Origin: a virus
Lineage: Duplodnaviria > Caudoviricetes
Reading direction: 5' to 3' (one strand)
IMG/VR virus record: IMGVR_UViG_3300044556_000025
Coordinates: 28,564-92,563 of that record
Length of the DNA: 64,000 nt
Shown here: positions 1 through 64,000 of the stretch, one piece after another
Layout of the letters: each line of letters opens with the position of its first letter
Numbering within the stretch: the stretch's first letter is position 1
Notes under the pieces: generated by a model
The model's database searches: none
What the model was told of the DNA's origin: nothing
The model's input: only the letters and a program-made list of their open reading frames with translations
Translations under genes and position numbers: made by a program

Positions 1-108
1 ACTTAGTAGCTAAGTACTTTTCAGAATACCCGATGTCAGACCCAAGTAAATTGAAGCCGTTTAAAGACATATTCGATAAATATATAGACATACACGAGGA
101 CGATAGCT

Positions 109-729
109 ATGAGCAACTTGCTTCAGTATAAAATATCTTCGTGGGACCAGTTGTCTAAGTGTCAGTCAAATAACTCTGTGGACTTGAGTATTAAAGTTCG
201 TCATTTTGTCAATAATACAGAGTTAAACGGAACAAACGTTTCTGTCGTACATAAAGACTATGGGACGCTTCTTTCGTACACTATCTTCCCTCAAGGCGAG
301 ATGATAACTGACATAACTAAAGACGACATACCTAAGATGACGTCTGAAATACTGTTAGACGAACTAAAGCGTTATGGGTTCTACGTTGTATACGAAGAAG
401 AATCACATCTTCCGTTAGGACAAGTCGATCTTCTCAAGACGCTTGCTGGCCTTAAGTTCGACAAGATTCGAATTCTGTCAATTCACGATATTTCAGACGT
501 GTGGGAAGACACGATACGAGTAACAGCATTCTCTATAGAGCGGAAGCCGAACTGGCTTAATTCGGGGTATTCTCCTTCTGTTAAGGAATGGAGAGAAGCA
601 ATTTTAGACGGATCGGCGTTTAACGTGTCAGGTCTGCCGGAGGCAAAGAAATATGACTGGTCGTTCTTATATAATTCTATACAAGACATACATACGTTGA
701 TAGACGAGAACGATGGTAGATATGCCTAA
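109..729 (+). CDS. Hypothetical phage protein (virion morphogenesis region)
   Basis: 206-aa ORF with GAGGA RBS; overlaps the next gene; no recognisable motif. Confidence 0.7.
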   Translation: MSNLLQYKISSWDQLSKCQSNNSVDLSIKVRHFVNNTELNGTNVSVVHKDYGTLLSYTIFPQGEMITDITKDDIPKMTSEILLDELKRYGFYVVYEEESHLPLGQVDLLKTLAGLKFDKIRILSIHDISDVWEDTIRVTAFSIERKPNWLNSGYSPSVKEWREAILDGSAFNVSGLPEAKKYDWSFLYNSIQDIHTLIDENDGRYA

Positions 730-1645
730 TCTAATTGGCAAAGATATAAAGCTAATGCGTGCAAGATATAACGAGGCGCTCCGATTGCAGGGGGTGCCTT
801 GTTCTTATATGTACCCGACGCTAGCTACTACAAGCAACCTCGGGGAATCTGTAGATGACATGTACTCTCTGCCTATAGAGACGAACATATTCTTCGAAGG
901 CTCCCCTAAGATAAAAACGTTTAAGCGGTTCGGGTGGGTTGTCGAAAACGACAAAGACTTGCCTTTCTTGATACATTGTAGCTTCGATTTGCCGCAAGTA
1001 CAACGTGACTCTGTTTTTAAGATAGCCGGTCAGTATACGGAACTCCCTGACAGAACGTTCAAAGTTACTGAGATTTCATATGACATTCAAGCTCCCGACC
1101 ACATTGTTTGCCAAGTAGTGCCAGTATATGACAAACAAATTTCAGGTAGGACTAAACAAGAAGTCTCTTCTACGTTCAATACCTCACACCACTTCTTGAA
1201 AGCTAACACAGACTATAGAGGACATTCGGTGTCACAATCTGACAGATATCGTCGGAGCGGCAAGGTAATAACAAAGGAAAAGTACGATAGCTTTGTAGGC
1301 GTAATTTCTGGAGACAATATGTTAAGTGTTAGAAATTCAGACATACAACTTACCCGAGGTGACTCGGCAAGCTTCAATCTAGTTATAACAAAGTCAGACG
1401 GCAGCTTATATACTCGAAAGGACGGGGACAAGCTAATATTCACGCTGAAGAAAACGTACAACTCGGCAGAGGCTTTATTATCTAAAGAAATTTCTGATTT
1501 TAATCTAGTATTGAACCCCGAAGACACGTCTAAACTTTCGTACGGTGAGTATTGGTACGACGTTCAACTAACAACTAAAGACAACAAAGTGTATACCGTA
1601 ATCGGCCCCGCACGATTTGTTCTTCGCGAAGAAGTAACGTTTTAG
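722..1645 (+). CDS. Putative neck/head-completion protein fused to a C-terminal BppU-like (baseplate upper protein N-terminal) domain
   Basis: Lies upstream of the tail terminator and sheath. The last ~108 aa (IQLTRGDSASF...L.PEDTSKLSYGEYWYDVQL...YTVIGP..FVLREEVT) resemble BppU-like small proteins and have their own GGAG-ATG at 1310-1321. Confidence 0.5.
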   Translation: MPNLIGKDIKLMRARYNEALRLQGVPCSYMYPTLATTSNLGESVDDMYSLPIETNIFFEGSPKIKTFKRFGWVVENDKDLPFLIHCSFDLPQVQRDSVFKIAGQYTELPDRTFKVTEISYDIQAPDHIVCQVVPVYDKQISGRTKQEVSSTFNTSHHFLKANTDYRGHSVSQSDRYRRSGKVITKEKYDSFVGVISGDNMLSVRNSDIQLTRGDSASFNLVITKSDGSLYTRKDGDKLIFTLKKTYNSAEALLSKEISDFNLVLNPEDTSKLSYGEYWYDVQLTTKDNKVYTVIGPARFVLREEVTF

Positions 1646-1653
1646 GAGTAACA

Positions 1654-1826
1654 ATGTCTGACAAAGAAATTTCTGGTATAATAGAAAATCAAGCTACGCT
1701 CAAAGGGAAGATATACGAGGGGCAGTATGAACTCAAAGGGAAGATATACGAGGGCAGTCTGAATACGAAATAGCTTGCTCTCACGGTTTCGCAGGAATAG
1801 AAGAAGACAAGCTGTTAAAGAAGTAA
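1654..1826 (+). pseudogene. Frameshifted remnant of a collagen-like/tail-fibre gene, with a 33-bp tandem duplication
   Basis: AGGAG RBS and ATG at 1654. Repeat ctcaaagggaagatatacgaggg(g)cagt occurs at 1699 and 1732, the second copy lacking one G. Restoring the G gives GQSEYEIACSHGFAGIEED, resembling the GKSAYEIAVxxGFxGTEEEW motif. Confidence 0.5.
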
Positions 1827-1917
1827 CTGATGTATTTGATCGGTAACATCAATTTCACCTAAAATTAAATGCGTAATAATTAGACGTTGCGCAGTAAACT
1901 TGCTCCCATAAGTTTGG

Positions 1918-2523
1918 TTGGTATCATTGATTTACTTATACGACAACGCGATTGTCGACGACCTTTCGTCGTCGTTTAACGAAGACATATCTAACCCAGT
2001 TGTTAGAGTAGTGTCTCCAGAGTCTTCTATTGGAATTGTAGCTCAGATACAAGAAGACGACATATCCTTCCCTATTGTCGTATTAGAGAGGCAAGATCCC
2101 ATATCGCTTGACTCGCGTCGTTACAACTTTGTAAATTCGAAGCGAGGAGTTGACGCTGTTTTTGAAAAAGAAGAAAACAACTATTACAAAGAGCAGTCAA
2201 TTCCAATAGACTTGTCATATAAGCTTACAGTTCTAACTTCGTCACAAGAAGACTTAGACGAAATAATACGAGAAATAATGTTCAAGTACACGTCAATGTA
2301 CTTTATGGATATACGCATACCTTATGAGAGCAATCGTGATATTTCGTTCGGTGTTATAATTGACAGCCAATCAGGTATACAACAAGAGTCGGGAATCTCG
2401 CAGTACACACAGTCCGGTCAACTCTTTCAGGCATCTATTATACTTAAGTGCGAAGGGTGCGTCTTAATAAACTACGTTCCCGTACATATTAAGAGAACTG
2501 TATATGACATAGAAGCAAAGTAA
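1918..2523 (+). CDS. Putative tail terminator/sheath stabiliser (T4 gp15-like)
   Basis: Size, position before the sheath, and the pattern PIDLSYKLTVLTSSQEDLDEII. Confidence 0.55.
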   Translation: MVSLIYLYDNAIVDDLSSSFNEDISNPVVRVVSPESSIGIVAQIQEDDISFPIVVLERQDPISLDSRRYNFVNSKRGVDAVFEKEENNYYKEQSIPIDLSYKLTVLTSSQEDLDEIIREIMFKYTSMYFMDIRIPYESNRDISFGVIIDSQSGIQQESGISQYTQSGQLFQASIILKCEGCVLINYVPVHIKRTVYDIEAK

Positions 2524-2534
2524 GGAGTTGACAT

Positions 2535-2813
2535 ATGGGTTTCTATAAAAACGTTGGAAATTATCCAAAGACATTCTATGGAATTACCATCGAACCTGGA
2601 GAGACAAAGGAGCTTCCAGGGTACCCGTTTGGTAATAACATAATAGAAGTAGATGAGGTGGAACTTCCAAAGAAGCGTCGGGGTCGCAAGCCAGCGTCGG
2701 CTACCTCTACCACCACGTCACCTTTAATCAATGACGAAAAAGCTTCGGATGATAAAGACTCTTCAGAATCTGAAGCTGTAGAAGACAAAGATTCGAAAGA
2801 GAAGGTTAGCTAA
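2535..2813 (+). CDS. Small pre-sheath hypothetical protein with low-complexity charged tail
   Basis: AAGGAG RBS; stop overlaps the sheath start. Confidence 0.7.
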   Translation: MGFYKNVGNYPKTFYGITIEPGETKELPGYPFGNNIIEVDEVELPKKRRGRKPASATSTTTSPLINDEKASDDKDSSESEAVEDKDSKEKVS

Positions 2814-4774
2814 TGGCCAATATTGTCATTAACGAAGTATCAGCTAACTATAATTTCAATGTAGCTAGCTCTTCGTACTGCACGGTAGCACTGCCAATTA
2901 CCGCTTCTTGGGGCCCGGGCTTTTCAGACTCGCAAACCACTGGTTTCAAAGATGATAACTCGAGCCAAGAAGACGATCCTCTAGAAGGTGTCGTTTGGTC
3001 TAAATTCCCGTCAACACAGTCAGGCCTAGAGTCGTTTGTGTCTACGTTCCGAGGACCCACCGAACAATACATTAAACATCAAGACTATTCGTATCAGCAA
3101 GCGATGTCACTAATTGCCAACGGATACGACGTACTTGTATGTCGCGTCGCAACGGGCGCAGCTGCTTCTTGTAAGATTCCGTTTAAGACTGCAGAGGGTG
3201 ACTCGGGTACCGCTAAGCCTCTTACCATAAAAGCTAAATATTTAGGCAGCTTCGGCAACAACTTGCAGCTAGACGTCCGGAAGCTAACTTCTCGCACTTC
3301 TTCTAACGAAGAGTTCGGGTATTGGAACGTTATCGTTTACATTGTCTCTTCTAACTATTCGAAGACGGCAGTCGAGAACTTGAAGTTTGTGTTTAACGCA
3401 GACAACGCAACGTCTGATATCGTACACGTTTCAGAAATCGATTCTAACTTCGTTACTTTCGAGACAAACACTGCCCCCGACGTCGATACCGTAATTATTG
3501 AAAAGAAGAGCGATGACGCAAATCACGTAACCTACGATCCGTCATCTGATTCTATTCTTGTTAATATGACAGGCGGCACAGATCTACCTACTAAGGGTGA
3601 TATAAAGTCTGCTCAAGATCTTGCAAAAGCTCGTTACAACTTAACTGGTCGCGATGAGTTCACTGCACCCTTCAACTCTGCTCAAGATCAAGAAGCTGGC
3701 GTATATCTAACTAAGCTCAACGCGCTTACAGACGTCCCAGATCAGAAAGCTAAGTCAATTCTCTTCCGCGAGTGGATGTTTAACGCAGCATATACCGTTC
3801 TTGGAATGCTATCAGATCGTCTTACTTATAACCCACAACGAGTTATCGTCCCTGGCTGGGATGACGCAGACGTTCGTTATTTAGACGATGATGACCCGAC
3901 AGCTTACGTAAAGAGCCTAGAGCCTGCACCGCTTCATCTTCGTCTAATGTATATCGCATATGTCGCACGCTGCACCACAGCATACCTTGACATCCCACGT
4001 TCTCTAGCTCGCGTAGGAGTTTGGAACTCTTCTACTGATGAGAAACAAACAGGCTACGCACAGAAGCTCTCTCGCAACTTCGAGACGTATTACGGCAGTC
4101 AGTTCTCGTCTCATTCGGCAATCTTCGCACCCTGGGGCAAGTTCCGTTATACCGGCACCACAAAGCAATCAATTGCGTCCCCGTCTTTCTTAGCTCTACT
4201 TATCGATCATGCAATGATTTCAAATCAGACTAGCCAATACGAGTGGGAGCTTCCTACCTCACGTAAACACAATCTCGCCATCGGTAAGCTCGACTACTCA
4301 ATCTCTAAGAAGTACTTAGATCTCTGGCAGAGCACAACGGGCGGAGGCGTAGGTGTCAACTGCATTTCGAATATTCCTGACCTAGGTACTACCCTCTGGG
4401 GCAACTCTACATTATTCGAAGTTCCTCCTGCAACTTACCAAGCTCTTAGCAACCTGAGCACTCGAAAGCTTGTTAACGCTGTCAAAGATCTAGCTTTCAA
4501 GTGCGGAATAGGCATTACGTTCAATTACAACAACGACGAAGCTTATCAGTCATTCTATGCAGGCATGACACCGCTTCTCGATACAATGCGCAACGTTGGT
4601 GCAATCAACGATTACAAAGTAACAATGGCGGCAGATATCAACGGTCTTGACAACGTTAACGCAAACTCTGTTATTGGTACTATCTACTTAATTGTCCCCG
4701 GTGTTATCAACACGATTAGCATCGACCTCGTTGCTCTGCCGCCTTCGGTCTCTATCGCAAGCGTAACGGCATAA
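2813..4774 (+). CDS. Contractile tail sheath protein
   Basis: 653 aa. N-terminal ASWGP and IKAKYLGSFGNNL; C-terminal LWGNSTL...LSTRKLVNAVK...TFNYN...GAINDYKVTM...IGTIYL, typical of the sheath C-terminal domain. Confidence 0.9.
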   Translation: MANIVINEVSANYNFNVASSSYCTVALPITASWGPGFSDSQTTGFKDDNSSQEDDPLEGVVWSKFPSTQSGLESFVSTFRGPTEQYIKHQDYSYQQAMSLIANGYDVLVCRVATGAAASCKIPFKTAEGDSGTAKPLTIKAKYLGSFGNNLQLDVRKLTSRTSSNEEFGYWNVIVYIVSSNYSKTAVENLKFVFNADNATSDIVHVSEIDSNFVTFETNTAPDVDTVIIEKKSDDANHVTYDPSSDSILVNMTGGTDLPTKGDIKSAQDLAKARYNLTGRDEFTAPFNSAQDQEAGVYLTKLNALTDVPDQKAKSILFREWMFNAAYTVLGMLSDRLTYNPQRVIVPGWDDADVRYLDDDDPTAYVKSLEPAPLHLRLMYIAYVARCTTAYLDIPRSLARVGVWNSSTDEKQTGYAQKLSRNFETYYGSQFSSHSAIFAPWGKFRYTGTTKQSIASPSFLALLIDHAMISNQTSQYEWELPTSRKHNLAIGKLDYSISKKYLDLWQSTTGGGVGVNCISNIPDLGTTLWGNSTLFEVPPATYQALSNLSTRKLVNAVKDLAFKCGIGITFNYNNDEAYQSFYAGMTPLLDTMRNVGAINDYKVTMAADINGLDNVNANSVIGTIYLIVPGVINTISIDLVALPPSVSIASVTA

Positions 4775-4797
4775 TCAAAACACACAAGCTTTATACT

Positions 4798-4832
4798 AAG
4801 GATCGTTATACACAAAGTATAGCGATCCTTTT
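4798..4832 (+). terminator. Rho-independent terminator-like hairpin after the sheath gene
   Basis: aaggatcgttatac-acaaa-gtatagcgatcctt followed by T residues. Confidence 0.6.
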
Positions 4833-4835
4833 ACT

Positions 4836-6563
4836 ATGATTCGAGAATATATGAAAGAGCGCAAGTGCGTCATTTGCGGTAAAGCGTTTGTTCCTAAGAA
4901 TCCGAAACAAAAGATGTGCGGCGACGCACATTATCATCCATGCCCTGTGTGCGGAAAGCCCGTATTGACAAAGGTGCCTAGCGACATTAATAAGTGTTGT
5001 TCTAAGAAGTGCGGGCAAGTTCTTGCTCAAAAGAACAGAGAAAAAACATACAAGTCTAAGTATGATTCGGATTCTCTTAGTGAAATACAGTCGTCTAAAG
5101 TTTACATGAAAACGTGTAAGTGGTGTGGAAAGAAGTTTAAAACGTCGCATCCTCGCCAAGATTATTGTGGTAACGATTATTACAAATGTCCAGTCTGCGG
5201 TAAGTTGACAAAAATAAATGAAGATAGGTCTAATATTGGAAAAGCGTGCTCGAAAGAATGCAAGCGGAAATTAACTCAAGCTACAAACGAGTCTAAATAC
5301 GGTAGTAAAGAGATATTCGAATCTAATTATTTTAAAGAGAAACGCGCTTCTACGTCTATTAAGAAATACGGAGTGGACATACCCTCTAAAAGTGACAACG
5401 TTAAGTCGAAGTACAAAGAGACAATGAACTCTATATATGGTGTCACGTACCCTTTACAAAACAAAGATATCAAGAAGAAAGTAGAAGAAACAAACAGAGA
5501 TAAATACGGTTCTGCGTGGCCTATGTCTAACGACGACGTAAAAGCAAAAGCTAAGAGTACGTTTGACGAGAAGTACGACGGCATAGGGTTTGGGTCTCGA
5601 GCTATCAGAAAAAAGATAAAGTCTTCTCTAATAGAAGAATATGGTGTTGACAGCCCTATGAAGTCTGATGAGATTAAAGAAAAAGTTATCAAAACTAACT
5701 TACAGCGCTATAACTCACAATACTACAATAGTTCAGATTATAGATATATGAACTTAGGTATGACGGACAGTCAGATAGGGCTATGGAAATCTTTTAAAGA
5801 AGATCCATATCGCTTCATACTTTCATTGCCCGAAGTAGACAGGCACGTATATAAGCTGTCGCAGATATTTGGAATTTCAGAAACTCCAATACAATGTATT
5901 CTTCACGAAAATAACTTATACGAATATATGAACAAGTCACATTCGTATATAGAAGACGAAGTTTATGATTTTGTAAGGTCGGCTTTGCCACAAAATGTGA
6001 AAATAGTTAGAAACGATAGAACTGCTATTAGTCCGCACGAACTAGACATATACGTACCAGATTTTAAATTTGCAATTGAAGTTGACCCTACAGCTACACA
6101 TAACTCTTCGATAAATATATTCGACAAAGAGATAATGTCACCTTCATATCACAAAAACAAGTCTTTAGCTTGCAAAGACGCTGGAATATCCTTGTTTCAT
6201 TTGTTCGACTACAACTGGGAAAATAAACGAAGTATCATAGAATCAATGATACAGAATCGTCTAGGTGTAAACAATACGAAGTTGTATGCTCGAAATTTGC
6301 GAGTTGCGGGGGTTTCGTACAAAGAAAGCTCTAAGTTCCTACGTGAAAATCATCTTTTGGGCGATTCACAGTCTAGAATTCGTTTAGGTCTATATAATGG
6401 AGCAGAACTTGTATCGCTGATGACGTTTGGTATGATACGTCCCTCACAAGGACGTCAATCTGACGAAGCAATCGAGCTTCGAAGATTTTGTAGTAAACTT
6501 GGGTGTGTGATAGACGGCGGAGCGTCTAAGCTTTTTAAACACGCTTTATATTTCGAGCCGTAA
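4836..6563 (+). pseudogene. Zn-finger/Hef-like putative homing endonuclease, C-terminally truncated at an IS200/IS605 left end
   Basis: CxxC repeats, KYGVxxP repeats, ELDIYVP..FAIEVDP..TH nuclease-like motif, ending GGASKLFK. It lacks the ISYCD...YDCGQ tail present in the paralogues at 9397 and 52125. Confidence 0.7.
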
Positions 6564-6608
6564 AACCGCGAAGCTTTAGCTTCGTGGATGTAAGACTCCA
6601 AACTAAGC

Positions 6609-6704
6609 CCGCTTTGGTCTGATGGATATTTCATCGCCTCTATCGGCGAGGTCAGCGCGGCTACGCTCAAAGAATATATCGAGAATCAAGGAAAGTCTGG
6701 TTGA
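6609..6704 (+). pseudogene. tnpA: C-terminal remnant of Y1 transposase TnpA
   Basis: Translates as PLWSDGYFIASIGEVSAATLKEYIENQGKSG*, the conserved LWxxGYF...YIxNQ catalytic-Tyr region; the HUH part is missing. Confidence 0.85.
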
Positions 6705-6761
6705 CTTCTTGAAACATTTAATATATAATATCAATATATTAAATAGGAAGGAGGTGAAACC

Positions 6762-8015
6762 GTGTATCTGACGCAAACAAATGTGATAAGAAACCTTAGC
6801 AAAGAACAGTTTCAAGCACTTAGGGATATGTGCCGCTATTCAAACAATCTTTACAATTACGGATTGTATTGCATACGGCAGCATTATTTTGATACAAAAC
6901 AGTTCTTGCCCTATGAAAGTAACTATCATGTCTGTAAAGAAAATGAGAACTATGCTCTTTTGCAAGCAGGAGTATCGCAACAAATACTTCGGGTTGTAGA
7001 CCGTAACTTCAAGTCTTTCTTTAATCTTATCAAAAAGGCCAAAGGCGGGGATTATCGCTTTCAAGATATCAACATTCCACATTACCGCAAAAAGGGTGGG
7101 CTGTTTCTGCTTGTGTTACAGAAGAACTCTATTTCTATCAAAAATGGGTTCTTTAAGGTGCCTATGAGCCGTGAATTTAGGAAACTGCATGATGTTGAAA
7201 TTACAATACCATATCCTAAAAGACTTGCTGACAAAGAACTCAAAGAAGTCCGCATACTGCCATGCTCAGGTGGAAGGTTCTTCAAGATACAGTATGTGTA
7301 TGAAGAACCAGAGACTAATCTTCACCTAAACAGCGAAAATTTTCTTGCTATCGACCTTGGTGTAGACAATCTTGCCACTTGCGTTTCAAATGTCAGGACT
7401 CCGTTCATCATAGACGGACGTAATCTAAAATCCATCAATTGGCATTGGAACAAAGAAAAAGCAAGACTTCAATCTGTTTTGGATAAGCAAGGTGTTAAAG
7501 GCGGCAAGAGCAATAAGGTGTATGCCATCACAGAAAAGCGCAATCGTCGTATCAATGACGGTATCAAGAAAGCTGCAAGATATGTCGTCAATAACTGTAT
7601 TGCTCACGACATAGGCACTCTGATAGTTGGTTACAACAAAGACTTCAAGAGGGGCATCAACATCGGCAAAAGGAACAACCAGTCTTTTGTTCAGATACCG
7701 TTAGGCGACCTTCGTTTACAGCTCAGAAACCTTTGCGAACGCTATGGCATAAACTACATTGAACAAGAAGAAAGCTATACATCAAAGTCGAGCTACCTCG
7801 ACAGCGATATTCTTCCTGAATACAAAGCTGAGCATCCTTACACAGGGACATTCAGTGGCAAACGCATCCATCGAGGCATTTACAAAGCAAAAGACGGCAC
7901 GCTCATCAATGCTGATGTAAACGGTGCCGCCAATATCTCAAGAAAAGTAAGCGGAAGCATCATGCAACCGTGTATCGGGCTTTTGGCAAGCCCTCAAAGA
8001 ATAAGGCTCACCTAA
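6762..8015 (+). CDS. tnpB: RNA-guided endonuclease TnpB (rearranged RuvC-II type, no Zn finger)
   Basis: GGAGG RBS. Motifs NNLYN, AIDLGVDNL (RuvC-I), IVGYN at the usual RuvC-II position with EESYTSK downstream, and NADVNGAANI (RuvC-III). Confidence 0.92.
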   Translation: MYLTQTNVIRNLSKEQFQALRDMCRYSNNLYNYGLYCIRQHYFDTKQFLPYESNYHVCKENENYALLQAGVSQQILRVVDRNFKSFFNLIKKAKGGDYRFQDINIPHYRKKGGLFLLVLQKNSISIKNGFFKVPMSREFRKLHDVEITIPYPKRLADKELKEVRILPCSGGRFFKIQYVYEEPETNLHLNSENFLAIDLGVDNLATCVSNVRTPFIIDGRNLKSINWHWNKEKARLQSVLDKQGVKGGKSNKVYAITEKRNRRINDGIKKAARYVVNNCIAHDIGTLIVGYNKDFKRGINIGKRNNQSFVQIPLGDLRLQLRNLCERYGINYIEQEESYTSKSSYLDSDILPEYKAEHPYTGTFSGKRIHRGIYKAKDGTLINADVNGAANISRKVSGSIMQPCIGLLASPQRIRLT

Positions 8016-8122
8016 GCAAACTTCTTTGGAATCCCCGATGCTTTAGCATCGTGGGAGTGTCAAAAGTTACATAGATAAATTCTTATATACGTATTGTAGT
8101 ACCCACGCAACTTGGAGAGGCT

Positions 8123-9181
8123 ATGAGCTATCCCACAGACAAAGAGCTAGAGGGGAAATATTTAGACGAATCCTCTCTTACAACAATAAAACACCTTGCC
8201 ATACCTACGACTACAGAAGAAAAGAATAAATGTTATCAAGACTTTGACATAACGTGGCTATATCAAAGTGAGATGTTTTACGATAACATAGCAAATGGTA
8301 GTTTTACAGGAATTTATCCGGGATGCAGTTTTACGGCTAAAGACGCAGATGGGACATTATATAGGATACGTATACTTGAATTAGATAGATATTATTATGG
8401 CTGCAGTGAAAACCTTAATAGGCCCGCCGAATTGTCGAATGATAAAACTATGTTAACTAGTTCTGCGTACATAAATCACCATATTGTGTGTACGTTAGAT
8501 AGCAGTGCGGCTTGGTCATCTATGATTGGATTTTATACACACGATTTTAGCGGAACCACGTTTAATAGTACAAACAGTGTGTCTACAGGATATTACGGTT
8601 CCGGTCTTCGAAGTTGGATAAACAATACGCTGCTAACAAAGATCACAGAAATGTTCCAAACACATCTATTGACTGTATTGATTCGTTGTTCGACTAGCGC
8701 GCCAGCTTCAGGGTCTCAAAACCCTGCAAGCTACATTTGGTCTCCAGAAAAAGTATTTGTACCTTGCATTGAAGACTTCGTTTATCAATATCCAATACTC
8801 GCTACGCAAAGCGGAATGGTTGAGCCCAGCATACAGGGTGTAAGCGACGAAAGAATAAACGAATCAGCGTCTTACGAACCGTTTGCGGCAGTTAAGTATA
8901 ATTCGTTTTTGACACAACAAGCAACTTTTGGTTTGAACGGGTCTACAGTATATTCAGCTACTCAAGAATACTGGGTCAGGAATTTAGCTAGTAACAAGAT
9001 TGCCGATAACTCTGCTACGCCCGCTGTTACGTACGGTGGCGGAAGCTTAGAGATGTACGAATCTCGAGACAACGATAAATTTAACATTCGATCTAAAAAT
9101 TTAGTAGCTGCAAACACGCGCGCTGGGGTATATCCAATATTTGTTCTAGGGACGGAAAACAAAACATATGATAGGGCGTAA
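8123..9181 (+). CDS. Putative receptor-binding/virion protein with DUF6273-like (C-type-lectin-like) C-terminus
   Basis: GYYGSGLRSWIN...YWVRN...GVYPIFVLG; paralogous to the C-terminal part of 14419-16965. Confidence 0.5.
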   Translation: MSYPTDKELEGKYLDESSLTTIKHLAIPTTTEEKNKCYQDFDITWLYQSEMFYDNIANGSFTGIYPGCSFTAKDADGTLYRIRILELDRYYYGCSENLNRPAELSNDKTMLTSSAYINHHIVCTLDSSAAWSSMIGFYTHDFSGTTFNSTNSVSTGYYGSGLRSWINNTLLTKITEMFQTHLLTVLIRCSTSAPASGSQNPASYIWSPEKVFVPCIEDFVYQYPILATQSGMVEPSIQGVSDERINESASYEPFAAVKYNSFLTQQATFGLNGSTVYSATQEYWVRNLASNKIADNSATPAVTYGGGSLEMYESRDNDKFNIRSKNLVAANTRAGVYPIFVLGTENKTYDRA

Positions 9182-9396
9182 AATGATCTAGTGTCGGAAA
9201 ACTAAGACAACATCTAACGTTATATAATTTTAATTACAATAAATAAACATAGATACGTAACAGCTTTTACAGATGACGAAAATATTTGGGATAAATATCA
9301 CGAAGATATAGATTTTGATCCTGCTCGGAGTAGTTCACATCCTATTTCAAGTCGCTGATAGAGAATGTAATTAAGAAGTAACTTAGATATACAGAT

Positions 9397-11136
9397 TTAT
9401 CTTCGATATTCGAAAACTTTCTGGCCACAGTCATATACAGGAAGCCAGCCGTTTTCTACCATAAGTAGCTCGTTAGACGCGCTTTTACCATAATTCGTAT
9501 TAAATAGCTGATCATAACCTCTAGCCCTAAGAAGGTTAGAGGTTATTTTTTGTGAACCTTTAGACCATATCTCCTGGGGCAGCGTATCTTTTAGCTGCGT
9601 CATACCTATTTCTGTATATACACTGCCTCTAAACTTCGATCTATCGCAATAAGAAATAACATTGTTAAACTCGAAGTAATTTGTAACCCATTTGAAGAGC
9701 TTAGATGCCCCACCTACAACTTCTATTCTTGACTTAGCACAAAATCGCAGGAGCTCTAAATCGTAATTTTTGTTATAGCGAGGCTTTCCGAATGTCATAA
9801 CTTCTACGAGCTCCCCTTCGTGAACTAAACCGACACAAAACACTTGACCGCGGCACGATCCCTGAAGGTGGTTGTCATTCATAAATTTTCGAGCAACTTC
9901 GGGCTTGATTATGTATTTGTCACAATTCCTTGCATAAATTACTTTCTTTTTAGCGAGCATACTTACGATTTTGTCTACGTTGTCCCAGTCAAATATATGA
10001 ATGCACCTAAATCCATTGTCTTCGGCTAGTTTAGTCTTCTCGAGATGATAATTTTTGTCCAGACCGCTAGGGTTCCAGTGATTACCGATAGTATTATGCG
10101 TATATGTCGGGTCAACTTCGATAAGGGTGTTAGAATTAACTATTTTAATGTCATATTGTTTCGTGCCTATTGCATATTCAAATTCAGTATGAATTCCACT
10201 CGATTCAAGTTTGTCAGATACTTTCTTTTTGATAGCAGATATCCGAAAATGTGACCCATTTAAATACTCTTTTGATTCGACGTAATATGGGGCACCATAT
10301 CTTTCAGTCATAGTAGCCTCAAGCTTTTTTCTAAACTCGGGGACATTCATAGCCCTCTTTACGCCGTATCTCCTCACAAACGTATGAGTTATTTTGTCAA
10401 TAAATTCGCTAGACTTTGAAGTGTTGTCAACGCCATAGTTGCGAATTAGAGTATTTTTGGCCTTTTCGAACGAGTCTTTGTATGCCGTTACCCTATTTTG
10501 TTTAGATCTTTCAGTTATTTCGGGAACTTTCATCGGGTTAGGCACGCCATATTTCTTAATGTTAGTTTCTTCAGTTTTATGCTTTACAATTGGAGATTGT
10601 GTAGCATACGGGACGCCAAATTTGTTCATATTTGTTTTACGCTTCTTGTTAATAGACGCTTTTGCGGCACAGCTTCTAGAACATCCATACGAAGGAGAAG
10701 TACTATTATGAACATATTTCTTACCACATATGGGGCATACTAAGTAATGATCCTCGTTGCATATTGTTTGGTTCGCATGTGTAGGCGTAAACAATTTATG
10801 GCATATGATGCACTCTTTTTGAGGCAAAGCTATTTTTTGCTTCTTAGTTCTACAGTTGTCACAAATCTTCTGAGATCCAGACTTTGGCAAGAACTTGTGT
10901 CCGCACACTTCGCAAACTCTAGGCTTAAACCTCGACTGACGAAGTTTCTTCGAACACTCTTTAGAACAACATTTCGGAGGTCTCGTAAAGTCTCGGTCTG
11001 TCTTCTTAACAAGTTTCCCACAGACAGGGCAAGGCAAATAGTGATCTCTGTCACAATATTCTTTCTGCGGTGAGTTTGTATCGAACGGCTTTCCGCAGCA
11101 CTTGCAAATTTTGTGATACTTGAATGTCTTGCCCAT
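9397..11136 (-). CDS. Zn-finger/Hef-like putative homing endonuclease
   Basis: Multiple CxxC repeats, K(Y/F)GVxx repeats, YDIKI...LIEVDPTYTHN, and C-terminal NHLQG...MTFGKPRY...GGASKLFK...ISYCD...YDCGQ. Confidence 0.75.
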   Translation of the reverse strand: MGKTFKYHKICKCCGKPFDTNSPQKEYCDRDHYLPCPVCGKLVKKTDRDFTRPPKCCSKECSKKLRQSRFKPRVCEVCGHKFLPKSGSQKICDNCRTKKQKIALPQKECIICHKLFTPTHANQTICNEDHYLVCPICGKKYVHNSTSPSYGCSRSCAAKASINKKRKTNMNKFGVPYATQSPIVKHKTEETNIKKYGVPNPMKVPEITERSKQNRVTAYKDSFEKAKNTLIRNYGVDNTSKSSEFIDKITHTFVRRYGVKRAMNVPEFRKKLEATMTERYGAPYYVESKEYLNGSHFRISAIKKKVSDKLESSGIHTEFEYAIGTKQYDIKIVNSNTLIEVDPTYTHNTIGNHWNPSGLDKNYHLEKTKLAEDNGFRCIHIFDWDNVDKIVSMLAKKKVIYARNCDKYIIKPEVARKFMNDNHLQGSCRGQVFCVGLVHEGELVEVMTFGKPRYNKNYDLELLRFCAKSRIEVVGGASKLFKWVTNYFEFNNVISYCDRSKFRGSVYTEIGMTQLKDTLPQEIWSKGSQKITSNLLRARGYDQLFNTNYGKSASNELLMVENGWLPVYDCGQKVFEYRR

Positions 11137-11296
11137 ACTATGTCACCGCTTTTAAAACTATGTATATTGTGAAAAGGAAATATTATGTATTACTAGTTAA
11201 TATTATAAAAATTACACAGCTGACCAATAATACTCACATATCCTTCAATTATGGGTAGAAATTAAAGTTTTCTGGCAATTCTAGGAGCTGAACAAT

Positions 11297-11845
11297 ATGG
11301 CATTTTCACCTCTAGCAATGGGCACCAATCACATGCTCGGAGTTGACAATTATGTACCCATTACAACGAACAACTTCGAAATTCGCATATACAACATGGA
11401 CGGTACCTCGCCTACCGAAAGCTCAGACCTATTGACTCTCTCAACGTCTGAAATCGGCGACATCTCAGAATCACAAGACGCAATCGTCGTACACTATGGA
11501 AACGGGCTTATCAAGTTCCCCTCTAAAGTAACATACGGAGACGTCTCTTGGACTCTCAATTGCTATTGTGACCCCGACGTTGCTTCGGCTCTTAAAGAGT
11601 GGAGGAATCAGATTTACAACCCTGTAACGGAGAAAATGGGCCTCCCGTCTCAGTACCTACGTCAGGTTTATTTTATTCGATACGACGGAGCCGGAAACGC
11701 GCGCTCTGCCCTAAGGTGCCCGGGCACTTGGATCTCAGGTCTCGACTTCGGTCAGTACAATCAAGAAGGCGGATCGGTCGTTCAGTTACAAACTACGTTC
11801 CAAATTTCTAAAGTCATTTATATGGGGCCCGACGAACTGAGCTAG
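11297..11845 (+). CDS. Tail tube protein (T4 gp19-like)
   Basis: 182 aa; NNFEIRI, IKFPSKVTYGDVSWT, EWRNQIYNPVTEKMGLPSQY; AGGAG RBS; followed by a terminator. Confidence 0.85.
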   Translation: MAFSPLAMGTNHMLGVDNYVPITTNNFEIRIYNMDGTSPTESSDLLTLSTSEIGDISESQDAIVVHYGNGLIKFPSKVTYGDVSWTLNCYCDPDVASALKEWRNQIYNPVTEKMGLPSQYLRQVYFIRYDGAGNARSALRCPGTWISGLDFGQYNQEGGSVVQLQTTFQISKVIYMGPDELS

Positions 11846-11860
11846 TAGCTTCAATTAAAT

Positions 11861-11902
11861 AAGCCTTCTGGCGTATATATTTCGTCAGAAGGTTTGTTTT
11901 TT
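11861..11902 (+). terminator. Rho-independent terminator
   Basis: aagccttctggcg...cgtcagaaggttt plus a T-run. Confidence 0.7.
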
Positions 11903-12120
11903 CATTTACACAGTCAGATATTTGTATTGTATGACGAACTTACATTCTAAGCGGTCTATACTCCTCGTACAGCGGTTATAATTGGCTATATGGGATCTTC
12001 TATAATATATCGGCAAAATGACACAATAGAGCGGGATTCGAAGACAAGTCTTATTTAGATATAGACGTTGTTAGAGACGTAGACAAATTGAAGGACGTAT
12101 TAGAGTAAAGAGGCAAACTC

Positions 12121-12645
12121 ATGAAGATTTTATACACAAAGAAAAACGTTTCATCGGCAACACACGAATCTGAATATGACGGAACACGTTCTCTCGGTAA
12201 GTGGAAGCTAAGCACAGTCCCCCATCTGTATATGACTAAATTCTATTTATACGAGCCTGTTAAAGACGAGTACAAAGCCGGTAAGTTTCTAGACGATCCC
12301 GAGCTTACTGACATCTTGAAAGACGACATCGATTCGGGCTTGGTCAAAACAGATTGTCCTAGCGATTCTATTGCCTTCGTGTTCTTCCAGCTAACGGACC
12401 CTGACGGTGGCCTTATTTACCTGGGCACTACAGAAGCGCTTGACAAGGAGTCACTCGACGCAATTTCTGACTGGGTACGAGGTCAAGCTAGCGACGGAAT
12501 CGGCGAGAGCTTCGAGCAACAAGACTTTGCAGAGCACATCGATTACTCGATGGAAGACGAATGGGGAGACATACCCGACGAAGCTTACTCGATGGCATCG
12601 TTCGATTGGGACAAGAATCATTATATTTTCGAGAAGATTCGATAG
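12121..12645 (+). CDS. Acidic hypothetical protein
   Basis: 174-aa ORF, GAGG RBS, motif WVRGQASDGIGESFEQ, followed by a hairpin. Confidence 0.75.
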   Translation: MKILYTKKNVSSATHESEYDGTRSLGKWKLSTVPHLYMTKFYLYEPVKDEYKAGKFLDDPELTDILKDDIDSGLVKTDCPSDSIAFVFFQLTDPDGGLIYLGTTEALDKESLDAISDWVRGQASDGIGESFEQQDFAEHIDYSMEDEWGDIPDEAYSMASFDWDKNHYIFEKIR

Positions 12646-12664
12646 ACTCGGGAATTACAAAACG

Positions 12665-12692
12665 ATAGCCCAGACAGCCGCCTGGGCTATTT
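12665..12692. terminator. Bidirectional terminator between convergent genes
   Basis: atagcccag-loop-ctgggctat. Confidence 0.55.
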
Positions 12693-12698
12693 CTATGT

Positions 12699-12989
12699 TT
12701 ATATCGTCTTTCGATCTGTCTCTCGATATTTAATAACGTAATGTTGATTCTTGTCTGCGTTATAAACTACCTCTACGTATTGGCCCTTGTCTTCGTGTAC
12801 TTGAGACGAAGAACAAAACGCTTTGTAGCTGCCTAGCGTGAACGCAAACATGACGACATACGTCGATTCGAACGAAACTCCGAACTCGTAAGCTGCAAGC
12901 TGACGGCATACGTCAATTGGCGACTTGTCTTGGTATCTCTCTTCCATAGCTTTATCCCACTCCATGGCTTCTTGTGTAACGTCTTGCAT
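12699..12989 (-). CDS. DUF6275-like small phage protein
   Basis: AAGGAG RBS; pattern YVVMFAFTLGSYKA...YVEVVYNADK..HYV..Y. Confidence 0.6.
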   Translation of the reverse strand: MQDVTQEAMEWDKAMEERYQDKSPIDVCRQLAAYEFGVSFESTYVVMFAFTLGSYKAFCSSSQVHEDKGQYVEVVYNADKNQHYVIKYRETDRKTI

Positions 12990-13408
12990 TGCAAACTCCT
13001 TCTTATCTCAGTCGATACTTGTTTGCAATAACGATTTGTGTAGTTTCATGCATAGTGAAAACACAAGTTTGTGCGGTTTTGACCCTCTCTCGACACTTGT
13101 TGAAAATTCGCGACCAGGCATTTTGCGAACTCGTATGCGAATTTTACAATGCGAATGACATAAGGCTCTCAAGATTTGCCTCATTTTTGATTACGTTAAT
13201 TGTCTTTCCTGGGGTTCTTCAATGGGTTTAAAATTTCGAAATTTTTTAAACAACCCAGATACCTGGAGTAAGTCTGGTTTTATCCTCCCGCAGATACAAA
13301 CATACATTTCATCGATTTAAAAATATCGAACAGCGAAGCAATAACGTGTTTGTACTCCGAAAGTTCGTTAATTCTTGTATCCTATTTGTCTAGTAGAGAG
13401 GACATCAA

Positions 13409-13783
13409 ATGGAGTCTGGGTACGAAGACGAGGTACAAGGAATTTGTGCATATCAGGACTTCGATGACTTTGACGGGATTTTGGCAACGGAAGACGATGA
13501 CCCCGACGGAGATCTCGATGTTCGTCGTCTCATTAACAACCCTACAAAAGAGTTTTTGACTGAACAGATATTGATGATTCGAGATGACTTGAAGTGGGTC
13601 CAAGACTACGTCATTTTTGCTCGTCAAAACTTCGATTATTACGTTGAGAATATGACTGATGACGATCCAATTTCGAAAGCCGGTCTGAGGAACATATCGA
13701 AAGAGTTTGATAATTCCTACAACGCACTTAAGAAGCTATACGACGTAACACTTCACGCAAAGATGGAAGAGACAGATGAGTGA
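13409..13783 (+). CDS. Acidic hypothetical protein
   Basis: GAGGA RBS; overlaps the next gene. Confidence 0.7.
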   Translation: MESGYEDEVQGICAYQDFDDFDGILATEDDDPDGDLDVRRLINNPTKEFLTEQILMIRDDLKWVQDYVIFARQNFDYYVENMTDDDPISKAGLRNISKEFDNSYNALKKLYDVTLHAKMEETDE

Positions 13784-14417
13784 CTTACAGAAGTCTGCTT
13801 TTGTCTCAGATCTTCATTTCGGTGATAAGCGAGTATTGAAGTTTGAGAGACATCAATTCGGATCCATAGAAGAACATGATAAATTTATATATGACACACT
13901 AGTATCTTGGTCTCTAAAACACAAAGGGTGGACACTTTATATACTTGGCGACTTCGGATATGTAGACAAAACGTGTGATCTTATAACAGAAATAAGAGAG
14001 AATTACGTCAACGTAATAGGTGTTAAAGGCAATCATGACAAAAGTAAAGATTGCCGAGAAATCATGTTTTGCTGCGACGACTTCTATTATCACCCAACGT
14101 ATATATCTAAGCGAGTTATGATTTGCCACGAGCCTAAGTACCCATGCCCCAAAGGTGATATTATAATTCACGGGCATCTTCATGGAATGAAGATAGCCGA
14201 ACCAAATTATGTGAATACATCTATAAATGTCATAAAGTACAAGCCCGTCACGTTTAAACATGTTGCTAAGCGTTTGGGAAATTTGGATAAGCCCAAGTCT
14301 AAGTTTTTGTATGAGCCGTATGCAGATTCCTTATATTTAACACAGAAGAACCCAGACGCTGTCACAATACTTAGAAAAGACACTGGGTTAGTTGACGTTA
14401 AACGATCTAGGGGATAA
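13776..14417 (+). CDS. Calcineurin-like metallophosphoesterase
   Basis: SDLHFG, LGDF, GNHD, CHEP and HGHLH motifs. Confidence 0.9.
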   Translation: MSDLQKSAFVSDLHFGDKRVLKFERHQFGSIEEHDKFIYDTLVSWSLKHKGWTLYILGDFGYVDKTCDLITEIRENYVNVIGVKGNHDKSKDCREIMFCCDDFYYHPTYISKRVMICHEPKYPCPKGDIIIHGHLHGMKIAEPNYVNTSINVIKYKPVTFKHVAKRLGNLDKPKSKFLYEPYADSLYLTQKNPDAVTILRKDTGLVDVKRSRG

Positions 14418-14418
14418 C

Positions 14419-16965
14419 GTGGCTTACGATCCAAGGTATAACGTGACTTATTCGTATGAACCCGAAAATATGTTAACAGGTACGGTAGACGGTACTGGGT
14501 GGGTAGTGACAAACGGGACTACACAGACATCAGATGACGGAAGCCCCGCCACGTTTCATTTAACAAATAGTACATCTAACGAAGATTATATTTATTCTCC
14601 CCCATTTACGCTCAAACACAATACAAGCTATTGTCTTACGTTCAACGCGATTAGAAGCACTACCAAAACTACAGTTGACGTCTTTGTATTGGCTTGCGGA
14701 GACACTAAAACCGCTAACGACAAAGTTAACTCAAGCGCATGGATAGCTTTTCAATATATAAATGTTGACGTGAAAGAAATAGGTATTGCGGATACGTCGA
14801 TTGAACTAATGTTTAACTTGCCAGAAAATAGCGTAGAGGGACAATATCAACTACGTTTCGATAACAACGGAGCAGCTGACAGTACTCTTACATATGTAGA
14901 TGTAGATTCGCCTATGCTCTGTGAGGAAGAATATGCTGCGTGGGCACCTGCAAGCGGAGAGCCTCATATAGGCTCGGGAATAATGAAGCCGCTGCGTCGT
15001 AACTTGACAAACGAGCTTAAAAATAGCCGAATTCCTTCTTCTATCGAAGAGGATAGTAGCCACCCTGACGGCATTGAGTATCAGGATGTTGATACGAATC
15101 TTAACCATTGGGTCGGAAGTTATACAGAATATTTACCTTTACAGTCAGACATATCTGGGTTTTCTGACAGTACAAAGTCCTATTATTTGCATACAAACGT
15201 ATGCAGATACTCTAATAGCTCTGAGCATTTAGGAATAATTTCCGATTCTATACGGCTATATGCAAAGTATGTATCTCGCGGAGGGTTTGCTAACGAAATA
15301 CGGGTAAACGACAAACACGATACTTACATATTTAATCGCGATTGGGTAAGCCTTGGCGGATCGATATCTATACCGCGCGGGTGTAAAATTGCAGAACTTG
15401 GGCTTCTTATGAACGGGGCTATTAGTGGAGGCACATTTGGACAAGACGCTAATAGCGGTAGTTCACTTTATCATACTAACATAGAGTTGTTAGATTATAG
15501 CGACGCTTCTGACGTATCATACGTCAAACTTAATAACGTGCTCGCTCAGAACTCTCCAAAGTCGGATTCGTATTCTAGGATTGTTGAAAACAAGTTTTAT
15601 GTAATACCTGCAACAAATAGCGGAACTAAGAAGACAGTATTAAATTTTGATTCTATTCTTAACACTATAACGTCTTCCGGATACACGATATACGAGCTTG
15701 ACGCTAACTTTGCAAGTACAAGTACAATCGTTTCTGACCCTAACACGGTAAACACAGCGCATATTACGTTCTTAGCAACATTTGTAAACAATAAGTTGAA
15801 TAACACCTATATTGCGTGCGGAATCGCCAACAGGACTCGAGGGTCTATAACAACGTTTCGTTTTGAGCAAGTAGACCCAGATTCGACTCTTATGTCTTTG
15901 TATATGTCAGTTGCTGGTCCGCAGCCAGAGTTCTTAGTTTCTCTAAAGCCCGACACAGACCTTGTAGACAACAAGTTTTTGTCACGCGCTTGGTCTCACC
16001 TTAGGCCTAGGTCTGATATAGCAAGAAAAAGAACTATTCGTCATTTCGACATTACAAACGAAATAGCAGACGGGTCTATATTCGCTAGGATGGACGAAGG
16101 CAATTTTGACGGGGTATATCTAGGAGACACGTTTAAGCTCCCGTTTTATCATACTACATCCGGCGGTGTTCAGTCTACTGATTACTTGAATTTCGAAGTA
16201 GTAGACATTGACAAGTATTACGGAGTAGAGTCAAATACTGGTACGTCTAAGACGAAACATCACATTGTTTGTTTACAAACTGACCCAATTCCTTCGACTT
16301 GGTTTTCGAGCGCCGGGGTTTCACCTAGTCTATATACGTCAACGTATCCGTCTACCGGTGGGTATGCGAACAGTAACTACGTAAACAAAATTTCTACGTT
16401 GTATTACAGTTGGCTCACCACTATGTTTACGTCTCACAAACAATATAATATTCAAACTAATAAGCTCGAAGACAGCTACGATTCGTACGTTACGCCCTAT
16501 ATATTAACTACGACAATAAACGTGAGCAATTCGGTTAGTGTAACAACTTACACAACGGGGTCTACGACATCATATAAGCTAGGGCAAATTGGAAGAACGA
16601 CTATAACAACAAATTCCTTCTTGCCGTCTTTCGAAGAGCTAGATCACCCTGCATATCCAAAAGAAGATGGATCTTCTGCGTTTTCGATTACTACTATAAA
16701 TAATAATGTTTATCAGCTTAATGATACTATACATTACCAAGGCTTAGATCATATTGCAAACCGGGCCTGGGTTACAAATGGAATATCAGATAACAAAAAT
16801 TTGTATGTCAGGAATATGCAAAACAATGTCGGATCAACAGATCACCTTCCAATGCCTGCAGCGTATTCTGTTGATTTCGGAGATATTTCAGACCTGGGAG
16901 GAATCGATTTTAAGTCCTCTACAGAAGTTTGCGGAATATGCCCAGTAATTGTTCTAGGGTATTAA
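14419..16965 (+). CDS. Putative tail fibre/receptor-binding protein (carbohydrate-binding-like N-terminal modules, DUF6273-like C-terminus)
   Basis: ~850 aa, S/T/N-rich; NML.GT...WAPA module; C-terminus paralogous to 8123-9181; GTG start inferred. Confidence 0.6.
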   Translation: MAYDPRYNVTYSYEPENMLTGTVDGTGWVVTNGTTQTSDDGSPATFHLTNSTSNEDYIYSPPFTLKHNTSYCLTFNAIRSTTKTTVDVFVLACGDTKTANDKVNSSAWIAFQYINVDVKEIGIADTSIELMFNLPENSVEGQYQLRFDNNGAADSTLTYVDVDSPMLCEEEYAAWAPASGEPHIGSGIMKPLRRNLTNELKNSRIPSSIEEDSSHPDGIEYQDVDTNLNHWVGSYTEYLPLQSDISGFSDSTKSYYLHTNVCRYSNSSEHLGIISDSIRLYAKYVSRGGFANEIRVNDKHDTYIFNRDWVSLGGSISIPRGCKIAELGLLMNGAISGGTFGQDANSGSSLYHTNIELLDYSDASDVSYVKLNNVLAQNSPKSDSYSRIVENKFYVIPATNSGTKKTVLNFDSILNTITSSGYTIYELDANFASTSTIVSDPNTVNTAHITFLATFVNNKLNNTYIACGIANRTRGSITTFRFEQVDPDSTLMSLYMSVAGPQPEFLVSLKPDTDLVDNKFLSRAWSHLRPRSDIARKRTIRHFDITNEIADGSIFARMDEGNFDGVYLGDTFKLPFYHTTSGGVQSTDYLNFEVVDIDKYYGVESNTGTSKTKHHIVCLQTDPIPSTWFSSAGVSPSLYTSTYPSTGGYANSNYVNKISTLYYSWLTTMFTSHKQYNIQTNKLEDSYDSYVTPYILTTTINVSNSVSVTTYTTGSTTSYKLGQIGRTTITTNSFLPSFEELDHPAYPKEDGSSAFSITTINNNVYQLNDTIHYQGLDHIANRAWVTNGISDNKNLYVRNMQNNVGSTDHLPMPAAYSVDFGDISDLGGIDFKSSTEVCGICPVIVLGY

Positions 16966-17046
16966 TATTAAAATGCGATTGAAGCTTGTAACTTATATAA
17001 ATCGGGTGTTTCTACAAATAAGATTCGTTCTTAGGCAGTATAAATT

Positions 17047-18138
17047 ATGGCTGACATACAGATAGATGAGAATACTCGTCTCGCATTTCAACAATTGCTA
17101 AAAGAAGCTATGACTGACGGCACTATTGTCGGAAACTTCATACAGTCTATGTTCTCGTATGATACAACGTCTTTGGGTGGGAATAACAATAACAAGCTCG
17201 AAGAGTCTGAAATTGAGACGTTCTTCGAGAAAATGATATCGGCAGCTATAGACAAGTATTACAAAGACAACGTAGCTAGCAAAGATACAGAGTCAGCCAC
17301 TAAGGGCGCTAAGCTTACGGGCATATCTTCGGGTTCGCAGTTTTTGTCGACGTATCATCATCACAAGCCTAGTGAAATTGACCCCGTATATACTACAGAC
17401 AAAGACGGCAAGAAGACTGTTAGCGAGACACTAAACGTTGACGTGCTACCGCAAATTCCAGGTTCTAAGGTAACTGACTTAGACAACTCTTTGTATAAGT
17501 CAGACAAAAACACAGATAGCCCGTCAGACATATCCGCAGGGCACACACTCGTAAACGAGACTACGAATTACTGGAATAACGTGCCCGAAGGATCTCGAGA
17601 GATAAGTTTCTGTAACTACGATGGCAAAGGCCACGTTGTCGGTAAGTTTGTTTCTTACGTAAACTCAGATGGTTCCGTCCAGACAGGGATTGAAGCTTTC
17701 AATCAGGTTGGCAACGGAACGTCTATGTCAAACGGGTTATATACTATAGTTAAAAAGACCGACTCTGACACCTCTAGAGCTTTCGGTGCATCTGACGTAA
17801 ACGCGTTCTATCGAGGGATAAAGCCGCTACCGTCGCATATGGGTATATTGTACGGCAGCAATACAAACGTTTCTGCCCCTGGGAAAGGCGCAACCAACAC
17901 CCACACAGTAACGTTCGACCCGTCGTCTTCGAGTAACAACAACGTTTCAACTTTCAAATTTACAGAAGCTCCAATTGTTATAGTGTGCGTCAACGCGAAC
18001 AACGATTCGGGGTCTCACGTAACAGCCAGCGTGAAGTCTTCGTCTCAAACTGACTTCACGTACATGCTATACTGTGACGCTGACGGCAGCCCGCAAGTTA
18101 ACGTAAACTGGATAGCTATCGGTAACTGCTCATTCTAG
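17047..18138 (+). CDS. Putative tail fibre protein with H-type-lectin/gp53-like C-terminal domain
   Basis: HHHK motif; C-terminal TVTF...FTEAPIVIV...VNWIAIG. Confidence 0.6.
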   Translation: MADIQIDENTRLAFQQLLKEAMTDGTIVGNFIQSMFSYDTTSLGGNNNNKLEESEIETFFEKMISAAIDKYYKDNVASKDTESATKGAKLTGISSGSQFLSTYHHHKPSEIDPVYTTDKDGKKTVSETLNVDVLPQIPGSKVTDLDNSLYKSDKNTDSPSDISAGHTLVNETTNYWNNVPEGSREISFCNYDGKGHVVGKFVSYVNSDGSVQTGIEAFNQVGNGTSMSNGLYTIVKKTDSDTSRAFGASDVNAFYRGIKPLPSHMGILYGSNTNVSAPGKGATNTHTVTFDPSSSSNNNVSTFKFTEAPIVIVCVNANNDSGSHVTASVKSSSQTDFTYMLYCDADGSPQVNVNWIAIGNCSF

Positions 18139-18368
18139 CACTTCTTGCCGACGGAAAAGTCTTGAATCTCAGACTTCTTTACTTTAATTATCGGAACGTT
18201 CAGATTGTTAGGCTCTTTCGGTATAAGCCAATACGAATCGCCTTCAGATGACGAAACTTTAAATCGAGACCCACTTTTAACATGTACGGGTCCTGACTCC
18301 GTATTAAAATAACAACCGATAGAGTTGCACCTAACAATGTGACCAATCACGTAGTCTTCTTCACACAT
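18135..18368 (-). CDS. Small hypothetical protein
   Basis: 77 aa; convergent overlap with the previous gene; GAGGA upstream. Confidence 0.5.
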   Translation of the reverse strand: MCEEDYVIGHIVRCNSIGCYFNTESGPVHVKSGSRFKVSSSEGDSYWLIPKEPNNLNVPIIKVKKSEIQDFSVGKKC

Positions 18369-18442
18369 ATTATGTCCACATCCTCGTTATTATTAATACA
18401 TATTGTAACGATCATTGTATGACATTTGAGAAGGGAAGAGTT

Positions 18443-19048
18443 ATGAACGTAGAAGTTATTTCTGCAACTTCTAAGCCAATTCATCTTTTGTCGTTTGCCG
18501 CTGGAATCTGCTACGGTAAAGCAGATCAATTTTCAGAGAAGCGTGTTAGGAACTGTATTAAGATGGGGCATACCTCTATTGTCGAACACGCTGTAGTTTC
18601 GTATCACATCGACGGAATTTCAAGATCCTGCCTCGCACAGCTATGTCGTCATCGTCACATTTCGCTGTCAGTTCAAAGCCAGAGGTATTGTAAGTTCGAC
18701 GAAAAGACATTGAAAGACGGAAACTGGTATGTCACACCGCCTTCGGTTAAAGTGGATTCAAAAACTCTCGAAGAGTATTGCGATGACATGGATTGCCAGC
18801 TGAAAAAGTATATCAATCTTACAAAAATAGGTGTTAAATCAGAAGACGCTAGATTCCTACTCCCCGAATCTACAAAGACTCGTCTTGTTATGTCTACAAA
18901 CGCTCGAGAGCTCCAGTCTATCTTGAAGCTTCGTCTTGACAGTCACGCACAATGGGAGATCCGAGAGCTTGCTCAAAATATGTATGATCGAGCCCATGAC
19001 ATAGATGATGAGTGGGCGACTCTTGTCGAATGGCTTCTAGAGTTCTAA
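18443..19048 (+). CDS. thyX: FAD-dependent thymidylate synthase ThyX
   Basis: GHTSIVEH, RHRHISLSVQSQRY (ThyX motif), EDARFLLP, LRLDSHAQWEIR. Confidence 0.95.
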   Translation: MNVEVISATSKPIHLLSFAAGICYGKADQFSEKRVRNCIKMGHTSIVEHAVVSYHIDGISRSCLAQLCRHRHISLSVQSQRYCKFDEKTLKDGNWYVTPPSVKVDSKTLEEYCDDMDCQLKKYINLTKIGVKSEDARFLLPESTKTRLVMSTNARELQSILKLRLDSHAQWEIRELAQNMYDRAHDIDDEWATLVEWLLEF

Positions 19049-19072
19049 TTTTACTATTGGCATTTTATAGGA

Positions 19073-19117
19073 ATTGGCATACAATTAATTAAAAGTTGAT
19101 TGTATGCCAATCTTTTT
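19073..19117 (+). terminator. Rho-independent terminator
   Basis: attggcatacaatt...gattgtatgccaat plus ctttt. Confidence 0.65.
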
Positions 19118-19128
19118 AGTGAGGCTTC

Positions 19129-19824
19129 ATGGATGATCATAAAAGAAGTTACAGTATTATCACTAACTTCGGATGTGACAGGAATTGCCCGTATTGTATT
19201 TCAAAGCTTGGAGGGCACGGAATTCCGCATACAAGCTTAAGTGAAACTATTGCTTCGTTTATATCAATAGCTAAAACTGCTGAAATTACATCACTGTCTG
19301 TCTCTGGCGGCGGAGATCCTCTTTTTGAAATAACTAACGAAGACGCTAAGGTAGACTGGTATTCAACCATAACTTCGTTTTGTGCGTTTAATAACATTAA
19401 ATCAAAGATTCATACTTCGTATTTCAAAGATATTAGTCAAACTCAGAAAGATATAATTTCTAAATTTGATCTTGTTTCGTATCATTTATTCGATGTTAAA
19501 GACATCCAATGCGTTGAGAGGATAAAGCAAGAGTGCGTTCGAGTAGTTTTTGTAGTATCCCCAGATTTCACCACACAAAAGATAGACAAAATTAAACAAG
19601 AAGTTTCTGAGAATGACAATATAAATCAGCTTACGTTTCGTCAGTACGTTTCAAACGACTATATGCCCGTCCGAGTATGCGAAGACTACTTAGTACAAGG
19701 AGAGCATCAAAGCTACTGGAAATACGTTAGGCAAGGTGATTACAACAACTATATTGTCAACAACAAGCTGTATTTTAGATTTAAAGACATATTGATAGAT
19801 GAGAATTTCCAGAAGATCGTTTAA
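19129..19824 (+). CDS. Radical SAM protein
   Basis: CDRNCPYC (CxxxCxxC) and SGGGDPL motifs. Confidence 0.85.
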   Translation: MDDHKRSYSIITNFGCDRNCPYCISKLGGHGIPHTSLSETIASFISIAKTAEITSLSVSGGGDPLFEITNEDAKVDWYSTITSFCAFNNIKSKIHTSYFKDISQTQKDIISKFDLVSYHLFDVKDIQCVERIKQECVRVVFVVSPDFTTQKIDKIKQEVSENDNINQLTFRQYVSNDYMPVRVCEDYLVQGEHQSYWKYVRQGDYNNYIVNNKLYFRFKDILIDENFQKIV

Positions 19825-19910
19825 CTAATTAAACAGCGGAAGCAATACGTTGAAAGCACTATACGCTGGCAATGACATGAAAATCGGAAATCTCAATTTA
19901 ACAATTAGCT

Positions 19911-19940
19911 TTGACACCACACCACCAAAACGATTATAAT
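19911..19940 (+). promoter_or_regulatory. Consensus sigma70-type promoter at the IS left junction
   Basis: TTGACA-18 bp-TATAAT upstream of the tnpA remnant and tnpB. Confidence 0.6.
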
Positions 19941-19984
19941 CATAACCAGAAACAAACAACGACGAAACAACGGAATTACAGATA

Positions 19985-20131
19985 ATGAAAACAGAACTCA
20001 ACAAAGGACAACACTCAGTATACCTACTAACATACCACCCCGTACTCGTCGTCAAATACCGCCACAAAGCAATAACCGAACAAATCGCCATCATCAAACA
20101 ATACATCGCAAGCAGCCAACAAGGCAAGTGA
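19985..20131 (+). pseudogene. tnpA: Internally deleted Y1 transposase TnpA
   Basis: MKTELNKGQHSVYLLTYHPVLVVKYRHKAITEQIA|IIKQYIASSQQGK*: the TnpA N-terminus joined directly to the catalytic-Tyr helix, HUH motif absent. Confidence 0.85.
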
Positions 20132-20137
20132 CAGACG

Positions 20138-21685
20138 ATGACAACGCACGCCTTCAAGACACAACACGGAGAGGAATACCGCATATACCCGAACACCGAA
20201 GCACAGCACTACTTCCACTGCAACTTCGGCTGCACCCGCAAGATGTACAACCTCCGCGTAGCCCAAATCACCGACGAGCAAACCGCCTACTTTGCCTATA
20301 AAGACGAGCACGACGGCTCACCAATCGGCTTCAACTACCACTGGATCACCGAAAAAGAAGCCAAACAAGAATACGAATACATGCGAGACGTCGATAGCCT
20401 CGCGCTCATGAATGCCCGCAAGAACTTCGACAAAGCATTCAAAGGCTACACCAAAGGCAAAAACGGCAAACCAAAATTCAAAAGCAAGAACCACTACCCA
20501 AGAACATTCAAAACAAACAACCTGACAACGCCGAGCGGTGACACAATCAGCATCTACCAATCGAGGGACAGCAAAACAAGCTACTTCCTGCACTTGCCAA
20601 AACTTGGCAAGCACGGCGGTGACGTGCCAATCGTCATAAATAGACATATCAACGGGCGAATTCTCAACGTCACCATCAAGTACACCGCATCAGGCAAATG
20701 GTTCGCATCAATCTGCTACGAAGAAATCATCACCGTAGAAGATGACGCCGATGAACTTGTTGCACAGTTGCTTACTATGACCGATGACGAGCTCGTGATG
20801 GCACTCTTCGCCGGTGACCTGGGACTGAAGACGTTCCTGACAAGCAATGATGGAACGTTCTTCGACGATCCCTGCCTTGATGACTACAAGAAGCTTCAAA
20901 AGAAGCTGCATAAAGCGCAGCGCAAGCTCGGCAAGAAATGTGCACGTTTGAAGAAGGAGAACAAAGCATTATGTGACGCTAAAAACTACCAGAAACAGCG
21001 GCAGAAGGTCGCACGTATTCAGGAGAAAATCAGGAACAAGCGGCATGATTTCCTGCATAAGCTCTCGCGTGAGCTCGTCAATAACCACGATGTGCTCATA
21101 TTCGAGGATTTGTGTGTAAGGGGCATGCTGAAGAATCATTTCCTGGCGCGTGGTATTTCTGATGCTGGTTGGGGCGCTTTTCTAACGTACTGCCAGTACA
21201 AGTGTGAATGGGCTGGTAAGAAATTTGTCAAGATTGATCGTTTCTTTCCGTCTACGCAGTTGTGCTCGGTATGTTTTGAGAAGGTTGGTCCCAAGGGGCT
21301 CAGTGGGTTGGGTGTTCGTTCTTGGGTTTGTCCTGAGTGTGGTGTTGAGTTCGATCGTGATTTGAATGCGGCGTGGAACATCTTGTTTGAGGGTTTGCGT
21401 GTGTTGGGTGGGTCTGATGCGCGTTGGCTTGTGGTGTTGTCGCGTGTGCGTTCGTGGTATGTTGCATCCGTGATGGGGTGCTGCGCCGATGGGACGTCGG
21501 TTAAGAGCTTGGGTGTGTCTGCGAACGGCGTGGGGTCCGCTGTGGACACGAAAGCTGGCATGTACACTGTAAAGCAGCCCAGTGTTTCAAGCGGCAGTAA
21601 TGTCGTTGCTGGGTGTGGTCTAGGCGAGCCGGTTGTTTCCAAGAAGAAGGATTGCATGATTTCTTACGCTTCAGTCGGGGCGTAG
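20138..21685 (+). CDS. tnpB: RNA-guided endonuclease TnpB
   Basis: YRIYPN...FGCTRKMYN HTH; GDLGLK, IFEDL and DRDLNAAWNI RuvC D-E-D all intact; CSVC/CPEC Zn finger; long C-terminal tail overlapping the omegaRNA region. Confidence 0.95.
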   Translation: MTTHAFKTQHGEEYRIYPNTEAQHYFHCNFGCTRKMYNLRVAQITDEQTAYFAYKDEHDGSPIGFNYHWITEKEAKQEYEYMRDVDSLALMNARKNFDKAFKGYTKGKNGKPKFKSKNHYPRTFKTNNLTTPSGDTISIYQSRDSKTSYFLHLPKLGKHGGDVPIVINRHINGRILNVTIKYTASGKWFASICYEEIITVEDDADELVAQLLTMTDDELVMALFAGDLGLKTFLTSNDGTFFDDPCLDDYKKLQKKLHKAQRKLGKKCARLKKENKALCDAKNYQKQRQKVARIQEKIRNKRHDFLHKLSRELVNNHDVLIFEDLCVRGMLKNHFLARGISDAGWGAFLTYCQYKCEWAGKKFVKIDRFFPSTQLCSVCFEKVGPKGLSGLGVRSWVCPECGVEFDRDLNAAWNILFEGLRVLGGSDARWLVVLSRVRSWYVASVMGCCADGTSVKSLGVSANGVGSAVDTKAGMYTVKQPSVSSGSNVVAGCGLGEPVVSKKKDCMISYASVGA

Positions 21686-21752
21686 CAGTTCAGAAGCCCC
21701 TCCTGAACCACGGCTCAGGAGGGGAGGTTCATACCATTCAATTTGACGGATG
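21484..21752 (+). ncRNA. Predicted TnpB omegaRNA (scaffold plus flanking guide accattcaatttgacggatg)
   Basis: Established IS200/IS605 biology: the right-end-derived RNA overlaps the tnpB 3' end. Hairpins gccgatgggacgtcggt and the right-end stem are present; 5' boundary approximate. Confidence 0.55.
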
Positions 21753-21983
21753 TCATCATAATAGCCCAAGCGCTATTTGGGTTAGGGTGTTTTACGATAG
21801 ATCTCATAGATACGAAGTCTTTCTGTACTCTAGTCTAGACAGCCTTTTCAGTAACTGGGCAAAAGATAATCATTCGCCATTCTTGAACCGAATTTTGTGT
21901 GTATAACGTAAAATCATATACATATATATAATACATTGTATGATAAAAAATTGTTAAACAATGTATTATGAAGGATGATTTAA

Positions 21984-22181
21984 ATGGGTCAAGACTACAC
22001 GTTTGTGCAGGTAGTAATATGCGATAACTGTCAATTCTGCACAGACAAAGAGCTGATGAACGGTCATCGTCGTCGCGGGTTCTGCAGAAAGGGGCACAGC
22101 TGGGTTCCGCTAGGAAGAGAAAAGCAGTGCATGTATCATCAAACTAAAGGAGACAGACATGCTAAAACTTGGCGAAGGTAA
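21984..22181 (+). CDS. Small Cys-rich hypothetical protein
   Basis: CDNCQFC; AAGGA RBS. Confidence 0.65.
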   Translation: MGQDYTFVQVVICDNCQFCTDKELMNGHRRRGFCRKGHSWVPLGREKQCMYHQTKGDRHAKTWRR

Positions 22182-22581
22182 TCGAGAAGTTTCAAAGCTT
22201 GAGTTTCCGAAGGATCATAACGGTCACACTATCAGGTTTGGAACGTTTGTATGCCCGGAAGGTCAGTCTTTTGTTGACAACGTAAACCTTGCCGAACCCG
22301 TTAAAGAAATCCGTTTTTATAAGAACGGCAACGGCAGAATTTCTGCCGGTAAAAATAACCGCTCGCAGTACGTCTTCCGTGACGGGGTAGTAAACGACGC
22401 TTTTGTACTTACGTTCGAGTACATGATGGATTGGCTTAAGAAGTGCTCAAATCGCGAGGAAGAGATTTCTGCTAAGGGTAAGGAAATGACTGAAAAAGAC
22501 TTTGCAGAGCTCGAAATTCTTACAATTAGTATTCGAAAGGCAAGCACTATCATTTCTAGCATTGCTCTGTTTGGAGAATAG
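22159..22581 (+). CDS. Hypothetical protein
   Basis: AAGGAG RBS, 140 aa. Confidence 0.7.
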   Translation: MLKLGEGNREVSKLEFPKDHNGHTIRFGTFVCPEGQSFVDNVNLAEPVKEIRFYKNGNGRISAGKNNRSQYVFRDGVVNDAFVLTFEYMMDWLKKCSNREEEISAKGKEMTEKDFAELEILTISIRKASTIISSIALFGE

Positions 22582-22582
22582 C

Positions 22583-22861
22583 ATGGCAAAGTACATGAAA
22601 AAGCCCGTAGTAATCGAAGCTTTTAAGTCCGGAATCGACAAATGGCCCGACTGGTTTTCTAAAGCTATCGAAGACGGAACGGTAAAGTTTCCGGACGACA
22701 AAGGATTTAAGACAAACGTATATTGCACTATCGAAACGTTAGAAGGAACTCACATCGCCTCTATCGGAGACTATATCGTTCGAGGGGTAGAGGGCGAGCT
22801 TTACCCTTGCAAGTACGAAATTTTTGAAATGACATATGACAAGGTACCTGAAGACAAGTGA
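22583..22861 (+). CDS. Conserved phage protein (KKPVVIEA...TLEG...GDYI..GV.GELYPCK family, PGDYG-like)
   Basis: Recognisable motif; GGAG RBS; paralogue at 34047. Confidence 0.75.
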   Translation: MAKYMKKPVVIEAFKSGIDKWPDWFSKAIEDGTVKFPDDKGFKTNVYCTIETLEGTHIASIGDYIVRGVEGELYPCKYEIFEMTYDKVPEDK

Positions 22862-22982
22862 GTTTAGATACTCCAAGTTTGCAAGTATATCGGAATATAC
22901 TTTAAAGATCGTCTATACATTGTAAACGATTCTTCTCTTCAGTATTAAAAATATCAAGTCATCCGGCTGTAAAACTTGTATT

Positions 22983-23020
22983 ATAGGTATTGACTTTTCA
23001 TAAGTCGGTACTTATAATAT
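22983..23020 (+). promoter_or_regulatory. Strong early-type promoter, copy 1
   Basis: ATAGGTA-TTGACT-17 bp-TATAAT-AT. Confidence 0.75.
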
Positions 23021-23057
23021 TGTTGTAGGAAGGGAAGAGTCGTCAGAAGGAGATATC

Positions 23058-23513
23058 ATGTCGTCTCTCAATCGCGTCAACAATCTCAATCTCAGAACCA
23101 TCAGCGAAGACGATCTTTACGATAACTACCCCAATTTTCTCATCACTGCCGATAAGATCGACATGCACGTCAATCGCAACGGAGAGATTTCGAAGCGATT
23201 TATTCGCAAAGAACATATCGAGAAGTTTGCATACACTGAGAACGAAGCATTCAACATCGGTTATGACATCGTATATAATCTCTCTAAGAATAACCGCCTG
23301 GTAGAATTTGTCAAAGACGAAAACGGCAATCTCATTCACGTCGTATATTGGGTTATCTCAAAGTCCATTATCAACGGAGTAGACGAAGGTCATCAGTACC
23401 CTGACATTGAGACCCTCGATAGCGTCAACGATAAGTACGATGACTCAAACGTTTGCTACCTTTACAACGCTCTGAAAGACGGATACAAGGCAACTCACCT
23501 AGACGTAGCATAG
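23058..23513 (+). CDS. Hypothetical protein under its own strong promoter
   Basis: AGAAGGAGA RBS; followed by a hairpin at ~23531-23554. Confidence 0.75.
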   Translation: MSSLNRVNNLNLRTISEDDLYDNYPNFLITADKIDMHVNRNGEISKRFIRKEHIEKFAYTENEAFNIGYDIVYNLSKNNRLVEFVKDENGNLIHVVYWVISKSIINGVDEGHQYPDIETLDSVNDKYDDSNVCYLYNALKDGYKATHLDVA

Positions 23514-23581
23514 CATCATCGTTAGCTAAGCCCGAGGGCCGTAAGGTTCGCGGGCACCTAGTTTAACCGGGGGTTAATATC

Positions 23582-23839
23582 TTGAGTAACAAAACTCAGG
23601 TACTAGAATTCAACGATCATGCTTATAGCAGTGTGTATTCTGCATATAGTATATTGAAGAATCTCTCTGATCCGGCACGCGAAGTTAGAGACAAACTAAA
23701 TGACCCTGAGCATACTGGCATATCTAAGGGTGACTATCGTCGATTCTGTCAGCAACTTGACAGATGCAACGAAGATCTCAGTAAGCTGTGTGCAATGATA
23801 GACGCAATTATCGACGATTCGGTGCTGAGCAATGATTGA
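23582..23839 (+). CDS. Hypothetical protein
   Basis: 85-aa ORF with TTG start, overlapping the next gene. Confidence 0.5.
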   Translation: MSNKTQVLEFNDHAYSSVYSAYSILKNLSDPAREVRDKLNDPEHTGISKGDYRRFCQQLDRCNEDLSKLCAMIDAIIDDSVLSND

Positions 23840-24431
23840 GAAGTATTCGTTCGGGCAAGACGTCCCTCCCAGCATCCACAACAACGTTATTGACTTGTAT
23901 AAGTCGTGGGAAGCAGACGAAATACGAGCCGATCTTCAGCCTCGTAGAAACGACATGATAAGCGTTTGCCAGAATCTTTCCCACGACTTTAACAAAGCCG
24001 TAGTTGTTCGATCTAATAACGCATTTCTCGGCAAGGCTGTTTACATTGTTGGACGACGTCGATACGATAGGCGAGGAACTGTCGGAACATATCACTACGA
24101 AAACGTTTATCACGCTGACTCTATGAGAGAAGTAATCGATTTACTTCATTCTAACAATTACACGGTTTTTGGGATAGATAATAACGTCACTACCAATAAG
24201 ATACCAAAGCAGCTAGGAACGTTTGAGATACCGCGGCTCTCAGCCTTTGTATACGGTGAAGAAACGACTGGACTATCTGATGACACTATAAATCTATGCG
24301 ATGATCTCGTTTATATACGTCAGCAAGGGAGCGTTCGTAGCTTAAACGTATCATGTGCAGCAACGTGTTGTATGTACGAATACACACGTCAATGGGCGTC
24401 TAACACTGTCCCTAACAAGTTCGTGAGGTGA
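23832..24431 (+). CDS. SpoU/TrmH-family RNA 2'-O-methyltransferase
   Basis: QNLSHDFN..VVRS.NAF, FVYGEETTGLS and IRQQGSVRSLNVS SPOUT motifs. Confidence 0.88.
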   Translation: MIEKYSFGQDVPPSIHNNVIDLYKSWEADEIRADLQPRRNDMISVCQNLSHDFNKAVVVRSNNAFLGKAVYIVGRRRYDRRGTVGTYHYENVYHADSMREVIDLLHSNNYTVFGIDNNVTTNKIPKQLGTFEIPRLSAFVYGEETTGLSDDTINLCDDLVYIRQQGSVRSLNVSCAATCCMYEYTRQWASNTVPNKFVR

Positions 24432-24435
24432 TATT

Positions 24436-24867
24436 TTGTCTGCCAAAGTTTTGTCTCGACATATGACCGAAATTAACAAAGACAACTGGCCTATAATGTT
24501 GTGTGCCGAAGTAATTCCTCTTAAAGTGTTCGAGTCTACAAAGTTTCTGGCCATTCTTTATAAACAGCGAGCTAACGATCTAGTTCGTCTTACTGTACGA
24601 AAGAAGTCAAAGAAGCGAGACGGCAATTGGGAAGACGGAATTACTTGGGACGAGCTTCAGACCATAAAGAACGAGTGTTTAGGAGAAGACGTAGAGTGTA
24701 TAGAAGTTTACCCAAAACAGAGTGACGTTATAAACGTGTCTAATATGCGTCACCTTTGGGTACTAGACGAACCTTGTAAGTATCGTTTTCCAAAAGAGAA
24801 ATCGATGTCTGACAGCGAAGCTGCAATGTTAGCTATTACACAACTTCTAACATCTTATAAAGGGTAA
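24436..24867 (+). CDS. Conserved phage protein (DUF7694-like)
   Basis: GITWDELQTIKNEC.GED..CIEVYP..SDVINVSNMRHLW. Confidence 0.65.
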   Translation: MSAKVLSRHMTEINKDNWPIMLCAEVIPLKVFESTKFLAILYKQRANDLVRLTVRKKSKKRDGNWEDGITWDELQTIKNECLGEDVECIEVYPKQSDVINVSNMRHLWVLDEPCKYRFPKEKSMSDSEAAMLAITQLLTSYKG

Positions 24868-24869
24868 AC

Positions 24870-25343
24870 ATGTACAACGACAGATTTATGGCAGAGGCAA
24901 TTATAGAAGCTAATCTTGGTGTAATTAGGAGAGACGGAGGACCGTTTGGTTCTGTAGTTGTAAAAGACGGTAAAGTTATCGGTCGAGGGCATAACGAGGT
25001 TCTCAAAAACGAAGACCCTACGTGTCACGGAGAAATCCAAGCTATTAGAGACGCTTGTAATAAATTAGACACATTCGACTTGTCAGGGTGCGAGTTATAC
25101 ACGACGTCTGAGCCTTGTGGTATGTGCCTATACGCATGTATGTGGGCACGAATCGACAAAGTGTATTATGGGTGTACGGTAGAAGACGCAGCGTCAATCG
25201 GTTTCGATGATCGTCAATTCGACAAAATTACTGGTCTTAACAGGGATAATGTTAAATCGTTTATTATTGAAACCAACGAAGGGCGTGATAATTGTGTCAA
25301 GCTATTCGAACGCTACGTCAAAACAAATCCGCAAACTTACTGA
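24870..25343 (+). CDS. Nucleoside/guanine deaminase (CDA/TadA superfamily)
   Basis: GGPFG, DPTCHGEI.AIR, LY.TSEPCGMC, WARI, GFDD. Confidence 0.9.
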   Translation: MYNDRFMAEAIIEANLGVIRRDGGPFGSVVVKDGKVIGRGHNEVLKNEDPTCHGEIQAIRDACNKLDTFDLSGCELYTTSEPCGMCLYACMWARIDKVYYGCTVEDAASIGFDDRQFDKITGLNRDNVKSFIIETNEGRDNCVKLFERYVKTNPQTY

Positions 25344-25752
25344 TCCAATTAGAGATAACCCCGGAGAGGGAAAACTCTACGTTCATGATTTCGACAAATT
25401 GAGGCGCCCATCGTATCTACTAGTGAACGCTATGATAAATCGTCGTCATCTAACTGACTATTTAAGTCACACAGATAAGTTCTATCACATGTTATTTGAC
25501 TTCGAAACGATATATGCCGTCACGTCGGTGGCATTCATTTATGGAATTCAAAACGGCAATTGGGCATGTTTGCCTTCGGAGATAATAGTAGCTACCGGTT
25601 TACTTTACGCAATTTGTTCTATTCTTACGTATGTTCGTTATAGGGTTGTAAAGAGCGAGATAGCTCGACAGTTACAAGATATAAGTGACTTTGTGTCTTT
25701 CTTGCAAGGTGTACTTTACAATGATTTCGAATATTACTCAAAGGCAGAGTAA
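25207..25752 (+). CDS. Putative membrane protein (true start probably downstream of 25343)
   Basis: Two hydrophobic segments in the C-terminal half; start uncertain. Confidence 0.45.
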   Translation: MIVNSTKLLVLTGIMLNRLLLKPTKGVIIVSSYSNATSKQIRKLTDPIRDNPGEGKLYVHDFDKLRRPSYLLVNAMINRRHLTDYLSHTDKFYHMLFDFETIYAVTSVAFIYGIQNGNWACLPSEIIVATGLLYAICSILTYVRYRVVKSEIARQLQDISDFVSFLQGVLYNDFEYYSKAE

Positions 25753-25755
25753 AGT

Positions 25756-27780
25756 ATGAATTTAATACAACGTGCTTCCGAGTCTAAAATGCGAGAACTT
25801 ATAAATAAATTGAACCAGGCTGCAAACGCATACTACAACGGTAAAGAGCTTATTACAAATTTCGAATACGACAGTATGCTAGACGAGCTAACAAAGCTTG
25901 AAAAGTCTTGTAATTTAGTACTCCCAGATAGTCCGAATGCTAACGTAGGGTACGAAACATGTTCTTCGGACAAAGTATTGCACGAGTTTCCAGCAAAGTC
26001 TCTCGACAAGACAAAAGACGTGTCTAAGTTTAGAGAAAACTTTGTTCGGCGCGGTGGCAACTTAGACAAAGTCGCTCTAATGTGGAAAATGGACGGTTGT
26101 ACGCTTCAGCTTACATATGACGACGGCAAACTAGTATGCGCAGCTACCAGAGGAGACGGCTACCAAGGTCAGAACGTAACAAATAACGCTAAATATATTG
26201 ACGGAATACCACAAACGGTTCATGACAAGTCTAAATTTACGGTGCGCGGGGAAGCTGTTATTTCTTACAAAGACTTCGAATTTATCAATTCTACGTTAGA
26301 CGATTCTGAAAAATTCAAGAACCCTCGCAACTTGGCATCAGCGTCTGTCACACTAAAAGACGAAGACGAAGTTAAGAATCGTCATATTAAGTTCTTCATG
26401 TTCGAACTTGTAGATCACGAAAAGAAGCGTAGCTGGGACTTCTATGATCGAGTAGTAACGTTTTCAGAGAAAAACGGTATCAATCACGTATTCTTGAAGA
26501 TTGTAGATGTAAACAAAGACACGGATAACTCGCCGTACATAGAAGACGTAATTAGCAGCAATGATTTCGACCCTAAACTCTATCCTTATCCCGTTGACGG
26601 TCTAGTCGGTGCATATCTCAACACAGAAATTACGGATAGCCTCGAGGGTACGGCACACCACCCCAACACACTTTACAGCTATGCGCTTAAGTGGGAAGAC
26701 AAGCCAGAGCAAACGACAATTCGTGACATTGTCTGGCAGCCGTCTAGAACAGGTCTACTTAACCCGGTAGCTATTTTCGACCCAGTTGAAATTGATGGTA
26801 CTACTGTTACAAAGGCTTCTCTACATAACGTGTCAATAATGAAAAAGCTTCACATTCACGTAGGTGACAAAGTTTCAGTCATAAAAGCTAATATGATAAT
26901 ACCACAGATTGTAGAAAATCTTTCTGACTGCCAAGATAGGGACGAAAATTACGAATACAATCTTAGAGTAATATGCCCCGAGTGTGGAGAGCACGGATAT
27001 CTAATACATTCTAAAAATGGCATACTTAATATGTATTGCCTCAACCCGAAGTGCTCGGCAATACTAATAGATGACATAACACACTACTGTTCTCGAGAGT
27101 GTATGGATATACAGGGTCTTTCGTACAAGACAATAGAGAGGTTTGTACATAAAGGCATTATTTCTTGTATAGCTGACATCTACAAGCTAGATGATCATAA
27201 AGATGAAATACTTTCAATGACTGGTTTCGACAAAATCTCCTACAACAACATAATTTCTTCTATAGAACATTCGTCTAAACATTGCACATTTACAAAGTTT
27301 GTTTCCGGCCTAGGAATAGCTCACATTGGCAGGTCTCAAGCTCAGAAGCTTTCTAACTTCTTTAAGGGCGATATTGGTAATTTCTTAGACTTCGAAGCTG
27401 ACAAATTTGTTTCAATGTCTATACCGGGGTTTGGATCGCAAATATTAGCTTCCTTAGCTACGTGGGCTGTCAGCGACCGTCATAAAGAAGCCGATGACAT
27501 CTATTCGTGCCTTATTCCATATATTAATACAGAAACTTCCAAAGGAAATATACTGAACGGACTTACGTTTGTCATAACCGGTAGTCTTAATCGCTTCAAG
27601 AATAGGAAAGAGCTCGAAGACAATATTGTTTCGAACGGAGGATCTGTTAGCTCGTCTGTCTCTAAGAACACATGTTATCTTATTTGTAATAAGCCGTCTA
27701 CGTCGTCTAAATACAAGAAAGCCGAAAGCTTGGAAATTCCGATAATCGACGAAGACAAATATATGGAAATGCTGGTATAG
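25756..27780 (+). CDS. ligA: NAD-dependent DNA ligase
   Basis: KMDG adenylation motif, TRGDG, RGE, NPRNLAS, DGLV, OB fold, Zn finger, HhH, BRCT (FVITGSL). Confidence 0.95.
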   Translation: MNLIQRASESKMRELINKLNQAANAYYNGKELITNFEYDSMLDELTKLEKSCNLVLPDSPNANVGYETCSSDKVLHEFPAKSLDKTKDVSKFRENFVRRGGNLDKVALMWKMDGCTLQLTYDDGKLVCAATRGDGYQGQNVTNNAKYIDGIPQTVHDKSKFTVRGEAVISYKDFEFINSTLDDSEKFKNPRNLASASVTLKDEDEVKNRHIKFFMFELVDHEKKRSWDFYDRVVTFSEKNGINHVFLKIVDVNKDTDNSPYIEDVISSNDFDPKLYPYPVDGLVGAYLNTEITDSLEGTAHHPNTLYSYALKWEDKPEQTTIRDIVWQPSRTGLLNPVAIFDPVEIDGTTVTKASLHNVSIMKKLHIHVGDKVSVIKANMIIPQIVENLSDCQDRDENYEYNLRVICPECGEHGYLIHSKNGILNMYCLNPKCSAILIDDITHYCSRECMDIQGLSYKTIERFVHKGIISCIADIYKLDDHKDEILSMTGFDKISYNNIISSIEHSSKHCTFTKFVSGLGIAHIGRSQAQKLSNFFKGDIGNFLDFEADKFVSMSIPGFGSQILASLATWAVSDRHKEADDIYSCLIPYINTETSKGNILNGLTFVITGSLNRFKNRKELEDNIVSNGGSVSSSVSKNTCYLICNKPSTSSKYKKAESLEIPIIDEDKYMEMLV

Positions 27781-27951
27781 ATGTTAAATTACGGACTAAT
27801 AAACGCAGCAGTCGTCCTAGCTATCGTATGCATGTTGCCTCTAGCTATTACGGCAATTTACTCTGTAGCAGAGTTCATTGTGGTAGTTATGGAAGTAATA
27901 GTTGACATGGTGTGTGACATATTTCACATTAATTCCGACAAAGACGACTAA
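27781..27951 (+). CDS. Small membrane protein (56 aa; not in the ORF track)
   Basis: MLNYGLINAAVVLAIVCMLPLAITAIYSVAEFIVVV...; starts immediately after the ligA stop. Confidence 0.55.
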   Translation: MLNYGLINAAVVLAIVCMLPLAITAIYSVAEFIVVVMEVIVDMVCDIFHINSDKDD

Positions 27952-27989
27952 TAGGTATTGACATTTACCTCTGATTCGCTATATAATAT
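27951..27989 (+). promoter_or_regulatory. Strong early-type promoter, copy 2
   Basis: ATAGGTA-TTGACA-18 bp-TATAAT-AT. Confidence 0.75.
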
Positions 27990-28025
27990 TTGTTACAGAA
28001 CAAAGTCAGGCGAACGGAGAGCATT

Positions 28026-28280
28026 ATGTTCTGGATCTTCCTTATTATCGTTGCCGGTGCGGTAGGAATTTATCTCATCTCTTGGATCGCATTGCTGTTC
28101 ATTTTCTGCGTACTCGTGTCGTTCCTTGCGACGGGTGACGTTGCAGGCGCAGTTGCGTGCATCGTCGGTCTCGCTTTCATATTCTTGATTGAGAAGACGA
28201 GACTCAGTAACACTGGCAGTTCTAGTAGCAATAACACTTCATCTTCTGAAAATTCTAATAGCAATCAAGAAAATTCTTAA
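28026..28280 (+). CDS. Small membrane protein with Ser/Asn-rich tail
   Basis: GGAG RBS; 2-3 hydrophobic helices. Confidence 0.7.
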   Translation: MFWIFLIIVAGAVGIYLISWIALLFIFCVLVSFLATGDVAGAVACIVGLAFIFLIEKTRLSNTGSSSSNNTSSSENSNSNQENS

Positions 28281-28316
28281 TAGGTATTGACATTCTCTGT
28301 CGAGTATCTATAATAT
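28280..28316 (+). promoter_or_regulatory. Strong early-type promoter, copy 3
   Basis: ATAGGTA-TTGACA-16 bp-TATAAT-AT. Confidence 0.75.
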
Positions 28317-28360
28317 AGTCAACGGCCAAGATATCAATCAACGTCCAGAAGGAGTATATC

Positions 28361-28660
28361 ATGTGCCACAACAAGAACGAGCTCAGGTCTGCAGTTGCTA
28401 AGTATCGTCGTCTCCGCGCTCAGAAGGACGATATCGATCGTCAGCTCAAGGATGCTCAGCAAGACATCTTCGACTATTTCGAGTACAACGGAATCTCAGC
28501 CGGTCAGAAGATCCAGGGACAGAACTACATCGTGTCCTACTCGAACGTCATCTCGAATCGCTGGGATAGCAAGCTCCTCGACTCGTTCCTCGCGTCTGAG
28601 GGCAGGAGTGCAAGCGAATTCAAGACTTCGTCTTCCTATCGTCGCCTCAATGTAAAGTAG
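28361..28660 (+). CDS. Small coiled-coil hypothetical protein (monocistronic early gene)
   Basis: AGAAGGAG RBS; own promoter and terminator. Confidence 0.8.
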   Translation: MCHNKNELRSAVAKYRRLRAQKDDIDRQLKDAQQDIFDYFEYNGISAGQKIQGQNYIVSYSNVISNRWDSKLLDSFLASEGRSASEFKTSSSYRRLNVK

Positions 28661-28671
28661 CTTAGATCCTT

Positions 28672-28716
28672 CGAGCGTAGCAGAAGTAAATAAAATCTGC
28701 TACGCTCGTTATTTTT
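28672..28716 (+). terminator. Rho-independent terminator
   Basis: cgagcgtagcaga...tctgctacgctcg plus ttattttt. Confidence 0.75.
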
Positions 28717-28727
28717 AGTTCAAGGCG

Positions 28728-29279
28728 GTGATATTGTTGTTCCAAACTAAGACGTTGTCAGACTATCAAATATACGAAATTTCGTCGTATACAGACGACA
28801 AGATTTTCGACTGGGCAGAAGTTTGTGGGATGGGTAAAGGTGATGCACGATGGTTTGCGCAAGCCAGAAACGAAGCTTTCAAAAGTGACTTCCATACCGC
28901 AAAGCTTGGATGCGTCTTAGTTTACAAAAATCACATACTGTCTGTAGGACACAATAAGTCTAAGACAGACCCGGTCCAGCGCCGCTATAACACAAAGTAT
29001 CGAGCTTTCACACGCACCGGAGCGTTCATACAGAATTGCGGTCATACAATACACGCAGAGATGGATGCTTTAAAGACAGTTCCTTACCCAATAGCGCAGC
29101 AAGTAGAATGGAAAAACGTAAACGTATACGTATATCGCGTGGGCTGGGGGCTTGACGACTATACGGGTCTCGCTCTGCCTTGCCCGGCGTGCGCTCACGC
29201 ATTGTCGGACATTGGAATTCGTCACGTATACTATACGACGGGTCACGATGACATGCAGTTCGGTCATTGTGACATCTGA
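28728..29279 (+). CDS. Zn-dependent deaminase (dCMP/CMP deaminase-like)
   Basis: GCVLV...GHN, IHAEMDAL, PCPAC, GIRHVYYT. Confidence 0.85.
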   Translation: MILLFQTKTLSDYQIYEISSYTDDKIFDWAEVCGMGKGDARWFAQARNEAFKSDFHTAKLGCVLVYKNHILSVGHNKSKTDPVQRRYNTKYRAFTRTGAFIQNCGHTIHAEMDALKTVPYPIAQQVEWKNVNVYVYRVGWGLDDYTGLALPCPACAHALSDIGIRHVYYTTGHDDMQFGHCDI

Positions 29280-29407
29280 GCAATCGTTAATTTCATAAAG
29301 TGCCTAGAAGAAGAGGTAGTTAATGGAACACATTATCAACGTAGCTTTCGACGCGGGATGTAAAAAGACGCATAAAGACGCTATAAACGAAGCGGTTAAC
29401 GAGCTTA

Positions 29408-29605
29408 ATGCAGGAAACGATGAACAAACAACAACGCCGAGCTCTGAAATTAACTAATAACATAATGTCTAATTGCGGTATATCATGTAGTTCATGTTCA
29501 TATTACAGACGTATTTTTGTAAGTGCGCACGGTACGTGCAAAGGTAGCAGAGTTGTTAAAGATTCTGGCTGGTGTTACGAATGGTCACCGAAGAACGAGA
29601 AATAA
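29408..29605 (+). CDS. Small Cys-rich hypothetical protein
   Basis: CSSC..C..C pattern. Confidence 0.5.
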   Translation: MQETMNKQQRRALKLTNNIMSNCGISCSSCSYYRRIFVSAHGTCKGSRVVKDSGWCYEWSPKNEK

Positions 29606-30129
29606 CTAAGGAAGCCCCTTCGGGAGCTATTGTTTACAATCATAAACAGATGTACTCTGTTTTCCGTAACGGTATGAACGTGTCTAGTCGATCTAATTGT
29701 CATCTATTCAATGATGACGAAATTAAACATTATTTTTCGTTATTCAAAAACACGATGCACCCAGATAAAGAGGTTTCATGTGTTTGCGATGATCTTGGAT
29801 TCACGTTTGATTCAGTTTTAGGAGCGGGTCGAGTTCGCTTAGCCGTATACGGAACTGACAGAAAGACAATATATGTGTGGCACGAAGTTCTTCCCTATCC
29901 GACAGCTTACGATGTAGATGACCTTATTACCTCTTTACGTGACAACACACACAATAAGAATCGAAAAGTAAACGTAATGACAACGCCTTATTCGAAGAGA
30001 ACATCATTTGAGCTATTCGGATATGTTTTTACGTTTTACAAAAATATGGATACGAATCCGATATATATGGAATCAATGAGAGATACGAGAACCGGAGACA
30101 CTTGGACAGTTGCTCATTACTTACATTAG
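29572..30129 (+). CDS. Hypothetical protein
   Basis: 185-aa ORF; start uncertain. Confidence 0.6.
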   Translation: MLRMVTEEREITKEAPSGAIVYNHKQMYSVFRNGMNVSSRSNCHLFNDDEIKHYFSLFKNTMHPDKEVSCVCDDLGFTFDSVLGAGRVRLAVYGTDRKTIYVWHEVLPYPTAYDVDDLITSLRDNTHNKNRKVNVMTTPYSKRTSFELFGYVFTFYKNMDTNPIYMESMRDTRTGDTWTVAHYLH

Positions 30130-30149
30130 GCTGAAAGGAATACGAAGTA

Positions 30150-30782
30150 ATGAATGACGAATCTAATGAACGTGCAAGCTCAGAAGACTGCAAGAAGTAT
30201 GCCCCAGCTGACATACCCGCAAATAATATGCCCGACGTAATAGACGACGAGGTGTGGTCTGAGATACCGGGCTTCTCTCGCTATCAGGCGTCTAATTACG
30301 GACGAGTCAGGTCTAAAGACGTAACTAAGAGGACAGTAGACAGATACGGGCATAAGATCGAATATATCGTCAAAGGCAAGATGTTACATCAATATCTTAA
30401 CATGGTAGGGTATCCAACTATTAATATACAGGATGACAATGGCAAATATCACGTTCCGTCTACTCACTCAGTCATAATGCTAGCGTTTACGGGCATACCT
30501 GCCAAAGTCGGCGTCAGGTGTGTCGATCATAAAGACTGCAACAAATTGAACAACAAGCTCGAAAATCTAGAATATGTCTCATATAAAGAGAACACCCACA
30601 GGGCAAAGAGCAACGGGCTGTTACACGGGAAGCGTAAGGTGTTGTGCGTTGACGACAACAAAGAGTTTGACTCTGTATCTAGCTGTACTACATATTATAG
30701 CTTCTACCAATCGTCACTTAAAACGTTGTTCGAGCGCAATGACGTCATACAATATTCGGGAAAGACATTTAAGCTAATATAA
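30150..30782 (+). CDS. NUMOD4-HNH homing endonuclease
   Basis: EVWSEIPGFSRYQASNYGRVRS (NUMOD4); VDHKDCNKLNNKLENLEYVSYKEN (HNH). Confidence 0.9.
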   Translation: MNDESNERASSEDCKKYAPADIPANNMPDVIDDEVWSEIPGFSRYQASNYGRVRSKDVTKRTVDRYGHKIEYIVKGKMLHQYLNMVGYPTINIQDDNGKYHVPSTHSVIMLAFTGIPAKVGVRCVDHKDCNKLNNKLENLEYVSYKENTHRAKSNGLLHGKRKVLCVDDNKEFDSVSSCTTYYSFYQSSLKTLFERNDVIQYSGKTFKLI

Positions 30783-30831
30783 TTATAAAGTCTTGTATAT
30801 CTAACACTGGCAAATCGTCGAAGGGAACATA

Positions 30832-31653
30832 ATGGCACTAAGCGAAAAAGTAGATCTTCTAGGCAAAGGCTTGTACAACGGAAAGATTCCAGACACTATT
30901 ACTATCAAGTCCATTCCGACCGCCTCAGAACTAGATTATGTAGGGGCGGAAGACTTTGATAACGTGATGCTGGACAAGATCTTGCCGCAGTGTATAGAAG
31001 AGAAGTTTAACACTCGCCTTCTTCTAGAAATCGACTATTATTGGGTACTTCGTTGCCTCAGGCTACTGAATTACGGTCCATACGTAAACACCGGTGCCGT
31101 TTTCTGTGACAAGTGCAATCAAGTGTCTTATGGGGATTACATAGGAAATTTGAGTACCGTCGATTGTATCCCACTGCCCGATGGGTTCGTCAACTCTATT
31201 AAGATCTCTCGAGACGAATTTATTTCGTTCAACAAAGACGTTACTTTTAAGCTTCCGACAATCCAAGACATTCTTAACTCGCGCAAAGACAAATCGTTCC
31301 AGGGTTCTGACGGCAAGACAAACACAATGTTTGCGCGCATTTGTTATATGATTACCTCTATCGGAAACGAGCCAATGGACCCGATTATGGTTCGCTCTAC
31401 TCTACAGAAGAATATGGAATCAGCTGACTTCATCCTTCTCGAAGACAAAATTCACGAACTCGAGAATTACGGTCTTCGCTCTTCAGGTAAGATTACATGC
31501 CCTAAGTGTGGAAACGAAGACGCACGATTCTTAGCGTTTGTAGACGAGAAATTGTTTCGTCCAACCGTGGCTGAACTACGGAAATGGCGAGACGATCGTC
31601 GTGCAAGGGAAAACAAAAACGTATCTCGAAATGAGAAACGAAGCGTGCGATAA
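30832..31653 (+). CDS. Tail assembly chaperone/baseplate hub assembly protein (T4 gp26-like)
   Basis: Duplicated CxxC domain architecture ending LFRP; lies between tube and tape measure in gene order. Confidence 0.7.
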   Translation: MALSEKVDLLGKGLYNGKIPDTITIKSIPTASELDYVGAEDFDNVMLDKILPQCIEEKFNTRLLLEIDYYWVLRCLRLLNYGPYVNTGAVFCDKCNQVSYGDYIGNLSTVDCIPLPDGFVNSIKISRDEFISFNKDVTFKLPTIQDILNSRKDKSFQGSDGKTNTMFARICYMITSIGNEPMDPIMVRSTLQKNMESADFILLEDKIHELENYGLRSSGKITCPKCGNEDARFLAFVDEKLFRPTVAELRKWRDDRRARENKNVSRNEKRSVR

Positions 31654-31819
31654 CATACTAGACGAGGCAATGTTCATATCTCGCGCTTCCGAAGGTGCAG
31701 TTTCGATAGATTGGGTAATGAACCAGCCTATATCTGTTAGAAAGAAATATGTACGTCAATTCGAAGAAGAGTTGAAAAAGCGTCAAGCTGAACTTAACAG
31801 CTTGAGCAAAAATAAATAG
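31544..31819 (+). CDS. Overlapping +1-frame ORF; probable frameshift extension of the chaperone
   Basis: Frame opens at 31544, just before TTT-CGT (31555-31560); no clear RBS or start; C-terminus DWVMNQPISVRKKYVRQFEEE. Confidence 0.6.
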   Translation, partial: TRNCFVQPWLNYGNGETIVVQGKTKTYLEMRNEACDNILDEAMFISRASEGAVSIDWVMNQPISVRKKYVRQFEEELKKRQAELNSLSKNK

Positions 31820-31830
31820 GAGGATCAGCG

Positions 31831-32259
31831 ATGTGCGAGATTAGCGACAAAATCCGCAAATGGTGCGGCACTTGCCGTGACAGCTGCATCGACGAAGACG
31901 ATTGCGACGGGCTTCGAGACCTTGCCGACCGCGTGGACGCGGAGACAGTGGAGCTGCCGAAATCTGCGGATGGAAAAATCTGGACCGGCAGAGAGGTGTG
32001 CTTCTGGACCGGCGCGACGGAAGGAGACTGGCACGATTTTAATAGTCTCGTCTACATCAACGGCAAGTGGTGCGTAGAGGACAAACACTGGCAAAGGTAC
32101 CCGGCGGCATCTGCCTGGTACGAGCGCCCCGACAGCTTGGAGCGCATAGCCGACGAGCTGGACGAGATGGTGGATGCGGCAGACTCCGCCGACGATAGAT
32201 GCGAGAAGCTCGCCGACCTCGCGGAAAGAATCCGCAGGCTGGCAGCGAAGGAGGGCTAG
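31831..32259 (+). CDS. Hypothetical protein (island)
   Basis: AGGAGG RBS; LADRVDAE.VELPKSADG, PDSLERIADEL. Confidence 0.75.
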   Translation: MCEISDKIRKWCGTCRDSCIDEDDCDGLRDLADRVDAETVELPKSADGKIWTGREVCFWTGATEGDWHDFNSLVYINGKWCVEDKHWQRYPAASAWYERPDSLERIADELDEMVDAADSADDRCEKLADLAERIRRLAAKEG

Positions 32260-32261
32260 CG

Positions 32262-32564
32262 ATGAGCAAGATGTACACATTCATGTATGAGCCGATGACC
32301 CGCCAAAACGAGTACATCGTAAACGGCGGGATAATTCACGCGGTAAACACCAGCCGCATCGAAGACGTTCAATTTTGGGGAGACATGGCGCGCGTTTGCC
32401 TTGTTTCGGGTGCGAAGTTCAACGTAACGAGAGACGAAGCGATTCTCCTTTTGGATTCGCTCGACAGATGGCACGAAGGAGCTTCGAAGGAACTTGCCTA
32501 CATGGAGGATGCGGTCATGAAATACGAGAGCGCAAAGAGAGACGAAAAGGGTGACCAGCGATGA
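32262..32564 (+). CDS. Hypothetical protein (island)
   Basis: GGAGG RBS; MSKMYTF start. Confidence 0.7.
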   Translation: MSKMYTFMYEPMTRQNEYIVNGGIIHAVNTSRIEDVQFWGDMARVCLVSGAKFNVTRDEAILLLDSLDRWHEGASKELAYMEDAVMKYESAKRDEKGDQR

Positions 32565-32797
32565 ACGGTTCCGAACACGTGCATGAGTGCGTAGGCTCCT
32601 GGACTGACGATGGCGAATGGCAAGTCTCGCCTGGTGAGCCAATCGTCCGCTGCAAGGACTGCAAGCATGTGTACGAGCACCATGACGCTCGTGGTCGCTG
32701 GCTCCTGTGCGGCTTGCAACTTTACGATGAAGTAAAGCCAGAAGACTTCTGCTCGCGTGGCGAGACGGAGGAGGATTACAGCGATGGCACCGACTAG
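32561..32797 (+). CDS. IVRCKDC-type small Zn-binding protein
   Basis: PIVRCKDCKH...C...DFCSRG. Confidence 0.75.
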   Translation: MNGSEHVHECVGSWTDDGEWQVSPGEPIVRCKDCKHVYEHHDARGRWLLCGLQLYDEVKPEDFCSRGETEEDYSDGTD

Positions 32798-33134
32798 CGA
32801 CGAGCGCCGCGAGGTAGCGGCAAGGCTACGTGAGGACGCGAGCTGTAGCGAGAGGTCCACGCGCTTTGTCGTTGAGTCGTACCTTGGCATTGAGTACGAC
32901 GGCACCGATATGCTTGAGGAGTCTTACAAGAGCGAAAGTCTCTTGCACCTCGCCGACCTCATCGACCCTACGTGTACCGTCGAATCCGTGCGTATTCACA
33001 CGGGAAGTTTTGGATGTGAGGAAGCCGGCTATGAGTATACGCTGTCATGTGGTCACACAGTGATTGTCGATGGAGATTTCCCGCCCTCATACTGTGACGA
33101 ATGCGGCGCGAGGGTGGTGGGCGACGATGATTAG
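32784..33134 (+). CDS. ERREVAARLR/LADLIDPTC family protein with Zn ribbon
   Basis: Shared modules; CGH...YCDECGARV. Confidence 0.75.
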   Translation: MAPTSDERREVAARLREDASCSERSTRFVVESYLGIEYDGTDMLEESYKSESLLHLADLIDPTCTVESVRIHTGSFGCEEAGYEYTLSCGHTVIVDGDFPPSYCDECGARVVGDDD

Positions 33135-33474
33135 CGACGAGCGCCGCGAGGTGGCGGCAAGGCTGAGGGCAGAGGTCAGCGAGGGCGAGTGCATCGACTA
33201 CGCGGTCTTCCGCATCATCAACGACGTGCTCGGGGTCAATGACGCATGGGGTGCCAAGGCCGCGCGAATCCTCGCCGACCTCATCGACCCTACGTGTCAC
33301 ATCGTCTGTGTCGATGACACATACAACACGCCAGAGACAGGCCGTGTTGACGAGTGGCATTACGAGTGCAGCAAGTGTGGCATCGAGCTTGACGATAACG
33401 ATACGGATGTCATGGATAGTGGAGCAAAGCCGTTTGATTACTGCCCGAACTGCGGCGCGAGGGTGGTGCACTAA
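33127..33474 (+). CDS. ERREVAARLR/LADLIDPTC family protein with Zn ribbon
   Basis: CSKCG...YCPNCGARV. Confidence 0.75.
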   Translation: MISDERREVAARLRAEVSEGECIDYAVFRIINDVLGVNDAWGAKAARILADLIDPTCHIVCVDDTYNTPETGRVDEWHYECSKCGIELDDNDTDVMDSGAKPFDYCPNCGARVVH

Positions 33475-33683
33475 TGGCCGAGTACATCGTTGACACGACA
33501 GACGGCATCCTGCACGCCCGCACGACCGGCGAGCTGGTGAGGTGCAGGGACTGCGAGCACTACAGGCGCGGGCGCTGCGAGTGGCTGGCGCTCGACACCG
33601 GGGGCCGCATCGCCAAGCCGGTGCCGTTCAAGCCTGCGTCTGACGGCTTCTGCGCATGGGGAGAGAAGAGGGAGGGCGATTGA
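33474..33683 (+). CDS. LVRCRDC-type small Zn-binding protein
   Basis: GELVRCRDCEHY...GFCAWGE. Confidence 0.7.
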   Translation: MAEYIVDTTDGILHARTTGELVRCRDCEHYRRGRCEWLALDTGGRIAKPVPFKPASDGFCAWGEKREGD

Positions 33684-33832
33684 TGAACGAGAAGAAGCAG
33701 GCGCGTCTCGTGGAGCGTGGTCGCAACGAGCTGAACGGCGGAACATACGAGACGCGGGACATGGGCAACGGTCACGGCTTTTATGCGGACTTATACTTTG
33801 CATGGGGAAAGACGAAGGATTACAAGCGGTGA
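33683..33832 (+). CDS. 49-aa hypothetical protein (not in the ORF track)
   Basis: TGATG-coupled start; MNEKKQARLVERG...WGKTKDYKR*; overlaps the next GTG. Confidence 0.55.
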   Translation: MNEKKQARLVERGRNELNGGTYETRDMGNGHGFYADLYFAWGKTKDYKR

Positions 33833-34044
33833 ACGGATTCGAGCATATCCATGAATGCATCGGTTCCTGGACTGACGATGGCGTATGGCAGGTCTCGCCT
33901 GACGATCCAATCGTCCGCTGCAAGGACTGCGCGCTGTACGACCGAGAGGACGGGCTATGCTACCGCAGCCCGAACAGATGCGGGAGCTACCGACCAGCAC
34001 ACGACGACGGTTTCTGTGAGTGGGCAAAGAAGCTAGAGGACTAG
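33829..34044 (+). CDS. IVRCKDC-type small Zn-binding protein, paralogue of 32561
   Basis: Near-identical N-terminus NG.EH.HEC.GSWTDDG.WQVSP..PIVRCKDC. Confidence 0.75.
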   Translation: MNGFEHIHECIGSWTDDGVWQVSPDDPIVRCKDCALYDREDGLCYRSPNRCGSYRPAHDDGFCEWAKKLED

Positions 34045-34046
34045 CG

Positions 34047-34325
34047 ATAGCTAAGTTTCGCAAGAATCCGGTAGAGGTCGAAGCCTTTCAGATCTCGATG
34101 GACACTATGTGCAAACGCGAGTACCCCCAGTGGTTTTCCAAATCAGCAGCACAAGGTATCGTTAATATATCTGAGAACCCGAGCTACCCGGTTGCGTGCA
34201 CCATCAAGACGCTTGAAGGCGATATGAATGCATACATCGGCGATTACATCATCAAAGGCGTCAATGGCGAGCTCTACCCATGCAAGCCGGACATTTTCGA
34301 GAGAGGTTCCAGTGATGAACAATGA
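34047..34325 (+). CDS. PGDYG-like phage protein paralogue with ATA at the expected start (possible pseudogene)
   Basis: AKFRKNPVEVEAF...TLEG...GDYIIKGVNGELYPCKPDIF; tagcgATA here versus (t/c)agcgATG in neighbouring genes. Confidence 0.65.
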   Translation: MAKFRKNPVEVEAFQISMDTMCKREYPQWFSKSAAQGIVNISENPSYPVACTIKTLEGDMNAYIGDYIIKGVNGELYPCKPDIFERGSSDEQ

Positions 34326-34761
34326 TCTTGAGGACATCGCCAATCGAGTCATACGCGGCGATTTCGGCAATGGTGAGGACCGTGTGAAGGCTCTCCGTGA
34401 AGCTGGATATTGCTACGAAGAGGTCCAGAACAGGGTCAATGAGCTTCTCGGCGCGTTGGTGCCGGTACGCATTCCCAAAACGATCGGCACAAGCACACCC
34501 GGGTGCTGGATTGTATATTCTGACCAGCCCTGTAGCTGCGTCTGCATGGGCGACATGGTCGATGTCTATCACGATGCAGGCTGCAAAGAAAGCGGGCTCC
34601 TCACCGATGTCCAGTATGATCGCTTCGGCAAGCTGTCCATGGTATGCCTCAAGAAAGAGATAACAGGACCTGGATGGACCAAGTTCTGGCTTGGCGGTTC
34701 GGTGAAGGTCCAGTGGGTCCGCCATCCGACCGCCGTCTGCCATCACAGGGAGGGCAAATGA
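34315..34761 (+). CDS. Protein with N-terminal CW_7 (Cpl-7) cell-wall-binding repeat
   Basis: LEDIANRVIRGDFGNGEDRVKALREAGYCYEEVQNRVNELL. Confidence 0.75.
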   Translation: MNNDLEDIANRVIRGDFGNGEDRVKALREAGYCYEEVQNRVNELLGALVPVRIPKTIGTSTPGCWIVYSDQPCSCVCMGDMVDVYHDAGCKESGLLTDVQYDRFGKLSMVCLKKEITGPGWTKFWLGGSVKVQWVRHPTAVCHHREGK

Positions 34762-35018
34762 AGGCATATCTGATGAACCATGACGTGAACCTGGGCTACG
34801 GCGTAACCGAGTGGTGGAAGACCGAGGAAGAGGAAATCCTCTGCGTGCAATTCTACTCCGAAATAGGCGCGACTATGGTCTTCCCGTATGACATGGAGAA
34901 GGACCGTGTTCAGCACTGGAATCCTCTCTTGATGGGGCACAAGGACATGACCGGTGGCAGGGCCATGCAGGAGCTTGGCTATGAGCCGGTGGAAGGGGAC
35001 GAAGATGGCACCGACTAG
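34758..35018 (+). CDS. Hypothetical protein (island)
   Basis: GGAGG RBS; ATGA overlap with the previous gene. Confidence 0.7.
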   Translation: MKAYLMNHDVNLGYGVTEWWKTEEEEILCVQFYSEIGATMVFPYDMEKDRVQHWNPLLMGHKDMTGGRAMQELGYEPVEGDEDGTD

Positions 35019-35319
35019 CAACGAGCGCCGCGAGGTGGCGGCAAGGCTGAGGACTGAAGTCGGAGAGGATGAGTGTATCGACTATGCCGTGTTCCGAATC
35101 ATCAACGAGGCTCTTCTAATTAACGGCGCGTGGGGAGCGAAGGCAGCACGCATCCTTGCCGACCTCATAGACCCGACGTGCAAGGTAAGCTCCGTGGAGA
35201 CCTACGATGACGAGCTTGGCCAGCTTGAGGGCTGGGAGTTCCACCTGACATGTGGCCATAGCTTCCAGCGGCCATGGAACGAACCACAAGCATACTGTCC
35301 AGAATGCGGCGAAAGGTGA
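35005..35319 (+). CDS. ERREVAARLR/LADLIDPTC family protein with Zn ribbon
   Basis: Appears chimeric between the 32784 and 33127 genes. Confidence 0.75.
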   Translation: MAPTSNERREVAARLRTEVGEDECIDYAVFRIINEALLINGAWGAKAARILADLIDPTCKVSSVETYDDELGQLEGWEFHLTCGHSFQRPWNEPQAYCPECGER

Positions 35320-35325
35320 TGGACG

Positions 35326-35559
35326 ATGACTAGTATCGAAGAACGACGCGAGGTAGCGGCTAAACTAAGAAAGTACATTCCCTATGCAGAAATGCATGAC
35401 AAGCAAGGCGATTACGTCATGGAAAGCGACAAATGCGTCGATACTCGTTGTACGCTCTATAACAACATTGCATCTTGCATAGAAGACTGCGGAAACTTCA
35501 ACCTAAGTGCCAAAGAGATATTCACACGTCTCGCCGATCTCATCGACCCGAGCAAATAG
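35326..35559 (+). CDS. ERREVAAKLR/LADLIDP family protein (no Zn ribbon)
   Basis: Shared terminal modules around a unique middle. Confidence 0.7.
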   Translation: MTSIEERREVAAKLRKYIPYAEMHDKQGDYVMESDKCVDTRCTLYNNIASCIEDCGNFNLSAKEIFTRLADLIDPSK

Positions 35560-35605
35560 CTATTTCTTACATTCATACCTCCTCCTTTCGATTGACTATA
35601 TTTAC

Positions 35606-35656
35606 CCTCTTGCCGCGTGAGAAAGCCCCGAGGCTTTAGCCTCGGGGTAGCTCACT
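35606..35656 (+). mobile_element. 51-bp single-hairpin IS200/IS605-derived mini-element, copy A
   Basis: TTAC|cctcttgccgcgtgagAAAGccccgaggctttagcctcggggtagctcact; identical inverted copy at 51402-51452. Confidence 0.85.
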
Positions 35657-35680
35657 GGTTGTAGTTCTATATAGCGAAGC

Positions 35681-35722
35681 GTGCTCTCCGCATATGCGTG
35701 GATGATCCTGTGGGGATGATCT
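35681..35722 (+). CRISPR. Solitary degenerate type I-E-like CRISPR repeat plus a half repeat (no array, no cas genes)
   Basis: GTGCTCTCCGCATATGCGTGGATGATCC followed by tGTGGGGATGATCT. Confidence 0.55.
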
Positions 35723-35777
35723 CACAGCCCAGCCAACCATCTATTTAATCAGAACATATATCTAGATGATTAAATAG

Positions 35778-38700
35778 GTGCGTAAGTATATGGCTGACAA
35801 CAATAACACGAATGCCAATAACATAGACTTCAGTGGCCTTTATCAAGACAATAGGACAGAACAAGACTACTTGAGATCGATAGATCGTCGCCTTAAAGAT
35901 CTAACTTCGCAGCTGTCTAATATGTCACAGGCGTCTGCCCAAGACCGACGAAATAATACGTCTGACCAGAATTGGCGCAACGCAGGCAAAGCAGACGCAC
36001 AAAAAGCTCGCCGTCGTTTACAGAATTCACAAAAAGACTTCTTAGACGGCATAGACGAAGCTGTTTCGCAGGCTCTGGGTCTTTCTGACATGCAGAAGCG
36101 TCTAGAAAAAGCTGCTGACGAGTTTGCCGACGCTTTGGGCGCAAATATAAAAGACATGCCATATAAGCTGGGCAAGAAGTCTACAGAGTACGCAATTTCT
36201 ATATTTGAGTCTGTGCCGGGAGTAAAGCCGCTAGCCGACCAATTAACTAAAAGCCGAAACGCATATTTCGAAGAAGCCCTTAAGTACCAGAAGAACGCGA
36301 CAGAGCGAATCAAAGCGCAGAGAGAAAAAGCGGAGCTAGAAGCCAAGAAACAGCAAATTGCGGCTGAGAAGTCTGAATTTGCAAAAGCTTTCTCGTCTGA
36401 AAAGGGAACAAAGGGATATAACGAAGCTCTAGGTGAATACGACGATCAGCTTTCAGACATAGAAAAGAAGATAGCCGGAATTAAGAAGCCCGGAAACATT
36501 GGGTTCAAAGGCTTAAAAGACGTATTTACGTCTGACATGTCATCATGGAGAGACTTTGCATCTAACGCAAAGTCAACAATAGGCTCTAACTTTATGAGCG
36601 GGTACGGCCTTGTCGGCGACTTGTCAAACGGGGCAGGGAAAGAGCTTTTAGCTAAATTTGCGCCAGACATTGCAGACGCTGTATCTGGTGGGTTGTCGGG
36701 GCTACTTTCTGCCTCGGGAGGACCCGTTGGACTTGCAATAACTGCGGGCGTAGAAGTTATTACAAGCACTATAGACGCAACGTTAGGCAAGAGCCTCGAG
36801 AACGTAGCCGAAGACTTCGATAAGCTGATGAAGGGTCTTGCGACAACCGTAAACCGAGGCGCAGACTCTGCACGCAAGGCAACAGAAGAAGGAAACAAGC
36901 GCTTACGAGCCGATACAGAAACGCTTATTAGAGAGCCCTTCGAAATACTTAAGAAGTCAGCTCAAGAAGTATATGACGCTTGGGACAGCAACGTAAGGCT
37001 TATAAATCAGACTCAAGGGTATTCTAAGACCGATCTCATGAATTTGATGGAGAGCTACTCGTCTCGCTTGAAGTCTGAGGGCCTAACGTCAGAAATTGAC
37101 GCAGCTAACATAACAAACAACTTAGCAAAAGTCCTTCAGTCCGGCCTACAAGGCGACGTTGCGACAGAGTTTGCATACGAAGCTACAAAGCTTAACGCTG
37201 CTATACCGACACAGGACTTCTTCCAGTACGCTAGTACGTATGCGTCTCTAGCCGCAAACGCTGTCAAAGACGGAATGTCTCAAAGCGAAGCTATTAAATA
37301 TGCGACGCAACAATTAGAGCTATTTGCGTCAGACATTGCGTATGCCAGCAGGCAGCTCACTGGCGGGTTCTCGTCTGGGTTGTCTGACGCAGCAGATCTG
37401 TTCCAGAAGGCTGTTCAAATATCTGTAGCTGCAAAGACTAATAACCCGTCAAACCTTGCAGGAACTCTTACGTCTGTCTCAGCTACAGTAGGAGCTGTAG
37501 CACCAGATCTTACGTCATCTATAGTAGACGCTGTATATAATGCGGCTGTAGGAGGAAACAGCAGTCAAATAGTTGCTCTCAGGTCGTTGGCTGGCATCAA
37601 TGCGTCAAATACCGAGTTCTTAAAAGAATTCGCTAACAACCCTCAAGGAATACTATACGATCTATTCTCTAAGCTCGGCAGCATGCAGAAGATGTCTTCT
37701 TCTAACTACATGGAAGTTGCTGAGGGCTTGTCTAACGTATTCGGAATATCTTCAGACGCACTGTCTCGAGTTGACTTTAATTACTTAGCCGACGCTGTTA
37801 AGAGTATGAAAGTCAGCAATTCGTCGCTACAAGAAAATATAAGCTTGCTGAAGTCTGGTCAGTCTACGACAAACGCCGACCAGATGAAGATGGATCAAGT
37901 TAACAAATATATCCTAGACGAAGGCCTCACATACGTACTAGACAACGAAGCGGGTCGCGCAATACAGGAGCACATGTGGGACGAACAAGAGAACATTAAG
38001 CTTATGCAGAATACCTACGGAGTAGAGCTCCGAGGCCAAGCTTTGTCACTCTTAACGTCTATCGGTTCTACAATACAAACTATCCTCGGTTTCTTGAACC
38101 CATTCTCATCATATAACCCACTAACTAATCTGATAAAGACTACGGTAGAAGCTTCCACAGCTGACGACAGCGTTAAGGCAGTTCTCGAAGCCGGAAAGAT
38201 AGGCTCAGGGAATCAAGAAGTTCTTAGCAATCTTACAACTTACGGCAAAGACCTCAATCTAACTAATAGCTATCTGTCTATGATACAGAAAGCCGTTTCG
38301 GGACAGCCTACAAAGTACGAATGGGGCGAGCTTGCTAAGAGTGCGTACAAGAGCTTAGGTACGTCCGCTACGGGCGCACAAATCTCTTCTGGCTCATCGA
38401 TAAACAACGCAAACTACTCTAAAACGATAAATCTTCAGAGAATGGGGTCGAGCTTCTCCAGGATGCTCGATACCATGCCAAACTTCTTTACGTCTACAGT
38501 AGATGACAAAGTTCAGAACGCTATAAAACAAGAGACATCTCGCTTAGCTTCAAATTACGTAAATGAAATATCTAAGAGCACTATATCGAAGACCGTAGAC
38601 GAATATATCGCTAACCCTGAGAAGTATGGAATTGGCGACATTATATACAGCTCTAAGCTTGCGGGAGCTAGCAAAGCGTCGGGGCTTTCTGGTTTCAACG

Positions 38701-39611
38701 AAGAGGTTCAAGCAAGATCGCGTCAACTGGTAGAGCAAAAAGTAATTTCTGATCTTACAGAAAAAGCTAAACAAGACGCTAAAGCCCAAGCTTATCAGAA
38801 CGTCATTACAAAAGCCGATTCCGGATATTACGGAAGCACGGGCTACAATGCGTGGGCAGCGTCTGCGTCAAAGTACGGAATATCCGATCTTGCGTCTGTA
38901 ATGGACGAACTCGGATATACAGAAGCAGACGTGCAAAATTACTTTAACACGTTAGATGCTCAATACGGTCAGCGTGCAACGCAAGAACGCGAAAAGACTG
39001 AGGAAGATTTCTGGCAAAACGTACAAGATCTACTTACGCTTTCAAACTCTTACGTACACGACGTATTTGACAAAGGCGACGTCATGGGCATATTCTGGCC
39101 CGGTATAGACAGCTGGCTCAGCGATATTGACTCTACGGGTACGTCAGGCGGAAAGACAGTAGGCGGGTCCGGGTTCCGCGGTGAGATGAATGAATGGTTC
39201 TATCAAACCGACGCAGACATAAACTCGTTCCATACAGAAATGATAACCCAGTTTAAAGAGTTTAGAAAAGACTGGACAGACTTCTATATCAATCACACAA
39301 CATATACACAGCACCTTACGGGTACGTCTGATGGTAAATCACTCCTAAATCAGCTGGACGAAGTAAAGTCTAAGGAAGGGAAGACGACAGAAGACGTTAT
39401 TAACACGCTGTCTGACGCACTAATGAAGAACAACATAGGCGATCTGCTCGACCCAACAGTGCAAACAAACGTGTTCTTGGCGTCTATATTGCAGGCAGTT
39501 CAAACGATTGTTCAGCAAAACAACACTCAGGGCAAGCTCAAGCTACCTGACGCAATTTCTGCTCTTGCAACGGGCATGACCGTTAGCACTAATACAAATA
39601 CAAATGCCTAA
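35778..39611 (+). CDS. Tape measure protein
   Basis: 1277 aa, Ala/Ser/Gln-rich and helical; follows the chaperone in gene order; start may be the ATG at 35790. Confidence 0.8.
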   Translation: MRKYMADNNNTNANNIDFSGLYQDNRTEQDYLRSIDRRLKDLTSQLSNMSQASAQDRRNNTSDQNWRNAGKADAQKARRRLQNSQKDFLDGIDEAVSQALGLSDMQKRLEKAADEFADALGANIKDMPYKLGKKSTEYAISIFESVPGVKPLADQLTKSRNAYFEEALKYQKNATERIKAQREKAELEAKKQQIAAEKSEFAKAFSSEKGTKGYNEALGEYDDQLSDIEKKIAGIKKPGNIGFKGLKDVFTSDMSSWRDFASNAKSTIGSNFMSGYGLVGDLSNGAGKELLAKFAPDIADAVSGGLSGLLSASGGPVGLAITAGVEVITSTIDATLGKSLENVAEDFDKLMKGLATTVNRGADSARKATEEGNKRLRADTETLIREPFEILKKSAQEVYDAWDSNVRLINQTQGYSKTDLMNLMESYSSRLKSEGLTSEIDAANITNNLAKVLQSGLQGDVATEFAYEATKLNAAIPTQDFFQYASTYASLAANAVKDGMSQSEAIKYATQQLELFASDIAYASRQLTGGFSSGLSDAADLFQKAVQISVAAKTNNPSNLAGTLTSVSATVGAVAPDLTSSIVDAVYNAAVGGNSSQIVALRSLAGINASNTEFLKEFANNPQGILYDLFSKLGSMQKMSSSNYMEVAEGLSNVFGISSDALSRVDFNYLADAVKSMKVSNSSLQENISLLKSGQSTTNADQMKMDQVNKYILDEGLTYVLDNEAGRAIQEHMWDEQENIKLMQNTYGVELRGQALSLLTSIGSTIQTILGFLNPFSSYNPLTNLIKTTVEASTADDSVKAVLEAGKIGSGNQEVLSNLTTYGKDLNLTNSYLSMIQKAVSGQPTKYEWGELAKSAYKSLGTSATGAQISSGSSINNANYSKTINLQRMGSSFSRMLDTMPNFFTSTVDDKVQNAIKQETSRLASNYVNEISKSTISKTVDEYIANPEKYGIGDIIYSSKLAGASKASGLSGFNEEVQARSRQLVEQKVISDLTEKAKQDAKAQAYQNVITKADSGYYGSTGYNAWAASASKYGISDLASVMDELGYTEADVQNYFNTLDAQYGQRATQEREKTEEDFWQNVQDLLTLSNSYVHDVFDKGDVMGIFWPGIDSWLSDIDSTGTSGGKTVGGSGFRGEMNEWFYQTDADINSFHTEMITQFKEFRKDWTDFYINHTTYTQHLTGTSDGKSLLNQLDEVKSKEGKTTEDVINTLSDALMKNNIGDLLDPTVQTNVFLASILQAVQTIVQQNNTQGKLKLPDAISALATGMTVSTNTNTNA

Positions 39612-39655
39612 GACTCTTATATGGGACAACGTACATAATAAAACGAGGAGAAGTA

Positions 39656-40048
39656 ATGAAGAAATATATTAAAGCTAATCAAGTCTCTATAACTAAGAGG
39701 CTTAGTTCACACAGAAACTCTAATGTCAGATATCTTGTAACAATATACGATGACGGGATGGGTTATAACCCATACGGAGACTCAGATCCGTATATGATGG
39801 CATTCGAAATTGTATGTGAGAACCCAAAGACTCCGTTTGCTAATTATTACGCTTCAAAAGAAAGTGAAAACAACTCTGCAATTATTTACGAGGAGTCTAA
39901 TGATAAAACGTCTAGGCGTCAGGTCGAGGCAGAGTCTGTTAGTGATGCAATGAGCGTTCAGGACGCAATATACGATGTAATAGATGTTATGGACGAATTC
40001 ACATTAAATATGGATCTTCGAAATAACAAATTTACCTCGTTGCGATAA
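39656..40048 (+). CDS. Hypothetical protein (MKKYIKAN N-terminus)
   Basis: GAGGAG RBS. Confidence 0.75.
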   Translation: MKKYIKANQVSITKRLSSHRNSNVRYLVTIYDDGMGYNPYGDSDPYMMAFEIVCENPKTPFANYYASKESENNSAIIYEESNDKTSRRQVEAESVSDAMSVQDAIYDVIDVMDEFTLNMDLRNNKFTSLR

Positions 40049-40103
40049 TCTGTGCACAGCACGCTAGTTTACGTTAAATCACTTCTCGAAGACGAGGGAA
40101 TAA

Positions 40104-43100
40104 ATGGATTTCATTAGGTTTGCGGCTGACACAACAAACATATTTCCCGCAGCTAACTCAAAGACAGGAAACCAGCTACTGACTGAGTTTAATCTTAAGT
40201 CTCGAGAGAGCGTGGTTACGCCGTCTGCCGTAAAATATAGTATCGGACCGTCGTTTACGCACTCCCAAGATGACTTCGTAGTTCGACTACAGCAAGACGA
40301 ACTAGGTGTTGCCGTATCGTCTACGACTCTCGAAATTACTGACGGTCGAGCTGTAATAAACGGTCACTACATCGAATCTTTAGCAAACGTAACTGTAGAC
40401 ATTGCCGAAGCTAACAGAGAGCTAATGTCTAAAGGGCTTTCTCCTCTAAAAGGTCATCTTGCAATTGGCTTGCGAGCTTTCTATTCGACAGAGCAGACGT
40501 TAGCTGCGTCAATGATTGCCGAAGACAGCAATGACATGTGGCCAGGAATTCAGATTGTAATCTTGCCAATTGGCAATATTGCTAACGGATACTTTGTAAC
40601 GCCCACAGATAGCCCAGAAAACGAAAACCTAGTCACCGCACACTTAAAGCTTGCTGACTTCTACTACATAAACGGTGGAGTTAGGGACATTCGTCAAAAC
40701 GAAAATAAAGTTCAATGCCTCGAAGCTATGCGAGTTAGCGATTTTGACGGGCTACTTGACAAGCACTATGTTCGCAAAGACGGACTTAATCCCAAAAAGA
40801 TGTACACTATGGCTGGAAAGTCTAACGACGGATCCAAAGTCTCTAATTCATCAACGTGGTGTGATTCGACAGATAGTTTGATTGTTTGGGACAGGGTTCC
40901 AGAACTTGCCGATTCTTCTGATGATACGACCTATGTGAATACTAATACGACATCTGGCGAGCGGCATCGTTTAGCTAAGAGTCTAGACGAAGCGTCTGTC
41001 ATGTATTGGGGTAACGGAGGATTCAATAAGTACAACGCGCAAGACAATAAGTCCCGCTACTCAGATGAAACAATAGCTCTCGTACTACCCCACAAAGAGC
41101 CCGATGGCGGCATGTGGTCTACTGACGGGAAACAACAGCACTATCTCCCGAGGATCATGGCATTGCCGCAAGCTGACTACTCATTAGAGACTCCCGGCAC
41201 GGTAACGTCTTCTTACACAAAGTCTATGAAGGCTATTAGTGAGAAGATAAACAATTTCTATCATCTCCCTTACGGAAAACAGCGTGCATATATTACGACA
41301 CTCGAATCGCGAACTCAGTCAACCTCAGGCCAAGACTATACGGCAGCTGGCAAGCCTCATACACTGCCTCACATTAACCCGAGTTGGTCTGTCGGCGACT
41401 ACGTACTAGTCGAGAAAGACAATACCGTTTCGTCTTCGACAGAATCTGGTATACAAGCGCCGTCTACACTATATGTAGTGCTGCCGCCTCAAGTAAGCCA
41501 GGTTACGCTCTTAGACAGATCTCCGAAGACAGACCCCGACGATCTTCCCGTAGGCTTTAACGGCACAGAGATCATGAAAGTCGTTCAGCCTTACGGCGGC
41601 AACGATGATGATGACAAAGACACAGTTCTTTCGACAATTGCAAGCCAATTCCAGTTCGACAATCAAGATGCTTATAACGAGACGTTCGGAATCCAGTCTA
41701 ACTATTCGGGCTCTACCGTAACGCCTTTGCGCGGCACGTTCACACAAATTTCTAAGTCCGCTACATATGCGACGGGTGAGTTCAACTCGACTGGCAAAGC
41801 TACCCCACCGATCTTACTCGAAGGCGAGAACGAGAAAGACAGATATTTCGACTATCAAGACTATGTTACTCTTCAAGTTACGGGGGTTCCTGACAGCGAA
41901 GACAGTAACGGCAACGTAATAAAGAAAGACTATTACTATTATTTCGCTGTAACTAACGTAGTAGCTAACACTACTTCATACTCTGATCCAATCGTACTTA
42001 CCGGTTCGATTCCTTATGCGACTACAGACACTATCGGCGGCTTCTTAAACGTAGACGAAACAAACACGGATGCTGGGTACATTATTCGTGACGAAACCGG
42101 CCACCTTAAGCTTCTCGATTATTCACTTCTTCGCTCTGGCATTTTAGCCTACCAGCTAGGTCACGACTATACGTTCGGTGACGGTCTGGGATACGAAGAA
42201 ATACAACAAGAGCTCGATGAGTATGTAAACGACCGAGTCGCTTTCTTAGACGATGACGAATACAAGTCGCAGTTTGCGACCTACCACCCAGAAGGTTCTA
42301 AGTTCCGCACCCCCATTGTTAAAATTTCTCTGAGTTTGCCAAAGTCCGATTCTGCCGTAACTGTAAGGGTAAAGGACATCGATAGTAGATTTGGAACTGC
42401 TGTTCATATTGCTATTACAGGCGAAGCTAACAAGAATACGACAGTAGTAATAGAGAATTGCGAGAAGCTTATACTGTCGTATGTTAAGTCTTCTAACACC
42501 ATAGAAAACTACTCGTCTCTAACAACAAACGAAGACTTCCCTCGTATAGTTGTCAAAAATTGCTGTGTCTTATACGACCCTAGTGCAATAAATGCCGTTT
42601 ACCTCTCACAGCAAGGATCGGGAATTGAAGGTACGGGATTTGACGCCTGCTCGCTGTGGCTTCCTCTAGAAGATGATTTAGCTACCGACGAAGCAAACGT
42701 TTCTAAATTAACTCTTGATGGTATGACAATACGAGCAACGACTACCCCGGTAATTGCCGAATCTAAAGACTTCTGGACTGAAAGCGTCGTAAACGATTAT
42801 CACTATTCTTATGCTCTACAGAGCTTGACGTTTAACGAAAAACTTCAAGTTGTCGGAATGGGCATTTATATTAGAAACGACTCTACTGAAAACATAAAGT
42901 TAGGCAAGACTTTAGTTGTCGGCAAGTTCGATCTACATTCTAACATTCACATGGAATATCCAGAGCTTGCAGTCGCTAACTCTAACATAACCATCGAGGG
43001 GTCTTTCGTAACGACCTATCCGACTGACTCTAGCGTAGGCGCGACGGGATCGGGCTATATAACTACTGACACTAAGTTTGCAATGAACACGGCTACTAGT

Positions 43101-43247
43101 CATCTATCAATATTGTCTGATTCGTATCTTGTTACAGACTTTGCGTCTCCCGACAAATACGAGTACGGTGCGTCAATAGACGAGTTCGAAGCTTCTAAGT
43201 TCCGAGTTTTCTATGGTTCCGGAATTGCTAATTGGCCTCAGAATTAG
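40104..43247 (+). CDS. Large virion structural (baseplate/tail) protein
   Basis: 1047 aa, beta-rich, in the tail module after the tape measure. Confidence 0.6.
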   Translation: MDFIRFAADTTNIFPAANSKTGNQLLTEFNLKSRESVVTPSAVKYSIGPSFTHSQDDFVVRLQQDELGVAVSSTTLEITDGRAVINGHYIESLANVTVDIAEANRELMSKGLSPLKGHLAIGLRAFYSTEQTLAASMIAEDSNDMWPGIQIVILPIGNIANGYFVTPTDSPENENLVTAHLKLADFYYINGGVRDIRQNENKVQCLEAMRVSDFDGLLDKHYVRKDGLNPKKMYTMAGKSNDGSKVSNSSTWCDSTDSLIVWDRVPELADSSDDTTYVNTNTTSGERHRLAKSLDEASVMYWGNGGFNKYNAQDNKSRYSDETIALVLPHKEPDGGMWSTDGKQQHYLPRIMALPQADYSLETPGTVTSSYTKSMKAISEKINNFYHLPYGKQRAYITTLESRTQSTSGQDYTAAGKPHTLPHINPSWSVGDYVLVEKDNTVSSSTESGIQAPSTLYVVLPPQVSQVTLLDRSPKTDPDDLPVGFNGTEIMKVVQPYGGNDDDDKDTVLSTIASQFQFDNQDAYNETFGIQSNYSGSTVTPLRGTFTQISKSATYATGEFNSTGKATPPILLEGENEKDRYFDYQDYVTLQVTGVPDSEDSNGNVIKKDYYYYFAVTNVVANTTSYSDPIVLTGSIPYATTDTIGGFLNVDETNTDAGYIIRDETGHLKLLDYSLLRSGILAYQLGHDYTFGDGLGYEEIQQELDEYVNDRVAFLDDDEYKSQFATYHPEGSKFRTPIVKISLSLPKSDSAVTVRVKDIDSRFGTAVHIAITGEANKNTTVVIENCEKLILSYVKSSNTIENYSSLTTNEDFPRIVVKNCCVLYDPSAINAVYLSQQGSGIEGTGFDACSLWLPLEDDLATDEANVSKLTLDGMTIRATTTPVIAESKDFWTESVVNDYHYSYALQSLTFNEKLQVVGMGIYIRNDSTENIKLGKTLVVGKFDLHSNIHMEYPELAVANSNITIEGSFVTTYPTDSSVGATGSGYITTDTKFAMNTATSHLSILSDSYLVTDFASPDKYEYGASIDEFEASKFRVFYGSGIANWPQN

Positions 43248-43259
43248 GCGGATGACAAC

Positions 43260-43907
43260 GTGTTTAGCTATGACATAATAAAGATATTACTTTCAGACGA
43301 AGGCTATCTTCCTGACTACCCTCCGCACCTTATTGGCGACGACGAGATGTGTAAAGCTTTCTTAGCTCCCAAAGGTGAAGATGCAGAGTTCCAGTACTTC
43401 GTAGACAATTATTATCTTGCCGACGGTCTAGGCAACGATAATAAAATGACAGACGCATATAAAACACTTCAAACAGCTATCAGGTATCATCTATGCCGTG
43501 CGTCTACTTCTGTTGAAGAGTTTAACGTACCTATACCGAATTGGGTGCAAGCGTACATGTTTGGAGCCGTTGTTTCTCATAACAGTTCGCAGCAGGACAA
43601 ACACTGGATGCTGACCCAGATGAACGAAGACAATATAGATGACGTAATTACTCCGCAAATCCAGTCAGACATATTAGATGCTTCTTACAACATTATTCAT
43701 CAATACAATAACTCAGTGAGGAAAGTAACGTTAAGTCAGTGTCTGTCTGGAGTTAAAGATGAACATAAAAATGAATGTGAAGAAGAGCTCTCTTACTGGG
43801 GAGTTTTAGACAATTTGAGATCAGACTATGGTTTAGACTCCCGACCTCCTTTTATGTTTGGAGAGTTATCGTTTATAAAATACTTAAGAGTTAGGGCTTC
43901 TGCCTAA
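43260..43907 (+). CDS. Hypothetical protein (tail module)
   Basis: 215 aa; coupled to the next gene. Confidence 0.65.
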   Translation: MFSYDIIKILLSDEGYLPDYPPHLIGDDEMCKAFLAPKGEDAEFQYFVDNYYLADGLGNDNKMTDAYKTLQTAIRYHLCRASTSVEEFNVPIPNWVQAYMFGAVVSHNSSQQDKHWMLTQMNEDNIDDVITPQIQSDILDASYNIIHQYNNSVRKVTLSQCLSGVKDEHKNECEEELSYWGVLDNLRSDYGLDSRPPFMFGELSFIKYLRVRASA

Positions 43908-44914
43908 TGAAGTACGTCGCAATATATCCAAACGATACGTTAAAGACATTCTCCGACCGAGTCGGATATCAGAATGTTAATCAGATCTTGTCTGACAATG
44001 GAATGAAGAGAACTCCTAATATTGGGAAACAGTGGCAAGCTCTTAAGAATAAGTATATAGAAACGACAGACGACCCTACATACGAAAGAAAAGTAGCGAT
44101 ATTAAACCGGTTTGTCGACAACTCAGACATTTACGAAGAGGCAGCTACGTCAGACTCTGACGGCTGGAAAGTTTTAGATGCTTCAAATAACTTCAAAAAC
44201 TATCTCTACGTTAATGACTCTATAGAGGATTCAATACCTGATTCGTATCAAGTTTTGGGTAACAGTATTTCAGTAACAAAAGACGTACAAGTGCTTGTAA
44301 ACAATCAGTTAATTACGGATAGCGTTGATTCTAACCTATTTAATTCGATACAGACTTCGCCGTTTGTCGGTCTTTCGGGTAATGCAGTGTCTTCTACTAA
44401 CCCGTTGCAATGGTTTAAGATACCATTTGACAAAGTAATGTTATATTCTTCCTTGTCAGATAGTACGATGGCAATACCTGCGTATCCAGAGTCTATTTCT
44501 GACGGTCACGTCGCAAACTATACACAGATGCCGGATCTCATTTATCAGTATGAGCCATGGCAGATGTACGTAAGCTCAGGTCCTCGTCAAGTTACGTTTT
44601 CTTTCGATCTTCACAGAGACATGTGGACGGGAGATCACAAAGACGGCAAAGCCGCCGAGTTAATACGATTCTGCGAAGCTAACTGCTACCCACGATACAA
44701 AGGTGCGTCTGTCGTACCTGCAACTGTTACACTTTACATAGCTGGAGAGCCCGAAATCCACGGAGTTATGACATCCGTTAACAAAACGTTTGACGGTCCG
44801 CTAGGGCAGCGAGATGACTTCTATCTTCATTTCACGTTAGATTTAACAATTATCGAGGTGTCTCAGGACGCTCTAAGTTATGACTCAGTAATACAAAAGT
44901 CGCTAATCGGGTAA
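43907..44914 (+). CDS. Putative baseplate tube-initiator (gp48/gp54-like) protein
   Basis: YPESISD...ANY...EPWQMY.SSGPRQVTFSFDLHR...YPRY...GVMTSV. Confidence 0.6.
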   Translation: MKYVAIYPNDTLKTFSDRVGYQNVNQILSDNGMKRTPNIGKQWQALKNKYIETTDDPTYERKVAILNRFVDNSDIYEEAATSDSDGWKVLDASNNFKNYLYVNDSIEDSIPDSYQVLGNSISVTKDVQVLVNNQLITDSVDSNLFNSIQTSPFVGLSGNAVSSTNPLQWFKIPFDKVMLYSSLSDSTMAIPAYPESISDGHVANYTQMPDLIYQYEPWQMYVSSGPRQVTFSFDLHRDMWTGDHKDGKAAELIRFCEANCYPRYKGASVVPATVTLYIAGEPEIHGVMTSVNKTFDGPLGQRDDFYLHFTLDLTIIEVSQDALSYDSVIQKSLIG

Positions 44915-44927
44915 GAGGTGAAAACTA

Positions 44928-45371
44928 ATGGCCTACGAATCACGCTTATTACACGATACGACAAAACCTTACGAGACAGTCGATTATCACGGAATAGAAT
45001 ATACGGTATGCCGAAACTTCGACTATATTTCTAGATACAAGCGACTTCGTCAAGTTATTCACTATACGGACGAAGATCACAATCGCTTCATTGCTCTCGA
45101 AACACAAAACGGGTACGATTATTCTAACGTAGAAGTAGAGTATTACATAGTACCGAATGACTACGAGAATCGTCTTGACCTAATAGCTTACGACAAACTA
45201 GGGGCAGCGTCTTATGCGTGGGTTATCGCATACCTCAATAATATAGAAGACGGCTATACAGTACTCGAAGGTCAGACGATAATGATACCGAAAGCACTGT
45301 CTGACCTCTTTAAGAGCGGATGTGTGTTAAGCTCTGTGCCGGCAACGTCTCTAAATCTAGGGACGGAATAG
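44928..45371 (+). CDS. Baseplate wedge LysM/gp53-like protein
   Basis: ENRLDLIAYDKLG...WVIAYLNNI...GQTIMIP. Confidence 0.75.
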   Translation: MAYESRLLHDTTKPYETVDYHGIEYTVCRNFDYISRYKRLRQVIHYTDEDHNRFIALETQNGYDYSNVEVEYYIVPNDYENRLDLIAYDKLGAASYAWVIAYLNNIEDGYTVLEGQTIMIPKALSDLFKSGCVLSSVPATSLNLGTE

Positions 45372-45372
45372 T

Positions 45373-46824
45373 ATGTTACGTCAGTCGTTCTGCAACTTCA
45401 TGTTAGCGGGCGTCAGTTTGTCCGAGTTTGGACTGAAAATACCTTCTAACTTCTCGTCACTCATACTAACAAACGCAGAAATATCTAGTATGACTACATG
45501 GGAGTTGAATTGTACTGTTGGCGGTGACGCTTCTCAAAACATTAATGTCTCTGCGTTCGAAGCATTGATATACAGCGCAGCGCAGTCGTCTATGGGCAAC
45601 AAGTCGGGAATACCAGTATCGTTTTTGTTTGGCTGGCTAGATGACAATGGAAACGTAGACAAATATCTGTCTTACCAGGGGTTCACGCTACAGTTTTCTG
45701 TTAGTACGTCCGGACAATATCTTCAATACAAACTTACGGGATATGCGACATGTGCAATACAGACGCAAATGCCCGTATTGAACATCCCTAGAGTATCAGG
45801 AATTGTTCAGCCGTCAGCTATTGTCGAAGCGCTAGCTAAAGCTGTCGGGGCTACTAGCTATTACGATCTTGACATAGATCATAACGACGCCCCGACTCTC
45901 GTGAGCCACGGAGACTTAACTACGTCTTTCAATAAGTACGTAGGCGGAACGTACAACGGTCAGGACGACTATGACTCGTTCCCGGGTTTGCTTCCGTTGT
46001 CAAAGTCATACAGCTCGTCTCGAGACGCAGCCGGCCTAGACAGAAACAAAGCGAAGTCTTTGTCATCTGTGTTAAACAACGTTACACAACAGCCCGTTTC
46101 TAACTTCTTGAAGAAATCGTACACAGACAATACGGTACAGAGCTCGTCTTTTTCATATTGGATTGACGAACCGACAATGACGTCTAAAGGCGTAATTCAT
46201 TATAAGAGCAACGCTGGGTTGATGGGTTCGTATACGTCAAATATACTTCAATATGGTACGTCAACGTCTAACATACTTCAGCTGTCTGGCAGTTACGACG
46301 GCGTAGCTTATAACATGACAGATATGAGCTTCTCGTCCTTGGGCTTTGCCGTCGATGGATCTGGCAACACTGTCGCACAAGGGGCGCAAGTCGTAAACTC
46401 TTGGAGTAGTTCTTTAGCTCAGGTATTTCAGCAAGCTAACATAATAAACGACGTGAACGCACTAGCCTCTCAGTTTTCTGGGGACTTCACAATAATACTT
46501 CCCGGAACAGCGTCAACATACGAAGTCGCTCAGCCCGTATCTCTTCTGGTAATGTCTGGAAACACGCTGTCGCCTATTTCTGGCATATACAATATAGTGT
46601 CTGTAGAACATCAGATATCTGTAACATATCTCACAGTTCTTAAGATACAACGACTTCAAATGTCGTCTGCCAATCAAGTAGCGTCACAACAAGGAATAAT
46701 AATACGAGGATCATCTTCTTATCCTTCGACGTCTTACAATACTACGTCTAATATAATATCGACGTCAAAAGTTGACTTCGGTAAGATTTACCCAACGTTT
46801 CAGGACATGAGGACGTCGTACTAA
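45373..46824 (+). CDS. Putative baseplate hub protein (gp27/gpD-like)
   Basis: Position; FLFGW; C-terminal SGIYNIVSVEHQIS..YLTVLKIQR. Confidence 0.6.
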   Translation: MLRQSFCNFMLAGVSLSEFGLKIPSNFSSLILTNAEISSMTTWELNCTVGGDASQNINVSAFEALIYSAAQSSMGNKSGIPVSFLFGWLDDNGNVDKYLSYQGFTLQFSVSTSGQYLQYKLTGYATCAIQTQMPVLNIPRVSGIVQPSAIVEALAKAVGATSYYDLDIDHNDAPTLVSHGDLTTSFNKYVGGTYNGQDDYDSFPGLLPLSKSYSSSRDAAGLDRNKAKSLSSVLNNVTQQPVSNFLKKSYTDNTVQSSSFSYWIDEPTMTSKGVIHYKSNAGLMGSYTSNILQYGTSTSNILQLSGSYDGVAYNMTDMSFSSLGFAVDGSGNTVAQGAQVVNSWSSSLAQVFQQANIINDVNALASQFSGDFTIILPGTASTYEVAQPVSLLVMSGNTLSPISGIYNIVSVEHQISVTYLTVLKIQRLQMSSANQVASQQGIIIRGSSSYPSTSYNTTSNIISTSKVDFGKIYPTFQDMRTSY

Positions 46825-47327
46825 TGGGCGACATTATAAAGAGCTGCATAATAACACACACTGACGCTAAAGTAGTAAAAACGTACGATATTTCAGGGTA
46901 TGGGGAAAGTTACCACACCTCTATAGATTTGGCGGCGCACGAGGTGTATAGCCCTTGCAGAGGCGTAGCTATTTATGTCGGACTAGTTGACAAAATGCCG
47001 TCAGTTACTGTTCAATACAGCAACAACATCTCTCTTAGGTTTATGCATTTGAAGTCGACAGATATTGTTGCCGGTCAGATAGTTCCATATGACGCTGTAG
47101 TTGGAATAGCTGACGAATATGTAAGCTTTGAATATCTTACTACAGAAGAGCGTCATCCAGGAATCCGCGTTTTCTTCTATACGACGTTAGGCAGCTATAC
47201 ACTCTATAAACAAGACCCGATGTTAGTGTTATCTCAGAACGTAAAGTTTGACAATATGACTCCAATAATACTTACAGAGGGAATTACTGACGCACTGGCA
47301 GAAGACGGTAAGGGTGGAGACGAATGA
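46824..47327 (+). CDS. Degenerate M23-peptidase-like protein
   Basis: HTSIDL...VYSPCRGV...FMHL...V.GQ.V; second HxH motif absent. Confidence 0.5.
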   Translation: MGDIIKSCIITHTDAKVVKTYDISGYGESYHTSIDLAAHEVYSPCRGVAIYVGLVDKMPSVTVQYSNNISLRFMHLKSTDIVAGQIVPYDAVVGIADEYVSFEYLTTEERHPGIRVFFYTTLGSYTLYKQDPMLVLSQNVKFDNMTPIILTEGITDALAEDGKGGDE

Positions 47328-49093
47328 CTTACAGTAAGCTAGCTTCTAAATTCTTACCCGCAAATCATTACTCTCGTGGTCGCTCTGGGAAGAAAATTTG
47401 CAAATTTACGCCTCACTATATGGCAGGGAACTTGACGCTCGAAGGGTGCGTTGGCGTTTGGGTTAATAGAGATGCGTCTTCAAACTATGGAATAGACTCT
47501 AACGGGAATATAGCTTGTTACGTACAAGAAGAAAACAGAGCTTGGACGTCGTCATCTGCGAGTAACGACAATCAAGCTATTACCGTAGAAGTTGCAAATA
47601 TTTCTAACACGACGGGCGAAATAACGAACGCAGCTTGGCAGTCGTTGGTGAGGCTTGCGACAGACGTTTGTCATAGATATAACTTCCGTCTCAATTTTAC
47701 GGGCGACCCGTCGGGCTCTCTAACAATGCACAAGATGTTTTCGAGCACTTCTTGCCCCGGACCGTGGATCGAGTCACATATACGAGAGCTAGCCGATACC
47801 GTTAACAAAAATTTAGACACGGGAAACTTCTCTTATTCTGGTACAGCGTCGGGGTCTTCGAGCTCAGATTCATCTAGCTCTAGTACGAGTATGGGAACGG
47901 CTTATATAACGGACCCCGCAGTGGCTTATGCTGCCGGAATTACCGGCAAGATATTATTTGCTCAAGAAGACATATATCCATATATCATAACAATAAACGA
48001 GCAAACACCCGATCTCGACATTGATAAGCTAAAATCTGCGGATGTTGTAGGCGCATGTATTGACATTGGGTCGTATTTCGACGAAGCTCACAACGTTAGG
48101 CCGACGTTCTTAAATAAGAAGTTAGAGAGGCAGTTCAATCAGTTTAACGAGAAGAATCTAGCTGTTGCTCTCTACAGCACTGTTAGAGCTAGGAATGAAG
48201 ACGAAGTCTTAAAGGAGCTCAAAGAAGTTCGCCTTGCAGTTTTAAGGTTCCCTCCAAACTCTGGGCTTTGGCTGAAGCCAGTATTCTATTCTTCGTCTAA
48301 GTCTGTAAACGACAAACTTATAGACACGTATTACAAAACGCTTTATAAGCTAGGGTTTAACGATCAAGTCGGATTCTATTGTGACAAGTCTCAAATGGAA
48401 CGATTTGACTGGGATAAATATCAAGACAACTGGTATTGGTGGATGGATCGTCATATTAAAGACGTTTCTAAGATTCACCAATTGCCGTCTCCCAAATTCT
48501 TCATGTACGACAACCCAGGTGACGAAGACGCCCTTATTGCCCCTAACTTCGACGCCCTCGCTAATATGTCGTTCGATAGCTCCGGTACAGGGGGTTCTGG
48601 CACTGAGACGTTTGACGCCGGCAGCTCTACGGGGATTGTCATGGTGCCGTCAGGCCTCGGAACATATTGTACGTTCGAAAAAGGTAACATCAACTGGGCT
48701 GCCGGTACTCGACAGAAGAGCTTCTGGGCTAAGAATCCCGGAGTTGACGAGAACGGTATGTATCAGTATAACGGTCGCTACGTAATTGCTATGACAAGCA
48801 CGTTCGGCGATGCAGGATCTATGGTAGACATATACTTTAGAAACGGAAAGACGTTACACGCTATCTTAGGTGACACAAAGAACACGGGTGACGCCGGTGC
48901 AACAAAGTGGGGCCACGACGGCGGACGCAATATGGTCGAGTTCATCGTTCGGTCTGATCACAAAGCCGGATCTTCTTCTTCGACGTGGTATGGCAACGTG
49001 GGCGCTGCTCAAGGGTGGCTTTCGTCTTGGTGGAACTCTAACGGATATAACTCAGGAATTTCTAAAGTAGACAAACGCGGGAGTGTTTTATAA
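47324..49093 (+). CDS. Virion-associated lysin: Amidase_2 domain, GH25-like middle domain, 3D/RlpA-like C-terminal domain
   Basis: TPHYMAG...SSNYGI...RAWTSS...AITVEVAN...HKMF..T.CPG; C-terminal GRYVIA...G.MVDI...AILGDTK. Confidence 0.8.
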   Translation: MTYSKLASKFLPANHYSRGRSGKKICKFTPHYMAGNLTLEGCVGVWVNRDASSNYGIDSNGNIACYVQEENRAWTSSSASNDNQAITVEVANISNTTGEITNAAWQSLVRLATDVCHRYNFRLNFTGDPSGSLTMHKMFSSTSCPGPWIESHIRELADTVNKNLDTGNFSYSGTASGSSSSDSSSSSTSMGTAYITDPAVAYAAGITGKILFAQEDIYPYIITINEQTPDLDIDKLKSADVVGACIDIGSYFDEAHNVRPTFLNKKLERQFNQFNEKNLAVALYSTVRARNEDEVLKELKEVRLAVLRFPPNSGLWLKPVFYSSSKSVNDKLIDTYYKTLYKLGFNDQVGFYCDKSQMERFDWDKYQDNWYWWMDRHIKDVSKIHQLPSPKFFMYDNPGDEDALIAPNFDALANMSFDSSGTGGSGTETFDAGSSTGIVMVPSGLGTYCTFEKGNINWAAGTRQKSFWAKNPGVDENGMYQYNGRYVIAMTSTFGDAGSMVDIYFRNGKTLHAILGDTKNTGDAGATKWGHDGGRNMVEFIVRSDHKAGSSSSTWYGNVGAAQGWLSSWWNSNGYNSGISKVDKRGSVL

Positions 49094-50683
49094 ATGGCAA
49101 ATGACATTGTAGACGCGTTTGTAAATAAAGCTCTAAGTTACGAAGGCAAAGGAGAATCGTACTGGGCATCAACTCACGCAAAATACTATTATCCGAGAGC
49201 TTGGTGTGCGGGGTTCGTATGCGGCGTAGCAAACGAAGTAGGAATACTAGGGAAAGTTATAGACTTTAGCCTCGGAGCACACATATGCGCACACTCTGTT
49301 ACAAATCATGGAGGAACGTGGCACGATGGCAGTTCTTCGTACACGCCTCAACGCGGAGATCTTGTTAACTTTGTATGGAACGGTGGCACGTGGGCAGATC
49401 ACATAGGAATTGTAACTAGTTGCTCTAACGGTACGGTAAACACGATAGAGGGTAATGCATCATCAGCTGTTCATCAGAGGCATTATAGTCGTTCTAGCAG
49501 AGTATTATTAGGGTTTGGTACGCCTAACTGGCCGGCTGTCGGAGGAGTAATAACGTCCGGTGAGAGCGACGCTATCGGATCATCAGGTACGACAATATAT
49601 GGTGTCTTATTCTCTGAGACAAACACTCGAAAGGACGCTATACTACGAGAAGCTGCGTATTTAAAAACGACATACGAACCAAACTCTACTAAAGTTAAAC
49701 AGTACGACCCTATAGCTACGTCTACCCCAATAAAACTCTCAGTAATAAATTACTCAGACTTGTTTAAGACGTTTTGGGACGTTGGCGCGAAGACACTAAA
49801 TATTTCGGGTACTTCGAGTAGTTCGTCTCTTGGGTATGACTATTCTAAATTGCCCGCTGTCGTAAAACAGACAGTGGAGTTTCTAGTCGGCAAAGGCTTA
49901 AACAATGCTGCCGCTTGCGGAATATGCGGGAACATCCAACAAGAGTCTAGCTTTAACGTAGGCGCAGCTGGCGGAGGTCTTTGCCAATGGACAGGAAGCC
50001 GAGGCGCAGCAATGAGGGCAATGGCTGGCGCAAACTGGGCTACGAACTTAACCGGCCAGCTTAACTATCTTTGGTACGAATTGTCTTCGGGATACCAAAA
50101 TATGCTAAATAGCTGGAAAAGTTTGCCTAATACAGAAGCTGGTGCTCGTCAAGCTGCGGCTGACTTCTGCAACCAGTTCGAACGTCCTGGGATTCCGATG
50201 CTTGAGAAAAGGCAAAATTATGCCGCTCAGTTCTTCAAAGCTATTGTTCAAGTTGCGACTTCATCGTCTTCTAACTTCTCAAGTATAGACGCTCGAGGGT
50301 TGTCATCTAAGCGACAAACAATACTCAACGTTGCGCAGCAAGAGCTCGCAAAGAAGACAAGATACGTATGGGGCGGAGAGAGGTCCGGCGTAGGCTTAGA
50401 CTGCTCAGGCTTCTGCAGGATGTGTTATATGTCTATCGGAATAACCTTGCCACACCAGTCGGAGAGCATGCGAGACGTTGCACCTCAAAGGCTCCCCGTG
50501 AATCAAGCCGTTGCCGGCGACATATTATGGACTAGCGGACACGTGGCTCTATATATAGGCAACGGTAAGACAATAGAAGAATACCAAGGCGGGCCTTCTA
50601 ATACGTATTCAAACCCTGGAGGTCCCATTGGCTCCTTAAATGTAGGTAATAGATTTAAGCTCTGTCTACACTGGGATATATAA
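49094..50683 (+). CDS. Virion-associated lysin: CHAP, phage tail lysozyme and NlpC/P60 domains
   Basis: AWCAGFV...HIGIV...IEGN; AACGICGNIQQES...GLCQW...FERP; YVWGG...DCSG...GHVALYIG. Confidence 0.88.
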   Translation: MANDIVDAFVNKALSYEGKGESYWASTHAKYYYPRAWCAGFVCGVANEVGILGKVIDFSLGAHICAHSVTNHGGTWHDGSSSYTPQRGDLVNFVWNGGTWADHIGIVTSCSNGTVNTIEGNASSAVHQRHYSRSSRVLLGFGTPNWPAVGGVITSGESDAIGSSGTTIYGVLFSETNTRKDAILREAAYLKTTYEPNSTKVKQYDPIATSTPIKLSVINYSDLFKTFWDVGAKTLNISGTSSSSSLGYDYSKLPAVVKQTVEFLVGKGLNNAAACGICGNIQQESSFNVGAAGGGLCQWTGSRGAAMRAMAGANWATNLTGQLNYLWYELSSGYQNMLNSWKSLPNTEAGARQAAADFCNQFERPGIPMLEKRQNYAAQFFKAIVQVATSSSSNFSSIDARGLSSKRQTILNVAQQELAKKTRYVWGGERSGVGLDCSGFCRMCYMSIGITLPHQSESMRDVAPQRLPVNQAVAGDILWTSGHVALYIGNGKTIEEYQGGPSNTYSNPGGPIGSLNVGNRFKLCLHWDI

Positions 50684-50686
50684 AGT

Positions 50687-50965
50687 ATGATAGTATATGG
50701 ATATGCAAAAGACTATTCTTATACGTCTGACGGGACGTTAATGATACAAGTACGGATACCGTCAGTAGACGGTCCCGTAAGCCAGTCAGAATATAACGGT
50801 CAGAAGGTAACTAATTACAAGAGTGATTCAGATCTTTCATGGTACCCTTCGTTATTATTGCCCCACTTGCCTAATACGAACGAAGTAGTAGCTCTGACAT
50901 CTATAAATAGTTCTTGCAACGACTGGCTTGTAATCGGTCTAATGGGGTCAGAATATGGTGTTTAA
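50687..50965 (+). CDS. Putative baseplate spike OB-fold protein (gp5/gpV N-terminal-like)
   Basis: IQVRIPSVDGP...W...LP...EVV...VIG. Confidence 0.6.
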   Translation: MIVYGYAKDYSYTSDGTLMIQVRIPSVDGPVSQSEYNGQKVTNYKSDSDLSWYPSLLLPHLPNTNEVVALTSINSSCNDWLVIGLMGSEYGV

Positions 50966-50968
50966 CAT

Positions 50969-51361
50969 ATGAAAACGTCTAGTTGGGCTTTCCCTAATTG
51001 TATAAACGTAGCGCAGAACTCAGTAGAAATACTGGAAGACGAAACGTCTGTCGTGAATAGATCTCGCTTATTATTATTGACACAGCCAACAGAAGTTGTT
51101 TACGAGCCTAACCAAGGCGTAGGCATGAAAGAGTTTTTGTGGCACTACAACAACGAAAATGTCAAGGCTCTGCTACAAGACAAAATCAAAAATCAGCTAC
51201 GTATTCACGAACCGCAATGCAACGCACAGAATACAGAGTTTGCAGACGGGTTATTGTTTACGGGGAATGATAAAGACAGTATAGACGCAAATTACAACGA
51301 TCTAGATATGACAGTAAAAATAGAGACTAAATTCGGTACTACCGCCACAGTTAACATATAG
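50969..51361 (+). CDS. Baseplate wedge/sheath initiator (gp25-like)
   Basis: LLLLTQPTE...P.QGVG...IKNQLRIHEP. Confidence 0.75.
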   Translation: MKTSSWAFPNCINVAQNSVEILEDETSVVNRSRLLLLTQPTEVVYEPNQGVGMKEFLWHYNNENVKALLQDKIKNQLRIHEPQCNAQNTEFADGLLFTGNDKDSIDANYNDLDMTVKIETKFGTTATVNI

Positions 51362-51401
51362 GATGATTGAAATAATATGAGATAAGTAGCTAGAGCCGAT
51401 A

Positions 51402-51452
51402 AGTGAGCTACCCCGAGGCTAAAGCCTCGGGGCTTTCTCACGCGGCAAGAGG
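51402..51452 (-). mobile_element. 51-bp single-hairpin mini-element, copy B, inserted in a terminator-like hairpin
   Basis: Exact reverse complement of 35606-35656, preceded by TTAC on the minus strand. Excision restores agagccgatagtaa-ttc-ttactatcggctct. Confidence 0.88.
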
Positions 51453-51686
51453 GTAATTCTTACTATCGGCTCTTATATATAGAATAAATACATAGTATAC
51501 TATCCACGTGTTAGGATATACGTATGTCAGAAGATTACAGTAACCCTAGATTACGAAAAGCTTAAGATGACAGTAGCCGTAGAAACTAAATTTACAAAAA
51601 CGGTAGAAGTTAAACTTTAGTTCGTTAATAATACTAAATACTAAAGTTGTAATCTTGCATTTTTAGTGTTTAGGAGCGTAGTTAAT

Positions 51687-52112
51687 ATGAAAGTACTTGT
51701 TTGCGCAGCTACAAATATCGGTAAGATCGCAAAGCGAATTGAAGAAGACTTAAACAAAAACGAAAATATGAATAGATATTCCGTTAATCCACTTTCTGGA
51801 TCTCCCGGAATAGTGCGCGTAACCGATAACGAAACGGGAAAATTTCGCTCTATAAAATTAAAGTATGAAAACAAAACCAGAAAGCGCACAGTAGCAATTC
51901 CTTGGGATACTCATTATACAATTAATGACGATGGTGACGTATTCGATGATAGCAACAATTGTATAGGGCACGCACAAGTTATACCGCTTGAGCCGAATAA
52001 AGAAGGCAAATGCAGGAATTACGTGTACGACGGCATGATTAACACCAGTCCTGACAGCTGGCAAGAGGTAAATGAGAAAAACATCGAAGACGTAAAACGT
52101 TTTCTTTCATAG
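51687..52112 (+). CDS. Hypothetical protein
   Basis: AGGAG RBS; MKVLVCAAT start. Confidence 0.7.
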   Translation: MKVLVCAATNIGKIAKRIEEDLNKNENMNRYSVNPLSGSPGIVRVTDNETGKFRSIKLKYENKTRKRTVAIPWDTHYTINDDGDVFDDSNNCIGHAQVIPLEPNKEGKCRNYVYDGMINTSPDSWQEVNEKNIEDVKRFLS

Positions 52113-52124
52113 GAAGAACAATCA

Positions 52125-53735
52125 ATGGCTGATGGCACCTGGAGAGATGAAATTCGTATTTGCCCTATATGCGGAGATTCTTTTAAGCCGTCTCGGTACA
52201 ATCAAAAGTTTTGCAAAAAAATTCATTATCATAAATGCCCTGTATGCGGAAAATTAGTAAAAACGCAAAACTATCTATACCCAAACCATAATGAAACTTG
52301 CTGCTCTAAAAAGTGTACCGCCATTCATAAAAAAGAAACATGTATACAAAAATTTGGCGGACCTGCTCCATCCTGTAGTAAAATTATACAAGAAAAAGCA
52401 AAACAAACATGCATTAAAAATTTTGGGACAGCTTTTCCGTCTCAAAATAAAGATATTAAAGAAAAGCAAACAGAATCCTATTTGAAACATTTTGGAAAAA
52501 ATGAAAACCCTAAGGGGTATTTACAGAAACTAAATAAATCTAAATCAACATGTTTACAAAAATACGGATTTGAATACGTAACACAAACAGATGAGTTCAA
52601 AAAGCAAGCAAAGAATTCAAGCATTTTACGTTACGGAACTGAATATCCAATGCAAAATGAAGCTATTACAAAAAGACAAAAAGATTCAGTTCTTAAAAAT
52701 TACGGAGTAACTAATCCGATGAAATCGGATGTAGTCAAAGCTAAACTTTGCGCAACTAATAATTCAAAATACGGATATTCAAATGTTTTATCAGATCCCA
52801 ACATGCGAATATCTATTTCTCAAACTATAAAGAAACGATATGGTGTTCCTTGGTATTGTATGTCAAAAGAATGCATTTTAAAAAATAAAAATGGGTCGTA
52901 TAGAAATAAGCACTTTCAAGACAAGCTGTCAAGCTTAGGAATAACCTGGAAAGCTGAATTCTGCTTAGAAAATAAATTATTTGATTTCTATTTGCCTGAA
53001 TATTCTTTACTAATAGAAGTTGATCCCTCGTATACGCATTCAACTATTCCAACTCATTGGGGAACAAACGTTAGCTATTTATATCATAAAAATAAATCTG
53101 ATATAGCAGTTAAACACGGTTATCAATGCATTCACATTTTTGACTGGGATGATGAGGAAAAAATAATAAATAATTTAATTACTCGGTTTAAGATCCCTGC
53201 TAGAAAATGCTCAGTGCACGAAGTTTCATCTAACGATCTAAATTATTTTTTAAACTATAATCATTATCAGTGTACCTGTAGGGGACAAAAAATAAAGCTA
53301 GGATTATACTATGATGACAAGCTCATTGAAGTAATAACGTTTGGAACTCCTAGATATAATCATAACTACGAATGGGAATTACTTAGATTGTGCACCAAGC
53401 AGCAATACAAAATTATTGGAGGGGCTTCAAAGCTTTTCAAGTATTTTGTAAAAGAATACAGCCCAAGCTCTATAATTTCTTATTGTGATTATTCTAAATT
53501 TAATGGAAGCATATATCCAATACTTGGCATGAAGTTAAAGAGCATTACTGCCCCGGCAAAAGTTTGGTCTAAAGGTACGTATAAAATTACAGACAATCTT
53601 TTACGACAACGAGGATACGATCAACTCTTTAATACTAATTATGGAAAAGGGACATCCAATGATGAGTTGATGATTAAAAATAAATGGCTTCCTGTATACG
53701 ATTGCGGACAATTTGTTTTTGAATGGAAGAGTTAA
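52125..53735 (+). CDS. Zn-finger/Hef-like putative homing endonuclease
   Basis: CPICG/CPVCG, KYG repeats, FDFYL...LIEVDPSYTH, GGASKLFK, ISYCD, YDCGQ; visibly AT-richer than its flanks. Confidence 0.75.
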   Translation: MADGTWRDEIRICPICGDSFKPSRYNQKFCKKIHYHKCPVCGKLVKTQNYLYPNHNETCCSKKCTAIHKKETCIQKFGGPAPSCSKIIQEKAKQTCIKNFGTAFPSQNKDIKEKQTESYLKHFGKNENPKGYLQKLNKSKSTCLQKYGFEYVTQTDEFKKQAKNSSILRYGTEYPMQNEAITKRQKDSVLKNYGVTNPMKSDVVKAKLCATNNSKYGYSNVLSDPNMRISISQTIKKRYGVPWYCMSKECILKNKNGSYRNKHFQDKLSSLGITWKAEFCLENKLFDFYLPEYSLLIEVDPSYTHSTIPTHWGTNVSYLYHKNKSDIAVKHGYQCIHIFDWDDEEKIINNLITRFKIPARKCSVHEVSSNDLNYFLNYNHYQCTCRGQKIKLGLYYDDKLIEVITFGTPRYNHNYEWELLRLCTKQQYKIIGGASKLFKYFVKEYSPSSIISYCDYSKFNGSIYPILGMKLKSITAPAKVWSKGTYKITDNLLRQRGYDQLFNTNYGKGTSNDELMIKNKWLPVYDCGQFVFEWKS

Positions 53736-53737
53736 AT

Positions 53738-55651
53738 ATGGCTGATGAAGATTACAAAAATGGCTTAGTTTCGTATACAAGTCGTGACTACGAATCGCTT
53801 AAAAAAGAGTTCTTCAACCTTGTTCCAAAGCTTACAGATCTCTGGAAACCAGAAGCCGACGCAGATCCGGGTGCAGTACTTGGCGAGTGGGTTGCAGCTG
53901 TAGCTGACATGTTAGGCACAAACTTAGACATATCGGCAAACGAAATGTACGCACCCACTGTATCTCAGAGGAAGAATGCAGAACGACTGTTTAACCTTAT
54001 CGGTTATGATCTAGGCTTCTATACCGCTGCACGAACAGAAGTTACGTTCACAAATAACACTGATCAAGACATGATCTTAGACTTTGGGTTTAACGGATCT
54101 AACTTCTGTACTATGAATGCATATACAGACATTACTAACAAAAGCCGCGTAATCACATACAACATTTTGCCGGGTACGTCGTCTTACGGTGACATGACGT
54201 CTCGAATCACGAGATCTGTTCTTACGTCAGATCTTGACGTATTTGTTGACACTGACAAAGTGAAACTCAAGCCGGGAGACTCTGCAACGCGAGTTGCTAT
54301 TGAGGGGGAGCTTCGCTCGTATTCAATCTCTGTCGAAGACGTAAAGAAGAATAATTACATTATTTCTTTGCCGTCACAGCACGTAGACACGACAGCTATT
54401 TGGCTTAAAGTCAAAGCTAATCAGACAGACGACAATTACGTAGAGACTCAGTGGAGACAAGTTGATTCGGCAGTTGACTTCATCGACCCCGAGCCTAGGT
54501 TCGCGGTAACGTTTGACAGCTATTCTAACGCTCAGATACAAGTGTCTAATTATCTGAATCAGCTTGAAAACTATAACAGTAACTGGTTCGTGGTATATTG
54601 GATTGACTGTTCGGGAATCATTGGATGCGTCGGCGAGAACGTACTCTCTAATTTGCTATTCGCAAAGTCAGACGCTAACCCATCAGTCGATTCGGCTTCG
54701 GGAAACATCGGGTATTCTAATCTCTCGAATACGGTAGAACTCCCGCATACATATACAGTTACCGGAAAAAGCCCCGAGACTGCAAAAGAAGCTTACGAGA
54801 ACTCTCGCAACTATATCAATACGTGGGATAGCCTCGTAACTCTACCAGACTATACGCGTTTCTTGAAGCGAGAAGCCGGAGTCGACAACGGAGTAGTTAT
54901 CGACTGTCAAAAGGCATTAGAAATAAACATGGCTATCTATAACAACAAACATCTAACCGATAGCCAAAAACAGAAAATGTATATTACGAATCAAGACTTC
55001 CCCGAAGGCAAGCCAATATTCGACTGGCAAGAAGTATTAGACCTTGACTTCGACCCGACAGATCCAAACAAGTTCGTATTTGCGGCTAATTTCCAAACGT
55101 ATACGGCAATGTGTTTTGCTATTCACAACGACTTCAAATCTTCTGCGTTCGGAAACGGCCAAACGTCTCCCGTACAGATAAAGACTAACACAATGTTTGT
55201 TCGATACAAGCCGCCCGCACAATTTATTGACAAAGTTGTTAAAGACTATAAGCCGCTACAAGCTATGTCGGTAGAAGTTCAATTCGGATATCTACGCATA
55301 TTTAACTTCTACGTTGTCGGCACAATAACACCGAGGAAGCCTATAACCGAAGACATAGCTAAGACGCTTGTAGAAGAAGCCAAAGAGGCTCTTCGTTTAA
55401 AATTTGCGCCGTCTAACTTCGAGATAGGCCAGAAGCCGACATTGATGGACGTCGTAGACAGTATCGAGGGCTGTGACACCCGCATTCGTCACTTCGACCC
55501 AGGTTCCGCAAAGTCATATGGCATCGAATGGTACCAGTGCGACATAGAGTACTTCAACCCTATTTCTTTTGCGCATTACAACGACATAGCTAACGACAAA
55601 ACTATTACAATTCGCGTTGACCCTGACTACATAATCGACGAAGAGGGTTAG
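53738..55651 (+). CDS. Baseplate wedge protein (T4 gp6/baseplate J-like)
   Basis: SYTSRDYESLK...W...DPG...LIGY; G.SPET...SLVTLPDY. Confidence 0.85.
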   Translation: MADEDYKNGLVSYTSRDYESLKKEFFNLVPKLTDLWKPEADADPGAVLGEWVAAVADMLGTNLDISANEMYAPTVSQRKNAERLFNLIGYDLGFYTAARTEVTFTNNTDQDMILDFGFNGSNFCTMNAYTDITNKSRVITYNILPGTSSYGDMTSRITRSVLTSDLDVFVDTDKVKLKPGDSATRVAIEGELRSYSISVEDVKKNNYIISLPSQHVDTTAIWLKVKANQTDDNYVETQWRQVDSAVDFIDPEPRFAVTFDSYSNAQIQVSNYLNQLENYNSNWFVVYWIDCSGIIGCVGENVLSNLLFAKSDANPSVDSASGNIGYSNLSNTVELPHTYTVTGKSPETAKEAYENSRNYINTWDSLVTLPDYTRFLKREAGVDNGVVIDCQKALEINMAIYNNKHLTDSQKQKMYITNQDFPEGKPIFDWQEVLDLDFDPTDPNKFVFAANFQTYTAMCFAIHNDFKSSAFGNGQTSPVQIKTNTMFVRYKPPAQFIDKVVKDYKPLQAMSVEVQFGYLRIFNFYVVGTITPRKPITEDIAKTLVEEAKEALRLKFAPSNFEIGQKPTLMDVVDSIEGCDTRIRHFDPGSAKSYGIEWYQCDIEYFNPISFAHYNDIANDKTITIRVDPDYIIDEEG

Positions 55652-55653
55652 CA

Positions 55654-55977
55654 ATGGAACTTAGCAAAACAATAAAGCTAATGACCTCTGACAGTTATGA
55701 AGACCGTTTTGCTGCAGAGTACTTTCAGACATTAATCCGCTTAGAAAAGTTAGCTGTCATGTATGTAGGTGCAAATAACAAGTCTCTTGACTTTGAACCT
55801 ACCTGCCCGATATCGATTCTAGAAAAACAAATAATAGACATGAACGAATATCTCAACGATCTAAAGTCTCGAGCTAAGATCGAGTGTATAGACTTAGACA
55901 GGTATGAAAAGGATCTTACAGGTTTAGCTCCCGTAATTCAATTCCAATCAAAACGCAGTAACTCTGAAAGCGAATAA
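55654..55977 (+). CDS. crAss001_48-like helical protein
   Basis: MTS.SYEDRF.AEY.QT.IR.EKL...LDFEPTCPI.IL..Q...M..YL..L..RA.IE.IDL. Confidence 0.65.
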   Translation: MELSKTIKLMTSDSYEDRFAAEYFQTLIRLEKLAVMYVGANNKSLDFEPTCPISILEKQIIDMNEYLNDLKSRAKIECIDLDRYEKDLTGLAPVIQFQSKRSNSESE

Positions 55978-55979
55978 TT

Positions 55980-57134
55980 ATGCGTCTAGAAGACATATCG
56001 ATACCCGAAATTTATAAAGAAGAGTCTTGGGACTTTCGATTCTTCTTAAAATGGCTCATTACGTGCTTGACAAAACATAAGTACGACACAGAACACATAT
56101 ATGACTTATATGATCCGTTGAAGTGTAAGAAAGAGCTCCTTTGGATGTTAGGAGACACTGTAGGGTGGAAGTATGACGACCGTCTGCCTGCGGCCTTCAA
56201 CCGTCTCGTATTGTTATATTTCGCAAAGATGATGCGATATAAAGGGAGTCGTTCTGGCGTAACGTTTGCCGCCGAACTAAATCTTGCCGAATTCAACTTA
56301 ATAAACTACGAAGTTGGATACGAAGACGCTAATGGTAAAGTGGTCAAGGGCAAGACGATACTGGGAGACCGACTAGAAGATACAACCGTTCCTTCAAACT
56401 CCGTATATGTTACTCCACATACGGCTCTTGGATATATTGACGTCGTTTATTTCTCGACAAAGAAGCCGATTGACGCGTGCATCGAATACGTTAGACCTTT
56501 GGGAATGTACCTATTTCAGCACGCAGGTGTGCATTTTGACGCAAGAACACAGATTTCTGTAGACGCGCGTCTCACAAATACTCGAGAAATGTACGAATCT
56601 ATTGGTCCAACACACGTCGGTCATTATACCCGAGACGATTACGCTCGTATGCAACGCGTATACGATCTTTCTAACTCTAAGAAATACGACGGAGAAGCTG
56701 TTCAGTCAACTGTTACAGACGCACAAGAAGTCGGAGCTAAACTTCAAGTTGCTACAAACGACAATCGTCAGAAAGTTTGGTATAGAAACTCAGAGCACGA
56801 GAAAGATACGTCAAAAACTATTAACCCAGGCTATAGGGCTATCTATTCGCTTCAGCTCTGTAACAACGAACAAATTGTTAAGGGTCTGATTGGCACGGTA
56901 ATTGCACCGAAAGATCCGATATTTTCTCTGGGATATGGTCCCCAAGACAACAATGATGAATATAACACCGAACCGTACTATGTTATGAATAGTCCGAGTA
57001 ACATGAAAAATGATAATCCCAATGAAAAACAGTGGGGTGCGTATGTTACAGAGGACAACGTTCGAGTTGTTAACCCTAAGTCATATCTCAAAGACCCATA
57101 TCGAGACGAACACTATCCATATATGAATGAATAG
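55980..57134 (+). CDS. Baseplate wedge/tail protein I (gp7-like)
   Basis: IPEIY...DFR.F...LYDP..C...LLWMLG..VG...MRYKGS..G; IEYVRPLG. Confidence 0.7.
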   Translation: MRLEDISIPEIYKEESWDFRFFLKWLITCLTKHKYDTEHIYDLYDPLKCKKELLWMLGDTVGWKYDDRLPAAFNRLVLLYFAKMMRYKGSRSGVTFAAELNLAEFNLINYEVGYEDANGKVVKGKTILGDRLEDTTVPSNSVYVTPHTALGYIDVVYFSTKKPIDACIEYVRPLGMYLFQHAGVHFDARTQISVDARLTNTREMYESIGPTHVGHYTRDDYARMQRVYDLSNSKKYDGEAVQSTVTDAQEVGAKLQVATNDNRQKVWYRNSEHEKDTSKTINPGYRAIYSLQLCNNEQIVKGLIGTVIAPKDPIFSLGYGPQDNNDEYNTEPYYVMNSPSNMKNDNPNEKQWGAYVTEDNVRVVNPKSYLKDPYRDEHYPYMNE

Positions 57135-57174
57135 GATCATTAAAATCTTACATTCTTGATGATAAATTACTTTA

Positions 57175-57888
57175 ATGCGTCAGGATGTAAGTTCTATGCT
57201 AACGTACAATCAAGCGGCTGCACAAGTTATGTATCATCTTGTGGAAGACCCGTCACACGGATATTCTCAGTACTCTCGTCAGGGCAACGGGAGTACTGAA
57301 ACTTTGTATATAGATAACTTCGGACAAGTAGAAATAGCTTGCGGAGACAGAGATTGCTCGTCGGCAATAGACGACTGCTATATTTCTGTAAAAGTGATAC
57401 TAGACGATAACAGAACTATGTGGACAGGCAACGAAGAAGAAATACTTACCCGAAACGGATTTGTAGAAATACCAATTGACAAAAATTTACAAGAGGGCGA
57501 CGTTCTTTGGAATAACAATCATACTGAGATGGTAATATCTGTTGACGGGCATCTGTATCAAGCTGGCTTCCGAAGATCAGAAACATACTCCATCGACGGT
57601 CAAGAGGGAGATCAGGACGGATATGAATCTACGTATAGCGAAATAAATTACAAACAATGGCGCAAAGCATTCAGATACGTAGGCATACAGCCAGATGACA
57701 TAGTTGCTCAACAGAAAGAAAAAGAACTCGAAGAAGCCAGGGCAGAGATAGCTGAAATACAAGCAAAAATTGACAAACTAAAAGAAGAGACGTCTAAATA
57801 CGAAGTATATTCGATAGAATCTATGAAGAATTCTTTTATTGTTAAAGAAGAAAACAATACTCTTTCAAGCAAATTAAATATGAGGTAA
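57175..57888 (+). CDS. Peptidoglycan amidohydrolase (papain-like lysin domain) with coiled-coil tail
   Basis: HGYSQ..R...GDRDCSS...WTGNE...NGF...GDVLW...HTEM...GDQDG.E. Confidence 0.75.
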   Translation: MRQDVSSMLTYNQAAAQVMYHLVEDPSHGYSQYSRQGNGSTETLYIDNFGQVEIACGDRDCSSAIDDCYISVKVILDDNRTMWTGNEEEILTRNGFVEIPIDKNLQEGDVLWNNNHTEMVISVDGHLYQAGFRRSETYSIDGQEGDQDGYESTYSEINYKQWRKAFRYVGIQPDDIVAQQKEKELEEARAEIAEIQAKIDKLKEETSKYEVYSIESMKNSFIVKEENNTLSSKLNMR

Positions 57889-57891
57889 ATC

Positions 57892-59397
57892 ATGTATTCT
57901 AGATTCGGAAATTTTAATTGCCTACGCGGTACAAATTTCTTATATCAAAATAGCTTAGAAGATATATGTTTCTATGGCCTCAGCTTATCATCGGCAAACG
58001 GCGCATCATATACTTTAAAAGATGACGGCATTCATGTTTCGACACCCGTAGAAGATAATAACGCTAACTTAAACACCGGCATCATCTTCCAATACGGAAC
58101 ATTAGAGCATGTGTTAGATTCAAGAAATTTCGATGAAAACGGATACCTTAAGCCGGGTGCAGGGATTTCTGTTTCGTTCGATGCCGTCGATGTAAGCGAT
58201 ATATCTGACATCACTACAACAATTTGGTTCTCCAAAGACGGAGGAACTTGGTGGGTCGGCGAGAACTGCCGGTCTAAAGGGTTACAATGTCAAGCTGAAG
58301 TATGCAGCACGCAAAACATAAAAAACGTAGAGGGTGAAGCGGAGTCTAAAAATATATCCCCCAACAAGTTCACTAAAAACGACTATATATCTTTTGGTCT
58401 GCATTTAGGGTATCAGGGAAACGGGAACCCCGCTCGTTCTTGCACTTTACGTCGCTTGATGGTTGGGGCAGCGATTACCTCCGAAGGAGCCAAGAGCACA
58501 TCTCAAACTGGATGGGCTCCAGGATCTGATGAAGTTGACTGGACGCAGACTAACGATAGAGTAGTTAAAAAGATCAATTTAGATAGACGAGTAGCTAAAG
58601 TATTTCACTCAGACGACTTAGGAAAATATCCAGTAGATTATTCTCCTATATCTAAATATCAAGACGGATTTATACAGATAAACTTAGTTAATTATCGTAA
58701 AAACAATAACGTTTTAGAATGGTCTCGTCATATAACACAAATCAAGATTGAAGCTAACGTCGCTAACTCATCGTCTAATGACAGAATTATCTGCAGTTTC
58801 ACATATGAAGATACTCAAAATGCGTGGAATACTATAGACGTATACGTAGCTGCAAACGAACTAGGCAAGACTAGCACAGTTATTTCTCTTCCAGCTTTTA
58901 CTATGTTGTCTAACTTTAACATAGGGTCTGGATTTGACGGAACTTCATTAGACGTTTATATGATATCTGTAGTAGACAAAGACCTAGCTTACAACTTAAG
59001 ATATGACAGAGACCTTGATCAGTCATATACAAAAGACGTAAACGTGTTTGACAAAGACGCAGAATATAAGACTACAACAACCACTTCTGGGAAGGCTGAA
59101 GACATAGTTCCAAACCCAAATTGGAATAACGGAAGAAACGATCTTATAGACCCTACAAAAGAATCAAAAGAATCAATTTCCTCGCAATTCAACTCTGGCA
59201 GGAAGTTCCCAGCTCTCCCTAACCCACCGATGCGTCGCACCGGTGACGCTATCGCCATAGACGATGTCAGATTCTCATATAGGAAAAAGACACAGGATCT
59301 ATATACTGACGAAGACAAAAACTGGACTACGGGAGTCATATATCGAGGTCACGATGAGCTCGAAGAAGACGTAAACCCAGATGTAGACAAATTATAG
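57892..59397 (+). CDS. Putative tail/baseplate accessory protein with carbohydrate-binding-like modules
   Basis: NCLRGT...WAP module similar to the N-terminus of the 14419 gene. Confidence 0.5.
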   Translation: MYSRFGNFNCLRGTNFLYQNSLEDICFYGLSLSSANGASYTLKDDGIHVSTPVEDNNANLNTGIIFQYGTLEHVLDSRNFDENGYLKPGAGISVSFDAVDVSDISDITTTIWFSKDGGTWWVGENCRSKGLQCQAEVCSTQNIKNVEGEAESKNISPNKFTKNDYISFGLHLGYQGNGNPARSCTLRRLMVGAAITSEGAKSTSQTGWAPGSDEVDWTQTNDRVVKKINLDRRVAKVFHSDDLGKYPVDYSPISKYQDGFIQINLVNYRKNNNVLEWSRHITQIKIEANVANSSSNDRIICSFTYEDTQNAWNTIDVYVAANELGKTSTVISLPAFTMLSNFNIGSGFDGTSLDVYMISVVDKDLAYNLRYDRDLDQSYTKDVNVFDKDAEYKTTTTTSGKAEDIVPNPNWNNGRNDLIDPTKESKESISSQFNSGRKFPALPNPPMRRTGDAIAIDDVRFSYRKKTQDLYTDEDKNWTTGVIYRGHDELEEDVNPDVDKL

Positions 59398-59450
59398 TAT
59401 TTCCTTAAATTTACGTTGTAGTTGTTTACATTGTCCCTAAGGCGAATCAA

Positions 59451-60704
59451 ATGATAACTTACTCTGCAACTAAAGGATCACTCAATTACACTCAAAACGA
59501 CGAGTCTATAATTATTGAGCTTCATTCGTTTGTAGGGAATGTAGAGCTAGGCAAGTCGTATAAATACGTAAAGATGATAGTTAACGGATCGTGCGTAGTA
59601 AACAGCGATATAGATATTACTAGATCAGACAAATCAGATATTATTCAAATATCTTCTAATTTAGATCTATCTTGGAGTCGAAGCGAACTGCTCGGTAATC
59701 ACAGCTTAACAATTAAAAGTATTTCATCTTCTTCCGTATATTTAAAAGATGTTAGTGTGATGTGCCCCAATATCTTCGGCAGTAATATAAACATAAATCA
59801 TTCTTGCTTATTTCTAGATCATAGTTTGACAAACTATAGCAACGAGGATTCTATAGCTTTAAATAGTTACGGGCACATTACTGTTACAGATTCTTGTATT
59901 CTAGGCAAAGGCGATATTGAGTCGTTCACGAAATTGCCGAGAAATGTTATATCATCTTACGGGGTAGCAATACAAACACCATATCTAATAATAGATAATT
60001 CTGACATATATCTAAACACTTACAAATATGATGAAAGCTTGACAGCTTTGCGCTCGTATCATGATTTATCAATTACCAATTGTATTATAGGAAAACTTGA
60101 AATTGATGAATCAAGTAACACTAACAACTCTTCTTATTCATGTATAGATATCTCAGCTATTGTCAGAGACGGAAATAATTTGGATTTACCTAAACCGTTC
60201 ACATACATAGTTCTTAAGAATGGTGATGGCAGTTTTAAAGGTATTATTGATAGACGCAAGTTATACAACTATCTTCCGGCAAGAAAAGCTAACGCTTACG
60301 ATAAATACAAGCATTCTACGTACTTTACTAACGTAGACTTGCACCGTTACATCGATCAGCACACTGATAATTACGATGACGCAATATCTAAAGATGCTGT
60401 TGATAAGATAATGAATTTATCTTGGTCTGGAAAAGATATAGACCAAACAGCTATTCCAAACGAAATAATTGATTTAATACAGCAGGACAAGTACGTATAC
60501 GACGGGCACAGTCATGATTCATATCCGCTTACGAAAGACGACATAGACGCTATCATGAACGGAAAGTATATATTTGACTCTGAGAGTCGTCTATACGCCC
60601 AGAACTATCAAGTTATGATAAGCTCTCTTAACTCTTATAGAACGACGATGGTTCCCTTGTATGGTGAACATAAACAATATCTGGAAGAGAATGAGCTGCC
60701 ATAA
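59451..60704 (+). CDS. Hypothetical protein (Ile/Ser/Asn-rich, possible beta-helix)
   Basis: 417-aa AT-rich ORF. Confidence 0.6.
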   Translation: MITYSATKGSLNYTQNDESIIIELHSFVGNVELGKSYKYVKMIVNGSCVVNSDIDITRSDKSDIIQISSNLDLSWSRSELLGNHSLTIKSISSSSVYLKDVSVMCPNIFGSNININHSCLFLDHSLTNYSNEDSIALNSYGHITVTDSCILGKGDIESFTKLPRNVISSYGVAIQTPYLIIDNSDIYLNTYKYDESLTALRSYHDLSITNCIIGKLEIDESSNTNNSSYSCIDISAIVRDGNNLDLPKPFTYIVLKNGDGSFKGIIDRRKLYNYLPARKANAYDKYKHSTYFTNVDLHRYIDQHTDNYDDAISKDAVDKIMNLSWSGKDIDQTAIPNEIIDLIQQDKYVYDGHSHDSYPLTKDDIDAIMNGKYIFDSESRLYAQNYQVMISSLNSYRTTMVPLYGEHKQYLEENELP

Positions 60705-61787
60705 ATGAGGAAGTTTTACGACCCATCAAGCTATAAAGCGGTACGGCGCGCCCTTAAGAGAATGTCCTTAGAGCAGAACGTCACTCTCAATGTAATAGAG
60801 CCGTCAACCGGACAAGTTGTTCAGTCGCACGTCGGCCACAACGCTGCGACTAACTCTATGTTGACAGGAATTGCTCATTACTTAATAGGTGATGGCGTAT
60901 ATAACCAGGGTTATACAATGCTGTCAGACTATGTGCCTAGATATATTTCTTTGGGCACCATGGGCCTGATATCGCAAGAAAGCGACGCTTCTGGGCTACC
61001 GATAGGCATTGGAAGCTACGAAGACACAATGTCGACGGACGAAACAAACCGACTTTGTCACTATATGACTGAGACACCCGGGTTCGGCGCCGACGGATAC
61101 GAAGTTTCTGAGAACAACAACCGCGTGTATATGGGACTTGGCCCTACATACGACGCACGGTCTGACGTTGACAAGCAAAAGTTCAACAATCAAGCTTGCT
61201 ATTGTGAGCTTACGTCATCTAAATTCCCTCGCGTACAAATTTCTATGCGAGAGATAGTCCCAGAGTACGATGCGGAAGCTGCAAAGACAATAGACGTAAC
61301 GTTTACGGCAATGATTTCTGTAGGAGCTTTATCTCAGTTCCGGGGGGATAAAGACTACGTGTTCGTAACAGAAGCCGGTTTGTGGTCTAATAAGAATTGG
61401 TCAGATTCGGGAGCTAACGGGCTTCTAGCCGGTTACCGTATAATGCCACCTAACCAAGACAACTGGTATTTGGGCAAGTACGTAGAGACTCAACGAGTCC
61501 CAGAGTACAAAGAGTCTCATTACGAGCTTTCAGACTATACCCCCACAGACAGCCACGGAAACCCAACTTACTTCGACCCCAAGACCCATCAGCCGGGCGT
61601 CGTCACTGTTGACATGATGAAAGAAAATCAGAAAATTCTAAAACAAAACATACTTCGAGTCGGAAAGAATCAAGTTGTTCAAGTAATATGGAAGATACAG
61701 TTGGGTGCTCTCGAGCAGCTTGGGTCGCTCAACGAGCTATACCCAAATATATCCGATGACTCTCCTCTATATTGGCACTTCTGGTAA
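60705..61787 (+). CDS. Putative baseplate/tail-fibre attachment protein
   Basis: HNAATN...YISLG...CEL...R...TEAGLW...LLAG...VIWKI pattern. Confidence 0.55.
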   Translation: MRKFYDPSSYKAVRRALKRMSLEQNVTLNVIEPSTGQVVQSHVGHNAATNSMLTGIAHYLIGDGVYNQGYTMLSDYVPRYISLGTMGLISQESDASGLPIGIGSYEDTMSTDETNRLCHYMTETPGFGADGYEVSENNNRVYMGLGPTYDARSDVDKQKFNNQACYCELTSSKFPRVQISMREIVPEYDAEAAKTIDVTFTAMISVGALSQFRGDKDYVFVTEAGLWSNKNWSDSGANGLLAGYRIMPPNQDNWYLGKYVETQRVPEYKESHYELSDYTPTDSHGNPTYFDPKTHQPGVVTVDMMKENQKILKQNILRVGKNQVVQVIWKIQLGALEQLGSLNELYPNISDDSPLYWHFW

Positions 61788-61798
61788 AGGACATTAAC

Positions 61799-62203
61799 AT
61801 GAAGATTAATAAGAAACAAATTAAAGCGTCTGAAGAAGTTTATAACCAAGAAATTGTAATTACGCCTGCCGCCCTTTTAGACATTCTGTCTAAAGTAGAC
61901 GAATTCAAAGACTTCAAGCTAGGCCTAGACGAGTCTCTTGACGGAAATTTGCAGCTAACAGTAAACGATTCCGTATATGATCTTACGTCTGAAAGTGATA
62001 TTAAGGACGTTCAGACTGAATCACAGACCGTAAAAGAAGTAAGCGACGCAAACGAAGAAGCTTATTCCGATCTCGAGTCATCTGAAGGGTTTACAGACAC
62101 TGAAGAGATTGAAGGCGGTCTTGTAAAAGACCTTATAAAGACACTTGCTATCGGTGGTCTAGTTAGGCTCGGCGGCAGCCTTGCAAAAGACGCTTTGAAA
62201 TAG
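61799..62203 (+). CDS. Acidic head-region protein
   Basis: AAGGA RBS; MKINKKQIKAS; directly upstream of the protease. Confidence 0.7.
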   Translation: MKINKKQIKASEEVYNQEIVITPAALLDILSKVDEFKDFKLGLDESLDGNLQLTVNDSVYDLTSESDIKDVQTESQTVKEVSDANEEAYSDLESSEGFTDTEEIEGGLVKDLIKTLAIGGLVRLGGSLAKDALK

Positions 62204-62215
62204 GAGGCTGTATAC

Positions 62216-63670
62216 ATGGCTAATAAAACAAATATAATCGGCACTTTTACAGGAGAGTGCGCCGACGCTGACGTTACAAACGAAAACGGAATTGACATCC
62301 CTCGCGAAGTTTGGGAAACCGTATTTGCGTCTGACATATACAAACAAGGCATCGAACTCGGCTGGTACATAGGATTCGCCGGTCACCCCGAAGACGTCGG
62401 GTGTATGGACTTTAAGAACGCATGCATTGTAATGACCGAAGGTCATATAGATGACGACGGCAAGGTATACGGTACCTTCAACCTTTTAGACACACCCGTC
62501 GGCCGAGTAATCAAGACAATGATTGATGCGGGCGTAACGTTCGGCATTTCAGTACGCGGCGCAGGAGACGTTTACAACAATACCGTAGACCCAGAAACGT
62601 TCGTATTCCGCGGTTTCGATCTAGTAACGTTCCCAGCTTACAAAGAAGCTATACCGCAGTTTACAGAAATTGCCGCATCCACTGACACTAAACAGCGCGC
62701 TAAATATCAGTCAATTTGCAACTCTGTAAACAAAGAGCTTAAAGACATTACGTCATGTGAGGCAATTGACGTTATCAAATCAGCCTTCCCAGAGCAATCT
62801 GATACGTTTAAAGATCTCGAAACTCGAGAAAGCGAACTAAAAGATCTATCTGAAAATGATGTGTCTGACGAATTCAAGCTAAACGAAGATCGAGTTAACG
62901 GACTTCTAAGCTTGTATCTAGATACGCTCAAGACGTTACACGAAAAGGAAAAAGAGCTCGAAGAGTGTAAAAAGCGTTTTGACACTATCTCTCTAGAGTG
63001 CTCGAAGAAAGAGTCTGTTTTACACAGGATTGTTGCCGATCAAAATAACTCCGTAAAAGAGCTTAAGGCTGCATACGATACATCTAACGCATTCTTGAAA
63101 CGTCGTAACAAGATATTGTGTGCCTCTAACAAGCGCATGAAAGAAACAATCGAAGCTAATTCTAACATTGAAGTTAAACTCGAGGAATTAGAGCGCGATA
63201 ACAAAAAGCTTCAATCTAAGATCGAGGCTTCTCAAAATGTAATTTCTTCACTAAAACGTGACAACCTTCAATATTCTCAGAAGATCGAAGCCAGTGACCA
63301 TTCCATTCGTGAAAAAGACGAAGCGATTGATCGGCTTAAGTCTCAGATAGACAAAACTGTTGTCGATGCTGACACTCAAGTCGAGAAGATTTCTAACTTG
63401 GAAGCGCGCAATAAAAAGCTTTTGTCACAAGTGGAGGCGTCAACTAAGCTTATAGAGGAATATCAAGACGCGTACGCAGAGATGTACTCTCAAGCACTTG
63501 GCGTAGGTCTCAACAATGTCACCGTAAACGCTAGCACGGGGGTTGATGAACTTAAAAAGATTATTTCTAAGTCATCTAGCATATATGCCTCTCAAGAAAT
63601 CGATGAGGCCCAGCCTGTTCTAGACGGATTAGATGACGGCTTCGAATCTGACAATCTCGTAACTATCTAA
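62216..63670 (+). CDS. Prohead protease (T4 gp21-like) with C-terminal coiled-coil scaffold
   Basis: NENG...GHP...GISVRGAG...FDLV.FPA catalytic H/S/D pattern; long coiled coil. Confidence 0.88.
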   Translation: MANKTNIIGTFTGECADADVTNENGIDIPREVWETVFASDIYKQGIELGWYIGFAGHPEDVGCMDFKNACIVMTEGHIDDDGKVYGTFNLLDTPVGRVIKTMIDAGVTFGISVRGAGDVYNNTVDPETFVFRGFDLVTFPAYKEAIPQFTEIAASTDTKQRAKYQSICNSVNKELKDITSCEAIDVIKSAFPEQSDTFKDLETRESELKDLSENDVSDEFKLNEDRVNGLLSLYLDTLKTLHEKEKELEECKKRFDTISLECSKKESVLHRIVADQNNSVKELKAAYDTSNAFLKRRNKILCASNKRMKETIEANSNIEVKLEELERDNKKLQSKIEASQNVISSLKRDNLQYSQKIEASDHSIREKDEAIDRLKSQIDKTVVDADTQVEKISNLEARNKKLLSQVEASTKLIEEYQDAYAEMYSQALGVGLNNVTVNASTGVDELKKIISKSSSIYASQEIDEAQPVLDGLDDGFESDNLVTI

Positions 63671-63691
63671 CTTCTCAAGGAAGTGTAAATT

Positions 63692-64000
63692 ATGCGTATT
63701 ACCGGAAACCGCTCTATTCGAGCTAACAGCGGTCGTCGCAACGTTACCGCAGGCACTAACGTGACTGCCGGCGCTGTCCGCCGTAACATGTCGCCTATCA
63801 TGGCTTCGACTATGCGCAATCTCGACCCTGCTAAGCGTCGCTTTGCTCAGCAACTTATTGCTAACGCAAAGCGCTCGCAGGCCATCATGGGTGCTACTAA
63901 CACCTCTAACATCATGGCTCGCCCTGACTTTATCGAGCTTCTCCCTATGTTCACTCAGAAGCTTCTAGTAACCGACGTTGCCGGCTCTGTTGCCATGCGC
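63692..64000 (+). CDS. Major capsid protein, N-terminal part (runs off the window)
   Basis: AAGGA RBS; open for 103 codons (MRITGNRSIRANSGRRNVTAG...LLPMFTQKLLVTDVAGSVAMR); follows the protease; biased codon usage. Confidence 0.75.
   Translation, partial: MRITGNRSIRANSGRRNVTAGTNVTAGAVRRNMSPIMASTMRNLDPAKRRFAQQLIANAKRSQAIMGATNTSNIMARPDFIELLPMFTQKLLVTDVAGSVAMR

Follow-up and report, generated by a model that had tools for sequence, protein, structure and literature searches.

Two 51-nt repeats in a phage genome are core-deleted derivatives of an IS605-type insertion sequence

The window, a 64,000-nt stretch of bacteriophage DNA, carries two identical 51-nt copies of a one-hairpin element, and comparison with a complete insertion sequence (IS) on a metagenome contig (L009) identifies them, at the level of sequence, as terminal-only (core-deleted) derivatives of one IS605-type element of the IS200/IS605 family. 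Positions 35602-35656 (+) and 51402-51456 (-) are identical over 55/55 nt, i.e. 100% reverse-complementary, and correspond to TTAC followed by the 51 nt. This 55-nt pair is the longest inverted repeat of the window, the runner-up being of 28 nt at 82%. When up to 3 mismatches were allowed, the 30-nt core gave exactly two matches in the window and 0 in 100 dinucleotide shuffles, and the 51-mer is present in only two copies within the entire 92.5-kb virus record. A target duplication is absent at both copies. The layout, read from the target onwards, is TTAC, 16 nt, AAAG, a 22-nt hairpin and TAGC-TCAC-T, and the fold of the hairpin agrees with the prediction. The sequence-only reading had described the two TTAC-preceded copies lacking a target duplication, as well as this arrangement of AAAG, hairpin and tail, and both descriptions were borne out by the sequence and the fold. 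The right boundary is ambiguous by 1 nt, which gives a length of 50 or 51 nt. The features are the following.

35602-35605, + strand: TTAC target tetranucleotide of copy A (left cleavage site, outside the element)
35606-35656, + strand: copy A, fused-end element, its first 39 nt matching the L009 left end and its last 34 nt the L009 right end
35606-35621, + strand: left linker of copy A, 16 nt
35622-35625, + strand: left guide AAAG of copy A
35626-35647, + strand: 22-nt hairpin of copy A, CCCCGAGGC-TTTA-GCCTCGGGG
35648-35656, + strand: right-end tail of copy A, TAGC-TCAC-T, the final T possibly belonging to the flank
35652-35655, + strand: predicted right cleavage site TCAC of copy A
51402-51452, - strand: copy B, fused-end element, identical to copy A
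51403-51406, - strand: TCAC of copy B
51411-51432, - strand: hairpin of copy B
51433-51436, - strand: guide AAAG of copy B
51453-51456, - strand: TTAC target tetranucleotide of copy B (GTAA on the + strand), within an interrupted phage hairpin

A full-length IS with exactly these ends, which the sequence-only reading had proposed to look for, was found in L009. This contig of 1984 nt consists of TTAC and a complete IS605-type element of 1980 nt, and its minus strand presents, in this order, TTAC, the left end, tnpA, tnpB and the right end. The TnpA (137 aa) is a Y1 HUH protein matching PF01797 with an E value of 5.4e-18 over profile positions 4-121 of 121, and its translation shows the H-L-H motif and the GYF...S.G tyrosine motif. 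The TnpB (461 aa) matches PF01385 (6e-9) and PF07282 (4.6e-12), i.e. OrfB_IS605 with the zinc-ribbon TNB domain. The two genes are divergent, as tnpA and tnpB are in IS605, and the element exhibits a subterminal hairpin at each end, without terminal inverted repeats. A second right end, 100% identical across 127 nt, is present in other flanking DNA (L027), and the TnpB cluster at 99% identity comprises 46 members on many contigs.

The 39-nt prefix and the 34-nt suffix of the 51-mer are exact matches to the L009 ends and overlap in a 22-nt repeat, AAGCCCCGAGGCTTTAGCCTCG, which is an exact direct repeat at L009 positions 22 and 1951. These two hairpin repeats, 1.9 kb apart, flank the core that is absent from the 51-mer. 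Since the ends of L009 match the 51-mer and overlap in the 22-nt repeat, the 51-mer corresponds to the left end joined to the right end with the core deleted, and the earlier proposal of an IS608-like origin, with left-end and right-end features sharing one hairpin, is thereby supported.

The geometry of the ends was compared with that of IS608, in which the cuts lie 19 nt upstream of IPL and 10 nt downstream of IPR, and positions 1, 2 and 4 of the guide pair with positions 2, 1 and 4 of the cleavage site, respectively (PMC3201880, PMC5934647). As in IS608 / IS605 of Helicobacter pylori, the target is TTAC and the left guide AAAG lies directly 5' of a 22-nt subterminal hairpin. The left cleavage ~19-20 nt upstream, the right cleavage a few nt downstream and the guide/cleavage complementarity at both ends are likewise shared with IS608. 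At the left end, AAAG occurs with TTAC at 20 nt, and TTAC is present at 4/4 left junctions (copies A and B of the window, the phage contig L003 described below, and L009). The right guide of L009, GAAG, predicts TC?C and TCAC is observed, while in a relative (L022) GAAG is paired with TCGC. At the level of sequence, the guides are complementary to the cleavage sites at both ends according to the IS608 rule. The right guide and cleavage site are GAAT/TCAA in IS608, whereas they are GAAG/TCAC here; the right cleavage lies 10 nt from the hairpin foot in IS608 but 8-9 nt here, the left linker has 15 nt there and 16 nt here, and, unlike IS608, the window carries gene-less fused ends only.

Copy B is a true insertion, which splits a pre-existing phage hairpin. 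The earlier claim that its removal restores a perfect 14-bp hairpin was confirmed by deletion and folding: in-silico deletion of 51402-51452 yields AGAGCCGATAGTAA-TTC-TTACTATCGGCTCT, a perfect 14-bp stem of -21.8 kcal/mol, and if the deletion is limited to 50 nt, so that the terminal T stays behind, this stem re-forms with a single bulged A, at -18.0. The two parts of the interrupted hairpin, which is located downstream of the final gene (50969-51361) of the tail/baseplate module, are given below.

51392-51401, + strand: part of the left arm of the phage hairpin (agagccgata), the restored empty allele folding as a perfect 14-bp stem
51453-51473, + strand: remainder of the phage hairpin (gtaa-ttc-ttactatcggctct), from the same restored fold

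Both copies are intergenic and in inverted orientation, at the two borders of a tail/baseplate/lysin module (35778-51361). Two further candidates at copy A were rejected. The splitting of a sigma-70 promoter, for which the empty allele would place TTGACT 19-20 nt from TATATA, was not supported by the promoter scan, and the 84 nt to the right of copy A, considered as a decayed second copy, gave an alignment score below the shuffle mean.

More TTAC-flanked copies had been suggested as a check, and one was found: a third copy of the mini element, likewise after TTAC, in another phage contig (L003), which is the only IMG/VR contig matched by 23 nt of the hairpin and by 19 nt of the left end. No similarity between the L003 phage and the window phage was detected by tblastx, so the L003 copy is not orthologous to those of the window. 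The hairpin search gave 4 unrelated matches in the GTDB representative genomes and 22 loci in the JGI metagenomes, with 0 mini copies in either; right ends of the parent IS or of its relative (L022) occur three times among these matches. INPHARED and PLSDB, searched for copies, returned nothing meaningful, and IMG/VR viral contigs held neither the full-length IS nor a close TnpB relative. Concerning the insertion sites, blastn of the flanks of both copies against INPHARED gave 0 matches, no related loci were retrieved from IMG/VR via the flanking proteins, the reconstructed empty sites had no exact match, and no full-length or empty allele was found at either site in IMG/VR or INPHARED. A neighbour protein of the phage locus has a 96% identical relative (P0001) on an ENA contig. 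An intact TnpA is absent from the phage record (G000) and from the L003 record, the TnpA traces of the phage being two fragments only, which belong to other TnpB elements.

The explanation towards which we lean, and to which we give an even chance, is that the copies collapsed in place from full-length insertions and are now inert scars. The full element (1980 nt, with TnpA and the RNA-guided nuclease TnpB) would insert as single-stranded DNA 3' of TTAC, without target duplication, and would have landed at an intergenic TTAC, the core then being lost at each phage site. This loss might have occurred later, via replication slippage or single-strand annealing, or at second-strand synthesis on arrival, and a deletion between the 22-nt repeats would leave the left linker, the left guide AAAG, one hairpin and the right tail TAGCTCAC(T). 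The resulting copies would be inert and stable scars, whose precise excision would be impossible because the fused hairpin retains the left guide only. Against TCAC at the right cleavage site AAAG would mispair, C being opposite A at guide position 1, and a single hairpin would arm the TnpA dimer at just one active site. The phage record itself supplies no cognate TnpA. Collapse is favoured by the absence of an intact TnpA from G000 and from the L003 record and by the lack of mini copies among the 22 JGI metagenome and 4 GTDB hairpin matches, in which right ends occur three times, and complete elements collapsing in place to 52 bp across 22-bp or 19-bp palindrome repeats have been seen directly between Haloquadratum strains (PMC3119063). 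Against it, 3/3 of the viral-contig copies are mini forms, with the full-length copy absent from IMG/VR, and therefore three separate full-length insertions, each with the same deletion, are required; moreover, a full-length IS was not found at the matching site in any phage relative.

These same three copies, each 3' of TTAC and spread over two mutually dissimilar phage contigs, also speak for another reading, which we consider a real possibility, although somewhat short of an even one: the 51-mer (or 50-mer) may itself transpose non-autonomously, as a one-hairpin PATE that arose through a single core deletion and was then mobilised in trans. The TnpA would be provided by full-length copies in the host or in a co-infecting element, and two sites would have been reached in the window phage and one in another phage. 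The absence of the full-length copy from every IMG/VR contig fits this, and the mini element has preserved the left cleavage context with the guide AAAG, the whole 22-nt hairpin, and TCAC for cleavage at the right. REP-associated Y1 transposases cut either side of single hairpins, which also counts for mobility. However, the loss of the right-end guide GAAG leaves TCAC opposite AAAG, mismatched as C-A, and a TnpA dimer ordinarily engages two hairpins. In IS608, guide mutation abolishes synaptic complex formation and replacement of the A:T guide/target pairs strongly lowers integration (PMC3201880, PMC5934647), results that weigh against a one-guide element. Mini copies were not found in the non-viral contigs among the JGI and GTDB hairpin matches and the three known copies give no indication of a burst. 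On the other side, the 52-bp version of ISHwa23 of Haloquadratum has six strain-specific insertions, read by the authors as possible mobilisation (PMC3119063). The sequence-only reading had offered a mini-transposon and a collapse scar as its two routes; the shared IS605-type origin is supported by the L009 ends, and collapse is put only slightly ahead of mobilisation. With a little more reserve than for mobilisation in trans, we propose tentatively that this one-hairpin unit of 50-51 nt may be active as a non-autonomous transposon, of a kind that phages collect from their hosts. Were it true, the unit would rank with the smallest mobile DNAs known, and a Y1 TnpA would be able to cut and rejoin both ends with one hairpin and one mismatched guide.

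It is very improbable that the repeats were built by the phage for regulation (as terminators, as hairpins that stabilise RNA, or as recombination sites on either side of the tail module) and have an incidental IS likeness, a reading already contradicted by the parent IS: the intergenic, inverted placement at both module borders would suit it, and stable hairpins of any origin could influence transcripts, but both parts of the 51-mer match exactly the termini of a complete IS with TnpA and TnpB, copy B breaks up a pre-existing perfect hairpin, and the same element occurs in a different phage and context (L003). As to individual signals, an intrinsic terminator was rejected, there being no T-run and 0 terminator-like sites on either strand at both loci, and the promoter scan gave a single 9-of-12 promoter-like match in each region, no more than shuffles led one to expect.

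Returning to the derivation from a core-deleted IS605-type element, the closest precedents are the terminal-only PATEs of Haloquadratum walsbyi (core deletions of HqIRS46 and ISHwa23). Such 52-bp terminal-only IS605 derivatives, arising by deletion between 19-22-bp palindrome repeats, were described in 2011 (Dyall-Smith et al., PMC3119063), and the novelty that the sequence-only reading attached to so small a unit was consequently overstated. The 51-mer is classed with them, being too short to code and having fused termini, one palindrome and a direct repeat in its parent. In both cases gene-less, fused IS605-type/PATE termini result from a deletion between near-terminal palindromes (a 22-bp or 19-bp direct repeat in Haloquadratum), without target duplication. 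The sizes are 52 bp there and 50-51 nt here, with an exact 22-nt repeat. The Haloquadratum elements reside in a haloarchaeal chromosome, whereas the present ones are in a bacteriophage; the ISHwa23 parent is TnpB-only, while the parent here has divergent TnpA and TnpB; and a pair of complete and collapsed alleles at one site is known in Haloquadratum but was not found here. The present case is a fully resolved example of IS605-type decay to ~51 nt, with parent, crossover window and insertion site mapped, and shows that terminal-only relics occur in phage genomes, one here splitting a hairpin at the tail module's end. With the parent TnpA and both ends in hand, transposition of a one-hairpin PATE, a question dating from 2011, becomes directly testable; apart from that, this is ordinary transposon decay.

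Gene-less IS200/IS605 derivatives are also represented by the two-ended PATE-like minis of Geobacillus stearothermophilus (Meers et al., PMC10055086) and the 271-nt PATE of Halanaerobium (PMC7290912), for which mobilisation in trans by TnpA is presumed. These keep both hairpins, often with an omega-RNA scaffold, in ~160-400 nt, whereas the present element retains just one hairpin, a chimeric one, and lacks an omega-RNA. REP/BIME sequences with their RAYT (TnpA-REP) share the single GC-rich hairpin, the conserved tetranucleotide 5' of its foot and recognition by a Y1 HUH protein. They have GTAG and a solitary RAYT gene, whereas AAAG and a classical TnpA+TnpB IS parent are found here; with the tetranucleotide AAAG instead of GTAG, a single hairpin rather than a doublet, and this parent, identity with a REP/REPIN and RAYT system was rejected. 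Units of the form GTAG...CTAC with the same 22-nt hairpin are present in unrelated sediment metagenome contigs.

The IMG/VR virus record whose bases 28564-92563 form the window (estimated completeness 61%, GC 42%) carries two copies of a 51-mer. Window positions 35602-35656 (+) and 51402-51456 (-) are identical at 55 of 55 positions, i.e. TTAC plus 51 nt, and the 30-nt core, with up to 3 mismatches allowed, occurs exactly twice in the window and in none of 100 shuffles. The two TTAC-preceded repeats of the sequence-only reading are thus real and precisely mapped; no further copy is present in the whole 92.5-kb record.

35606-35656 (+): copy A, between the stop (35559) of the last gene in a GC-rich cassette array and the start (35778) of a 1277-aa gene
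51402-51452 (-): copy B, 40 nt past the last gene (50969-51361, gp25-like; PHROG matches) of the tail/baseplate/lysin module

In-silico deletion of 51402-51452 gave AGAGCCGATAGTAA-TTC-TTACTATCGGCTCT, reproducing the perfect 14-bp stem described earlier. This identifies copy B as an insertion whose TTAC is part of the target.

An exact search of the JGI metagenomes with the 22-nt hairpin of the 51-mer returned 22 loci. At two of these, on contigs L009 and L027, the hairpin is followed by the tail TAGCTCACT as in the 51-mer, and the upstream sequence differs and ends in GAAG.

L009, 1984-nt contig, minus-strand reading: TTAC + CCTCTTGCCGCGTGAGAAAG + hairpin at the start; GAAG + hairpin + TAGCTCACT at the end
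L009 tnpA, opposite strand: 137-aa Y1 transposase (PF01797, E 5e-18, full-length match)
L009 tnpB: 461-aa TnpB (PF01385 and PF07282)

With both ends present and tnpA and tnpB between them, the L009 contig is a single complete IS605-type element plus its own TTAC. Its left end is identical to the 51-mer over the first 39 nt and its right end over the last 34 nt, and the overlap, AAGCCCCGAGGCTTTAGCCTCG, is an exact 22-nt direct repeat at L009 positions 22 and 1951. The 51-mer is precisely the product expected from a deletion between the parent's two subterminal hairpins. The full-length IS with these very ends, which the sequence-only reading sought, hence exists, and its IS608-like interpretation, with left and right ends sharing one hairpin, was correct. 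L027 holds a second right end (127 nt at 100% identity) in different flanking DNA, and L022 a diverged relative. At 99% identity the parent TnpB falls into a cluster with 46 member sequences, which come from many contigs of up to 128 kb; its Atlas neighbours are for the most part viral. L027 (1-13475, GC 57%), the contig with the full-length right end, has genes for a Dam-type methyltransferase, a polynucleotide-kinase-like ATPase and a phosphoesterase, along with many unknown ORFs on the same strand; by this gene content the contig could itself belong to a phage or other mobile element.

In IS608 the left cut falls 3' of TTAC, 19 nt away on the 5' side of the left hairpin's foot, and the right cut 3' of TCAA, 10 nt beyond the foot of the right hairpin; a 4-nt guide located 5' of the hairpin recognises the respective site, and mutating the guides abolishes the synaptic complex (PMC3201880). 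AAAG serves as the left guide and GAAT as the right one, with the pairs A+16:T-3 and A+17:T-4 (PMC5934647). Comparing left and right guide/cleavage pairs, we infer that the fourth guide base pairs with the fourth base of the cleavage site. At the left end shared by L009 and the 51-mer, the TTAC that pairs with AAAG lies 20 nt from the foot of a hairpin that, as in IS608, is 22 nt long. At the right end of L009, GAAG as guide would call for TC?C, and TCAC is found 4 nt past the hairpin foot; L022 has TCGC at the cleavage position. At sequence level, this co-variation supports a parent element that would work like IS608. The guide rule would place right-end cleavage after TCAC, the final T then being the first flank base. 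A T follows TCAC (TCGC in L022) at 4 of 4 distinct junctions of this tail type (copies A and B, L027 and L022), L009 likewise ends in a final T, but at the contig end, and a third copy, in L003, has C there; the target hairpin of copy B is perfect only when the final T is removed together with the element. Because the evidence on the terminal T is mixed, the element length is given as 50-51 nt.

That third copy, a further TTAC-associated example of the kind the earlier reading looked for, was the only additional one found in IMG/VR.

L003:7066-7128 (-): mini copy immediately 3' of TTAC, intergenic in a phage contig of 27 kb

The contig has the same GC content as our phage record (42.2%) and no tblastx similarity to it. 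The left 42 nt of the copy are identical to the 51-mer, and CTTTCTCAC replaces TAGCTCACT as the tail, so that the outer stem GTGAG...CTCAC, imperfect in the 51-mer, becomes a perfect 18-bp palindrome (-23.6 kcal/mol, z -9), as would be expected of quasipalindrome template-switch correction.

There is about an even chance that the copies collapsed in place, or on arrival. The fused hairpin retains the left guide only, so that TCAC would face AAAG with a C-A mismatch, and the element offers one hairpin to a TnpA dimer that normally holds two. As the product of a hairpin x hairpin deletion is deterministic, identical copies need no common descent, and non-excisable scars would build up while intact insertions vanish, since elements of this family often excise precisely, at 0.7% per overnight culture for GstTnpA (PMC10055086). 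GTDB and JGI metagenome searches showed no mini copies outside phages, although right ends, of this IS or of a relative, turned up 3 times, which we count in favour of collapse in place. Movement as a 51-mer is somewhat less probable: the copies in viral contigs are all mini forms (3/3), IMG/VR contains neither a full-length copy nor a close relative of the TnpB, and the Haloquadratum data point to it (PMC3119063). Phage flanks, flanking proteins and reconstructed empty sites, searched in IMG/VR and INPHARED, yielded no allele deciding between the two. A regulatory repeat built by the phage is highly improbable, because both copies match the ends of a transposon, copy B breaks up an older hairpin, and scans of both loci detected neither a terminator-like site nor a promoter signal exceeding what shuffles would give. 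The main value of these data is that the parent TnpA and both ends are now in hand for testing one-hairpin mobilisation.

In Haloquadratum, the two near-terminal palindromes of HqIRS46, a PATE (gene-less IS605-type derivative), form a 22-bp repeat and those of the transposon ISHwa23 a 19-bp repeat; both elements collapse via repeat-mediated deletion to 52-bp "terminal-only" versions, and in 4 cases a complete element in one strain corresponds to a collapsed one in the other (PMC3119063). The 52-bp ISHwa23 version shows 6 strain-specific insertions, for which Dyall-Smith et al. 2011 suggest possible mobilisation (PMC3119063). The 51-mer is the same kind of thing as these terminal-only PATEs (Dyall-Smith et al. 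2011, PMC3119063), and two-ended PATEs are also known in Geobacillus (PMC10055086) and Halanaerobium (PMC7290912). Elements of this kind have already been described; what is new is the setting in a phage. The same 22-nt hairpin also occurs in REP/BIME-like units at about 15 loci from sediment metagenomes and Dehalococcoidales MAGs.

L006, L008, L010-L017, L019, L020, L023, L025, L028, L029: GTAG + 22-nt hairpin + second hairpin CCCGACCC-taaa-GGGTCGGG + CTAC

L010 (two hairpins) and L012 (one) have identical flanks; hairpin number is therefore polymorphic at one locus.

No complete Y1 TnpA was found in our phage record, which has two fragments only, and none of any kind in the L003 record; neither phage record supplies the transposase.

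Window 6606-6689: C-terminal Y1 TnpA fragment (28 positions, 25.9 bits), closely followed by a 417-aa TnpB-like gene (6762-8015)
Window 20015-20113: N-terminal Y1 TnpA fragment (34 positions), running into a 515-aa TnpB gene (20138-21685)

Each fragment thus adjoins an unrelated TnpB gene; the 515-aa protein is 28% identical to the parent TnpB. The N-terminal fragment and the gene for this protein lie in a second IS605-type element (19990-21735), which has a right-end-like GAAG + hairpin CCCCTCCTGA...TCAGGAGGGG (~21685-21722) and shows the strong switch in strand composition that is also seen in L009.

To the left of copy A, small repeated-module genes form a GC-rich block (32000-35560; 54-60% vs 42% for the phage) whose end lies 46 nt upstream of the copy and which has no similarity to L003, L027 or the IS; to the right of copy A, neither strand of 35657-35745 is significantly similar to the mini element, the score lying below the shuffle mean. 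The 55-nt inverted copies (35602-51456) flank the entire tail/baseplate/lysin module (genes 35778-51361), and homologous recombination between them could in principle invert this 15.7-kb block.

Follow-up and report, generated by a model that had tools for sequence, protein, structure and literature searches.

The accessory island upstream of the tape-measure-like gene

The window (64,000 nt, the whole stretch of DNA that was analysed) belongs to a 92.5-kb IMG/VR virus record which is ~61% complete, has a GC content of ~42% and carries all of its genes on the + strand. An island of ~4 kb with 55 to 65% GC (31820..35789, + strand) lies between the tail chaperone gene and a tape-measure-like structural gene (35790..39611, + strand). 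The tape-measure-like protein (1273 aa) is a member of a large family and its gene is kept in a family of ~120–180 kb phages. The island contains paralogous small cassette genes (phrog_21525) and a CW_7 protein. The cassette paralogs (31820–35560) have the modules ERREVAARLR and LADLIDP in common. The last of them (35326..35559, + strand, 45% GC) encodes a truncated phrog_21525 paralog of 77 aa. It is followed by a 230-nt gap before the start of the 1273-aa gene at 35790. A CRISPR repeat fragment was found in this gap, at the 3' edge of the island.

The region was compared with 53 related IMG/VR loci with 7-kb flanks (833 kb in total; P0001, which carries a 98% identical tape-measure-like homolog, is not among them). 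In these relatives the gap between the chaperone gene (with its extension) and the tape-measure-like gene is 13 to 145 nt long and contains no cassette genes, and the GC content is 32 to 46%. It was concluded that 31820–35789 is a lineage-specific insertion. The relatives, too, have a hairpin between the two genes. The sequence-only reading, made from the DNA letters before this analysis, had proposed conservation in related phages as a check. No sequence within 7 substitutions of the repeat and no match to its flanks was found in the 53 loci. A metagenome scan for close relatives returned distant ones only. Among GenBank phages no relatives were found by the region, the island or the tape-measure-like protein, and the sole match was a 100-bp patch.

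This ~100-bp patch (34202–34300) is located in a 101-aa ORF (34020–34325) and shows a 73 to 83% nucleotide match in very diverse GenBank phages. The matches listed are from phages of Curtobacterium, Arthrobacter, Gordonia, Microbacterium and Bacillus, and the tally adds Staphylococcus, Vibrio and others. The counterparts are sometimes annotated within MazG-like or hypothetical genes. The nucleotide conservation of the patch is unusually broad.

A type I-E repeat copy joined to a half copy

The segment 35681..35708 (+ strand, GTGCTCTCCGCATATGCGTGGATGATCC; termed R1) was identified by array homology as a full-length 28-nt type I-E CRISPR repeat copy. The type I-E repeat family has the form GTGCTCCCCGC-NNNN-GCGGGGATGATCC, which is present in real arrays; reversed-pattern controls gave 0 matches there. 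A degenerate I-E pattern (three mismatches or fewer) matched once in the window and was not found in 100 shuffles. By our own estimate ~2e-7 chance matches of at least 25/28 are expected per repeat sequence in the phage genome. R1 agrees with the Atopobiaceae array consensus in 25 of 28 bases and with rare variant repeats in 26 of 28, and the longest unbroken identity to the consensus is only 9 bp. It carries the stem changes C7T and G19T and the loop ATAT, which is one base off every array consensus. The 5' handle ATGATCC is still intact. The homology to repeats beside I-E cas genes extends over the full 28 nt. Judged from these sequence comparisons, R1 is genuinely related to the type I-E CRISPR repeat and the match is not due to chance. 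The type I-E-like repeat at this position and its two stem substitutions, both proposed in the sequence-only reading, were thus borne out by real arrays, and the match to known CRISPR repeats that it had suggested as a check yields a host or gene-pool clue (Atopobiaceae).

R1 is solitary and is not accompanied by cas genes, as had been claimed. No second repeat-like copy within 8 substitutions and no Cas6e gene were found in the 92.5-kb record. The spacing of an array (~32–33-nt spacers, 61-nt period) is absent at this locus, where there is one full copy and an adjoining half copy only. An exact copy of R1 had no match in IMG/VR and an Rfam search of the region returned noise only.

The half copy (R2', 35709..35722, + strand, TGTGGGGATGATCT) corresponds to repeat positions 15–28 with C17T and C28T. 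These 14 nt are joined straight to R1 with zero spacer and are followed by CACAG. The R2' core matches the repeat in 10 of 10 positions, and R2' agrees in 13 of 13 with a naturally occurring variant from the G252 genome's array. R2' and CACAG give a 7–8 bp hairpin (35708..35727, + strand, CUGUGGGG-AUGA-UCUCACAG) with in-context pair probabilities of 0.78 to 0.80 and an isolated energy of -8.9 kcal/mol, and it is predicted to be the structure that forms in the repeat stretch. The second 3' half with its own hairpin and no spacer-sized gap had been recognized before this analysis, and its description was accurate. A mini-array with a guide was considered and rejected; a spacer is absent, and nothing matching the flanks was found in the relatives or elsewhere in the genome.

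State of the Cas6e stem

Maturation of I-E crRNA needs a stable 7-bp stem, a 4-nt loop and a conserved repeat sequence (PMC5965381). In R1, C7T turns one base pair into a U7.G20 wobble and G19T leaves a C8/U19 mismatch; the two changes fall in different base pairs and are not compensatory. The canonical hairpin energy is -6.5 kcal/mol for R1 vs -13.1 and -14.3 kcal/mol for host repeats, as computed by ViennaRNA, and protein-assisted folding lies outside the reach of such energies. The canonical stem pairs of R1 have a probability of 0.00 to 0.09 each in the native context. The stable 6–7 bp stem with a 4-nt loop that makes up the Cas6e 3' handle is therefore not present in R1. All four to five differences from the consensus (C7T, loop G14A and G19T; C17'T and C28'T in the half copy) are changes from G/C to A/T, as expected from neutral drift in a phage of ~42% GC.

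The repeat stretch is bracketed by TGGTTG (35656–61) and CAACCA (35735–40). This bracket had been pointed out in the sequence-only reading and is indeed present, but it carries no structural weight since shuffles of the 84 bracketed nucleotides fold just as well (z = +0.21).

Expression signals and flanking elements

No sigma-70-like promoter was found on the + strand at the repeat region and no terminator-like site was scored there. The phage has a strong promoter motif of its own, ataggtaTTGACa-N17/18-TATAAT (last base of ataggtaTTGACa or t), in three near-identical copies at 22983, 27951 and 28280, which were confirmed by eye. This motif is absent near the repeat. The upstream flank of R1 resembles host leaders no more than shuffles do, and a captured leader plus first repeat was rejected on this basis.

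A 55-bp element with a strong GC hairpin (35602..35656, + strand; hairpin 35625–35648, ccccgaggc-ttta-gcctcgggg) is located 24 nt upstream of R1. A perfect inverted duplicate is present at 51402–51456, inside a longer interrupted palindrome (agagccgata...tatcggctct). The duplicate has the appearance of a small mobile hairpin element, or else of a shared terminator module. It had been suggested that this element, then taken as 51 bp, may have altered expression by separating the repeat from a TTGACT. The TTGACT is at 35591–96 (one base off the position 35592 given before), and no promoter was detected with or without the element. Restoration of a promoter by removal of 51 or 55 bp was rejected as well; TTGACT then lies 19 or 15 nt from TATATA, and none of the hexamer pairs passed. 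Downstream of the repeat, an AT-rich hairpin of ~14 bp (35741..35777, + strand) lies just 5' of the RBS and start (35790) of the tape-measure-like gene. It may act as an operator or in the control of translation.

Matching arrays in Atopobiaceae

We scanned genome_contigs (one genome per species, 185,579 species) with R1 as the query, allowing C/T and G/T at the two odd stem positions. The scan found a single place. It is one of the more than 50 repeats of an array from an uncultured Atopobiaceae genome, where the consensus is GTGCTCCCCGCATGTGCGGGGATGATCC and the repeats have a period of 61 nt. Matching arrays were present in 14 of 272 Atopobiaceae genomes, and their repeats differ only in the 4-nt loop (ATGT, ACAT, ATAC or GTAT). 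Reversed-pattern controls across the 272 genomes gave 0 matches. In four of five genomes tested, a Cas6e gene (PF08798) precedes the arrays by 1.5–2 kb and is encoded on the same strand. The arrays are therefore type I-E, and R1 is in the transcribed sense relative to Cas6e and the host arrays. Terminal repeats of the host arrays decay in a similar fashion; one example is the terminal repeat in genome G247 (GTGCCCTCCGCATATGTGGGAATGACTC), which has T7 and the loop ATAT as in R1.

No match to the 92.5-kb phage was found among 526 spacers from 13 matching array loci (mean GC 64%; best match to the phage 18/21). The host array loci have 62 to 67% GC vs 42% for the phage backbone, ~20 points apart. 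The apparently low GC of one array locus (L027, 43%) turned out to be an artefact of masked N runs.

The island genes were also traced. Among 41 genomes related to the Atopobiaceae genome, 6 have the phrog_21525 family, often in tandem; none of 14 control genomes has it. Short modules of the island show 85 to 100% nucleotide identity over 23–49 nt to a 62% GC locus (L092) from a relative of the Atopobiaceae MAG, where the family is in tandem too. Searches of five array-bearing genomes did not turn up the cassette protein. Intact repeats of the R1 family are present on three high-GC IMG/VR contigs, as arrays or a mini-array, and the cassette genes are absent beside them. In a 68% GC IMG/VR contig (L089:378–560), three repeats of this I-E family make up a mini-array that has a leader-like ...caggaagt junction and whose last repeat is degenerate; the mini-array is either phage-borne or host DNA at a prophage border. 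The cassette modules and the repeat type thus point towards the Atopobiaceae mobilome, and the phage backbone is unlike those genomes in composition. It is plausible that the phage host has an Atopobiaceae-type I-E system.

Origin of the repeat fragment

We consider that, on balance, the stretch is probably a decaying fragment of a type I-E CRISPR array or mini-array, a relic. Its source would be an I-E array of the kind found in high-GC Atopobiaceae. R1 joined to R2' is what would remain of a repeat-spacer-repeat unit after loss of the spacer and of the initial 14 nt of the second repeat. The fragment may have arrived by capture, along with horizontally acquired DNA of the Atopobiaceae gene pool, or may have been left by the collapse of a once-working phage mini-array or solitary repeat, and its function was presumably lost. 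Any transcription today would be as part of a long message that extends from the cassette genes to the tape-measure-like gene. The Cas6e stem-loop is no longer the fold that is favoured in the prediction, so that the fragment most likely has no anti-CRISPR activity and is drifting toward the AT-rich composition of the phage. The intact handle ATGATCC, the 25 of 28 bases retained, the sense orientation and the intergenic spot in an accessory island speak against a relic. Accessory islands are where RNA anti-CRISPRs (Racrs) and acr genes tend to sit.

The sequence-only reading had left the choice between a Racr and a collapsed mini-array. A collapsed mini-array or relic fits the direct R1-R2' joint and the mutations in both pieces, while a working Racr is disfavoured by the stem, promoter, leader, conservation and spacer results. 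As a working type I-E Racr, the transcript of 35657–35740 would offer the repeat hairpin to host Cas6e, and the RNA, once bound or processed, would draw Cas6e and Cas7 into dead-end complexes, with less interference against the phage. We regard this as unlikely, but it has several points in its favour. R1 is a true I-E repeat homolog in sense orientation; it is solitary and intergenic in a record with no Cas6e, and it sits in a lineage-specific accessory island. The cassette genes and modules common to the island and to the Atopobiaceae relatives suggest that the phage may meet an I-E system. On viral sequences 2,103 solitary repeat units have been reported, and I-E Racrs have been validated experimentally (PMC10651486). 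A promoter of its own is not required, as RacrIC1-AcrIC5 is a Racr within a longer mRNA (PMC10651486), and Cas6e could clamp a weakened stem.

Against a working Racr, the non-compensatory stem damage halves the hairpin energy and brings the pair probabilities to 0.09 or less, and an analogous base-of-stem mutation in RacrIF1 abolished Cas6f binding and inhibition (PMC10651486). There is neither a promoter nor a leader, and with a late structural gene directly downstream, expression would be expected late and not early. The copy is absent in the 53 relatives, 0 of the 526 matching-array spacers target the phage, and the GC content of the phage backbone (42%) and its relatives (32–46%) is far from the 62–67% at the host array loci. 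SRUFinder calls a solitary repeat unit from an intergenic full-length match of at least 41.1 bits with no partial repeat in the 100-bp flanks (PMC10651486). The blastn-short score of R1 is 32.2 bits with the consensus and 40.1 bits with rare variants, a near miss for which the BLAST settings of SRUFinder may differ. The 14-nt half copy adjoins R1, so the copy is not truly solitary by the SRUFinder rules and would be discarded. In the accessible part of the Racr paper supplements, neither the R1 sequence nor the host repeats are listed (PMC10651486).

The repeat similarity might also be incidental. In that case the stretch would have a structural or regulatory role as RNA, either in the 5' UTR of the tape-measure-like gene or at the 3' end of the cassette operon, with the hairpins 35708–35727, 35625–35648 and 35741–35777 acting as a stabiliser, attenuator or processing site. 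The intergenic region 35560–35795 as a whole does fold far better than shuffles (z = -3.9), the hairpin 35708–35727 has pair probabilities of ~0.8, and the relatives also carry a hairpin in the chaperone/tape-measure gap. However, the z-score is driven by the 55-bp element and the AT-rich hairpins, whereas the repeat stretch alone has z = +0.21. No site scored as terminator-like, the relatives share nothing of this stretch, and the 25/28 identity to the repeat would be left unexplained. We consider a structural element quite improbable.

A more unusual form of decoy would be one that cannot be cleaved. The weak stem would be bound by Cas6e without turnover, and together with the two AUGAUC handles, one of which is displayed by a stable hairpin, it would capture Cas6e and the handle-binding Cascade subunits simultaneously. 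If true, this would be a Racr architecture unlike those described so far, but we think it very improbable. An attachment-site mimic by which the phage or island recombines with, or integrates into, host CRISPR arrays and disrupts them is scarcely credible; solitary repeats have been proposed as a hypothesis to play such a role (PMC10651486) and R1 has 25–26/28 identity to host repeats, but the 92.5-kb record (61% complete) encodes no tyrosine or serine recombinase (integrase or resolvase), the large phage family brings its own replication genes and the parts seen show no sign of lysogeny, and the longest uninterrupted identity to the consensus is 9 bp.

Comparison with known systems

The fragment was compared with four kinds of repeat-derived elements. 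Like the viral solitary repeat units and Racrs (e.g., RacrIE1 and RacrIE2; Camara-Wilpert et al., 2023, PMC10651486), it is a single intergenic repeat look-alike in sense orientation with no cas genes, and its subtype I-E matches the arrays of a plausible host group. It differs from them in the two non-compensatory stem changes, the missing upstream promoter and the abutting partial repeat. Its score is below the cut-off, it has no recognisable acr neighbour and it is not conserved.

Virus-borne mini-CRISPR arrays consist of repeat-spacer-repeat with no cas genes (PMC10651486, PMC11656645). Two repeat-derived pieces adjoin on the phage, which is consistent with descent from such a mini-array. 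The phage fragment differs in having no spacer, a second repeat without its first 14 nt and no leader, and no guide RNA is possible. Phage crRNA-like regulatory RNAs (crlRNAs) come from mini-arrays as well, according to the preprint abstract (bioRxiv 10.1101/2024.10.29.618823). Like the fragment, they are phage-borne and repeat-like, and as RNA elements they exploit host Cas proteins. We take it that a crlRNA requires a spacer-like segment for pairing with a host promoter or toxin gene, whereas there is nothing between the two repeat pieces in the phage.

The degenerate terminal repeats at the trailer ends of chromosomal I-E arrays have decayed in the same way and to the same degree as the fragment, and some repeats there are truncated as well. 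In contrast to these, the phage copy is found in a phage genome without an array, and its flanks match no host leader or trailer examined.

If the fragment were active after all, it would be one more I-E Racr, a known kind. With its non-compensatory stem changes, AT-only drift and abutting half repeat it is a useful negative example for Racr screens. It also provides a host or gene-pool clue for a phage family without a cultured member. The fragment is a degraded member of an already known kind and is of value mainly as a record of gene flow, in which a large phage of ~42% GC carries an island of 55–65% GC that ends in an Atopobiaceae-type I-E repeat.
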